From Tubulanus polymorphus (lineage: Eukaryota > Animalia > Nemertea): a stretch of DNA of 64,000 nt. The notes beneath the pieces were generated by a model, which worked only from the letters and a program-made list of their open reading frames with translations, ran no database searches and had not been told where the DNA came from. Every line of letters starts with the position of its first letter. Position 1 is the stretch's first letter. Shown piece after piece: positions 1 to 64,000 of this stretch. The DNA lies in NCBI RefSeq assembly GCF_964204645.1, contig NC_134031.1, forward strand, positions 8,866,001 through 8,930,000, written 5' to 3'. Position numbers and translations under genes: made by a program.

Positions 1-381
1 TAAGAGAATTTATAGAGCACCCATTTATATATGTTACAAAGTTTGTTTCAAATAAAAAAGTAAATGGTAAAGAATTATATGAAGATTTATTATTAGCAAC
101 ACCTAATAAAGATGAATTAGATTTAACCGATGCTAATAAAATATTAGGATCAAACATTGTAATGTAAATTAGGAGCAAACACTAAGAAAGATGATAATGA
201 AAATATAGTTACAGATATTGATAATAAAGATTATGTGGACACACTTTTGGTGAAAGATAAAGAAGAAACTATTGATGATGCGGTAGAAAGGATGAATAAG
301 TATAACAATAAAACAACTATTGATGATGATACGGTAAAAAGTTTGAATAAATTGTTAGGGTCTGATAGTGAAAGTGATTAA
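1..381 (+). pseudogene. C-terminal fragment of an acidic hypothetical Polinton protein
   Basis: AT-rich coding-like sequence ending ...VKSLNKLLGSDSESD* with internal stops, converging on the ATPase. Confidence 0.35.
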
Positions 382-413
382 AATATTAATTATATTTAAC
401 TCAAATAATAATA

Positions 414-790
414 TTGGTTGAAAATTGTATAAAATAATAGTAAATAAAAAAGGGGGTTTTAAGTATTTAAGGTATTTAAGGTATCTAATACATATCTAAT
501 ACATATCTTATACATATTATTTGAAAATACCTTAAATTATATATTTTTTTAAATTTATATTGAAACCTCAGCAATAATAAATAACCTTTATTATTTTCAA
601 ACTTATCCATATATTAGTTGAAAAAATAAAAATAAATTGGTTGAAAATTGTATAAATAATATTTATTTTAAAAAAGGGGGTTTTAAGTATTTAAGGTATC
701 TAATAGGGTATCTAATACATAGTAGGTATTAGGGTATCTAATAGGGTATCAGGTATTAGGGTATCTAATAGGGTATCTAATACATAGGTA
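414..790. repeat. Intergenic duplication plus short GGGTATCTAATA-type tandem repeats
   Basis: A ~75 bp block (ttggttgaaaattgtat...ggggttttaagtatttaaggtat) occurs at ~414 and ~636, followed by several gggtatctaata/ggtattagg units. Confidence 0.7.
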
Positions 791-812
791 TATAAATAGT
801 TATTTTATAAAT

Positions 813-1395
813 TTATTGTAGTCTCAGTAATAATTTTGAACCTTTATTATTCTTTAATTTATTCATATATTCATCATGTAACTGAGTAGGTATAATTTGA
901 TTTTCTTCCAATGATTGTTGCATAGATTTTCTATCTTTGTTATAAAATAAAACTAGAAATCTTATATTCTCCCTAAAGTCTTTAACAATTGAATTATATT
1001 TTTGATTTAAAACCCATTTTGTTTTCCCAAAATGTCTCCCAGAGAAAGCTAGATAACATAACTCACTTTCTCTCACTTTTGAATCATGTAAATTTGCGCA
1101 ATCATCTATAATGAATAATGTATTTGATCCTTTATAAGTATCAATTGCTATTTTAATACAATTATCTAAATTTTCTTTTGCTGTTTTAGGATCTAATATA
1201 ATACACTTTTTTATCTTAACTATATCTCTATTATGTTTTATTCATTTCATAAGTGGGGCAGAATAATATTATATTATCAAAATGATTCTTATAAATAGTT
1301 TCTAACAAGTCTAATATGAAATGTGTTTTACCACAGTTGGTTACCCCAGTTATTAACATATTATGCAGTTCAAATATAAATAAATCTTTATTCAT
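813..1395 (-). pseudogene. A32/FtsK-like packaging ATPase (disrupted)
   Basis: Manual translation from ATG 1395: MNKDLFIFELHNMLITGVTNCGKT (Walker A), LFIIDDCA (Walker B), AFSGRHF...NQ (A32 motif); internal stop and frameshift. Confidence 0.9.
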
Positions 1396-2479
1396 TTATT
1401 CTTTTAATTTTACTAGATAAAATCCATTCATTAAATTTGTCATCATACCCTTTATATTTCACCAAAGAATACTTTTTTCCTTTAAGAATTTTTGTTTTCA
1501 ATACTTTTTCTATTTTATATTCTATTTCATCTGGATTTGGTACAAGTGATAATTCTTGTTCATAGAAATAACCTAATATTTCTTCATCTTTTAAATCTTC
1601 TAGTTTATAAACAAATGGTTTAGTTAATATTATCTTTTTAATCTTGAGTATTTCTCCAGTAAAATTAGGGGTATAACCTTTGTAAAAGGTTTTTCTATAT
1701 TTAGATATTCTAACGTGTTGTCCTATTTTAAATTTAGGTTCGCCGAAATCATGTGTAACAAACGCTCCATATAAATTATTCCAAACTATTTCTGAATTAT
1801 CTTCTTTTCTAGCTTGAATAGGTTTCATATTTATAGAACTATGTTTAGAATTATTATAACCTTTCACTAAATCATCTAACACATCGATATATTTATATGT
1901 TTCATTAGCAGTAAAATATTTCCACATTCTAGTTTTCAATGTTCTATTAAATCTTTCTATAATAGATGCTTTTTTATCTGAATGTGTTGAAAAATAATCT
2001 ACATCGTTATCAGATAATAGTTTTTTAAAATGTTTGTTATAAAATTCCTTACCTTCATCAAATTGTATCTTATCTGGAATAGCTTCTTTAAATATTGATT
2101 TAAAAGCATTTGTCACTTCTATACCAGTTTTACTTTTGATTGGTATACTCCATGCGTATCTACTGAATATATCTATAACATTCAGTATTCAGAAATATCC
2201 TTTGTTGTATTCCTCTAAGTTCTTCATGTCAATTAAATCTGCTTGCCATTGTTGATCGATATATGAAACCATAACTTTTCTTGTTAAATAAGTTTTATCC
2301 ATTTTCTTGTGGATTTGATATGTTGGTTGATTTTGTAACCATGATTTTAATTCACTATATTTTATATTACCATTTTCCTTATCAGATTTAATTTTATCCC
2401 ATAATTCTGAAACGTAAGAATATGATACTTCACTTTCTGGGTTATAATATAACTCTCTTAAATATTGCTATTTTTCCAT
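1388..2479 (-). pseudogene. Polinton c-integrase (rve DDE) with C-terminal chromodomain
   Basis: QADLID, QFDEGKEF and IERFNRTLK catalytic motifs; YKIEKVLK...VKYKGYDDKFNEWI chromodomain; two nonsense codons upstream of ORF 1388..2116. Confidence 0.92.
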
Positions 2480-2485
2480 CTTATT

Positions 2486-2854
2486 TTAATCCGTTAATAA
2501 TAATTTAGATTTAGTGTCAATGGTTTTATGATTTGACTTATTTTCTGGTATGATAGGTTTATTATCATTGGAATCATCTTTATCATCAGATTTGAATTTT
2601 GATTTATATATTACACCAGAGAATATAATAACTGTTACTAATCCAATTGTAATATATAAGTAATTATTACTTCCAGCATTAGAAGAATAAGATGGATTAT
2701 TATTTGAATTAATATCAGATAAAGTCTGTGATTCATTTATATCAGTTAATTTCTTTTTCTTAGCTTTTTTTAATTCTGAAGATCTTTTACCTAATTCTCT
2801 TGCCCATTTAATTTGTTTCTCGGATCTAGGCTTCTTCTTGACATCATCACTCAT
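2486..2854 (-). CDS. Polinton hypothetical protein with basic N-terminus and one TM helix
   Basis: ORF 122 aa with hydrophobic LYITIGLVTVIIFSGVIY; conserved in copies at 34316 and 39193. Confidence 0.8.
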   Translation of the reverse strand: MSDDVKKKPRSEKQIKWARELGKRSSELKKAKKKKLTDINESQTLSDINSNNNPSYSSNAGSNNYLYITIGLVTVIIFSGVIYKSKFKSDDKDDSNDNKPIIPENKSNHKTIDTKSKLLLTD

Positions 2855-3449
2855 TTATTTTAGTTGATTTTTGTTCTGGTTCATTTTCTGTTTCACCGTT
2901 TGGTTGTAGTACATCTGTTTCGTTCTTACCTGATTTATATTCCATAGGCTTGATATTCGAAAATGTTATGACACCAGTAGAAATTAATGTCATAACAGAG
3001 CCTAATTGGAATGAAGCATATCCAACCCATTTTTGTAATTCAGTCATAACTAAATAGTCATTTTTCAAATCACTATATAATTTATTTTCGTCATCAATTG
3101 GTATTAACTGGTTACATAACTTAGAATAAAATTTGACAATACCATCTGAAATAGAATCATTTATTCGGGCTAATCTTGCCTCTTCATAAATCTTAAAATA
3201 TTTTATTACTTTATCTGGTTTCATAGCATCTAATTCTTGAAAAGTAATTATCTTAGTTAAAAACTCTTTAGATTTCCCGCCAGCAATTAGTAATTCAAGA
3301 TGGTGTTTACAATATAAGTAGTATTCATAATCTATATTGTTATTAACTTGAATAGAATTAGAAACAACTGGATCCTTATTATCACTTATACCCAAATCAT
3401 CTAATGTTTTTTCAATATTAATACTATTCTTATTAGATTTCTTTGACAT
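2847..3449 (-). CDS. Polinton conserved hypothetical protein (200 aa, C-terminal hydrophobic segment)
   Basis: Intact ORF starting at TAAATG; homologues at 34711 and 39554. Confidence 0.8.
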   Translation of the reverse strand: MSKKSNKNSINIEKTLDDLGISDNKDPVVSNSIQVNNNIDYEYYLYCKHHLELLIAGGKSKEFLTKIITFQELDAMKPDKVIKYFKIYEEARLARINDSISDGIVKFYSKLCNQLIPIDDENKLYSDLKNDYLVMTELQKWVGYASFQLGSVMTLISTGVITFSNIKPMEYKSGKNETDVLQPNGETENEPEQKSTKINE

Positions 3450-3715
3450 TTATATTAGAGAAATTTTATAAGAAAAATATTATAAGTATTATAAGTATTA
3501 TAAAATGATACCAGCATCTCTTTGGGTTAATACTAGTTAGTTAAAGGTAAAGAATTTTAGTATTAGTTATTGTTTTTTTAGTATTTTTTATTTGTGATAT
3601 AAAGTATTCTCTTTTGAAAAGAATTGTAAAAGAAAATATTAAAAATTAAAATAGAAATAATGGATAGTTGAAGTTATTGTTTTTTTATTATATTTTATTT
3701 GAGATATATTAATCT

Positions 3716-4383
3716 TTAACCACTCATTAAAGACTCAACGTATTGTTCATTATTCGGATCATTGTTCCATTGATCAATAAATTTCTTTGCCTTTGTTAAC
3801 TGTTCTAAATATAACTGTAAATCTAGTTTATTAGATTTGATTTTATTTTCTTTCTTTTCAAGAGGTCTTAAATTTTTCCAATTCCAAATAAGTTTTTATT
3901 GTATTCATCATTCATGTTAAATTTAGATATTGGTAACGTATGATCAATATGAAAATAATCTCCATAATTATCTACATTCATTTGACAATCGAATTGAAAT
4001 ATAATCCATGATTAAAGAAATTTATCTGTACAACTCAACAAATTAGATAATGTTTCTGAATGTGTTTCTTTGTTGAATAATTGTGTTAATCTAGTCCTTA
4101 AGCATTGTTTCAATCTAAAATTAAGATCTGTTTGATATCTTTCTCTCATATATTCTGCCATATAATAATTATAATGTTCTATATTATCTGCTCGATATTG
4201 TTTGGTATATAGTTTAAAACAAGTTTTACAGCAATATTGAAAACCATCTTTGCTAATCTTACGCTTACTAAATTCTGTTAAAGCTAATTTATCTATTTCA
4301 CACTTAGAACATTTCTTATAGTATATATTTATAACACCAGTGTTATTTGTAATATTGATAGTTTGTGGTTGTTCTGGTTCCAT
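3716..4383 (-). pseudogene. Zn-ribbon plus HNH-type endonuclease of the NCLDV/prasinovirus endonuclease type (disrupted)
   Basis: CSKC...CKTC; ERYQTDLNFRLK..LRTRL; downstream HIDH.LPISKF and NLRPLEKKEN motifs with stops and frameshifts. Confidence 0.8.
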
Positions 4384-4534
4384 TTATTATACATATTTTT
4401 TTACTAAATTGGTTAATATTTTAGAATCCTCTTCCATTTCTTCGACTAACGTCATCCTTTTTCATTCCTCGCTGCTTTTGATAAGTCATTTCTATTCCTT
4501 GATATCTAAATCATACCAGTTATAATATCCGTGC

Positions 4535-4720
4535 CGCATGCGCACTAGGCAAGACCGGGCATTCAGGCCCGGTTTTGATCAATGCGCATGCGCTAATCAT
4601 AAATATATATTCATTCTGTAAATAGAAACAACTGAACACAGAAAATTCAAACGCATGCGCACTAGGCAAGACCGGGCATTCAGACCCGGTTGGGATCAAT
4701 GCGCATGCGCTAATCATAAT
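4535..4720. repeat. 117-bp tandem duplication carrying four CGCATGCGC palindromic motifs
   Basis: Motifs at ~4535, 4583, 4652 and 4700; related array at 36360-36630. Confidence 0.8.
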
Positions 4721-5797
4721 TGAAACGACTGAACATAGAACATTCACCAAGTAGATTTACACAATACATTATACAAGTATGTTCAGTCGGTTCTTCCAAT
4801 ACATCATTTGATTTCTATATATAAAATCTATAATTACAAACATTTTTTCAATTGCCAGTAAATATTTAACTACATCAACAAATGTTAAACTTAATCATTG
4901 GTATTTGTGGAGTAGTCTTAATGTTTTTGAAATGCTTATATAGTTTCTTCGAAGATCTTTTGGTGTTTCTTGTGCCAATTTCTATTGGTTCAATATCCAT
5001 TGCTGTTGATTCCTCAGTCAGAAAGAGTATCTTGAGTTTCTCTATCGCTTCTTGATGTGTATGACGTTTTATTAATCTAAAAGATATTAGTGGTAACTCT
5101 AACTATCTAAAAAATATACTAAATACACTTAAATATATCTAAAGGTTTCATATTTAATAGCCCTAATAACTACAAAAAACAGTACTTACATTTAGATTTA
5201 GAATTGTAAACTATAAACTCCTAATTGCGTTTCGAGAGATAGAATATCCTAAGCGTTATGTTACATCATCTATTCAGTTCCGGTGCGATTTCTAGAATGA
5301 ACACGTCTGCGATTATGACACGTCATCTCTATTCAGAGTTCCGGTACACCTTCTAGAATGTTCTACGCGTTTGCAGTATTATGACTCGGCGTCATAGTAA
5401 CAGCTGTGACAGCTGTGAATTTATAGATTTATTCAATAGTTCATTACATGAAATGTATATAGGCTCAAATAGAATCATGTTCTAGTACAAGCAAATGCTA
5501 TGTATTATATCATGTATATATATATATGAATTATTTCAATCACACTTTACTAACACTTTTAATGTTTAAAAATCTAACTCATACAAATATAAATATTGAA
5601 ATAATGTTTAAAATATATCTATATATCTATTCTATAAGAGCTCGTACTCTCGTACTCTGGCTTGAAAGCCTACTTTTCTAATTTCTTATATATGTTATTC
5701 ATTTATATTTTATTCATGTTTATGATTATTTTAAGAGTAATATGGATAATAGGCTTTCATATCAATGGTTGAAAGGTTGAGAAATTTTCCAAATGTC

Positions 5798-5867
5798 AAA
5801 ATAATAATAATTTCTACTTGAATTAGGAGTGTACGCGACTAATTCAAGTAGAAATTATTGTTATTTT
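5798..5867. repeat. Stem-loop, divergent remnant of the TIR central hairpin
   Basis: aataatttctacttgaattag / ctaattcaagtagaaattatt; follows aagagtaata...ggctttca (5733), which resembles the TIR inner arm. Confidence 0.7.
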
Positions 5868-6515
5868 CAGCATATTGTGTTACTATATTCGATTGGAAAG
5901 TTGTAGCCCATAACGTGTTCTATGATTTTGGTGAGTTTCAAGGTCATTGGTTTTTGTATGTAGCCACCAGGGGGCGTTGAATAAAACAATAACTTAGTAT
6001 TTCTATATTATATTTGTACCTTTGCATATTTTGTTACCACAATCAATTGCAAAGTTGAAGGTCATGACATCTTCCATGATTGTGGTGAGTTTTTAAGGAC
6101 ATTAGTTATTCCATATAGTCACCAGAGGGCGTTGAATAGTATAATAGCTTAGCTTAGTATTTCCTTATTAGATTGGTACCTAGGCATATTTTGTTACCAC
6201 GATCAATTGCAAAGTTGTATTTCACGACATGTTCTACAATTGTGGTGAGTTTCAAGGTCATTGGGTTTTGCATATGGTCACCAGGGGGCGTTGAATAGTA
6301 GAATAACTTAGTATTTCCATATTAAATTGGTAACAAGGCATATTTTGTTATCACAATCAATTAAAAAATCATGTTCTATGATTTTGGTGGGTTTCAAGGT
6401 CATTGGTTTTTGTGTATGGTCACTAAGGGGCGTTATGTATTGAAATTGTTGCCGGTAGATTGTTGTGCATTTGAAACCACTTCCTAAGTGGGCATGGTGT
6501 CCCTGGACCCTAGTT
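5868..6515 (-). repeat. Helentron/HINE-like element end with ~170-bp tandem repeats
   Basis: 3-4 units containing tttcaaggtcattgg...caccagggggcgttgaat, ending ...ccctagtt; reverse-complement copies at 56036-58440. Confidence 0.7.
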
Positions 6516-6965
6516 GGTTGCGTTGGCGCAACGAGTATCTAACGAACCTTAGAGAATATCATTGGTTTACAGGGGACAATCGTGAGATTGCCAAACCTGG
6601 CTCTGTTGTCATCATACATAATGAAAATATCCCTTGACTAAGGTGGAAGTTAGGAATAATTCAGAAATTGCACAGGGGTAGTGATGGTTTAGTAAGTTCC
6701 GCCACTGTCAAAACCGCTACTGGTGTAACAAGTAGGCCCATTTCAAGGTTATATTCACTCGAGATTGATACCACCATTGAAGAGAACAAAGCTTGTTTAG
6801 ATCCGGTTGTTCAGCTTCTAAACATGTCCGTAGAGCTGCAGAGTTAGCTAAACTTAAGATCAATCAGTTTTTTTGCTGATAATTGATAACTAGAGACTAT
6901 TTTGTATTTGTATGTATTTGTTTGATCATGTTTATATAATGCTCTATTGTTAGTCTATTTCTAGA
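6514..6965 (+). pseudogene. BEL/Pao 3' fragment (integrase C-terminus), same family as 41758-47405
   Basis: Near-identical to 46697-47157 (WLRWRNEYLTNLREYH...WKLGII...RPISRLY). Confidence 0.9.
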
Positions 6966-7633
6966 CGTATAGGCCCCACTCCGCGCGGTGGCGCCACCCC
7001 GCGGGATTTACGCGAAGTAGCAGAACACAAACACGGCCACTCTCTCAATTTTCAATGATAGAAATCGTGTGTGCATTTCAATTATTTCGGCTGTTAGAGT
7101 TTTAAGGCACAATATAAGTTGATGATGTGATATGGCGATGTTAATTAATGATAATTACGCAGTGAAGCTAGTCACGAACGGTGCCGATTGAGTGTACAGC
7201 TGCCAAAAACACTGAAATGTGCGTAGTTGCGTAACTATTTGCAGTGAATTGCAGACGAAACATGAAGCCTTAACGGCCGTTAAAAAAAAATTATACCAAT
7301 CGCAATTGTTAAATAAAAATGAGATAGAACCTAAGTTAAAATTCTGGCCATTTCTAAAATGTTATTGATTATCATTACTAATTTTTAGTCAGTGCGGAAC
7401 GTTTAGTTTTCCAACAATAGTGAGGGGTGGTAGGTAGTCATGCAATTCAAGTCATCATTTATTACACGTTACTTCCGTGTTGTTGAAAATCTCGCGAGTC
7501 CTGGAGTAAACCCCAATGAACAATCTGATCTGTGTGCTGGCCACCAAAATGCACACAGATCACACTACACTACCCATTACACACTCCAGTACCCACAGCT
7601 TTCATATATCCATCCAAATATTTAGTGACTTTC
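6966..7633. mobile_element. Unclassified insertion between the BEL 3' UTR and its LTR
   Basis: Absent from the 47 kb copy; flanked by tttctaga/tttctgga; 7525-7640 matches 61535-61650 (inverted). Confidence 0.55.
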
Positions 7634-7658
7634 TTTCTGGATTTCTTCACTGGCGGAG

Positions 7659-7897
7659 TGTCGTGACTCGCACGATAGTGTTTAAGCCCCGTCAACACAC
7701 ATTGAGTTCTCAGTCACAAATCTCAAATCACAAATCTCTGTCACATATCGATGAATTTCTATAGATAAAGTTGTATACATCCAGTTATGTGTTATGAATA
7801 AAACTCAGATCGTGTTTGTATTCCAAGCTGTACTGTGTTTCTCTCTACCTCTCTTATGTGGTGTTGGCGATCTCATACTGGCAAGTATTTCAACACA
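7659..7897 (+). repeat. BEL/Pao 3' LTR
   Basis: TG...CA ends, preceded by the purine-rich ggcggag, AATAAA inside; homologous to 47175-47405. Confidence 0.85.
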
Positions 7898-7902
7898 AAA
7901 AA

Positions 7903-8474
7903 ACCAGAATTACAAATTGTATCTTTAGTTGCTTCGAATGTTTTTGTAGGATCAATTAAATTACAATAAATATAAAAGTGTGTAAAAGGCATTAAATTTG
8001 AATTACCGTCTACGTTCCCTGTAAAAGTATATGGTTTAATTACTAACAATTTAGCTATTGGTTTTTTACTAAAAATGCGTCTTTGTTTTCATCATCTAAC
8101 TTTATTTTAATTTCATCAGAACTATCACTTTTTATGAATCTAATTGAAAATTTATCTTCACTACTAATTTTAATCGTGCTCTTCGATTAATTTCTTGAGA
8201 TGTTTCTAAATTATATAATCTTGGTTTTAGAAATAGAGGATACCATTTATTTATATTTCTAATATGAATTAAAAAGACTGTCGATTCAATAGTTTTATCC
8301 GATATATTATAAAAAGAATTACATAAACATAAAATTACATAAACTAATATTTATTAATTTCAAATCTACAAAATTCTTAAATTCCCTATCTAATTGAACT
8401 AGTGAATTATGTGATTTATAATTTGTAAGTTTTCTTGAATCAACAAATATTCTATATTCTTTTAATTCAACCAT
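7903..8474 (-). pseudogene. Minor capsid (penton) fragment, Polinton family 2
   Basis: MVELKEYRIFVDSRKLTN... and MPFTHFYIYCNLIDPTKTFEATKD match ORF 26824..27519. Confidence 0.85.
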
Positions 8475-8543
8475 TATTTATAACGCAAAAAAATTACTTC
8501 GAACCACTAAAAATTAATTTTAATACAAATTTTTCCTAAATAA

Positions 8544-8790
8544 ATGGACGAGAAGATACGCGGTGAAATTTGTGGTGAACTTCAAAGAAAAAGTAATATG
8601 GCTCGGCATATGAAAAAACATGATAAAAGTTATGAACCCGCAAAAAAACTGCCCAAATTGTAATAAATTATTTACAAGAAATTATGTTAAAAAACATTCA
8701 GAGAAGTGTAAAATTAATGACACAACGGTTAATGTTGATAGTAACGAAAGTAATAATAATTCTGTTGAAACTGAACCTGAAATGATTTGG
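8544..8790 (+). pseudogene. Zinc-finger protein N-terminus, Polinton family 2 (frameshifted, interrupted)
   Basis: TAAATG start; MDEKIRGEICGELQRKSNMARHMKKH then CPNCNKLFTRNYVKKHSEKC. Confidence 0.55.
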
Positions 8791-9214
8791 AAAAGACCTT
8801 TTTGGTTTACCTTTGTCAGCAGTATGAGGTTGGCATTGAGCCAATTCATGTAAAATCGCGGTATGTTTTTTTATGTGAGCATTTTTTTCATCGGTTCTCG
8901 GGTTAAACGATGTATAATCGATGCGATCGAAGACATGACGAACCTCCGTCGATGACATAGTTAACTTTGTTTACCCGGTAAATTGGACGAAAAACTGTTT
9001 TTGGCGGGAAAATTCTTAGCTCTTGCGTATAAAATTGCAATGACCTCGATTGGGGGCGTCGTCTCTACGAGCAAATGTGATTGGCTGTTTTTGGGACATA
9101 CGGGGAATTCCGGCGCTACTAAAATAATTATGGGAAATAGATCTTGGGTAGAGAGTCTAGATAATTAAAAATCCATAGCAGCAAAAACAGTACAAATCTC
9201 ATTTCTAATGAGTA

Positions 9215-9490
9215 ACATATATTTATTATAGCGAACGTTTTCGGGAGTTACATTATCCCCTCTTCAGGCATAGCGCAAGTGATTGAATTTACATATCATA
9301 CTGGTATTTATATAGAATAAGACGAAGCTAATTACAAACAATTTCAAATTACTGAGTGACAAGATAATCATAATATAAAGATAACTAATTACACACAATC
9401 CAAATTACTGAGTGAAGATATTTGACTAGTGGTTAATTATCTAAAAACATTGAGAATGAATCCTGAACCGTTGTCGAATAGTTGAAGAGT
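9215..9490 (-). mobile_element. Penelope-like element 3'/pLTR remnant
   Basis: Minus strand ...DNGSGFILNVFR*-like ORF end followed by an AT-rich UTR and a hammerhead core. Confidence 0.5.
9231..9272 (-). ncRNA. Minimal hammerhead ribozyme
   Basis: Minus strand CTGAAGA-GGGGA(taatgtaac)TCCC-GAAA-ACGTT: CUGAnGA and GAAA cores around a paired stem II. Confidence 0.65.
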
Positions 9491-9529
9491 AAACTAACAA
9501 ATAAGCAAGATATACCGCCTCTACATCCT

Positions 9530-10767
9530 TAGACCAAAACACCCTTACTGATTCCGATGACATAAAAGCGGAAGTTTTTGCCGACTATTTCGCATCCGTA
9601 TTCGTTAACGAAGACTTGCAGAATATTCCTGTTTTACATGATGTGCCAGAGCGCCCAAAACTAGAAAATATAGAAATCAAAGAAGACAAAGTTTTAAAAT
9701 TATTAGAGAAAATCAAGGTCAACAAATCTCCAGGTCCAGATCGACTCCACCCCAGAGTACTCTTTGAAGCTAGAGAAAACCTTTATGTACCGCTTACAGT
9801 GATTTTCAACAAGTCGTTACTAAGCGGTGAAATACCAAAAGACTGGAAACTCGGGTGTGTTACCCCGTTGTTCAAAAAGGGAGATAAACATAAAGCTGAA
9901 AATTACAGACCCGTAAGTTTAACTTCCCTCGCATCCAAGCTTATGGAGACGCTAATTAGAGACGCTGTGACGAAACATCTGGAAGAAAATAAATTGTTAT
10001 CGAACGACCAACATGGATTCAGGTCGGGAAGGTCTACCACCACAAATCTGTTAGATTGACTTGACGATTGGACTGAAGCACTGGATAATGGATATGCAAT
10101 CGATTGTATATACCTTGATTTTCAAAAAGCATTCGATACAGTGGCCCACCATAGATTAAACTTAAAGATAAAGCACATTGGTATAACAGGCATCATCGGT
10201 CGATGGATTGAAAATTTTCTTAAAGACAGAAAGCAATGCGTTCGGGTTAATAACAGTTGTTCATCGTGGAGAGAGATCAAAAGTGGTGTACCGCAAGGTG
10301 GTGTATTGGGACCTACACTATTCACTATATACATAAACGACCTTCCAGGGGTAACAAGTGTCCCTACAAAGCTCTTTGCTGACGACACGAAGTTGTATAA
10401 CATCATCAGATCAAGAAACGATTGTGAAAAACTGCAGGAAAGTGTTCTAAACGTAACAAATTGGTCGAACACATGGGACCTAAGTTTCCACCCAGAAAAG
10501 GCAAACAGGCTCAGAATTGGACCCGAAACGAATCCTTTCAACTACAGCTTGAGTGGTGTACCTATAAAAAGAAGTACCGCCGAAAAAGACCTCGGAGTGA
10601 TTATAGATGATAAAATTAACTTTAAAACCCATATAACCGATTCTGCTAACAAAGCTAACAGAGTACTCTACACGATAAAACGAACGATGCACTTCCAAGA
10701 CATTCGTGCTTTTCTGCTACTGTATAAATCACTAGTGCGTCCTATACTAGAATACGGAATTTTCTAA
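9530..10767 (+). pseudogene. Non-LTR retrotransposon (CR1/L2/jockey-type) reverse transcriptase fragment
   Basis: KSPGPD, PLFKKG, NYRPVSLTS, QHGFRSGRS, DFQKAFDTV, SGVPQG.VLGP, FADDTK; stop at 10057; truncated at both ends. Confidence 0.92.
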
Positions 10768-11569
10768 GGAAAGTATCAATTTTTTAATTGATGTAGAAAA
10801 ACTATAATGTGTAGTTTGATCGGAAGTTGCCGCGCATGCGCAGTAGTTTCCGCCCCATCAATACGGTCGCAGGCAAAAGCGAAGCCGTTTCATCCCTTGT
10901 TATTTTAATATAGTAAGGCGTCGCGCCCGCTGATACTGATCCTTAACAGCCAATTGTTTATCGGAACTCAATAGTGGATAAATAAACAACATCAACACAA
11001 GGTATTTCTGTGATATTTTGAATTTATTTGCAGTTTAAATTTAGCGCCATTCTCGCGAGATTATCAACAACCCGGAAGTAAAATCAAAGCCAGTTTACAA
11101 GCTCCTGTGACGTTTCATTGGACGAGGTGCCGTGCGAATTTTAAATGCTCATTGCTGGTGAGAATATAATTATTTCACATATCGCCATAGGTATTGTTTC
11201 ATTCTAATACCCGGTGATTGTGTTGATTGAGATTGAAGTGAAGCGAAAGTTCACTACACAAGGCCTCCACGTGCGCGTGAGCGCTAACATTAGACTGTTG
11301 CACACACGAACACACGCTCATACACACTACTATATGGTGATGCTGTAACGCTGCTTCGCGCGTGCACGTTTAGTATGATAACAGGCTGAATAATCGTCGT
11401 AGCAGATGAGCGCTGTTTTCTGTCTGATAGAATTTGTAATAAATTGTAATTTCTTGTGACCTGAAAATACTAAGCAGCAAACTATACGTATAGGTCGAGG
11501 TCTGTTGTAGTGTAGCGAGGTCTATTGTAGTGGTAAATTCCAGGATTTCAAACGATCTAATACTACGTC

Positions 11570-11670
11570 CGGTTTTAGCTTCCGCAGTCGTACATTGGAA
11601 GCATCTTCACCCGTCAAGGGATTCGAACCCACTACGCTAAAGCTGTTCCCCGAACCCCTTGACCTCACGA
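11570..11670 (-). repeat. Possible tRNA-derived SINE head
   Basis: B-box GGGTTCGAATCCC on the minus strand (~11618-11630); no full cloverleaf. Confidence 0.35.
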
Positions 11671-11959
11671 GTCGTTGGAGTCGTTACTAGCCGACCAGAA
11701 TCCGGTCGTACCAATCACAGCGCTTGTAACAAACTGTCAGTAGACTTCTGTTGGTTTTCCCGTTAAATTGACCAATCAGCGAACGTTTTACCGAACAAGG
11801 AAGTATTTTGCAAATCGATATATGACGTCACGCGCAACAGCGCCAGTAATGAAATCACGCTTCGTGAGGCCAGGGGGCTGGTGGAAGCGAGTTCGGGAGT
11901 GATACCGGACCCCTGGCAAGCGAGGATGACGTTGGAAGAGGTTTCGTTTCCAAGACTCA

Positions 11960-13990
11960 ATATTCAGCTACCCTCTGATATGTGACATCATATGAATTTT
12001 ATTTGAATATTTTTTCATATTTTGAAAAATATTTTTTGGAAAATATAAAATAGTTTCCAATGCCGCGCCTACCTGTACCCTACGAAATTTTGGACGTAGA
12101 CCATAAACCAATGTTTATCTTTGGTCTTATTTGACTACAAAATAATTCTTTAAGAAAGATAAAATACAATATAAACTTCTAGAACTTTGAAGTCACGAAT
12201 TACAAAGATTTTTCAAGCAATGCCCCTTACTCCAAACAACCTCTAGCTTTCAAGGTAAACCACACTTTGCCCATGGGCAATTTATTTTATTTTATGACAA
12301 GAATAATATAAAGAATCGTTTCTGTGAGCATTGTCGAATAAAATTTAGTCCTGAAAATATAGAAGATTGGGAGAATCATCAATTTAAAAAAGCACATTTA
12401 GCTAAAATTTCCAATAAATTTGAAACAGAATTTAATGACAGAAAAAATAATATATTAGAAAAATTAAATTAATATATCTAGATGAAATTTTTAAAATATT
12501 TTCTATGGAAGATCATACACCAGAATATAAGCAATGGCTTGAAAAAAATGAAAATAATAGAAAATAAGAATGGTGAAATAACTAAGAAAGATATAATAAA
12601 AACAATTATTCCATCAACATGTAACACACACAAAAAGAAAATGTATTTATATTTATTATTTAACGATTATTATAAACAAGAAAATTAATTTTAATGAATT
12701 ATTTGACGCCTGCGAAAAAATGTAGAATTTCGCGGATAAGCTAATGTGGAATTGCAAATTTGAAATTCGAAGTTTTAAGAAATTTGGGGAATTATGAGAT
12801 TTGGCGATTGGGTAGATGATACAGGTCTTCGTCTATAGTGGTTTATTTTTTTTTGTCAATAATTGATCACTTGCGACCAACTTCATTCACTTTTGCCTGA
12901 AAGCTGGTCTGCTACTTCATTGCCTCCATGGTTGAGGAAAGAGCATTCTGATGTCTGCTTCATCATGACTTCGAGCATATCGTGTGGCCTAGCCAGCCTG
13001 CCCGGTCTCCGGGCCACGGGTTTGGCTGCCACTCAATATCCTAGTCTCTTGAGTCTGGGTTGAAGTAGACATTGTCATTTAAAATAACTTGTTTATGTTA
13101 TTCTGTATGAATTACCCGTGTGTCTTGTACGTTTTATTTTCTTGTTTTAAAATTTTTATTTATTGAATTTGGGAATTTTTCCAAGAATTTCAATGTAATA
13201 AGGATCAATAAAGAATTGAATTGAATTTTCACCTACACACATGCCATCAGAGGACGCGGAGCCGTATATTACAGCTATGCTATCGTAAATTGCTAATCTC
13301 ATGAAACCTGCATACCCCTAATATCGAACATATTTTCTAAAACATTTGAATTTTGAAATTATATGTTTACACATTTTCATATTGACCACTTGTAGCCGCT
13401 GATGAAATTCACGCCGGCCCTACACACATCATAGATAGCTTCGTCATTCCACCAGCATCCCCATGTCAGGGTCTGACTTTTATATCAGACTTCCAAATCG
13501 TGTATACATCCGCCATTTCGACCGAATAATCCGATTTACTGGTCATTACACATAGACCTGTGACGTTTTGCACATCGATTAACGGTTGTCGTTTGTAAAA
13601 TGACGCTGAATGATTAACATTGTTCAGGTTTCACAATGGTCACGTTTTATAAGGCGTCAAAAAACCTAAATTAACAAAAGAAGTGAGGAAAATATAAAAG
13701 AAAAATTCACAAAAATATTAAGATATTATGTGGATAATTAAATAACAGATTCAATTAATCATGCATTCTTTTTAAATAAGATTGTAAATTTTTTACACAT
13801 CGATATTATAATTCCATTTGATGAATTTACAAACAAAAAGAAACAAAGAGAGCGAGATGAAATGTGGAATAATATAGAATTTTATTTAAATGAGAAAAAT
13901 GATATGTAAGAACCTAAAGAAATTATAGAAAAACAATTGGATGAAAATGAAGAAACCAATAGTGATTTCGAGTATGATGATGTTGATTTT
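11960..13990 (+). pseudogene. Decayed AT-rich Polinton family 2 ORF remnants interrupted by other repeats
   Basis: FCEHCRIKFS...WENHQFKKAH Zn-finger remnant near 12320; virus-like composition at 12.0-12.8 and 13.66-13.99 kb; LINE-like aataaagaattgaattgaatt tail near 13210. Confidence 0.4.
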
Positions 13991-13995
13991 ATGTT

Positions 13996-14451
13996 TTAAT
14001 AACCATAAGGTAATGTTTTTATTCCATCACCCAAAATATATCTTTTATCGTCGAATGGATTAAAACTAGTTTTTTCAACTTCATTAATGTACATCTCGTG
14101 ATCTTCTGATCTTAAACAATTCATTTTATGTTTCATTACAATTGAGTTATATAAACACTTAATATAATCTTGAAATTCTATATGTTTATCAACCACATGC
14201 TTTGTTATTCCTTTTAACTTATTAGCTTCATGGTCTTTTGTTCTATAACTATACATTTTACTTCTTATCCCAACAAATTCAATCATTTCATCACCCCCTA
14301 ATTCATCTTTAAATTTACCAGGCTGCTTTTTATTTTCGTTACTAAATAATTCATGATCTTTTGGATAATTGCTTAAGTCAAAATGATGTTTTAATGTTTT
14401 TAAGTCTTTTGTTATGTCATTTGTCTTAATTTTTAGTATGTAAGCATCCGT
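13996..14451 (-). pseudogene. polB: Protein-primed PolB C-terminus (C-extein), family 2
   Basis: TDAYILKIKT...GKFKDELGG..MIEFVGIRSKMYSY...KGI...FDDKRYIL. Confidence 0.92.
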
Positions 14452-15305
14452 ACTCTTGAGGATTAATGGGAACCCAGAATTGAATGTTCCATCATCTGTT
14501 GATAAATCATAAACATAATCTGATGGGTTATATATTTCAAATAAATCTCTAACGTTTTCTGTGAACTCATTTTCTACATGTGTTTGAATATATTAGGTTT
14601 ATCCTTTATAATTTCTAAACGCATATTAAAAGCTAATTAGTTACATAACACATTTAACCCACTTATTGCAACTTTTCCTTTTTGTGCAAAGGTTATCTTT
14701 TTATCCTTTGTAAATTTTTTAGCACCATCTGCAGCATAGAATCCTAAGAAATACCCTTTTCTTAGATTATATTTTGCATTTAATACATAATCTGGCACTA
14801 TCTTTTCTTTTGTTGAAGTATAACTTTTAACTATTGCATGAATGTAGAATTCATCATTATATTTTATAGCAAAATCTTTTGGATTATTTACATGTATTCT
14901 ATAACATTGTGATGATTTCATAACATCTATGATTTTAAATATTTTATTTGGAAAAATTTCTTCACAATATTTTTTAATTTTTTCTAATAATTTCAAATCT
15001 TGATTACATAAATACCAACAATATTGAGTGCGACTAACATAATTATACACACCTGCTGAACCATCTCCCATAAAAAATCCTTTAATAAAATATTCTTTTT
15101 CTTCTAATGCTTCAGGTTCTATATTATAAATATTATCAGCTATTTCATCAAATGACATATGATTCATTCTTGGATAAAATCTTTTATGTAATAATTCACC
15201 TCCAATTTCTATATCAGTTGGTTTATTTCATCACCACTTCGTTTAATTAAACTGTGATCTTCAGTAACATCTATAAACCCTAATTTAGTTCTAACTCTAT
15301 AAAAT
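14452..15305 (-). mobile_element. Intein with LAGLIDADG homing endonuclease in pPolB motif C (N-terminus deleted, decayed)
   Basis: Block B YRVRTKLGFIDVTEDHSL; two LAGLIDADG helices FIKGFFMGDG and YFLGFYAADG; block F/G YVYDLSTDDGTFNSGFPLILKS followed directly by extein TDAY. Confidence 0.88.
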
Positions 15306-15992
15306 CATTCAATTACAAGGTTTCAATTTATAATCTTTTTTGTTGGCATTATTGATTTGCAAAAATCTTTGTTATCAATCACATAATTCTTTATGTTTTA
15401 GTAATGCATTTTCAGTTCTTAATTTAGATAAACATTTTCTACATAAATTTATTTTGTTATGACTGTTGAAATCACTTTCTGTTTTAAAGAATAAATCTAT
15501 TTTTTTAACCACATAAAATGTTCATTTTCATCTTTTTTGTAATATAACAAATCTATAACATTTTCATCATCATAATATTCTGTTAAATATAATGCTTGTT
15601 ATGTATAATCTTTAATATTTTCACCTTTTGTGAAATTTTATATAATGTTTCATATTTCCGATAATCTGTTATTCTACAAACATTTTCCTGTTGGGTGTAA
15701 ACAACTAATAATTGACCATAGAAAACATTTATCATCTTCATTTTGAACATTTATTACTGCTTTTGTTGTAAATGGTAATTTAATATAAGATGATGCTTTA
15801 ATTTCCTTTTCTGTTGAAAATTTTGAATCATTTGTAAACATTTTAATACTTTTTGATATTTTATCCCTTTTTGTATTATGAATATTTAAATCTAAAAACA
15901 TAATTTCATTCAATGTTAAACCAGAACCTTGAAAATATCTTTCTTCAATATGACGTTTAAATTCATTAAATATTTTTTCTAATCTCTCTTTT
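15306..15992 (-). pseudogene. polB: pPolB N-terminal region, family 2
   Basis: YFQGSGL, ASSYIKLP...VINVQNEDDKCFLWSI, LCRKCLS; near-identical to 49740-50470. Confidence 0.85.
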
Positions 15993-15999
15993 TTTCGGG

Positions 16000-17372
16000 T
16001 ATACCAGGTTCGATCCAAACTTAGACGACAGCGCACTCTGACAGTACTAACAACGAGGTGTATTTCTCATAGTGAACTAACCCAGTTTTGACTTTATTTC
16101 CCCTTTTATAGTTACAGAATCAGCTGAACAGTAAATTGAACAAACAAGCGTGAACAGCAGTACAGGTTGTTCGGTTGTTCGCTTTATAATAAGGATTACA
16201 GATTGCACGTCTCGAACTGCGTCTCGTAGCTCTCTGGAACCGCGTTGGGAATGATGACGGTCTCCTCAATTCCTTTCACTGTTGATCTCCAGCGGATACA
16301 GTTTGTTTATTGGTCTAGAGGTTCGTCCTGAAGTTGTGCGAATAATTGCGGAACGAACTTTGTTATCTAGTCCGCGGTTTAGGTTTTCCACGATCGCTAT
16401 TTCCAATTGATACGCGGTGTATCTGCGTGCACTTGGACCAAATCGCCTATTTTGATCACTTCGTTATTATCACCTGATGACAAGAGCCGCTCTCTTAGTG
16501 CCGTCAAATATTCATGGTGCCATCTAGCCCAGAAGTGCTTTATCAACTGAGCACGACGAACGAAACGCGTGTTCAACTGAATAAACCCGTAATCTGGATC
16601 ACTCATATCGTCGTCATCCACGAGAGGATGAGGTAAACCAGTCAATCGGCGACCATGCAGCAAATGGGAGGGTGTTAGAGGTAGTAAATCTGAAAAACTC
16701 GAAGAGATATAAGTTAGTGGTCGGTCGTTGACAACACATTCACATTCTACGATTAGTGTACTCAATAGACGCCATAAACTGTTTAATTTCGGATGACTGC
16801 AGTAGCTCGTTCAATTCATTTGAAGCGCATGTAAATGTTGACGCATTATCACTGATAACAACTCTCGGCAACGACCTCCATGCAGAAAATCTGCGAAAAG
16901 CTTGGATGAATGAATCAGCACTAAGATCAGAGACTAGTTCAAGGTGAATGGCACGTGTTACCGCGCATGTGAATAGGCAAATATAAACTTTTGCAAAACC
17001 CGAACTTGTTTTGACATTCAATGCCCCAGTATAATCGACACCTGAGATTGAAAATGGTGGATATTCATTCACCCGTACCGCTTGTAATGGAGCAGGATCT
17101 GGTAATTTATAAGGCTTGCTTAACAACAGCCTGCAAGTAAAACAAGATCGTAAGACAGAATTCACACACTGACGAATACTAGGAATCCAGTATTTTTCTC
17201 TGATGAAACAAATTGTTTCACCCGGACCCGCATGCATGATTAAACAATGCACATATTTTATGTACAAACGAGTAAAATGACTGTATTTCGGCAGCAAAGC
17301 AGGGAATTTTGATGAACTTAGCAATTGAGAGTTATGAATTCTCCCCTCTGAGCGCAAAACCCGGTTTTGTCT
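16000..17372 (-). mobile_element. pol: BEL/Pao family 2 integrase and 3' end
   Basis: HAGP...CFTC, GVDYTGA, CLFTCAVTRAIHLE, ISDNASTF, NDRPL, PLTPSHLLHGR, RPINKLYPLE. Confidence 0.9.
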
Positions 17373-18408
17373 AGAAAGCATGAGTCTGCATCCGTAGTAC
17401 TTTCTTAGAAGAGCGAGGTCTATCACATTTCTGCAAATAAAACCGTTTTGCTTAAAACTGCAGTAGCTAATGTTTACAGCCCGATATCCAACGTACAATG
17501 TACAGCAAACCTGCTCTTCGATGAAGGTTCTACGCGTTCTTTTGTTACTGAAGATTTGACTAAACAATTGCAATTAGTACCTATTCGATCTGAAAATGTA
17601 GACATCTCTACCTTTAGAGGTACGAAACAGGGTCATCGAAAGATGGACGTTGTTAGATTGTCGATTCAAGCGTTATCGGGTGAAAACATTTCAATTGATG
17701 CGTTAGTCTGTCCTAAAATAGCGTCATCATTAGTTAATTGCATTCATTCAGCGGTTGAAAAATATCCATATTTACAGGGTTTGAAGTTAGCCAGTCCTGC
17801 AGTTAATTCTAACTCTTTCGATGTTTCAATGCTCATAGGTGTTGATAAATATTGGTCATTTGTAGGCGATCAAGTGATTCGAGGACATGGACCTACCGCA
17901 GTTTGGTCAAAATTAGGCTATTTATTATCAGGGCCGCTGAATGAGCGTAATTCTAACTCAATTATCATGAATATCGTAACTTCTCATGAAGAAGAGAACA
18001 TAGATTTAGAGAGTTTTTGGAAATTAGAATCGGTAGGTATTGATAGTAAGACTGATGATGGAATGTGTTTTTATGATGATTATTGCCATGATTGTATCAC
18101 GTTCCAAGATGGTCGCTACACAGCTAGACTACCTTGGAAATCGAACCACGCCGAATTATCTGATAATTATACTGTTTCTAAAGCGAGGACACGATCTATG
18201 GTTCGAAAATTGACCCCTGAATTACGAAACACTTATGACAATATTATCCGAGATCAAGTCAATAGAGGGTTCATTGAGTTAGTTGAAGAAAGTGACCCTC
18301 TAATGAGGCCGTGCCATTATATCCCTCATCACCCGGTCTTCAAGAATAGTGCTACCACACCAATTAGAGTGGTTTATAATTGTAGTTGTAGTATTGGCGG
18401 TAAACCGA
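17373..18408 (+). pseudogene. pol: BEL/Pao family 2 protease and RT N-terminus (inverted relative to the adjacent integrase)
   Basis: LLKTAVA, LLFDEGSTRSFV, SKLGYLLSG, FWKLESVG, HYIPHHPV, TTPIRVVYNCS. Confidence 0.9.
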
Positions 18409-18444
18409 GTTATTACTATTTTCAACACTTTTATTTGTGTGAAC

Positions 18445-19205
18445 CTATAAATATTGGTTTATTAAATTTCATTGACGTTCTTTTTAATTTTACTGCTGTT
18501 AAATAATCTTCAAATCTTTTATTTCCTAAGTGTCTAGGACTTGATTGTAAATGTCTCAATCGTTCAGAATTATTTACTAATTCAATATCATTTCTATTTC
18601 TAATATTTTCACGTTTTCCCATAAAAACTATTATTCATTAATTAAAAAAAATCATTTTCAAAATCTGTTTTAGAAATTGTTCTCTGTTGAGTATTGAAAT
18701 CTATATATTTTTCTAACCACTTCGATTGATTAAATTCAATATATCTATGTACTTTCTTTAATTTCATTCCTTGTTTTAGATAAAATTTTAACATTCTATA
18801 ATGAACGATATAATTATATTTATTATTTTGTGTTAATATCAATTTTTCTGTAAAAACATGATCTTTCGGTTTTATTTTCTTCTGGTATTCACTTAGATAA
18901 CTATCATCTACGGCTAAATGTTCTGGGCAATAAGGTAAGTTTCTTGTTTTAAACTTTATATTTTCAGGATTTTTTAAATCAACTACAAAGAAATAACCAA
19001 TTGGAGCATCATCTTTTATACCCATGATTGCACTTTCCCAATCAGTTTTATCATCATTTTTAACTTCTGTTAATATACAATTTTTATATGGTTGGTGTTG
19101 CATCATTGCCCAACCATATAAATTATTGGCGTCAATGTATAGTAATTTATATTCATCATTTGCTTTAAAATACCTATCGCCCATAACACAACTAATTCCA
19201 CCTCT
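18445..19205 (-). pseudogene. polB: pPolB polymerase motifs A and B, family 2
   Basis: RGGIS, LLYIDANNLYGWAM, LMNNSFYGK, MKFNKPIFIG. Confidence 0.9.
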
Positions 19206-20461
19206 AATTGATTTTTGGCGAACCGTAGGTTTGACTATGCAAACGGTCTGATGAAGCAGTTTTCATTGAAAATGAATAGAGTACCGGTGTGTCAACAAGG
19301 CACAAACATTGGCTGTTGAACCAATAGTGTTGATTTTTAGTGTCATGGTTTGGCTTAATGAGTTCTCGAGCCCACAAAAATTTCATAGTGATCGAGTTAT
19401 TTTTAGGGGACTTATTCTTGAAAAACACACAAAAACCCTGCTTTTTAGCACTAAGTAATGGCACGTTTTTACATATGACAATTTGCATGCTTGGAATTGA
19501 AATATATAAAAGTTCAATCCTTCCTGGAAGTGTCGCCGTTTTTAGTTCGACTGATCTCAATGTACTTTTCGACCAACAGGCCCTCACTTTATAAAGCCCC
19601 TAAATTTCCTCGCTTCTATTTATTTGAGTTGACCTTGTAACCAGAGCTACAATGAATGTGATTGGCTGTTTGTGGGATATACGGGACATTCCGGGAATTT
19701 CGCCGTTTCTGATGTCATTAGGAAAGCCCATTGGCAAAGCCTAATGTGAAACCCAAAACAAAATGGCGCGCATTTTATTTTATTTGTTTTGATTTCTAGA
19801 AAAAAAGTCTGTATATGTTTGTATTTTTTACATTTTGTCGATGGATGGATTCTGACTTGTGAAATTGCGGTCAATCTAATACTGCGTCGCTAGTACATTT
19901 GTATATACGCACGTCAGCTGTCAGCCGCGTGTGTGCGAATATAGGTTACAGTTTGTGGTGTGTTAGTAATCACCTGAGCGAGTCTATATATAGGCAATTA
20001 TAGTATTCACAATTCAATTCAATTCTTTCTTCACAGCACTCTCACACATCTGCAGGCGCATAAATTGTCAGCCTCATACTTTTCTAATCCAAATTAATTC
20101 ATATTTAGTATAATATTTTTGACAATATATGCACTCAATGATTTAATGGTGAGCCACAGGGCGATTGGACCTTTATTTAAAATAATAAAACCATGTCTGG
20201 TTCTTTTAATAAATCTAATTCTACATTTGTATTTGTATTCTACATTTTAAACCACATTGCCAAGTTAAGGTATTGGTATAGTAGAATTTCTAAATTCTTC
20301 AAATAGCAAGTTAAAGATATTAAACCTATGGTAGTGTGACCTCTATACAAAATGTTACACATTCAAAAATTAATTTTTTTAATTTAAATCAACGGATTCA
20401 AATCTATGAGGTTTAACACCTAGCCGGCGAGCTAAGGATCTGATAACCAGCTGATGTCAAG

Positions 20462-20495
20462 ATGTCAAACTTCGAGACTTTAAAGCAGCTACGGA
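20462..20495 (+). pseudogene. gag: First 11 codons of BEL family 1 gag, split by the Polinton
   Basis: MSNFETLKQLR joins in frame to TTHRGQFTKLK at 41758 once the element and one TSD copy are removed. Confidence 0.85.
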
Positions 20496-21050
20496 AGTAA
20501 TAGGGGTAATGGGGCTTTCAAGCCAAAGGTCGAACGGTCGAGCTCATTAAAAAACAAAACATTAAAAGTAATTTAAAACTATAATATATTTTCATAACCG
20601 TGTGTATTTTATATTATAACTAAATATTTATTCTAAGATATTAATAATTTTAATTTTAAAAGCATATTACCGCGACCAATTGATTTATTTACAATACACA
20701 AATTCATATAATCAAATATATTTTAATAATAATTATTATTCTATTATTCAACTGAAATACACACGGTTATGAAAATATATTATAGTTTTAAATTACTTTT
20801 AATATTTGTTTTTAATGAACTCGACCATTCAACCTTTAACCTGAAAGCCCATTACCCCTATTACTCTTAAAATAATCATATACATGAATAACATTTAAAT
20901 TTACAGATTATTCAATATAAAAGTATATATTTACAACATTATTTCAATATTCATATTTGTATGAGTTAGATTTTTAAACATTAAAAGTGTTAGTAAAGTG
21001 TGATTGAAATAATACATGATATAAATCATTGAACTTCTAAAATCAATTTA
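20496..21050 (+). repeat. Left TIR, containing an internal palindrome at 20496-20865
   Basis: Reverse complement of 41156-41751 except for a ~40 bp deletion in the central hairpin. Confidence 0.93.
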
Positions 21051-21071
21051 AAAAAAAAATTTAGTATTAAA

Positions 21072-24000
21072 ATGGAAGCAAATAAGTACTACTGTCCAAC
21101 ATGTAATATCAATATAGATAAATCCCAAAAAGCAAGACACAATAAAACTAAAACACATTTAGAGAATAAATTGAAACTAGAATATAAAGATGATATATTA
21201 GAAACTAAATTAGATGAATTAAAGAATGAAAAAGAAACATACAAATGTGATACATGTAATCAATCATTCAGTGATAAAATATATTATAATGAACATTTAA
21301 AATCTAAAAGTCATATTAGAAATAAGAATAATGATATTTTAGGTGAAGATTATTTTGATAAAGATAATGATAAGAAACAGAAGACAATTAAAAGCATAAA
21401 AGATAAATTAAACAATAAAAGATCATACATGGAAGATGTAAGAAATTATATTAATTCATTAGATAATAAAAAAGATATAGAGATAACCGAAGCATTTAAA
21501 AGTGATATTGGCCCAGCAGCTATCGAGTTTAAATTTCATAAAGGAAAAACATTAGAAGAAAATAAAAAACATTTAGAAAATATGAAAGAAATAATAAAAA
21601 TAATAACTGATGTTGAATATCCTAAAATAAGTATATCTTCTAAAGTTAAATTCATAAAATCTGAAGATAAACATATAAATAATATAACCGTAATAATAAT
21701 ATATATATAATATAAATTCTCATTCACAACATATTATTTCAAAACAACATATAGATGAAAAATTAAAAAAATGTTAATATGTCAAAGTCGAAACTTGGTG
21801 AAGCGCACAGCCAGTCTTAAGTTTTAATGAATAAATAGAGGCGAGTGCCCTGTCGGCAACTTATATAGAACATTGTAAAAAAATAGGTTTTGCGGGGGCA
21901 CCTGTGTTCGACGTGGTCCGTGGCCAAAGAAAATCACCCAAAATGTCGAAGATCTATTCGAGCGAAGATTCGCCGTGATCAAATACATGTATAGAAAAGG
22001 AATTCATTTTTGCGAAAAAAACATGCTTTTGGAGTGTTGATTACAAATAGAAAGCCTTGTTTGTTTTACGACAATAAATCTTCCTGTATCGTCAGATATG
22101 TTCTACGAACGGCTTTAACAGTTTTATATGTTTTACACAAGAAATTTGAAGATTAAAAAAGAAAAAAATCATTTTTTGCGAAAAACAACGTAGGAGTTTG
22201 GGAATGTTGATTACGTATTGAGAGCCTATGGTTTTATCGATTATACGAAAATAAATTTTTCTAGTTTAAAAATGTCAGATTTCTACATTAAATCTCATGG
22301 CTTCAATAGTTTGATATGTTTTACACTAAAGATTTGTTCCTAAGTATTACAACGGGTTGCATGGGTACGGAATTAATGGAACAACGGTATTTTAAATACG
22401 GTACGGATTATAGCGAATTTTACTCGAAACGGAAAAGGGGAATAACGTTTGAAAAACGGGAGTAAAAAACACATAAAGATACGATATGTTAAAAAACGCA
22501 CGGCATTTTACTCCCAGGGATTGGCAAAATTCTGATTTAATTATTCAGTACTTGTGTGGAGCGGGACGGTCATTTTGTAACACGCGGACCGCGCGCGCGT
22601 TATTCTCCGGGACTCGACCCTTAGTGATGCTGTGAAACCGGCGCTCTTGTTATTCTAAAAAAAATCGACCCGTTGCTAAGGGACTGTGCTTTTTGTGGGA
22701 TTCGAATCCAGTCTTCCAATCGGTTTCTACGGAGAAATACGAACTAAAATGACATTTCTTTGACAATATTTCGTGAATATTCTTTGTAAATATTCTGAAA
22801 ATTACACAAAATCGTTTTGTTATCCTTCATTCACGTATTTAAACTACCCGCGCGACGCGGCCCGCAAGTTTCGACGAAAGTCGTCCGTGACCGTCATTTT
22901 CGTCGCCGCGATTTAGCCAATGCCCATGTGTCCCGGATGTAAACTACACTTTTTGAGAAGGACGGTATGGAGAAATATAGAAAATTTGAATTTGCCTCAT
23001 ACGCGCGATTAACTTAAGGAGCTTCCAGCTCGCGCCTTCGGCGCTCGCTGTGCGCTTATAATGAAGTGAAACTAAAATAGAAGAGAAATATTTTGAAGGA
23101 TCTGGTTTAATATTTGATGAAATAATATTTATGACTTTACATGTTTATAACACAAAATATAATAAGTTAACTAAATCAAAAACCAATAGATGAAAATAAT
23201 GTATCATATTATAAAGAACCAGATATTGAAGCATCGAGTTATATTAAATTACCATTTAAAACTAATGCTGTTATAAATGTACAAAATGAAGATGATAAAT
23301 GTTTTCTATGGGCTATAATAAGTTGTTTACATCCAGTTGAAGATTATAATAAACATACTTATAGATTAACTCATTATAAACCATTTGAAAATAATTATAA
23401 GATAGATAAGTATCCTGTAATAATTAAAAACATCCCAAAAATAGAAAGAGATAATAATATAAAGATAAATGTATTTGATTTAATCAAATTACCAAATACA
23501 AAAGGTAACAATATAAAACATTATACATTAGAACCTTTATATCTATCAAAAGATTATGATTCAAATGATGTTATAGATATATTATATTATGAGAATCATT
23601 ATATGTGGATTAAAAAATTGATTTATTTTTTAAACCAGAAAATGATTTTGATAATAAAATATATCTATGTAGAAAATGTTTACATAGATTCAGTAATGAA
23701 AGTGCATTATTAAATCATAAACAATTATGTGAAAATCATGATTATTGTAAATTAGTTTTACCAAATGAAAAAGATAAAATATTAGAATTCAAAAAATATG
23801 ATTACAAAAATAAAGTACCATTTGTTATATATGGAGATTTTGAATCATTAAATAAAGAATTAACTGATCAAGATAGAAAAGAAATATATTATAAAAGAAA
23901 GAAATTAAATTCTAATGAAAATGATTTTTCAGATGAACCACCAAAAACAAATACTATTAAAAAGATTCATCAATCAGCTGCAGCTTTCGGGTTATATATT

Positions 24001-26423
24001 AAATCTGATTATCCAGAACTAATTAAAAGTGAATATTATCATTATAGAAATGAAAATGTTTTCAATCATTTTTGTGACTTATTAATCGAGTATGAAATAA
24101 GATTTAGTAAATTATTGAATACAAATATAGAAATTATAATGACAGAAGAAGATGAAGAAGAATTTGAGTTTGCAGATAAATGTTATTATTGTGAAAAGAT
24201 ATTTAATTATAAAGATAAAAAGTAAGAGACCATGATCATTTGAATGGAAAGTTTAGAGGCGCTGCGCATGAGAATTGTAACTTACAAGCTAAGAAAATCA
24301 ATTTTGTACCAGTTATAGTTCATAATCTATCAGGATATGATGCACATTTATTCATCAAACAGTTATGCCATAAAATAGAAGAAATCAATAATGAAATAGA
24401 AATATTAAATTCAAATAGATCAAAAGATAAAATACCAACTTATAAATTTAGAATGTTAGCTAAAACATCTGAGAATTATATATCATTCCACTTTGGTTGC
24501 CTAAGATTTATAGATTCATATAGATTTTTAAATAGTTCATTAGATAACTTATCAAAATCATTAGTTGATGATGAATTAAAGATATTAAAAGAATATTACC
24601 CAAATAATGATGATTTTCAATTAATGAGATATAAAGGCGCAATTCCATATTCTTTCTATAAAAATCATAATGATTTTAACATAACTGAATTATTGAAAGA
24701 ACAATTCTATGATGAATTAAAAAATGAATATGTCAAAGATGAAGTATATAATAGAACATTGAATATTTGGAATCATTTTGGAATGAAAAATCATGGGCAA
24801 TTAGTAGATATATATTTAAAATCAGATGTATTATTATTAACCGATATATTCGAAAGGTTTAGAGATGTAAACCTAAAATATTTTAACATTGATCCTTGTC
24901 ATTGTTATTCATCACCAGGTTTAACATGGGATTGTGGATTAAAATTTACAGATATAAAAATGGATTTGTTAACAAATATAGATCAATTACTATTATTTGA
25001 AAAATCTATAAGAGGAGGAGTTTCAGGTGTATTAGGTGATAGGTATTTCAATGTAAATGATAACCCTGGATATAAGTTATTATATATAGATGCAAATAAT
25101 TTGTATGGTTGGGCAATGATGGAACCACAACCTTATGGAGTATTTGAATCAACTGAAGTTTTACAGAATGAAAATAATGATAAATTTGATTGGAAGAAAA
25201 GAATCCTAGATATTGCAGATAATTCAGATACTGGTTACTTCTTTGTTGTAGATTTAGAATATCCTGAAGATAAAAAATTTAAATCTAGAAATCTAGCTTA
25301 CTGCCCCGAACATAAAACCGTAACTCATGAAGAATTATCAAATTACCAAAAAAGAATTAAACCCGAAAATCATATTCATACAGAAAAGTTAATGGTAACT
25401 CAGGAAGATAAATATAATTATGTAGTACATTATAGAATGTTAAAGTTTTATTTGAATCAAGGAATGATCCTAAAAAAAGTACATAGATATATTTCATTTT
25501 GACAATCTAAGTGGTTAGAAAAATATATAGATTTTAACACCAAACAGAGAACTAAAGCTAAAACTGATTTCGAAAAAGATTTCTTCAAGTTGATGAACAA
25601 TGCATTCTATGGTAAGACTTGTTAAAATATTAGAAATAGAAATGATATTGAGTTAGTTAGTAATGGTAAAAGAATTAGACATTTACAATCATATCCTAAG
25701 TTTTTAGGTAACAGAATATTTGATGAAAATTTAGCTGCAGTTAAGATGAGAAGAACATCAATGAAATTTAATAAACCAATCTATGATGGATATTCAGTTT
25801 TAGAATTATCAAAATTACTAATGTATGAATTCTATTATAATATATTACAACCACTTTTTGGAGAAAAACATATAGAAATCTTATATTTTGATACCGATTC
25901 TTACATATTAAAGATAAAAACTGATAACATAACTGATGATTTAAAAACATTAAAACATCATTTTGATTTCAGTAATTATCCAAAAAATCATGAATTGTTT
26001 AGCAATGATAATAAAAAAGTTCCCGGTAAATTCAAAGATGAATTAGGTGGTGAAGAAATGATTGAATTCATCGGTATTAGATCTAAAATGTATTCATATA
26101 AAACTAAAGAACATGAAGCTAAAAAGTTAAAAGGAATAACTAAAAGTGTAGTAGAAAAGAATATTCATTTCAAAGATTACATCAATTGTATATTCAATGA
26201 AGAAGTTAGAAAACATAAGATGAGATGTATAAGATCTGAAGATCATGAAATGTTTATTGAAGAAATTGAAAAGATAAGTCTAAACCCATTTGATGATAAA
26301 AGATATATTTTAGATGATGGAATTCATACAGTTGCTTATGGTTGTAATTTAGATGAATACTTAAAATTTAAAAGAGAAGAAACAAAAGAGAACGAGATAA
26401 TGAAAAGAATTCTAACGTGTTAA
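21072..26423 (+). pseudogene. polB: Protein-primed DNA polymerase B with N-terminal Zn fingers and an endonuclease VII-like domain (disrupted, intein-free)
   Basis: CPTC..H..H and CDTC..H..H; EGSG; VRDHDHLNGKFRGAAHENCN; HNLSGYD; FIDS; YIDANNLYG; [10 protein letters not shown]; YFDTDS; insertion 21779-23058, frameshifts and stops. Confidence 0.95.
21779..23058. mobile_element. Non-autonomous element inserted in pPolB
   Basis: PolB frame KKM(F)N/EVK is interrupted; inverted aagcgcacagc (21801) / gctgtgcgctt (23047); terminal hairpin gcgcc-ttc-ggcgc; taat on both sides. Confidence 0.7.
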
Positions 26424-26452
26424 TCAAATTTTAATAAAAATATGTATTATAA

Positions 26453-26806
26453 ATGGAGAGTAAACAAACACACAGTGAGAACAACAAATTATTTCTAGAT
26501 AGAATTAAAGATATCACAAATGTAAAATCTGTAGATTATAAATTCAAAAAGTTAACAGAATTAACAATCCATAAGAAATATCTAATTACAAATATTGATA
26601 CAGTTACTAATAACTATGGAGATAAATTAGTTATACACTTAGAATATGAAGGATTAAAAGGAAATACACATAAATTCAGAACATATTTACCGGATAGATT
26701 TCATAGATTATCAAGTGAAGACTTAGAAGAATTATGTTCTGGTGATTTCTATTTCGTATACAAAGGTAAGAATGAAAAGGGGCACAATGAAATAGATTTC
26801 GAATAA
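26453..26806 (+). CDS. Polinton hypothetical protein (possible OB-fold/ssDNA-binding)
   Basis: Intact 117 aa ORF directly after pPolB; beta-rich FKKLTEL...YGDKLVI...YLPDRF pattern; the fold is inference. Confidence 0.7.
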   Translation: MESKQTHSENNKLFLDRIKDITNVKSVDYKFKKLTELTIHKKYLITNIDTVTNNYGDKLVIHLEYEGLKGNTHKFRTYLPDRFHRLSSEDLEELCSGDFYFVYKGKNEKGHNEIDFE

Positions 26807-26823
26807 GAAAATATGTAAAATAA

Positions 26824-27575
26824 ATGGTAGAATTAAAAGAATACAGGATATTTGTTGATTCTAGAAGGCTTACAAATTATAAATCTCATAATTTACTAGT
26901 TCAATTAGATAGAGAATTCAAGAATTGTGTAGATTTAAAATTAGTTAATATAAGTTTATGTAATTCTTTTTACAATGTATCGGATAAAACTATTGAACAT
27001 AGAGTCTTTTTAATTCATGATAGAAATAAAAGTAAATGGTTTCATCTTTATCTTAAACCAGGATTATATAATTTAGAAACATTAGCTCAAGAAATTAATA
27101 AAAGAGCTCGGTTGAAAATGGGTGCATCTGCTGGATTTGGATTAAGACTGATTAAAAGTGATAGCTCTGATAAAATAAGAATAAAATTAGGTAATGAAGA
27201 TCAACATCAATTTCTAGTTACAAAACCTTTAGCTAAAATTTTAGGAATAACCCCAGATGTAAGGATACGCAATGCTGATGCTACACCAAATATAATGCCT
27301 TTTACACACTTTTATATTTATTGTAATTTAATCGATCCTACAAAAACATTCGAAGCAACTAAAGATATAACTTGTAATTCTGGTTTACTAAACATTTTAC
27401 CATTGAAGAATGTTAAAGAATTTGGAACGCAAATAAATTATAATTTAACAGAATGTGATTTCAAACCATGCATTCCTAAATTTAATAATTTTAAATTAGA
27501 AATCATAATGGATACTTAATTGATTTAAATAATTTCCCTGTAATTTATGAATTAGTTATAAGATGTATAGAGTAA
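26824..27575 (+). pseudogene. Minor capsid protein (penton, single jelly roll), frameshifted near the C-terminus
   Basis: IFVDSR, NSFYNV, PGLYN..TL, YIYCNLID, and in the shifted frame NGYLIDLNNFPVIYELVIR*, a pattern typical of Polinton minor capsids. Confidence 0.75.
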
Positions 27576-27591
27576 TTTTTTCACTATATAA

Positions 27592-27939
27592 ATGAATATA
27601 ACTGTTGGACCGAGTATATGTTTTGGGTTTGATTTTAAACGTGAGAAAGAAATGAGAATTAAACTAAATGATGTAATTACTGATATAAAAAGTAAATCAT
27701 TTAACAATGCATCAATGATTAATAAAGAAAATTATAATATAGAAAAAGTAATTGATTTAATTAAATCACCTTTAGAATATTATGAATTAAATGAAGATGG
27801 AATTATTGATGATATTAAAAACATATTAACCAAAATATATGATAATCATAAAAGTAGTAATGAAATAAATGTTGAATTAATCATCACTAAGATAACTAAA
27901 TATTTTGAAGATAGTAATTTTTTTTGGATAAATAAATGA
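27592..27939 (+). CDS. Polinton hypothetical protein
   Basis: 115 aa ORF, TAAATG start, tightly packed. Confidence 0.7.
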   Translation: MNITVGPSICFGFDFKREKEMRIKLNDVITDIKSKSFNNASMINKENYNIEKVIDLIKSPLEYYELNEDGIIDDIKNILTKIYDNHKSSNEINVELIITKITKYFEDSNFFWINK

Positions 27940-28157
27940 GTGATAATAAGTGGATAATAACTGGATTATATAATGGAGCCTTACTATCAGTTGGAACTGT
28001 TGGTTATTCAATGGTATTAAAAAAAGTATTCAAAATGGGAAGTGTTAATGTTGGTAGATTTGATATAAATGATATTTTAAAATTAACATTAGCAGTAACT
28101 TTATCTAATTTAACTATTGATTATTTAGAAAAACAAAAATATATTCCTCCCGTATGA
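27936..28157 (+). CDS. Small hydrophobic Polinton protein
   Basis: 73 aa ORF with two hydrophobic segments; ATGA overlap with the previous gene. Confidence 0.75.
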   Translation: MSDNKWIITGLYNGALLSVGTVGYSMVLKKVFKMGSVNVGRFDINDILKLTLAVTLSNLTIDYLEKQKYIPPV

Positions 28158-28181
28158 ATGCGTAATTATTTTACTAAATAA

Positions 28182-28604
28182 ATGGCTTCTGCTGCTGTAA
28201 CTATTATAGGATCGGCAATTGTTAACGCTTTGGCATTTACTGGTGGTAGTTATTTATTCAAGAAAATTGATGAAAATGGTTCATTATCAGAACAAAAAAG
28301 ACATAACTTAGCATCAGAGGAATACAATAAAGCTGCAGAAGAATATAGAGAAAAGAGACAAAATTATATGGATTACATCAATAAAGAATTAACTTATCAG
28401 AATATTTCACATAGAGATTTTCAATCAGTTGATGATGCAATGAGTTTATATAACGCGGTAACAAATAAAGAAAAATTACATCTATACAAACCTAAATTAT
28501 CAGATTATTATACCCCAAGTAATGAACAGAAGAAATATGAAATAATTTGGATTTTAGGTGGAACAGTTATTGTTATATTTGTTGCTTATAAGTTTACTAA
28601 TTAG
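28182..28604 (+). CDS. Polinton membrane protein (N-terminal hydrophobic helix, coiled coil, C-terminal TM)
   Basis: MASAAVTIIGSAIVNALAFTGGSYLF...EQKRHNLASE...IIWILGGTVIVIFVAY. Confidence 0.8.
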   Translation: MASAAVTIIGSAIVNALAFTGGSYLFKKIDENGSLSEQKRHNLASEEYNKAAEEYREKRQNYMDYINKELTYQNISHRDFQSVDDAMSLYNAVTNKEKLHLYKPKLSDYYTPSNEQKKYEIIWILGGTVIVIFVAYKFTN

Positions 28605-28624
28605 TAATTTTTTTTGCTAAATAA

Positions 28625-29059
28625 ATGGATGATAAAGTTGATAATATTGATACTATTCCTCATGATATAAATAAAACTAAATTAAAAACATATTTAGAAA
28701 AACAAATATTAGAATTTGAAAGTGACTTAAAGATAAAAAAGAAAAAATATTTAAAAAGTAAAATTATATATTATTTGATTATAAGTGGTTCGGTTACAAT
28801 TAGTTCTGTAATAACATTTCTAGCAATATTCAGCCAATTAACACCTTTAGCTATATCAATTGGTGTGTTAAGATTAAGTTCAAGTGTTTTAACTGGTATA
28901 AGTTCACAATTAAATATAAAAAGTAATAAAGAAAAAATTAAAACTAATATAAAAGAAATTAATAAATTGAAAAATACACTAGATTATATAATAAGTTTAA
29001 ATGGTCATATAACAGTTGAAGAACAAGATAAATTATTAAAAGAATTAATAAATTATTAA
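28625..29059 (+). CDS. Two-TM coiled-coil protein
   Basis: 144 aa ORF with a central hydrophobic hairpin flanked by Lys-rich helices. Confidence 0.75.
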   Translation: MDDKVDNIDTIPHDINKTKLKTYLEKQILEFESDLKIKKKKYLKSKIIYYLIISGSVTISSVITFLAIFSQLTPLAISIGVLRLSSSVLTGISSQLNIKSNKEKIKTNIKEINKLKNTLDYIISLNGHITVEEQDKLLKELINY

Positions 29060-29075
29060 TTTTTTAATTATATAA

Positions 29076-30471
29076 ATGGCAGATAGTTTTCCAAAAGCTT
29101 TCCAATATAATAAATCAATTAAATGTAATATTCCAGCAATAGATTTTAATAAAGATATTTCATATAGAAATGAAGTTTTAAATTCATTAATTGATTTATA
29201 TATTTATGTTACTGAAAGTAATAATTTTCATGTAAAGATGGAAAATATATTCAATGTTTATGAAATTAATTTTGAAAAAGAATTAAGTAAAGCAAAATTA
29301 TGGATGTTAAAATCAAATATGCAATTCTGGCAAAACCAATTAAATTTGCTGTTTATTGCGCAACAACAGGATGCGGAATAAGTTGGAATGATCCTTTAAA
29401 TAAACCAAGTTTACCATTGATATTATCATTCTTTAGATTTCATACATACTTTCAAATAATATTAATATTAAATGAATTAGAGTGTCCTTTACCAGGGTCT
29501 AGATATTTTAAAGAATTAGATAATAACGTTGATTTATCAAAGTATTATAAAATATGTAATGAATTTAATATAGATATAAATAATTCTGATTTTAGATCAA
29601 AGATGGGAACAATTACAGGGGGAGATTTATCTAAAGTAGAGAAAGCTTTGGATGCAATGAATAATTCATCATTTCCAATCGGAGGTTTTTATGTCCCTTA
29701 TACTAAAGAATATAGAAAAGAAATAAAAAATACAAACTCAAAAACGTTTAAATGGAATGAAATACCAAAATATTATATTTATATCAAACAACAACAAAAT
29801 AATGATGGTTGGATTAATTTTATTTTAGAAAATAGTGAAGGTTTTACTAAAGCTGGAATACAAAGAATAAATCAATCAATTAGAACTTATTTGATATTCT
29901 AGGTGCGCAAGTTGAAACAAGATCCCCAATAATTGGAAATTTAAATACATCATTTGATACACAAAAACAATTCAAAGTATTATTTGAAGATTCAATTCAT
30001 AATGATAAAAATAGATCGAAACCGGAAAACATTGCAAGATATCAAAATTATTTAGATAAATCACATATCAGATTAAATTATTGTATAGGCCCTAATCTAT
30101 TAATTATTTCTAATGATTTAGTATTAAAGATGGGAAACATAATTGGTTATAATAATCTAATTAAAACTGCAACAATAAATAATTCATTTGGATTGAATGA
30201 TATAAATAAAAAGATTATTACTGCTCCAAAATTAATGGAAGGTGAAAAAAATAAAAAACACATTCAATCAACAGAAACTAAAACTAAGAATATTAAATTG
30301 GATAATGATTCCAAAATAAAAGATTACAATATATCAGAAGATATAAAAACTGATAATATTCACCATGATATAATTAAAATAAATGATGATAATAAATCCC
30401 ATGAAAATACTAAATTGGCTATAACTTGTATAGGAATTGTAATCGGAGGAATATTATATTTTAAATTTTAA
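29076..30471 (+). pseudogene. Polinton conserved protein with C-terminal TM anchor (frameshifted)
   Basis: ORFs 29076, 29300 and 30130 join via frameshifts (FWQNQL/FAVYCATTGCGIS; RTYL/ILGAQVETRS); ends LAITCIGIVIGGILYFKF. Confidence 0.75.
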
Positions 30472-30487
30472 TTTTTTTATTATGTAA

Positions 30488-31149
30488 ATGGCAGAAGGTG
30501 GGGAAGATATTCCATTGGATCCTTTTGGTGACACCCCCGGTATAACTGATGAACAACAACCTGATTTTAGTGAAACAAATTTTAACGATGGTAATGAGCC
30601 AGGATATAATACTAATTTAGGTGAAGATGATGATTATGATGTAATTAATTCCGAATTACGTGAAAATTTAAATGAAATTAAAATTAAAATAACAGGTGTA
30701 GTTGTAAACGAAATATTGCCAAAAGATGTAATAGATGAAATTGGTTCAGAAGGTGTTGTAGAACAAATTTTAAAAGATGACCCATTTTTCATGAATAATT
30801 TAGAATTTAAAAATGATGCATGGTATTATAATGTTGAATTAAATAACAAAAATGTATCAATTCAATTATCTAGAATGGGTCAAGAAAATATGTATGAACC
30901 TGTAATGTTAGCAAGATCTACAATTGAACATTCAAAAGGTGGCACAGAATTTCTCAGAATTATATGGAATGCAATCGATAGAATAAATAAAGAAAAACAA
31001 ATTCCTAAAATTGATATAAACAAATATTCACCATTTAAAAATCCAAATTTAAATCCTCCTGATTTTGATCCAGAAATGGAAGAATATGGAGATCGATCAG
31101 ATAGATTAAGATCTTCAACACCAGAAACATCGAGAAGAGACACTCAACA
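30488..31149 (+). pseudogene. Acidic Polinton protein truncated by the Penelope insertion
   Basis: MAEGGEDIPLDPF...; the ORF stops at the start of the pLTR. Confidence 0.7.
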
Positions 31150-31217
31150 CTGATTACTTGAATTAGTCTCTTTGTCTCTGGATTGTATATATATCTCATA
31201 ATTTCTGTTTTATCTCA

Positions 31218-31265
31218 TTATTCCTGAAGATGACTATTAGGATATAGTCGAAACGTTGAAATATA
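31218..31265 (+). ncRNA. Hammerhead ribozyme in the 5' pLTR
   Basis: CTGAAGA-t-GACTAT(tagg at)ATAGTC-GAAAC-GTT. Confidence 0.8.
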
Positions 31266-31363
31266 CTACTATCTCGAAGTTTCATTTTCGGACTTTTTAT
31301 TATCATTGTGGGATTCTCTCCTCATCGCGTCAACACGGATATTGTGTTCTACCTATCGTGATC

Positions 31364-33762
31364 ATGCTACCCACGGATCGAAATATCGTATTAAAATTCT
31401 TCTTCTTCACGTTCCCGTACCTCGTCGCTAGCTTCCGAAATTATGAGAAATGCTATATCAAATCCAGGACTGCCAAAAGTAAAGTCAAGTTCCTTCAGGA
31501 GTGTTATGCCGAAAAAGTGGTTCCGCGATCACTTTCTTGGATTTGGAAATACGACTCCAGCTCTGCGTTTCCACCCGAAGCTAACAAGCAACTCAAATTC
31601 GCTATAGATCGTGCTAAGGAAGACTGTAACTATCAGTTCTACAAATTCCGTCAATCTCAAAATTATTTGAAGTCACACGTACCGGACCTATTCCTCTGGA
31701 AATCGCTCTCCACTATTGTTCAAGGCTCTGGAAAATATCATCAGCACAGAAAGTCCGTGGATCTTACCAACCAACTGAATAAACTCATTGATTCCAGCCC
31801 TTGGACTAGATTTAGCAACACCGAAAACATAGTAAATTTGTCTTCAACCACGTTATCTTCTACTCAGTGTCAACTTCTCGGCTACGGTTTGAATTTTTCT
31901 CTTCCTCATCAAGATAAATATGTTTTAGACTTTGTCACCCAATTGGAATATCGCAAATCATCTCCAAACAGTTTGGACTATAACTTTATATTCATGAATC
32001 TACAGGCTATATGCGATCAACTCAACAGGAACCTTTTTGAATATCTACCTCGTCGATTTCGGCTCGCCCTCCAAGAACTACGGAAGTTAAAGACTATTAA
32101 AATATCTAAGGCTGATAAAGGTGGCAAGATTGTGATTTTAGATCTGGATAATTATAATGTTAAAATGCAATCTCTCTTGGATAATCCTGGTGTTTATAAG
32201 AAACTTAAATCGAATCCTCTTCCTCGTATGCAAGCTAATTTCAACAGAAGTCTTTCGGATATTATTAAACGTTTCCCCTCCGCTAAAGAAACTCTGAATA
32301 AGTTCCATTCACGTCTTCCCTCTTTACCATATATCTATGGATTGCCTAAAATTCATAAAGATAATGTTCCACTGCGCCCTATAGTCTCCAATTGTAATTC
32401 TCCTACATACCGGTTATCTAAATTTCTCGCGAAACAGTTATCTCCGGTGCTCGGTTCGTTCTCTCCGTCGCACCTTCGCCATAATCAACACTTACTTGAA
32501 CGTATTAAGAATATTATCCCTGGCAACGACAAATTTATATCATTTGATGTTACTTCCCTTTTTACCAATGTTCCTCTTGGACCTACTCTTGATTTCTTAA
32601 AACGCAGATTACCATCACTTAACATTAACTTCGGCATTCCTACGGATTGTATCATCGACCTTATCTCTATTTGTACGACGGACTCCTTTTTTGAATTCAA
32701 CAATTGTTTTTACGAACAGACATTCGGTATCGCTATGGGAAATCCTCTTAGTCCTATTCTAGCTAATTTATTCCTAGAACATGTTGAATCTCAAATATTG
32801 CCTCTTTACACTGATATTCACCCTAAAATCTGGCTCAGATATGTTGACGATGTTCTGGCTTTGGTTCCCTTTGACTTCAATGTTGATAACTTTCTTATAT
32901 ATTTAAACTCCCTTTACCCGTCTCTGGCTTTTACGTATGAATGGGAATCTAATAGTAAAATACCTTTTCTGGATGTTTTGATTTTTAACTGTGGATCCTT
33001 TTTGAAATTCGCGGTTTATAGGAAACCTACCAACGCTGAATCCTACCTCCATTACTTCTCTTTTACTTCTCCGGATATTAAACTCGGTTTAGCTCAAGGA
33101 TTATTTCTTCGCGCTTTGAGAATTTGCGACCCCTCATTTCTACCCGATGAAATTCACCATATTAACCAATCTCTCAAAAAACTTGCCTACCCCGATTTCC
33201 TATTGAAAAAAGCTCTACTTAAAGCTCGTACTACGCATTTTAGAAATAACAACCTTAGAACTCCTACGTTGGCTACCGATAAACAGCCAATCATTGTACC
33301 GTATGTACCTTTCCTCGAGAATTCTAAAGTTTCTCTTCGGTCACTAAATAAACAACTTATCTTTAAATACAATAATAAACTTAGTAACATATTGATTAAC
33401 AACAAACCGAAAACCGAATCCCTAAACTGTGGAATTTATAAAATACCTTGTAAAGTTTGCGACAAAGTATATATAGGAGAAACAGGTATCTTAATCAACG
33501 CATAAAAGAGCATAAATTAGATGTAAAAAACTTTAAACCTGAAAGCGGAGTTGCTAGTCATGTTTTTCAGACTTCACACAATTTTGATTTTGCTAATGCT
33601 GAATTAGTTTACCCTTGCAGCGATAAAACTAGAAGACATATTTTGGAATCTGCATTAATTATGGAAAATTCGAACAACGTTGTAAACCTTAACAATGGTT
33701 TTTCACCCCATAATAAACTTATATCAAAATTCCTCTGTAAACTGGTTAAACTCAACACTTGA
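31364..33762 (+). CDS. Penelope RT plus GIY-YIG endonuclease (one frameshift near 33487)
   Basis: KADKG, YGLPKIHK, PLRPIVS, SFDVTSLFT, GIAMGNPLSP, RYVDD, CGIYKIPC..C...YIGETG / RIKEH. Confidence 0.95.
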
Positions 33763-34072
33763 TTTCCCCTTTGATTATTTGTTATTTGTTCTCTCATCAA
33801 TTTCGTCTCTGACTTAACTTGTATTCACCTTTGTTTTAATTTAAGTGCCCCCTAGTTTGTCTTTCTTTTTACTACTGACTTTAAGTTTCATTTATATTTA
33901 TACTCACTATTGTTGTTTATAATCACCCCTTAGTTTGCTTCCCTTTAATCTATTTTAGCGTGTAACTGTTTCTTCGTTAATTTTTCCTTTAGTTTGTATC
34001 ATCTCTGATTACTTGAATTAGTCTCTTTGTCTCTGGATTGTATATATATCTCATAATTTCTGTTTTATCTCA

Positions 34073-34120
34073 TTATTCCTGAAGATGACTATTAGGATAT
34101 AGTCGAAACGTTGAAATAAA
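34073..34120 (+). ncRNA. Hammerhead ribozyme in the 3' pLTR
   Basis: Same core as 31218-31265. Confidence 0.8.
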
Positions 34121-34315
34121 CTACTATCTCGAAGTTTCATTTTCGGACTTTTTATTATCATTGTGGGATTCTCTCCTCATCGCGTCAACACGGATATTGT
34201 GTTCTACCTATCGAGATTTAATTTTATTCCATAATTCTGAAACGTTAGAATATGATACTTCACTCTCTGGGTTATGATATAACTCTCTTAAATATTGTTC
34301 TTTTTTCATCTTCTT

Positions 34316-34684
34316 TTAATCCATTAATAATAATTTAGATTTAGTTTCAATGACTTTATGATTTGACTTATTTTCTGGTATGATAGGTTTATTATCATTG
34401 GAATCATCTTTTTCATCAGATTTGAATTTTGATTTATATATTACACCAGATAATATAATAACTGTTACTAATCCAATTGTAATATATAAGTTATTATTAC
34501 TTCCAGCATTAGAAGAATTAGATGGATTATTATTTGAATCAATATCAGATAAAGTCTGTGATTCATTTATATCAGTTAATTTCTTTTTCTTAGCCTTTTT
34601 TAATTCTGCAGATCTTTTACCTAATTCTCTTGCCCATTTAATTTGTTTTTCAGATCTAGCCTTTTTCTTAACGCCATCACTCAT
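34316..34684 (-). CDS. TM hypothetical protein (homologue of 2486..2854)
   Basis: 122 aa, near-identical. Confidence 0.8.
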   Translation of the reverse strand: MSDGVKKKARSEKQIKWARELGKRSAELKKAKKKKLTDINESQTLSDIDSNNNPSNSSNAGSNNNLYITIGLVTVIILSGVIYKSKFKSDEKDDSNDNKPIIPENKSNHKVIETKSKLLLMD

Positions 34685-34710
34685 TTATTTTAGTTAATTT
34701 TTGTTCTGAT

Positions 34711-35271
34711 TCATTTTCTGTTTCGACGTTTGGTTTCATTCTTACCTGATTTATATTCCATAGGCTTGATATTCGAAAATGTTATGACGCCAGTAGAAAT
34801 TAATGTCATAACCGATCCTAATTGGAATGAAGCATATCCAACCCATTTTTGTAATTCAGTCATAACTAAGTAGTCATTTTTCAAATCACTATATAATTTA
34901 TTTTCATCATCAATTGGTATTAACTGGTTACATAACTTAGAATAACATTTGACAATACCATCACTTATAGAATCATTTATTCGGGATAATCTAGCTTCTT
35001 CATAAATCTTAAAATATTTTATTACTTTATCGGGTTTCATAACATCTAGTTCTTGAAAAGTAATAGTCTTAGTTAAAAACTCCTTAGTTTTTCCACCGGC
35101 AATCAATAGTTCTAGATGATGCTTACAATATAAATAGTATTCATAATCTATATTACAATTAACTTGAATATTATTTTCAATTTTGGTCGGAATATCCTTA
35201 TTATCACTAATGCCCAAATCATCTAATGTCTTTTCAATATCAATACTATTCTTATTAGATTTTTTTGACAT
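34711..35271 (-). CDS. Hypothetical protein (homologue of 2847..3449, C-terminal frameshift)
   Basis: Near-identical until ...GKNET. Confidence 0.75.
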   Translation of the reverse strand: MSKKSNKNSIDIEKTLDDLGISDNKDIPTKIENNIQVNCNIDYEYYLYCKHHLELLIAGGKTKEFLTKTITFQELDVMKPDKVIKYFKIYEEARLSRINDSISDGIVKCYSKLCNQLIPIDDENKLYSDLKNDYLVMTELQKWVGYASFQLGSVMTLISTGVITFSNIKPMEYKSGKNETKRRNRK

Positions 35272-35518
35272 TTATATTAGAGAAATTTAATAAGAAAAAA
35301 AATATAAGTATTATAAAATGATACCAGTATCTCTTTAGATTAATACTAGCTTAGTTAAAGGTAAAGAATTTTAGTATTAGTTATTGTTTTTTTAGTATTT
35401 TTTATTTGTGATATAAAGTATTCTTTTTTGAAAAGAAAATATTAAAAATATAATAGAATTCACTAGCTAGTTGAAGTTATTGTTTTTTAAATACTTTTTA
35501 TTTAAAATCTATTATTCT

Positions 35519-36189
35519 TTAACCACTCATTAAAGACTCAACATATTGTTCATTATTTGGATCATTGTTCCATAATTCAATGAATTTTTTTTGCTTTATC
35601 TAATTGATCCAAATATAACTGTAAATCTAGTTTATAAGATTTGATTTGATTTTTCTTTCTTTTCTAAAGGCCTTAAATTCTTCCAATTCCAAATAAGTTT
35701 TTTATTGTATTCATCATTCATGTTAAATTTAGATATTGGTAACACGTGATCAATATGGTAATAATCCCCATAATTATCTACATTCATTTTATCATCGAAT
35801 TGAAATATAATCCATGATTTGAGAAATTCATCTGAACAACCCAATAAATTAGATAGTGTTTCTGAATGTGTTTCTTTGTTGAATAATTGTGTTAATCTAG
35901 ACCGTAAACATTGTTTTAATCTAAAATTAAGATCTGTTTGATATCTTTCTCTCATATATTCTGCCATATAATAATTATAATGTTCTATATTATCTTCTCG
36001 GTATTGTTTGGTATATAGTTAAGTACAAGTTTTACAGCAATATTGAAAACCATCTTTGCTAATCTTACGCTTACTAAATTCTGTTAAAGCTAATTTATCT
36101 AATTCACATTTAGAACACTTCTTGCAATATATATTTATAACACCAGTGTTATTTGTAATATTGATAGTTTGTGGTTGTTCTGGTTCCAT
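35519..36189 (-). pseudogene. Zn-ribbon plus HNH endonuclease, copy B
   Basis: YHIDHVLPISKF...NWKNLRPLEKKE; stop and frameshifts. Confidence 0.8.
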
Positions 36190-37311
36190 TTATTATACGT
36201 ATTTTTCTACTAAATTGGTTAATATTTTAGAATCCTCTTCCATTTCTTCGACCAACGTCATCCTTTTTCATTCCTCGCTGCTTTTGATAAGTTGTTTCGA
36301 TTCCTTGATATCTAAATAATACCACTGGGCAAAACCGCGCATTCAGGCCCGGTTTGGATCAATGCGCATGCGTTAATCATAATTATATATTCATTCTATA
36401 AATTCTGTAAAATAGAAACAACACATGCGTTACATGCGTCACATGCGGCCATTTATGGCCGGTTTTACTTAATGCACATGTGTTAATCATAATTATATTT
36501 TCATTCTGTAAATAGAAACAGCTGAACACAGAAAATTCAAACGCATTCATGTCCGCGTCACATGCGTTACATGTGTCAGTCACATGCGGCCATTTATGGC
36601 CGGTTTTGCTTAATGCGCATGCGCTAATCATAATAGAAACGAGTGAACATAAAAATTCACCAATCAGATTTACACAATACGTTATGCAAGTTGTTCAGTC
36701 GTTTCTTCCAATACATCATTTGATTTCTATATATAAAATCTATAATTACAAACATTTTTTCAATTGTCGGTAAATATTTAACTACAACAACAAATGTTAA
36801 ACTTAATCATTGGAGTCTTAATGTTTTTGAAATTCTTATATTTCTTCTTCGATCTTTTGGTGATTCTATTGGTTCGATATCCATTGCTGTTGATTCCTCA
36901 GTCAGAAAGAGTATCTTGACTTTCTCTATCACTTCTTGATGCGTATGACGTTTTATTAATCTAAAAGATATTAGCGGCAACTCTAGCCATCTAAAAGATA
37001 TACTAAATACACTTAAATATATCTAAAGGTTTCATATTTAATAGCCCTAATAACTACAAAAACAGTACTTACATTTAGATTTAGAATTGTAAACTATTAA
37101 CTCCTAATTTCGTTTCGATAGATAGAATATCCTGAGCACAATGTTACAGCGTTTGTTCATTTCTTGCCACATCATCTGGTTCCGGTTCTAGAGTGTTCTC
37201 TGCACGTTTGTAATATTATGAGTCATAATGTCTCGGCGTCATAGTAACGGCTGTAACAGCTGTGAATTTATAGATTTATTCCATAGCTCTGTACATGGAA
37301 TGTATATAGGT

Positions 37312-37563
37312 TCAAATAGAATCAGGTTCTAGTATAAACATCGGATCCTTGATATCAAATTCCTCAACGTATTGTTCATTATTTGGATCATTATTCCATA
37401 ATTCAATAAATTTCTTTGCCTTTGTTAACTGTTCTGAATATAACTGTAAATATTCTAGTTTCAATTTATTCTCTAAATGTGTTTTAGTTTTATTGTGTCT
37501 TGCTTTTTGGGATTTATCTATATTGATATTACATGTTGGACAGTAGTACTTATTTGCTTCCAT
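37312..37563 (-). other. Chimeric ORF: pPolB N-terminal 38 aa fused to the HNH C-terminus
   Basis: MEANKYYCPTC...KLKLEY identical to 21072; LQLY.EQLTKAKKFI...EFDIKDP matches the end of ORF 40457..40792. Confidence 0.8.
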
Positions 37564-37642
37564 TTTAATACTAAATTTTTTATTAAAATTGATTTTAGAA
37601 GTTATTCATTTATATTTTATTCATATATATGAATATTTTAAG

Positions 37643-38036
37643 AGTAATAGGGAATATCTTGTTTCAGGTTGAAGGTTGAATGGTCGAGTTCATTAATAAC
37701 AAATATTAAAAGTAATTTAAAACTATAATATATTTTCATAACCGTGTGTATTTCAGTTGAATATTATTATTATTTGAATATATTTGATTATATGAATTTG
37801 TGTATTGTAAATAAATCAATTGGTCGCGGAGCGGAGCGGTAGCGAAGTGGAGCGACCAATTGATTTAATACAATACGCTTTTTAAATTATTGATATCTTT
37901 GAATAAATATTTAGTTTTAATATTAAATGCACACGGTTATGAAAATATATTATAGTTTTAAATTACTTTTAATGTTTCGTTTTTAATGAACTCGACCGTT
38001 CGACCTTAGGCCTGAAACAAGATATTCCCTATTACT
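37643..38036. repeat. Palindromic TIR core of nested copy B
   Basis: agtaatagggaatatcttgtttcagg ... cctgaaacaagatattccctattact with an inner stem. Confidence 0.92.
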
Positions 38037-38077
38037 AACATATTATGCGGTTCGAATATGAATAAATCTTTATTCAT
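38037..38077 (-). pseudogene. ATPase first ~14 codons (outer element), cut by the nested copy
   Basis: MNKDLFIFEPHNML matches the start of 813..1395. Confidence 0.85.
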
Positions 38078-38085
38078 TTATTCTT

Positions 38086-39186
38086 CTAATTTTTAGATAA
38101 AATCCATTCATTAAATTTATCATCATATCCTTTATATTTCACCAAAGAATACTTTTTTCCTTTAAGAGTTTTTGTTTTCAATACTTTTTCTATTTTGTAT
38201 TCTATTTCATCTGGGTTTGGTACAAGTGATAATTCTTGTTCATAGAAATAACCTAATATTTCTTCATCTTTTAGATCTTCTAGTTTATAAACAAATGGTT
38301 TAGTTAATATTATCTTTTTAATGTTGAATATTTCTTCAGTAAAATTTGGAGTATAACCTTTATAAAATGTTTTTCTATATTTAGATATTCTTACGTGTTG
38401 TCTTATTTTAAATTTAGGTTCTCCGAAATCATGTGTAACAAATGCTCCATATAAATTATTCCAAACTATATCCGAATTATCTTCTTTTCTAGCTTGTATA
38501 GGTTTCATATTTATAGAACTATGTTTAGAATTATTATAACCTTTCACTAAATCATCTAATACATCGATATATTTATATGTTTCATTAGCAGTAAAATATT
38601 TCCACATTCTAGTTTTCAATGTTTTATTAAACCTTTCTATAATAGATGCTTTTTTATCTGAGTGTGTTGAAAAATATTCTACATCGTTATCAGATAATAG
38701 TTTTTTTAAATGTTTGTTATAAAATTCCTTACCTTCATCAAATTGTATCTTATCTGGAATAGCTTCTTTAAATATAGATTTAAAAGCATTTGTTACTTCT
38801 ATTCCAGTTTTATTTTTGATTGGAATTGACCATGCGTATCGACTGAATATGTCTATAACATTTAATATCCAGAAATATCCTTTGTTGTATTCTTCTAAGT
38901 TCTTCATGTCAATTAAATCTGCTTGCCATTGTTGATCGATATATGAAACCATAACCTTTCTTGTTAAATAAGTTTTATCCATTTTCTAGTGGATTTGATA
39001 TGTTGGTTGATTTTGTAACCATGATTTCAATTCACTATATTTTATATCACCGTGTGGGTGCCATACGGCACCATTACCATTTTCATTATCAGATTTAATT
39101 TTACCCCATAATTCTGTAACGTTAGAATATGATACTTCACTTTCTGGGTTGTAATATAAATCTCTTAAATATTGTTCTTTTTTCAT
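38086..39186 (-). pseudogene. c-integrase with chromodomain (one nonsense codon at 38986)
   Basis: ORFs 38986..39186 and 38086..38982 are in frame; DDE motifs and chromodomain present. Confidence 0.93.
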
Positions 39187-39192
39187 CTTATT

Positions 39193-39561
39193 TTAATCCA
39201 TTAATAATAATTTAGATTTAGTTTCAATGGTTTTATGATTTGACTTATTTTCTGGTATGATAGGTTTATTGTCATTGGAATCATCTTTATCATCAGATTT
39301 GAATTTTGATTTATATATTACACCGGATAATATAATATTTGTTCCTAATCCAATTGTAATCTATAATTTATAATTACTTCCAGCATTAGAAGAATCAGAT
39401 GGATTATTATTTGAATCAATATCAGATAAAGTCTGTGATTCATTTATATCAGTTAATTTCTCTTTCTTAGCTTTTTTTAATTCTGCAGATCTTTTACCTA
39501 ATTCTCTTGCCCATTTAATTTGTTTCTCGGATCTAGCCTTTTTCTTAACATCATCACTCAT
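39193..39561 (-). pseudogene. TM hypothetical protein (frameshifted)
   Basis: Homologue of 2486..2854. Confidence 0.8.
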
Positions 39562-40155
39562 TTATTTTAGTTAATTTTTGTTCTGATACATTTTCTGTTT
39601 CACGGTTTGGTTGTAGTACATCTGTTTCGTTCTTACCTGATTTATATTCCATAGGTTTGATATTCGAAAATGTTATGACACCAGTAGAAATTAATGTCAT
39701 AACCGATCCTAATTGAAATGAAGCATATCCAACCCATTTTTGTAATTCAGTCATAACTAAATAGTCATTTTTCAATCACTATATAATTTATTTTCATCAT
39801 CAATTGGTATTAATTGGTTACATAACTTAGAATAACATTTGACAATACCATCTGAAATAGAATCATTTATTCTAGCTAATCTTGCCTCTTCATAAATCTT
39901 AAAATATTTTATTACTTTATCTGGTTTCATAGCATCTAATTCTTGAAAAGTTATTATTTTTCCCAAGAAATCCTTAGATTTCCCGCCAGCAATTAATAAT
40001 TCAAGATGATGCTTACAATATAAATAGTATTCATAATCTATATTACAATTAACTTGAATAGAATTAGAAACAACTGGATCCTTATTATCACTAATACCCA
40101 AATCATCTAATGTTTTTTCAATATCAATACTATTCTTACTCGATTTCTTTGACAT
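39554..40155 (-). pseudogene. 200 aa hypothetical protein (frameshifted)
   Basis: ORFs 39772..40155 and 39554..39775 together equal 2847..3449. Confidence 0.8.
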
Positions 40156-40456
40156 TTATATTAGAGAAATTTAATAAGAAAAATATTATAAGTATTATAA
40201 AATGATACTAGTTAGTTAAAGTTAAAGAATTCTAGTATTGACTACTGATACTAGCTATTTTAATTTAAAGAATTTCTATTTGAATCTATTCAAAATATAA
40301 AGTATTCTCTTTTTGAAAAGAAAATATTAAAAATATAATAGAATTCACTAGCTAGTTGAAGTTATTGTTTTTTATTATATTTTATTTAAATTCTATTTGA
40401 TATCTCACTACTATTGTCTATCTATTAGGAGCAATAATTATAACTGTCCAGATAAG

Positions 40457-41134
40457 TCATTTCGGATCCTTGATATCAAATTCCTCAACATATTGTTCAT
40501 TATTTGGATCATTGTTCCATTGATCAATAAATTTCTTTGCCTTTGTTAACTGTTCTAAATATAACTGTAAATCTAGTTTATTAGATTTGATTTTATTTTC
40601 TTTCTTTTCAAGAGGTCTTAAATTTTTCCAACCCCAAATAAGTTTTTTATTGTATTCATTATTCATGTTAAATTTAGATATTGGTAACACGTGATCAATA
40701 TGATAATAATCCCCATAATTATCTATATTCATTTTATCACCGAATTGAAATATAATCCATGATTTGAGAAATTCATCTGAACAACCCAACAAATTAGATA
40801 ATGTTTCTCAATGCGTTTCTTTGTTGAATAATTGTGTTAATCTAGTCCTTAAGCATTGTTTCAATCTAAAATTAAGATCTGTTTGATATCTTTCTCTCAT
40901 ATATTCTGTCATATAATCATTATAAGCTTCTCTATTATCTTCTCGATATTGTTTGGTATATAGTTTAAAACAAGTTTTACAGCAATATTGAAAACCATCT
41001 TTGCTAATCTTACGCTTACTAAATTCTGTTAAAGCTAATTTATCTAATTCACATTTAGAACACTTCTTGTAATGTATATTTATAACACCAGTGTTATTTG
41101 TAATATTGATAGTTTGTGGTTGTTCTGGTTCGAT
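40457..41134 (-). pseudogene. Zn-ribbon plus HNH endonuclease, outer element
   Basis: HIDHVLP...NLRPLEKKENKIKSNK; start codon mutated to ATC; internal stops. Confidence 0.8.
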
Positions 41135-41155
41135 TTATTATACATATTTTTTTAC

Positions 41156-41751
41156 TAAATTGATTTTAGAAGTTCAATGATTTATATCATGTATTATTTC
41201 AATCACACTTTACTAACACTTTTAATGTTTAAAAATCTATCTCATACAAATATGAATAATGAAATAATGTTGTAAATATATACTTTTATATTGAATAATC
41301 TGTCAATTTAAATGTTATTCATGTATATGATTATTTTAAGAGTAATAGGGGTAATGGGCTTTCAGGTTAAAGGTTGAATGGTCGAGTTCATTAAAAACAA
41401 ATATTAAAAGTAATTTAAAACTATAATATATTTTCATAACCGTGTGTATTTCAGTTGAATAATAGAATAATTATTATTATTAAAATATATTTGATTATAT
41501 GAATTTGTGTATTGTAAATAAATCAATTGGTCGCGGAGCGGAGCGGTAGCGAAGTGGAGCAACCAATTTATTTATTTACAATATGCTTTTAAAATTAAAA
41601 TTATTAATATCTTAGAATAAATATTTAGTTATAATATAAAATACACACGGTTATGAAAATATATTTTAGTTTTAAATTACTTTTAATGTTTTGTTTTCTA
41701 ATGAGCTCGACCGTTCGACCTTTGGCTTGAAAGCCCATTACCCCTATTACT
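41156..41751 (-). repeat. Right TIR, containing an internal palindrome at 41341-41751
   Basis: Reverse complement of the left TIR, followed by TSD TACGGA. Confidence 0.93.
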
Positions 41752-41757
41752 TACGGA

Positions 41758-42900
41758 CCACACATCGTGGACAGTTTACCAAATTGAAGACCAAATGCCA
41801 TCAGTTACTCACAGAAGAGAGCGCTGCAAAAGGTATGTCCACCTTACTTACCTTACGTCATAAATTCGGTAAACTCGAAGAAATTGAGCGAGATCTTGTC
41901 AGTGAGTGTACGTTGAAGGGCGCAGCTTTGAGCGAATTCGTTTCAGCCGGAGACGATGAATTGAATGATAAATTGACAGATATCAATTTTCTCGAATTTG
42001 CGTTTAACGAGCTTTTGTCGAAAAATAGGTCCGATTCGAACAATGCGGCAACCCATCAAAGGTCGAGAATTTCGTTGCCAAAATTGCAACTACCGAAATT
42101 TAGTGGCGATATCCTAGAATGGTCGTCCTTCTGGGATTTGTTCGAATCTACAGTCGACAACCAACATTCGCCGAGTGACGTCGAAAAGTTCGGTCATCTG
42201 AAATGCCATTTAGGCGGTGACGCTAGGCTCGTTATTGAAGGTCTGCCTTTAACTTCCGTTAATTATGTTAAAGCTAAACAACTCTTGAAGGATAGATTTG
42301 GCGTTTCTCATAAGATAAGCGAGGCCAATTTGAACCAACTAGTTGATTTAGAACCTCCAGTCTACAGTTTAAATTCGTTGCGTCGTTTTTATGATAATTT
42401 AGAGCTGCATATCCGAAGTCTTGAATCTTTGAAGGTCGGGGCCGAGTCCTATGGTACACTTCTAGTTCCTATTATCATGAATAAATTGCCCGCTGAGGTA
42501 AAGCGGAACATTGCACGTGCGAATGGGAGTTGCGAATTTGAATTGTCTGTGTTACGTTCTGCGATATTAGATGAAATTAATATTCTCGAGTTCTGCGATA
42601 CGTCATCAGCCGGAACGATGACGTCACTTCTCGTCGACAATAATACCGCAAAGAATGTGCATGATTATAATCGTGTGAAGTTGAAATGTCGTTTTTGTCA
42701 GTCGAATGACCATTACCCTACGGCTTGTGGGCTATACGTTGAACCGCAGGCTAGGCTGAATTTTGTTTTACGAAACAAGTTATGTTTCAATTGTCTTGGT
42801 GCTCATAGAATAAATAAATAAATGTTCGTCAAAGGGTTCATGTAGAGTTTGTAACAAACGACATCATACTAGTATTCATGGGGCGGAATTTCCGGGGCAG
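41758..42900 (+). pseudogene. gag: BEL gag
   Basis: DUF1759-like core; CRFC...H...C, CFNCL..H..C and CRVC...HHTSIH. Confidence 0.9.
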
Positions 42901-43089
42901 TTGAAAGTTCAAGTTCATTCTGTTAATTCGAAAGCTGGGCCCTCACATCCACCGGTAGCTAAAACTCCACGTGAATTAAAACATGGTCAAACGTCTAATA
43001 ACGTTTGTAATTCAGATTCAGGGTCTTCAGATATGGCTGGCATTGATGATCCACCGCCACCAGTTTCTGAATTTAATCATCTTACCGTG

Positions 43090-46000
43090 GTTGAGGGTGG
43101 TGTTTCCTCTACTATATATCTGAAGACTGCTGTAGCACCGGTGGAGAGTGAAGGTACTCGTCTTAATGCTCGCATACTATTAGATGATGGATCACATCGT
43201 ACTTTCGTTACGTCGGCTTTAGTTCGCCAGCTAGGTGTTAAACCTCATAGATTTGAATCCGTTGATTTGAGTGGGTTCGGTGCTGTCAGTACTGGGTCTA
43301 GAGTAGTTGACGTCGTGTGGATCAGTATTGCGTGTACTGTTGATAAATCAGTTGTTTCTGTAGAAGCTATCCGTTGTATCGGAGATAACCAGACCACTCA
43401 GAGTTTCTAACGGTTCAGTTAATTGCATACCTGAATTTAAAGGTTTGAATTTTGCCCATCCGCCGGGGTACAGTTCTAGTTCCTTTGATATCTCATTACT
43501 CATTGGATCTGATAATTACTACCTTTTTGTTCTTGGTAATCAGCTCATTAAATCTGCATGTGGTCCGGTTGCTGTTCCGTCGAAATTGGGTCATTTAATT
43601 GCGGGTCGGTATAACGGTGATGACTTAACCAATTCTGTTCACTTGTCTATAATTGCTGAACCTAACACTTTCGATCTCAGACGTTTCTGGTCTCTAGAAA
43701 CGTTGGGTATAGAGTCACCTACTGACCGAGATACATATTTTCTGGATGAGTCTATCATGTTAGTAGACGGGAGATACAGGGTTAATTTGCCTTGGATAGA
43801 TAATCACGGCATATACTACCCACAAATTATAATGTTTCCAAAGCCAGAACTCGCTCTACGGTTCGCCGCATTGTTGGAGAAATATAGTGCTATAATTACT
43901 GATCAATTGTCACGTGGGTTTATTGAGCCTGTTGAAATTCCCTCCGTTTCTAGCACTCGTGAGCATTATATTCCTCATCACCCGGGGCCGGTTTCACAAA
44001 GCGTAATTAACCCTTAATTATGATTAAATCACTAATCATGATTAAATTATCATGATTTAATCAAGTTAGGTGTTTCACAAAACGTAATCAACTTTAATTA
44101 TAATTAAGTTAACTACAAAATTTAATTCTCCTCTAGAGTGTAATTAAACCATTTAATCATCATTAGTTTATTATTAAAAACAAAAAGCTGCAGATATTAT
44201 TCATGGAATTTGGTGTTTATTAATTGACGACGGCACTTATTCAGTTTTTCAGATTGTTTGGCTCAAATAATTTGGATTTTTTTCCTTTTGTAAAAAAGGC
44301 ATGTCAATACTCTAAATTCTATTGATTTATTTTCAAAAATCAAACGTCCTATGTTTTTGTCAGCACGACCACCACATACTTAGAAGTATTGAATTAATTG
44401 ATTTTGTCCAAACATATGATAGATTTCTGTCAGTAGAGTACATATCTATGGAGTTAGTGTTAAAAAGTGCTAATCACTGCTCGGAAATAAACCCCATTTA
44501 CGAGGATTTTATTTTGCTGACTGGAGGTGAGTTTCTATTTAAAAACTTTTGAGACATCTTGCTAAGTTTTTCCACTGGTTCCTGAGACCTTTCAGAGCAA
44601 TCTTTAACTCCCAAAGGAGTGAATTTCTCTTCCTCTAAACAAGGAAGGTTGTTGATGCTTGGACAGTAAATGGCTGTCTAAAGTTCCGCCATTTTGATAC
44701 AGTTAAATTGTAATTAAGTTGCCTAATTATGTAATTAGTTAATTTTGTAATTAAACCCTTTCGTGAAACCGAATTTTAATCGTAATTAACTAATCATGAT
44801 TAAGGAAATTTAATCATGATTTAGGTCCTAATTATAATTAAAGTTAATTATGCTTTGTGAAACCGGCCCCTGGACTCACAAACCGGAATTTTCAGGCAGT
44901 CATCTACTACTCCGATTCGTATTGTTTTCGATTGCAGCTGTCGACCGTCGAAATCTTCCGTATCTCTTAATGACTGCCTGGAAGCTGGGCCACCGTTGCT
45001 GAACGATATTACTTCTATTTTGATGCGTTTCCGTTTGTTCAATTTTGGCATTGCCACCGATATCGAGAAAGCATTCTTGCAGATTGAATTAAGTCCTGAT
45101 GATCGTGATTCAACCAGATTTTTTTGGTTGAGTGACTCTAGCGATCCGGAGAGCGAGTTTACTATATATAGATTCAAGCGTATCTTGTTCGGGGCTACAT
45201 GTTCACCCTTTTTATTGAATAGTTGCATTATATACCATTTGCGAAATCATGAGAGTGAACTTTCTCAACAACTTCTGAGAGACATATATGTTGATAACAT
45301 TGTATCTAGTGTTCCTACTGAGTCGGATGCTTTGCGTTTTTTCCACGGTTCTAGACAATGCTTCTCGGAAGTCAATTTCAATTTACGTTGTTGGTCTTCC
45401 AACTCGAAAGAGCTCCAAAAGTCTGCTACTGATCAGGGGGTTATAGAAAGCTCTACTGTCGTGAATATTTTTGGTATCAGTTGGGATGTTGAAAAGGATG
45501 AGTTGTCTTATGTTCCCAAAGTTTTGTCATCTGTTTATCCATGCACAAAACGCCTTTTCCTACAGAGAGCTGCAACAGTTTATGATCCACTAGGTCTCCT
45601 AGCTCCAGTTACGATTCGAACTAAAATGCTATTGCAGGATTTGGAAGCAAAACTTTGACTGGGATGAACCCTTGTCCGTAGAGTTTCGAACTAAATGGCA
45701 AACTATACTTGTTGATATTCGTGAGAGTTTAGAGTTGAGTTTCCCTCGTTTTGTAAATTGTCATTTACTGGACGGTACAGATTCACCCGTTGAGTTACAT
45801 TACATGTCTTTTGTGACAGCAGTATCTCCGCTTATGGAGCCGTTGTTTATATTCGTTGTGGAAATGAATCAAGTATTTTGATTGCAAAAGCTAGGGTCGC
45901 ACCTGTCAAGGAACTCACGGTTCCTAAACTTGAACTTATGGCCGCGTTAATTGGTTCGCGATTGATTAAACATGCTTATGATTCTATATCTGTTGTTATT

Positions 46001-47078
46001 GATTTACCTGTTGGACTCTTTGCGTGGTCCGACAGTCAAATTGTACTTGGCTGGCTTCGTTCGAACAAGAAGTTGTCTGCTTTTGTTTCTAACCGTGTAA
46101 AAGAGATCAAGTCTCTCGTATCAGTTGAAAACTGGCATTATTGTCCTACAGCTTTCAACTCGGCTGATTTGTTAACAAGAGGTGGTTTTCTTCTCTCTTT
46201 CAGACGTTTCACAGCAAGACGCTCCATACCAAGGTTTTCTAATTTCTGACAATCAAACTGCTTTTATTGGAGCGAACGCTGAACTACGGCGAATTTATCG
46301 CGACACCAAAGTACACAATTTTATTTCTCGGAAAAACGTCGATTGGAAGTTCATAGTGAAACGCGGACCTTGGTATGGAGGCTTCTGGGAACGGCTGATT
46401 GGGCTTACGAAGAGTAGTTTGATGAAGGTACTCGGTAGAACGTCTGTTACTGGTGTCGAGTTGTACACGTTATTGTGTGAGATAGAAGCTTGTCTCAATG
46501 ATCGACCGTTAGTTTACGTATCCAGTGATCTGGAGTCTGAGCCTCTGACTCCTTCCCATTTGATGTGGGGACGACGCATCACCGCATTGTCAAAATTATG
46601 CCCGATCGATAATTTGGAGGATGATGCGGAGTTTGGAAATGATGGGTCAGTCCTAGCCAAAAGGTACTTGCATTTAAACAGGCTTCTTGATCATTTTTGG
46701 TTGCGTTGGCGCAACGAGTACCTAACGAACCTTAGAGAATATCATAGGTTTACAGGGGACAATCGTGAGATTGCTAAACCTGGCTCTGTTGTCATCATAC
46801 ATGATGAAAATATCCCTCGACTAAGGTGGAAATTAGGAATAATTCAGAAATTGCACAGGAGTAGTGATGGTTTAGTAAGATCCGCCACTGTCAAAACCGC
46901 TACTGGTGTAACTAGTAGGCCCATTTCAAGGTTATATCCACTTGATATTGATACCACCATTGAAGAGAACAAAGCTTGTTCAGATCCAGTTGACACAGAT
47001 CAAGTAGCTTCTAGACCTGTCCGTAGAGCTGCAGAGTTAGCTAAACTTAAGATCAATCAGTATTTTGTTAATAATTGA
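43090..47078 (+). pseudogene. pol: BEL pol (protease-RT-RNase H-integrase) with frameshifts, a deletion near 46185 and a MITE insertion
   Basis: ORFs 42901, 43445, 44996, 45878 and 46182 carry successive Pao motifs. Confidence 0.9.
43985..44869. mobile_element. PIF/Harbinger-like MITE
   Basis: TIR gggccggtttcacaaagc.taattaac / gttaatta.gctttgtgaaaccggccc; 3-bp flanks ccg/ctg; interrupts HYIPHH/IFRQSSTTPIR. Confidence 0.8.
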
Positions 47079-47174
47079 TAACTAGAGACTATTTTGTATT
47101 TGTATGTATTTGTTTGATCATGTTTATATAATGCTCAATTGTTAGTCTATTTCTAGATTTCTTCGCTGGCGGAG

Positions 47175-47405
47175 TGTCGTGACTCGCACGATAGTGTTTA
47201 AGCCCCGTCAACACACATTGAGTTCTCAGTCACAAATCTCAATCTCTGTCACATATCGTTGCATTTCTATAGATAAAGTTGTATATATCAAGTCATATGT
47301 TATGAATAAAGCTCAGATCGTGTCTGTATTCCAAGCAGTACTGTGTTTCTCTCTATCTCTCTTATGTGGTGTCGGCGATCTCGTACTGGCATGTATTTCA
47401 CCACA
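47175..47405 (+). repeat. BEL/Pao 3' LTR
   Basis: TGTCGTGAC...TTTCACCACA after ggcggag; homologue at 7659-7897. Confidence 0.85.
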
Positions 47406-48569
47406 ATGCTAATTTATGCTAATTAGGTGGATTTTTATGCGCAATTAGAGGGGTTTACGAAAAACATTCTAAAATATAAACCAATTGATATATTGATATA
47501 ATTCTTTCAGCATTTGGTTTATAACTAACATGGCTAGTGCTTGTGCCTCTATCTAGTGTTTACACATGTTATATTTTTCAAAAAATTATTTCAAGTAAAA
47601 TTATAAGTTGAAACTACACAATTTTTCAGAAATTTTCTACCTAATTATATATTCATAGAGGTACCTAGCCTACCATAACGTAGATATCAACTTTTCCAAG
47701 GCACATGCACTAGCTTTATGTATAGATAACAAGTATTTCAAATTTCAAGGCTCTAGCTCAAATACTTTTTTCAAAATCATGTTTTCGGTAATGTGCGTCA
47801 GCCGTAAATGATGATTGCGAGAAAACACCAATTTTTGGAAATTTCTCAAGGAATTTGACTTAATTTATCTAAAATGCAACACTTTAGTAGGTTTACACCT
47901 ATCAAATTGTTCTTTTAAATGCTGGTTACCCTGCAGGTAGCTCCTGTGCCACCATATTGTGCAGAAGTTGCCAAAATTTTCATCCTGATGCTGAATTTAT
48001 TGCATTCACCCTTGGCGGCTGGCTATTTTTAGCAGGGGGGTGGGTTGATTGGTTTACCCGTAAACTTGTTTTCTTTTTCATTGAATGTTTCTAACTTTCC
48101 TCATTGATAGATAACGGTTTAAAGTTAATCATTTTACCACTTAAAAGCCCAATGAAGCATGTATTCACGAGACTAAAGCAAAATATGCTATGAAATTCTG
48201 TTGAGTCAAAATTCGGGAAAATTTCATGATTTTCATTTCTTTCGAAAAATGACACCCAACGACCTTCAGATCGATGTTTTGGGTTATAAAGTCTATTGTG
48301 AATCTGTTGTAGATGGCAGTACTGCACGGGTATAAATAGTATCGGTTTAACACCTCTAAAAGTAACTTAGAACACGTTGCTTAGGGCCGTTGCTAAGGGC
48401 TTTGAGATTGGAGGGGTCTTGTTTGACCCCCAAAAACAAGCCTTTGCCGTTATCTGACCACTCCAAAAATTTCGGAGGTGATTCTACCCATCTATAGTGT
48501 TCAATAACAGTACTTTTTAAAAAACTAAGAAATTTAAGATTTTCCCTGAAATTCTAGTATACCAATACC

Positions 48570-51090
48570 TTAAACCAGGACTTGAATAACAATAACAAGG
48601 ATCAACATTAAAATGATTTAAATTAACTCCTCTAAATTTTTCAAATATATCAGCCAATATCATAACATCTGATTTTAAGTATAAATCTACTAATTCACCA
48701 TGATTTTTTATCTTAAAAATGATTCCAAATATTTAATGTTCTATTAAACACTTCATCTTTCACGTACTCCTCTTTTAATTGATCATAAAATTGTACTTTT
48801 AATAATTCTGTTACATTAAAATCATCATGTGTTTTATAAAATGAATAAGGAATTGCACCGTTATATCTCAATAATTTAAAATCTTGTTCATTTGGATAAT
48901 AATGTCGAGTTATTACAAAATCATTATCAACTAAACTTTTTGCTAAATTATCTAATGAACTTGCTAGAAATCTATAAGTATCTAAAAATCTCAAACAACC
49001 AAATTTAAATTAAATGTAATTTTCAGATGTCTTAGCTAATAGTTTAAAATCATATTTTCTCACGTTTGCATCATTTATAGTATGATATTCTTCTATTTCC
49101 TGATTAATTGCGCCTAATTTTCCTGATAATTGTTTTATAAATAGATGAGTATCATATCCTGATAAATTATGAAACAAAATTGGCACGAAATTAACTTTTT
49201 AAGCTTGTAAATTACAATCTTCATGAGCAGCTCCACGATATTTTGAATTTAAATGATCATGTTCTCTTACTTTTTTATCAAATGAATAAAAACGTTTTTC
49301 ACAATAACAACATCGAGTTGCATAATTAAAATCAATTTCATCTTCTTTTGTCGTAACTATTCTTTTATTTTTGTTTCATAATTGTGCATAATCACTTTCT
49401 AATTCAATTATTTTATTGCAAAATTCATTTACTACATCCTCACCTCTAAAAGAAATATATTGACTAACATACAATTCAGGATAATTTGATTTTGTATTAA
49501 TGCCATAAGCAGCAGCTCTTTGATGAACTTTTTAAATTGTATTTATGATTGGCGGGTCTTGAATTATGTCTTCATTTAATTCATTTCCTTTGTCCATTGA
49601 TTTTAAAAATTGCTTTTTATTATATATTTCTTTTCTATCTTGATCAGTTAATTCTTTATTCAACGATTCAAAATTCCCATAAATTACAAATGGCACTATA
49701 TTTTTAAATTTATAATTAGTAAATTTCAATTTATAATCTTTTTTGTTGACATTATTAATTTGCAAAAATCTTTGTTATCACATAATTCTTTGTTTTAGTA
49801 ATGCATTTTCAGTTCTAAATTTAGATAAACATTTTCTACATAAATATATTTTATTGAAATCACTTTCTGTTCTAAAGAATAAATCTATTTGTTTTAACCA
49901 CATAAAATGTTCATTTTCATCTTTTTTGTAATATAACAAATCTATAACATTTTCATCATCATAATATTCTGTTAAATATAAAGCTTCTAATGTATAACCT
50001 TTAATATTTTCACCTTTTGTATCTGGTAATTGCATTAATTCGAAAACATTTATTTTCAAATTATTAACTTTTTCTATTTTAGGAATCATTTTTATAGTTA
50101 CTGGATATTGATCAATTTTATATAATGTTTCATATTTCCATATTTCCGATAATCTGTTATTCTACAAACATTTTCCTGAGTTGGGTGTAAACAACTAATA
50201 ATTGACCATAGAAAACATTTATCATCTTCATTTTGAACATTTATTACTGCTTTTGTTGTAAATGGTAATTTGATATAAGATGATGCTTTAATGTCCTTTT
50301 CTGTTGAAAATTTTGAATCATTTGTAAACATTTTAATACTTTTTGATATTTTATCCCTTTTTGTATTATAAATAATTAAATCGAAAAATATAATTTCATT
50401 CAATATTAAACCAGAACCTTCAAAATATCTTTCTTCAATATGACATTTAAATTCATTAAATATTTTTTCAAATTTCTCTTCTGTTTTGAAATTATTTCTT
50501 CAGAATATGTTTGAATATTATAATCCATTTTTTATTCTGACTTTATAAAACTTACTTTTCCAGAGATACTAATTTTTGGATATTCCATTATTTCAATATA
50601 TTTGCTATAATCTTCTATTGTTGATCCTTTGAAAAATCTAAATATAATAGCTGCAGGGCCAATTTTACAACGTAATGTTTCTAAAATTTCAATTGCATCT
50701 TTTATTTCTAGTGAATCAATGTAATTTCTAACATTTTCCATATAAGGTTTATTTGAAAAAGATATAGTTTTTGAAGCTGGTTTTTTATACTTGTTAAGGT
50801 TTATCATCAAAATATTCTGTTCCTAAAATATTTTTATTTAAATTTTGTTTGTGTTTTTGTGATTCGAGATGTCTTTTATAATACCTTTTTACTATAAATT
50901 CATTACAAACATTACATTTTATTTCATCTTTTTTCATATTTTCTAATTGTTCTTTTCATTCATCAGAATTTTCTGGTGTTTCAAAATCAATAACATTTTT
51001 TTTATGATTTGCAGTTTTTTCATGTCGTGCTTTATAAGATTTATCGACGTATTTTTTACAATATGGGCAATAATATTGATTTTCATTAAC
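48570..51090 (-). pseudogene. polB: pPolB N-terminal half, family 2 (Zn fingers to exonuclease)
   Basis: YYCPYC, KCNVC, EGSG, KCFLWSI, VREHDHLN.KYRGAAHEDCN, HNLSGYD, RFLDTYRFL, DPCYCYSSPGL; many disablements. Confidence 0.9.
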
Positions 51091-52454
51091 ATCACTGTCT
51101 CCCATTTATAAGGGGAAAAAATTACTTGTGGTGATGAGTGGTGTGACGCCCTCTCGCCCTCTGATCTGAAAACGTCTTTTTCCAATTACTGGATTACACA
51201 TAAGGACTTACATATAAATTGGACAACGGGAATGCGCATTTGTCTACGGAATAAAGTGAAAATACGGATTATGGAGTACGAATAAGACACAGAATTTTAA
51301 AGGGACCAATTTATTTATACGGAATAAGCACTTATACGGTTTAACCGGAGACAGATTAACCGAGGTTGACTGTATACTCATTAGAAAATGAGATTTGTAC
51401 TGTTTTTGCGTCTATGGATTTTGAATTATCTAGACTCTCTACCTAAGATCTACTTTCCATAATGCATCGCGATTTTGGGACCTTGGGTACAACAGGCTAT
51501 GATATTCCTAGCTAGGATCATGGATGTAGGCAAATGACGCGTTACAGACAACTTTTATTTGGATTGACAGTTCTATAGAACTGTTAATGAGGGATGATCT
51601 GTTTAAGAAGGTATTGATGAATACAGATAGCAATAATTATTTCGATTCGGTAGTCCTAGTGACCTAGATACATTCATTCTCTATACCGCCAAAATCGTTC
51701 TGCACCAATGTGGGTGGTATATTTAGGGTTGAATGTAGGTGATACAGTTGTCACAAATCACGTGAACATGTTAACTGAATGTTTATGTTGGGAAAAGTAT
51801 ATCACATATGTCATACGTTTTGAGTCTCTGTGACCGAACTTTGTATTCAGAATGGATTGGTTTCCTCCAGAATCAACAGAGTCAATTTGTTTCTCTTGTC
51901 AAGTCAGGATAACTGTCAACCCTAACATCCGCAACCCATGAATCTACCCAAATCTTGAATCCGTGAATCAGCCTTGTTGATTATCTGCTGACAGAAATCG
52001 ATCCCAACGGTGGCAGATAATCAAGAGTTAACAGCACATCGGTAACCAGTCCTGACCTGATTTATCAGCATTGATGTAGTTTATCAAGCGGCATGTACTG
52101 TGTACATGTGTTGTCAATCAATCTGAATAATCCCGGTATAAATCATTTTCTGCCAGACATCGGCGCAAGTCTTTAATTGTCTCCAGTGAGTTCGTTTTTC
52201 CATTTTTGTGTCCATCTAAATGACATATTAAGTAAGATGACTCACTTGTCTTATTGCCATTTAATTCATGGCTTTTATTTTGCAGAGATAGTTACAAACC
52301 TGCACCTTTAAACTATAGATTATATTAACAAACAAGATTTTTAGCACAAATTACGCTATACATTGTACCTGCTCACATAACATCATACATGGGCGTTGTT
52401 GACAATTGAATTAGAATTGTATATCATCAAGGATTCAATAATACAGATTGGAAT

Positions 52455-52667
52455 CAGGGCGGATCTAGGGGGTAAACCTGAGGGTCTTCTCAGAATTCTA
52501 GGAGCATACCTAAAAGAAAAGGCAACATACTGATAACACACCAAGCGCAGCGCGCGAGGCTAAAACTGCTTCAGCGCGAAGCCCTTCCGGGGTCTGGAAA
52601 ATTTTGAGATTCCAGCATTTGAAGCTATTTCCTGCAAGACCTGTAAGACTCCCTGGATCCGCGACTG
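52455..52667. mobile_element. MITE with CAG termini and 5-bp TSD GGAAT
   Basis: cagggcggatctagg / cctggatccgcgactg with ggaat on both sides. Confidence 0.65.
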
Positions 52668-52704
52668 GGAATAATGTAGGCATCAATTCTGCAACCTGGA
52701 GCAC

Positions 52705-52843
52705 CAGGGCCATACCCAGCACTTGATTTTCGTTTTTTTAGGGCTGGGGGGGGGGGGGGCAGAGAAACTCGAAGAAGGGTAGTTCTATTTGATATAACAA
52801 TATTTGCAAAAAGAGCACTTTCAAAACTTTTGGTACGACCCTG
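52705..52843. mobile_element. Short hAT-like MITE
   Basis: cagggccatacc / ggtacgaccctg; no TSD seen. Confidence 0.45.
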
Positions 52844-55800
52844 CCCTCAGACATAAAATGTGGTGATAAAATAAATCAATAGAATGAGCCAATGAAAGAG
52901 CTAATTCTGGTAATTAAAATATTTGTTAATCATAACATACTGCTACACCTCAACTGACACATGAAGATATTTTCATAGGTTATATTTAAACTATCCACTA
53001 CCATTTAATGTAACACAAAAAAGTTTGTTCATTTATATATTCACGGTTGAATGCTGGTACGAAACATTGCTGCCCGGCGCTTAAATTTAGTTTCATTGTA
53101 GTAAGAAAACACACAACCAAACCCATCTACGAATTACATAGTTATACTCATTATGTTCCCGTATGCGGTACCCAGTAAAAATACCAGGATTTGTAGAGAA
53201 GGCAAAAACACCAGATGAAAAAATGCCAGAGATGAAATATCAAAATACTTTCCAGCATATTAATGAACAAATGGACTGTAAATAATGTCTAGATAAGACC
53301 AAAATCTGGATTAAAGCTGGTTTGACTGTATAACTAGTTGAAATATAATTTGAAAATCACTCCGAATAATTTAGTTAAGCCTATTAAAGAGTGCAGATTT
53401 TCAGGGTGATCATTCACAATCACACATTATGGAGATTATCACTTTCAAAATATGCTATGAAGGGTTATGTACAAAGTCTGGTCCAAAGCAGGGCTTTCAA
53501 AATAAGCTGTAGGCCATCACATCCAATGGTTAGTAAGAATCCTGCGAGGGCTATGAAATATCTTGTCTGATATCGATGATACTAAAACTGTGATCAGTAG
53601 TTATTTTTAGATGTACTGATGTCGATTGGCATCCAGGGAAAACGGGCCTCAGCGCGTGGTCTAGTTCAAGTTTCCAAGATATTGACTGCCTTCCAAACAA
53701 TTGCCAATCATTTTAGCAACTGCCATTGATAAAGCCGGTAGTGTATTTTCAATATATTGTTTCCTTTTGAATACATGGTTGACACTCCAGGTCTTGTAAA
53801 CTAGACTATTTGACAAATGTCACGTGCACAATGTAGATTTGCGTTATTGTTTTAAATGTAAAGATGATAAATTGTGTTTTTTGCCCTAAAATATGGCAAA
53901 AATCCTTTCTAACTCCCCAAAAACTTGGTGCGGTGAACTGCAGAAGACAAATAACTAGCTTGGATAGCCTACTAGCATGAATATGTTCTTAAGCTGGCTG
54001 CATAACCAATTATCAACAATTTCTAGTTGCAATTACTGCAGTTACTTGCATTATCAAATCGATTGGCAATTAATATTTCTAAAAATGAAAATATGCAATT
54101 TCATGTACTCGTACACTATTCCTGGCTTTTTTACTGTATGATTGTGCTTTTTTAGACAGAGAATCAGATTTAAGCATGTCCTAGAAATTTTGAATAAAGA
54201 AGCTTTTGTAACTAAATATTTCTGTTAAAGGAAGCACTGTCAAAGGTCAGGGAATATTTTGCATTTGCTCTATTTCTTTGTCTACAACTAGTATTTTCAT
54301 TTCGAAAGCTCTGCCATTGGCCAGTGTACCGAAAGGCAATCTTGATATAAAGGTGCAGTAAGGACAACTATTGGGATGATTGATCTTGTTGTAGTAGCCA
54401 ATCATAACTTATTTGATGTTACGTTGCGAGGCCAAGGCGTCCAATTCACTAGTTTGTTATTAGACACCTTGCTGGATCTGCACTGGAGTTGTATGATACA
54501 ACAAGATGTTCATGCCTAATGAAAGTGCTGTGAAGTGTATGCCACGTAACAACCGGGCATGTGAATTTCCAGTGCTAGCAGAAAAACTGCAAGATTAAGT
54601 AATTTATCCAGATGGGCCATGGATAAGTGGTGATAACCGTTGAAGATTTCTACTGTATGACAATGCTATAGATAATCGTGAACACGTCAATGTATATTGC
54701 AATTGAGGACCACCCGAGTTTCCTCATCAATAGTAGACTCTGGATAATGGATGGGTGATTTGCAATGGCACCGACAAGTTTTTGTAATCCATGCACCACT
54801 TCAGTTCCACATTCCCGTCGGTATATGGATTGTTAGAGAGAAATTCACAGCCAACATAAATATACATACATACATTATATTCATGTTTTCTTATGCTTGA
54901 GCCTCACAATCGATTCTCAAAACAAAGACGAAAATGAATTGTGCATTCTTGTAGTTATTTCTAGTCATTTCAAGCTCTGATATTTTTGCATCCTGGTATT
55001 TCAACTACATTCCCCATTTGCATATATACTTTTTTTTATAAAAACCTGATGTACATGAAAAAATTAACATCGTTTATCATTTCTATATCGAATAACGTGG
55101 GAAAATAGATGGGTTTTACATAAATACGGTAGGTTCTGCTCGAGTCAGATCTGATTACCTCAGAACATTTTAATATTGAATATCTAATATTGTTGCGCTC
55201 TTTTGTATGAATATTGCCTAAGTCGGACAGATTTTCAAGGTCTTAACCGATTCAAAGCAAAGCTACGTCTAGGATAAAGAGCAACGCTGACTAGATTAAA
55301 CAATCAAACACTCAACATTATCTGATCAACTTTCTCAATATCTGACATCTGACAAATCATAGAAGTCAATTCAATTTGACAAAGTTAAGCCACTGTATGG
55401 ATTTCGTTACCATTTCTTTTTGACAGTCCCTTCAAAATTCTGTTTCCATTCATGGAACTTCAAACTGGTAATGTCTGATATCACTGCTGAATTGTTTCAT
55501 TCAATTTCATATTGATGTTACATGTGCACTAAACATACCGGTAATCTTTCACTATCTAGAATATTTGGCTGCAGATGCTAGAGAAGTTTCTACTAGTATT
55601 TTATTTCATTACATCAATCAGTTTGAGGTTAGTTTTTTATCTTACCTATCCAAATAATATAACACTAATTGTGATAATGCTGATCCTCAATATTTTCACA
55701 TGAATGATGTAAATACATATCCAAGGCAGGATTCACACAACAAGTTATGCAAGTTACCATGAAGTTAACAAGGGCAGTGCAGTCATTCGCTGGTGATTAT

Positions 55801-56364
55801 ATGGTTTCTTTGGAGAATACACTATCGAAGACTGTGGTTGTAGATTTTGGAGTGTACCCTTCAAGTAGATTATTCATGTTACTGAGTAAGGACTCGATTA
55901 CCACTATACCTGAGCCTTATAAAGGTTCACCGAAACTGAAGTGTTAACTTATATATGCAGCCTGCCTAGGAGAGCATGCTATCTCTAAAGCATTTAAATA
56001 AGCACGACCACTACCACCGCAGTAAATGAGTTATCAACTAGGGGTCCATGCCCACTTGGGAAGTAGTTTGAAATGCTCGACACCATGCCCACTTGGGAAG
56101 TAGTTTGAAATGCTCAACAATCAGAAAATGTCAATATTCATCCCCTGGTGAACATATAAAGAAGCCAATGACCTTGAAACTCACCACAATTATGGAACAT
56201 GTCACCGAGCTACAATTTTGCAATTGAATGTGGTAGAAAATATGCCTAGGTACCAATACAATATGAAAATACTAAGTTATTCAGCCAATAAATGCCCCTG
56301 ATGACTGTATACAAAAACCAGTAACCTTGAACCTCACTACAATCATAAACCACATCTTCACTAG

Positions 56365-56707
56365 CAGGGGCGGATCCACGGACCACTGTCAAGGGTAGCT
56401 CAATTTATTGAAAGGGCATTTTGAAACAAAAAGGGCATTTTGAAATGAAAAGGGCATTCTGAAATTTTTAAAATCTGCTTGTGCTGCAATTTCCAGGCAA
56501 TTTAATTCCTGACACGAAATGCTTTCTAGCAAATTAACTGCATTGAGATGTAGTTTTTAAGATTGTGATAAAGACAAAATCTTGAAGAATGCCTCAAGTG
56601 CCCTTTTCTACTTTGGGCATGAAAAAAAAAAAAAAAATAAAAAGGGCACAAGAATTTCGCGACGGTAGCACGTGCCTACGCGGTGCTACCGTCTGAAACC
56701 GCATCTG
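56365..56707. mobile_element. MITE with CAG termini and 5-bp TSD ACTAG
   Basis: caggggcggatcca / tgaaaccgcatctg with actag on both sides; aaagggcatt subrepeats. Confidence 0.65.
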
Positions 56708-57479
56708 ACTAGTTCGTTGAATCCGTGTTTTAGTATGCGTGGGTTCGACGAAAGTCGGCGTTCGTCTACACTTAACTCAACTTCGGTAGCACGAATTCAC
56801 ACTTGTAGTTCAATTGCAAGGTAAATCGTGGCACCCTTACGCTACATTGAACACAAGTTTACCGTCTACAAGGTAATGCAGAGTGTTTCGAGCGTGGTGT
56901 CGATGCATAACCCGGGTATAAGAAGCAAGTGTTGTTCAATATCCATAGGTACCAATATAAGAGGACAAATTGTATATGATTCAACATTCAACTCCCCTGG
57001 TGGTTAAACAAACTAGGGGGCCAGGGACACCATGCCCACTTGGGAAGTGGTTTCAGATGCTCAACAATCTAACAATTTCAATATTCAACGCCCAATCCAA
57101 TGACCTTGAAAAAATCCAATGACCTTGAAACTCATAGAATATGTCAGCAGTTACAATTTTGTAATCGATTGTGATAACAAAATATGCCTAGTTACCAATA
57201 TGATATGGAAATACTAAGTTATTCTACTATTCAACGCCCCCTGGTGACCATATGCAAAACCCAATGACCTAAAAACACCATAATTATGAACATGACATGA
57301 GCTACAACTTTGCAATTGATCATGGTAACAAAATATGCCTAGGTACCAGTACCAATATAATAAGGAAATACTGAGTAATTCTACTATTCAACGCACCCTA
57401 GTGACCATATAGAATTACTAATGGCCTTTAGAAATATCATGGCCACAAAAATTTCTATAAGAATGACATTAGAGAACAT

Positions 57480-58343
57480 GTGTACAAAGTGTAAAATATT
57501 GATCAACAGTTGCAGCCTCTAGGCTGTTTTTCCCTGATGGCCATAAATTGAATCGGTCAACAATGTGGTCTCTAGGCTGTTAACGTTGTTTTTCAGGTCG
57601 GCCCCCCGGTAGCCATAATTTGGATCAAATTGACCCAATTTTAGATAGACCCAAGTGATATCCTACTTGTATACAAAGTTTGAAAACTATCGGTCAACAA
57701 TTGCGGCCTCTAGGCTGTTGACGTCGTTTTTCATGTCGGCCCCCTGGTGGCCATAATTTGAATCGAATCAACCCAAGTGATATCCTACTTGTGTACCAAG
57801 TTTGAAAACAATCGGTCAACAATTGCGGCCTCTAGGCTGTTAACGTCGTTTTACATGTCGGCCCCCTGGTGGCCATAATTTAAATCGAATCGACCCAATT
57901 TTAAATAGGGTTCTGGCCCAAGTGATATCCTACTTGTGTACCAAGTTTTAAAACAATCGGTCAACAATTGCGGCCTCTAGGCTGTTAACGTCGTTTTTCA
58001 TGTCGGCCCCCTGGTGGCCATAATTTGAATCGAATCAACCCAAGTGATATCCTACTTGTGTACCAAGTTTGAAAACAATCGGTCGACAATTGCGGCCTCT
58101 AGGCTGTTAACGTCGTTTTTCATGTCGGCCCCCTGGTGGCCATAATTTAGATCGAATCGACCCAATTTTAAATAGGGTTCTGGCCCAAGTGATATCCTAC
58201 TTGTGCACCAAGTTTTAAAACAATTGGTCAACAATTGCGGCCTCTAGGCTGTTAACATCACTTGCGGCGGCGGCGGCGGCGTATACAGACAGAGGTAAAT
58301 CTATATGCCCCTCTCAACTAAAGTTTAGCCGGGGGCATAAAAA
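57480..58343 (+). repeat. HINE-like element with ~120/145-bp tandem array, (GGC)n and terminal hairpin
   Basis: Repeated caacaattgcggcctctaggctgttaacgtcg...ggccccctggtggcca; ends tatgcccc...ggggcataaaaa. Confidence 0.8.
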
Positions 58344-58479
58344 CCAATGACCTTGAAACTCACCACAATCATAGACCATGTCATGAGCTATAACTTTCGA
58401 ATTGATTGTGGTAACAAAATATGCTTAAGTATCAATAAAATGTGGCAAAATTTTTTTCCATCTATGAATGAGTACTGAT

Positions 58480-59825
58480 GACACCAAGATGGCCGCCAAT
58501 TGCATCATAATTGCCTGATTGTATAAGAGATCCCTTCCCAAAGAATACCCATCACAAATTGCAATGAAAAATTTCAAACCATTAGGAAGCTACAGGACTC
58601 TGAATTCAGGCCAAAATTGACATTTTTGGGCAGATAAAAGGTCACAGGACAGCCATCTTGAGTCCGATTGACCCAATCTTTTATGCTGATGGGCCCCTGG
58701 GGGATACAAATATATACGAACTATCAAGGTAATTGATCAAAGCGTCTTCAAAATTTCCCTCGACAATTTCGAAATATTTGTAAAAAGTGCTCATTTTGGC
58801 GAACAACAATGGCTGCCAGTTGGCCATTTTGAATCCGACAGGGCCAGTTTTTGGGCTGAGATGTGTCTAGGGTAGATACATGCTTAAACCAAATATCAAG
58901 ACATTACATTGAAGCGTCTTCAAAACTTCCCAAAATAACTGGATTCCGTCTACGGACGGACGACGCACGAAAAGTGAATGCAATAGCTCGCTGGGACTAA
59001 AGTCCCAAGTGGGCTTAAAATGGGTAGCCCCAATTCCACATGAGATGAATCCTATAACAGTGGTAACAATTATCAAGACTTTGTGATTTACCGAATGACG
59101 TTTTTTTTCTTTGAAGTAAATTTGCTGTGGCAATATATCAAACTTGTAAAAAATTGGCAATTTGCCGCAACAATCAAAAATTGCTTCCAACATGCCTGTC
59201 TTCCTTTTCGAAAATGGGTAACCCCAATTCCACATGAGGAGATGAATGCTATAACAGTGGTCACTATTATCAAGACTGTTTAAACCTGTTGGTATTTTCC
59301 TCAAAAAGCCTCTTCTTCATACGAATGACATTATGATCTAACAACACATTTGAGTTTAATTTGTGTTTAAGATCCCTTCCTGAAGTATACCCATCATGAA
59401 TTTCAATGTGGCAAACAATTAGAAAGCTACAGGTCTCGGAATTCAGGTCAAAAAATGGTCACAGGGCAGCTGGCTTGAGTCTCATCGACCCAATGGTTGT
59501 TGATGGGCCCTGGGGGGATACAAATATACATGGGAGATCAAAATTATTGAAAAAGTGTTTTCAGAATTCCCTTGAAAACTTCATGGATCAATAACAAGTG
59601 CTTCAAAAATGTGTATAAATATCAAGATCGTTTTCAAACTGTCCCAAAATACGTGGGTTCCCTCTACAAACGGATGCAAACGAAATGGCCGCCAGTTGGC
59701 CATCTTGATTCTGACTAGGCCAGTTTAAGCGTCTTCATAACTCCCTAAAATAACTGGATTCCATCTATGCATGGATGATAAGTGAATACAATTGCTAGGA
59801 ATAATGTCCTACGTGGGCTAAAAAT
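58480..59825 (+). repeat. Two related HINE-like repeat copies
   Basis: Shared agatcccttcc...gatgggccc.tggggga blocks; ends gacggacg...tgggactaaagtccca..aaaa (~59020) and ...gtgggctaaaaa (~59825). Confidence 0.6.
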
Positions 59826-60253
59826 GGCCTCCCAGTAATTTTCAGATAACACACAGTAAACTGGGATCATTTATATTTTACCAATTGAGATTCAAAACAA
59901 AGGCTTAACAGATACCTCATCTATTGTAACCAGTGCCTTTTTACAAGTATCCCATATAGATAAGTGGGAAAAACGTTGTAGAACATATCTCACATAAAAC
60001 TCTTTTCCATTTGTTATATATCTTGTATTTATGGGCTACCTGGCAGTTTAATATTTTACCTTAACAATTTCACGTTTTTTTAGAAAAAAGATTTGAGTTC
60101 AAAATTCTTGAGAAAAAACGTATCTTTTTAGCCTAGATTTGACCAATTTGGACATGTTGACCGGGACAGGGTAATGAGGAACTGGACATGTAATCAACCC
60201 CTGATATACTAACCCAGATTAACCATCACCCCCATCTAATGCCAGGTTTTTCA

Positions 60254-60556
60254 CAGGGCCGGCGGAAGGTATAAACAATTGGTACGGCCATCCCCAACAG
60301 TACCAACAGTACGTTTCCATCAAGCCCAAATAGCGGTGTCCTGTGCAGCGAATATTTTCGAGGTCAAAATTTGCCGGTTCCATACATCAAGATTAATTGT
60401 CATGGCCGCAATCAGCATTGTGGCGGAATGGTGTCATCAACGACGATGGCACTGGGCCCGGCCTATGTTTACACAGAAAACAAAAACAACATAGGCAGAC
60501 CTGTGTTTATTGGTCCGGCCATGGCCATACTGGCCGTACCGATTCCGCCGGCCCTG
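60254..60556. mobile_element. hAT-like MITE
   Basis: Perfect 14-bp TIR cagggccggcggaa / ttccgccggccctg; flanks tttca/tttct. Confidence 0.75.
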
Positions 60557-63500
60557 TTTCTGAAACATCTCTCGTCTTGTTTTGGAACTAGTCAAATTAA
60601 CTCCCAATACACCACCATACTCTCTTTACGCCTCTCTTCACGCCAATGTGGGCTCGCAGTATATCAGGGATCAACTGAACTATTTTCAAACAGCTCATCA
60701 GATTATCATGCATAGCGCTCTATTTTACAATATATACCCTTTGCCAAATAATTCCCATCACAAGGAATAATTTTGCATAAAAGAATCATCCAATCAATGG
60801 AAGAATAACATTTTGCATGGGTGGATGGGCCAAAAACAAATCAGTTGTTTAACTTAACAATTGTTTAAAATCAAGTCCCAAGTATTTCTAGAGGACACCC
60901 TCCCCCATGTCCACTGTAGATTCCCCAGACAACTAGATTTACTGATTCAGAGCCCATGAATTGCATAAACTACCATAAGGATCTGCCCAATCATCAAACT
61001 AAAATGAAATTCTTACACCAACCGCCATGAAAACATTTTCGAGACAGCAATTGTGTAGAGGCTTTGAAGCGAATGAGAATAAAAGAAGCATGGGGTAATG
61101 GAATGCATGATTTTAATACAGAATCATAACTCCAGACTCCAACTTTCAGAACTTATCCATTCAATCAAATCAGATCATCATTAGATACCTCATAAAATGC
61201 GCATATTGCACATGTATCTAACCAAAAGTTTTGTCACAACAAAACATATTTTTAACAACTACTGCGAAAGCATATAGTTAAGAAATTTAAAAGCAAGCAT
61301 CAGGTATTTCAATTCAATCTACATAGGATATATATGTAATTGGAACTACACCACGCCGTATACCCAATGATGTATCCTGTTCCCCCATCATCCAATTTCC
61401 ATCGATTCCAGGAAGTTTGTATACCATAATTAACTGTAAATATCAAAAGAAAAACCATTTGAAACAGAAAAACAATTCCAGCTTTATCGATTTTTTTTTG
61501 GATGAGAAACATGTCTTCATTGCTCCATTTACACTATCCAGGGAGAAACACACTAGATAATAGGATGATTATATCAAAGCTGTGGGTAATGGCGTGTTGA
61601 ATGGGTAGTGTAGTGTGATCTGAGTGCATTTGTGGCCAGCACACAGATCAAAACGATCATAGTCAGTGTAGTTAATACATCCAGGGAGAGGCAACATGTG
61701 AAATGAGGTAATAAAAAAAAAATCAGTTCATTTCCAAACGACATATTTCCTATGCATTTCTTTGAAAGAATCGAATGATTTAGATTTCGTGTTCCATTTT
61801 CGATCACTCATCATCGTACGAGATATCAATTTTCCATTACATTGCGGCCGATCGCATGTGCGATCATTGGAAGGCTTTACGACTATTTCTTAATTAATCC
61901 TCCAAAAGTTTATGAGTTGAAATATATGAATGACGTACGTGGCAAAATATCAATATTTCCAAATTTTTCATATGTTCAAAGATACATCTTAACCGCAGGT
62001 CCCCTGTATGCTGATTAACACGTTGAAACACTAGATACACGAATAAAAAATGCTAGAAATTGATTTAATCATGTAGATGTAAAATCGTAGAAAAGGTGTA
62101 CAGGTTGGCGGGTTCCAGTACACTATTTGATGCTGATACAGCGAGTGTAGTGCACACCGGGATTTAAATAGAAGCCGGGAACCGGGGATTTTTTCGTTAC
62201 TTTACACTAAGTTCCCGGCAACTTTTTTATCCCAAAGGTCGCTTTCACCAGCCATAGAGAACTATAAACGTTTATATTTATATGCACCAGCCCCTCCAAC
62301 TCGCAAACTACTTCCTTGTTCACTAAAATGTTTACTGATTGGTCCATTTAACTGGAAATTCCACTGAAGCCTAATGTCGTTTGTTACAAGCGCTGTGATT
62401 GACCCGACTGGATTCTGGTCGGCTAGTAACTCAGTGCTTCATCTAGCATTAAAAAAGGGCAGGGTGCTGATTTCAAATAAGGGCATTTTTGTGCGTGATT
62501 CCATCGGAGCAAGGGCACATAATAACGCGCTCACGTCTGTTTTAGGGGCAAACTGCAATGTTCCCTATTGCATAGAATCGAGGTACCCCTTACTACGATT
62601 GAGGACTAGAAACTATGTTTAACTCTGATTTTGCCATGAGTGACACATTTGACCACAGTACACCCTTACACCTATACCTGTCAATGAACAAAAGTTAATC
62701 TAGATAGGGCTTTCAAAATGATTTGGAAAACCAGTTGCAGACAAAAAAATTGCAGAAAAAAGCAATCTCAAGTAGCAAATACAGCGAAAAAGAGCCAGCA
62801 ATAGTGTATAGGCCTACATGAAATTGCATATTTTTAATCTTAGAAATATCAAATTAATTAATTTAAATTGATAGTGTTAGTGATTGGCAAGTAACTGTTG
62901 ATAATCGGTAAGAAGCTGATAGCGGACGGTTTTTGTCGCTTCTTAGCACAACCTTTTTGCCTCGTGTTTCGAGAGGTGATTGGATAGAATTAAGTTGAAC
63001 ATCAGATTTCGACCAATCAACGGTAAGTTTACTGTTTTCTTCGCAGTAATGGCTGACGGCCCAATTTCATGGCATTTATCAACAATTATAGAATCTGAAA
63101 ACGTCCAGTTCCATCATCACACACAAATTCCATTTTTAAGTATTTTAAAAGTAAGCTGATGAGCCAATATCAGAATATCAATCCCATGACGAAAACATGC
63201 CTATATTTTAACTTTTGAAAGTCAAAAGATGATACTGTTGGAAAGATTGTAGTAGGCCTAAAATTTGAACCTACCACCCAAACCGCCCTGGTAATAATGT
63301 CATCTTTTCCAGACTATTCAATGTGCTACATTTTATTGTGTATTAATTATGAGGTATTGGCCTTGACCTAGCAATTCAATCCCTTGAAATTTTTCTGAAC
63401 GATTGATGTATGTGTTGTTGTCGATCTCCGTGTAATTTGGTAAGATGGTCTGCTGGCACTATTAGTATATGATAGCGGATGGCTTTTAGATACTCATTTA

Positions 63501-63692
63501 TAATATGATAGTGGCAACAGGCCAGGGAATAAGCTTTTGTTTATTTACTAGGTTTTTTATAACACACGTTGGAATTGGTAGCACAGGCATATGTATCACA
63601 TATGTTGACATCCTTTAACCACGTCTGAGACATGTACCAATCATGATTCATAACTTACAAAACAAGGTACACTGTCTAATATGTGGTTACAG

Positions 63693-63983
63693 ATGATGCC
63701 ACATTCAAAATTATTATGTAAACATGTACATCATATTGTTTCGGAGGACAATGGTCATCAGATGGCAGTTGATGATACTAAAGTTCAACGTATTGAACCA
63801 AACCCTTTGATTATTTCAGGTACATTAAGTTCTTTTTGTCTATTCACTGTTTTGGCTTCTTGATTTTGCTGAAGTATGCCCAAATTCTAACAAATTTTTT
63901 GCATCACTCATACTTATTAAGGTCTGATCAAATTACAGGTACTACAGATGATGTCATTGAACCTTGTGAGGGACAAGTTTTAG
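63693..63983 (+). other. Two candidate host exons (63693-63819 and 63939-63983)
   Basis: ttacag acceptors, gtacat/gtaagc donors, compatible phases and an open spliced frame; no recognisable domain. Confidence 0.25.
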
Positions 63984-64000
63984 GTAAGCTCTTTACAATC

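Follow-up and report, generated by a model that had tools for sequence, protein, structure and literature searches.

A decayed LAGLIDADG intein in motif C of a Polinton DNA polymerase and its intact relatives, akin to giant-virus inteins

The stretch of DNA under study (64,000 nucleotides, called the window below) carries on its minus strand, at 15301-14452, a decayed intein, Hint splicing domain and LAGLIDADG homing endonuclease together, which lies in motif C (YxD/TDS, the slash marking the point of insertion) of the protein-primed DNA polymerase B (pPolB) of a Polinton. Its parts and neighbours are collected in Table 1. An earlier note, made from the letters alone, had pointed to block B, to two LAGLIDADG motifs and to blocks F/G running into the polymerase, and each of these was found where it had been placed on the minus strand: besides block B, GFFMGDG lies at 15080-15060 and GFYAADG at 14744-14724, and blocks F/G (YVYDLSTDDGTFNSGFPLILKS, 14517-14452) continue in frame into TDAYILKIKT from 14451, past which another 151 polymerase codons follow.

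Table 1. Intein, polymerase pieces and neighbouring mobile elements in the window
Feature	Position	Strand	Evidence
C-extein: pPolB from the motif C +1 Thr to the stop 13998-13996, open	13996..14451	-	77% identity to the in-window paralogue (23059-26423); 74-79% to P0293/P0294/P0296, 59% to P0001
Intein C-terminal splicing region, ends in Ser	14452..14583	-	profile 318-354, E=2.5e-5
End of the endonuclease domain beyond the in-frame stop, to the frameshift near 14592-14583	14577..14639	-	profile 289-306, weak, E=1.6
LAGLIDADG homing endonuclease domain, 196 open codons	14640..15227	-	PF14528 at cut-off; 58% to P0001; E=7e-50
Block B (VTEDHS), YRVRTKLGFIDVTEDHSL	15301-15248	-	69% to P0001 1255-1283; profile 77-103, E=1.6e-8
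Broken pPolB N-terminal piece adjoining block B	15321..15990	-	92-94% nucleotide identity to 49724-50480; matches P0293 residues 176-458
BEL/Pao LTR retrotransposon pieces (integrase, aspartic protease/DUF1758, DUF5641-like)	16269..18506		domain matches
Middle pPolB piece (P0293 residues 869-1129), stops short of motif C	18440..19217	-	sequence comparison
Nest of Polinton remains; inverted end repeats 20492-21080 / 41126-41755, 91%	20492..41755		repeats, domains
Intein-free paralogous pPolB, itself broken, empty site YFD/TDSYILKIKT near 25890	23059..26423	+	PF03175 E=4e-12

The Pfam model LAGLIDADG_3 (PF14528) matches the window ORF at its gathering score (22.5 bits, E=1.4e-4). Further, a custom profile of length 355, made from 162 motif-C inteins from outside Polintons, was compared with 2653 pieces of the window, and the three that fell below E=1e-4 are collinear along it (positions 77-103, 103-286 and 318-354, with the E values of Table 1); in the reversed window, the best of 2934 pieces reached E=2.2 with the same profile. 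The broken window pieces alone had no Hint match in Pfam or NCBIfam, and a PDB sequence search with the endonuclease ORF gave no meaningful match; the Hint assignment of the window copy comes from the custom profile and the intact relatives. The HMM search that the earlier note had suggested was borne out for LAGLIDADG and by the custom profile, while the public Hint models stayed silent on the broken pieces.

As had also been claimed, the copy is decayed and without block A. Its pieces are spread over three frames, with frameshifts near 15224-15215 and 14592-14583 and a stop at 14639-14637, and positions 1-76 of the custom profile were unmatched anywhere in the window. Block B still reads VTEDHS (TxxH) and block F reads VYDL, with its Asp. 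The last intein residue is Ser, where intact relatives have Asn, and the +1 Thr is kept; both residues read as first described. The window copy is dead, a fossil of the homing cycle proposed below, and can neither splice nor home. The broken N-terminal polymerase piece next to block B marks a deletion or rearrangement which took away block A and the N-extein junction. Many contigs from four sequencing runs of a single study (organism A, at most 2 samples) contain the intein at 80-99% likeness; one of them spans the intein/C-extein junction, reaching 41 letters beyond it in one direction and 125 in the other. Every one of the four runs also has a contig that ceases to match at 15301 and goes on for 43-198 letters unlike the window; hence the left break at 15301 is particular to the window copy. 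It may be added that the pPolB pieces at 50487-48532, 19217-18440 and 15301-13999 correspond to nearly consecutive residues of the intact relative P0001 (181-882, 891-1150 and 1255-1689); they may be parts of one scrambled element or of sister copies.

Because the intein-free paralogue in the window reads straight through motif C, the insertion site can be placed between the two catalytic aspartates of that motif. The Polinton pieces are flanked and interrupted by Peptidase_A17, DUF1759 and DUF5641 domains of BEL/Pao type, and LINE-type reverse transcriptases also occur in the window. According to PMC3118150 the BEL/Pao subclass is metazoan, so the host is probably an animal. Integrases with rve and chromo domains lie at 1391-2188 and 38089-38985 and a Pox_A32 ATPase at 816-1241; these, like the inverted end repeats, may or may not belong to the element of the intein fragment. 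A penton-like ORF (26827-27516) resembles DUF5901 / V18-19 minor-capsid clusters below the recognition threshold and serves as a lead only; neither a major capsid protein nor a maturation protease had a Pfam match in the window, and no cellular gene was recognised among the 84 window ORFs scanned. HNH-like free-standing ORFs are repeated in the Polinton remains, at 35635-36018, 40460-41134 and 4015-4383 (weak HNH_4, E=0.008), and tandem and dispersed repeats with units of ~120-160 bp are common to 55700-59900 and 5850-6450.

With the endonuclease ORF we found P0001, an unbroken pPolB of 1693 aa (57-58% identity; PF03175, PF14528 and, below its cut-off, PF14890), whose junctions read IYGD/SVTSDT...FPLIISN/TDSLVLKIKT. 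A search with the P0001 intein returned 1302 proteins, the best 120 of which comprise 5 pPolBs, 114 proteins with PF00136 (RNA-primed PolB) and 1 topoisomerase. The five pPolBs among these best 120 are P0001, P0018, P0028, P0032 and P0033, all intact and intein-bearing; PF03175 is found in P0001, P0018 and P0028, and PF14890 exceeds its cut-off in P0018 (37.7 bits) and lies below it in the other four. All five whole inteins have block A with Ser1, VTEDHS, both acidic residues of the LAGLIDADG motifs, VYD, a terminal Asn and the +1 Thr and, like giant-virus-type inteins, carry H, K or S as their penultimate residue. The claim of an intein in a Polinton PolB was thus upheld, with the LAGLIDADG ORF in frame within pPolB and, in the intact relatives, block A directly after YxD. 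Two extra members are the partial P0341 and the fragment P0151, which is 74-77% identical to the window copy and has a canonical Asn/Thr junction.

A structural model of the P0001 intein (pLDDT 77, pTM 0.81) matches solved LAGLIDADG inteins (7qst, E=6e-15; 7qsu, 1dq3, 1vde) as well as, among viral models, the PolB inteins of a phycodnavirus, Pandoravirus, Megavirus, Marseillevirus and HaV; the model predicts a Hint fold with an inserted LAGLIDADG domain of two motifs. Inteins are rare among the extein relatives (3 in the best 120 of 5387). P0001, P0028 and P0033 are each represented by one sequence on a short contig (5-13 kb), and P0028 is presumably a VSR-type pPolB2, going by a motif read by eye. 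Viral contigs scanned with the window ORF, P0001 and P0028 yielded no locus.

Outside their own clade, the Polinton inteins are closest to PolB inteins of giant-virus type that occupy the same site. Thirteen of 15 loci with the junction motif come from named giant-virus MAGs, and P0047 has a near-identical counterpart, L001, in a giant-virus MAG. All 22 loci fetched in scans with the intein alignment and the junction pattern have exteins of RNA-primed type, the pPolB extein being found at 0 of the 22. Of 188 extracted inteins, 158 sit at YGD/TD. When other-site inteins are included, the Polinton clade nests among the giant-virus-type ones with support of 93/94; a tree that holds all giant-virus-type motif-C inteins together, with the Polinton clade outside, is not rejected (p-AU=0.077), and midpoint rooting of a 44-row intein tree makes the Polinton clade sister to the rest. 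Transfer from a giant virus to a Polinton is, in our opinion, the likely direction, and likely rather than shown, since the alternative tree stands. Hence the origin from a large DNA virus that the earlier note had suspected holds as kinship (trees, fold, giant-virus MAG loci), and not firmly as a direction.

We reconstructed the intein and the polymerase phylogenies separately, as had been proposed at the outset, and the two disagree: the inteins form one clade while the polymerases that carry them are scattered among intein-free ones. In the 44-row intein tree the 8 Polinton rows, window included, share one branch (100/99), which has support of 0.997 in a tree of 182 rows; the window intein is sister to P0151, and then to P0001. 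Near-copies of P0018, P0032, P0002, P0003 and P0004 were left out of the intein trees, and P0374, a fused gene model, was left out of the extein tree. In the latter (126 rows) the intein-bearing rows occur in five places. AU tests were made on 28 of the 126 extein rows, P0028 being outside this test, and on 36 intein rows. In the 28-row extein subset the 5 intein-bearing rows need 4 changes, and a single clade of them is rejected (p-AU=1e-41); the intein label is there no more clustered than in shuffles (94/500 as low), a measure that is blind to gain versus loss. The intein of P0028 is 42-46% identical to other Polinton inteins on exteins that barely align, hence a lateral jump is needed in its case. 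For pairs of pPolB1 type the intein identity (44-47%) is close to that of the exteins (40-46%); this is as compatible with old co-descent and repeated loss as it is with repeated jumps.

Filled and empty alleles can be compared directly in the P0018 family. The cluster comprises 136 sequences, with contigs of up to 1.0 Mb among the members listed, and therefore suggests a multi-copy integrated family. Among the 15 members listed, 7 are filled, 6 are empty and 2 are too short. The empty copies are 95-99% identical to the filled ones in the N-extein, and they are without exactly 346 intein residues (P0144/P0146 against P0018). We compared the flanks at the protein level, with two further empty copies, P0301 and P0302. 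Divergence between filled and empty alleles reaches 41% at -11..+9, more than in any other of the 118 windows (median 1.7%), and remains elevated as far as ~+49, a region in which the filled copies are identical; among the empties themselves the same window is second highest at 17.7% (median 2.5%), the highest being 22.5% at -401. This has the pattern of co-conversion from a donor family, as homing would leave. The empties carry YTD/CDS, YFD/TDA and YGD/TDA where the filled copies have YMD/TDS, and these variants may be escape alleles. Escape is a reading and not a result, because intein-free relatives also vary at motif C in general (YMDCDS 26, YMDTDS 20, GFDTDS 11). The 26 intein-free relatives with YMDCDS instead of the usual DTD include P0303 and P0311-P0313. 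We also noticed short degenerate fragments that resemble the P0018 intein (P0152, P0153, P0155, P0156, P0169, P0170, P0185, P0196, P0210, P0231, P0243, P0259, P0265, P0277 and P0281); P0152 and P0153, which group with P0018, lie on contigs over 200 kb and are decayed copies in eukaryote-like assemblies.

How might such a clade arise and persist? We find it rather likely that the Polinton motif-C inteins go back to a single entry from a giant-virus PolB and have been kept by homing among Polintons; the stretch at 15301-14452 is a decayed copy of one of them. Self-copying between Polintons is likely because the intact relatives occur beside insert-free copies. By established intein biology, splicing of the precursor would restore motif C, so that an active polymerase would come from splicing-competent copies alone; an intein endonuclease cuts empty alleles, whereupon repair copies the intein. 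In intact elements the intein would be translated with the polymerase and is predicted to remove itself through class-1 splicing (Ser1, block-B Thr/His, block-F Asp, terminal Asn and +1 Thr, the class-1 residues being as in PMC549080), which would restore the active site. The putative endonuclease would cut DNA at motif C wherever the allele is empty, and a filled allele used as the repair template would pass on the intein along with ~10 codons of flank on its upstream side and as many as ~50 on its downstream side. Empty targets could be supplied by the many Polinton copies of a genome or by co-infecting elements, and the first entry may have happened in a cell that a Polinton and a giant virus both occupied.

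Alternatively, one ancient invasion of a Polinton ancestor could have been followed by mostly vertical descent with many precise losses and little homing at present. The similar intein and extein identities of the pPolB1-type pairs agree with this, and so does the grouping of the window intein with P0001, whose extein belongs to the same broad clade as the closest extein relatives of the window copy. However, P0028 would still require a jump between barely alignable polymerases, the sharp divergence of flanks between alleles that are otherwise 98-99% identical is unexpected from precise loss, and none of the five intact copies has lost its endonuclease motifs; we leave this scenario a small chance of being right. 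Somewhat less probable, in our opinion, is a source other than a giant virus, either by movement in the opposite direction or from a third source that served both. The support for nesting and the p-AU value given above leave some room for it, but carriers of giant-virus type are far more numerous and diverse (114 of the best 120 matches; the bulk of extracted inteins at YGD/TD), and the site has long been known in Mimivirus and archaeal PolB (PMC549080).

Two doubts concern the material itself rather than the evolutionary scenario. The host may not be an animal, or the intact relatives may be protist or free viral elements, as the lack of any recognised cellular gene among the scanned window ORFs would allow. 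Against it speak the BEL/Pao domains around and within the Polinton pieces, of a subclass described as metazoan (PMC3118150), and the fact that corals account for both of the named eukaryote records in the extein matches (37-42% identity); we regard it as unlikely, and the point about Polintons stands regardless. Finally, the region is heavily rearranged, which could raise the suspicion of a chance juxtaposition, an assembly chimera or a passively captured giant-virus fragment. We give this hardly any credence, as the junction is exact and in frame, P0151 has the same junction, an organism A contig bridges it, and there are five independent intact proteins; a chimera or chance junction is ruled out by the exact in-frame junction and the intact relatives.

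The preferred reading, entry from a giant virus and homing among Polintons, concerns an intein type that is itself known. At position III, which is motif C, the PolB inteins known from Mimivirus and other Nucleocytoviricota and from archaea (Ogata et al. 2005, PMC549080; Green et al. 2018, PMC5784728) share with those described here the site between the catalytic aspartates, the size (351 aa against 337-354 aa here), Ser1, the Asn end, the +1 Thr and the central LAGLIDADG domain. Identity to giant-virus-type inteins is 30-42% among the best 120 matches. The Polinton inteins differ in forming their own clade, apart from the giant-virus-type motif-C inteins, in their host, the protein-primed PolB (PF03175) of an integrating element instead of an RNA-primed PolB, and in the -2 residue, which is G, M, L or S, whereas YGD is near-constant in giant-virus and archaeal inteins.

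Nuclease domains inside Polinton polymerases have been reported before, namely HNH and VSR inserts in pPolB2 (Jeong et al. 2023, PMC10748475), in the main text of which the terms intein, Hint and LAGLIDADG occur 0 times. A single sentence in Krupovic et al. 2024 (PMC11071308) suggests that these inserts stem from intein invasions, and this passing speculation on other nuclease inserts is what a check of the literature on intein-bearing Maverick polymerases, also proposed earlier, brought to light. The HNH/VSR inserts are described there with no splicing domain reported, whereas here a complete Hint and LAGLIDADG unit splits the catalytic motif and has filled and empty alleles; identity with them was rejected. 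Endogenized giant-virus PolB inteins (Gallot-Lavallee et al. 2023, PMC10710043; PMC5784728) are, as here, viral-type polymerase inteins on nuclear scaffolds. The sections of PMC10710043 and PMC5784728 on nuclear eukaryotic inteins report them from fungi, algae and protists and list no animal, and polinton, maverick, metazoa and animal occur 0 times in PMC10710043. The self-cleaving Hedgehog/Hint domains of animals have the Hint fold and related chemistry in common with inteins (PMC5784728), but no embedded endonuclease, no split host enzyme and no empty alleles, and a Hedgehog-type Hint was rejected. A free-standing endonuclease gene was rejected as well.

Term counts gave 0 occurrences of intein in PMC8502044 and PMC13215967, and other papers mention inteins just generally in the parts consulted (PMC12220804, PMC3671162, PMC13768754, PMC5718144, 10.1101/299784). 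In the literature searched, a Hint-bearing intein was nowhere described from a Polinton polymerase; supplements, subscription journals and Repbase lie outside it, so an earlier annotation is possible. Within that literature the Polinton motif-C intein clade is previously undescribed; the intein type is known, and the host and the lifestyle are new.

A canonical intein in the protein-primed polymerase of an integrating element, in a likely animal genome, would widen the range of inteins beyond the fungi, algae, protists and giant viruses covered by PMC5784728 and PMC10710043. Homing needs empty alleles, which ordinary single-copy animal genes lack and a multi-copy Polinton family would supply; this gives a testable reason for the usual absence of inteins. 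Homing also needs donor and recipient DNA in one cell, so kinship with giant-virus inteins would mark cells shared by animal-type Polintons and Nucleocytoviricota, which bears on whether these Polintons are virophage-like. It is tempting to go further and speculate that Polintons bring a true homing intein into animal nuclei, with gene drive among integrated copies and an arms race at motif C with escape, the intein itself being the trace left where Polintons and giant viruses infected the same animal cells; we hold this as possible, and would not put it at even chances. The P0018 family is in any case a natural panel of filled and empty alleles for studies of homing and escape.

Some polymerases met in the searches deserve separate mention. 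P0002 is an intein-bearing, Pol-delta-like PolB with a C-terminal zf-C4pol match (E=1e-4); its intein is a weakly supported sister of the Polinton clade in the 182-row tree and not elsewhere. P0003 (and P0006) is a giant-virus-type PolB which besides its intein has an in-frame insert of dihydrofolate reductase (DHFR, PF00186, E=9e-60) at residues 446-601. P0016, P0019, P0021 and P0071, likewise of giant-virus type, have two motif C inteins three residues apart (YGD/../TD/../S).
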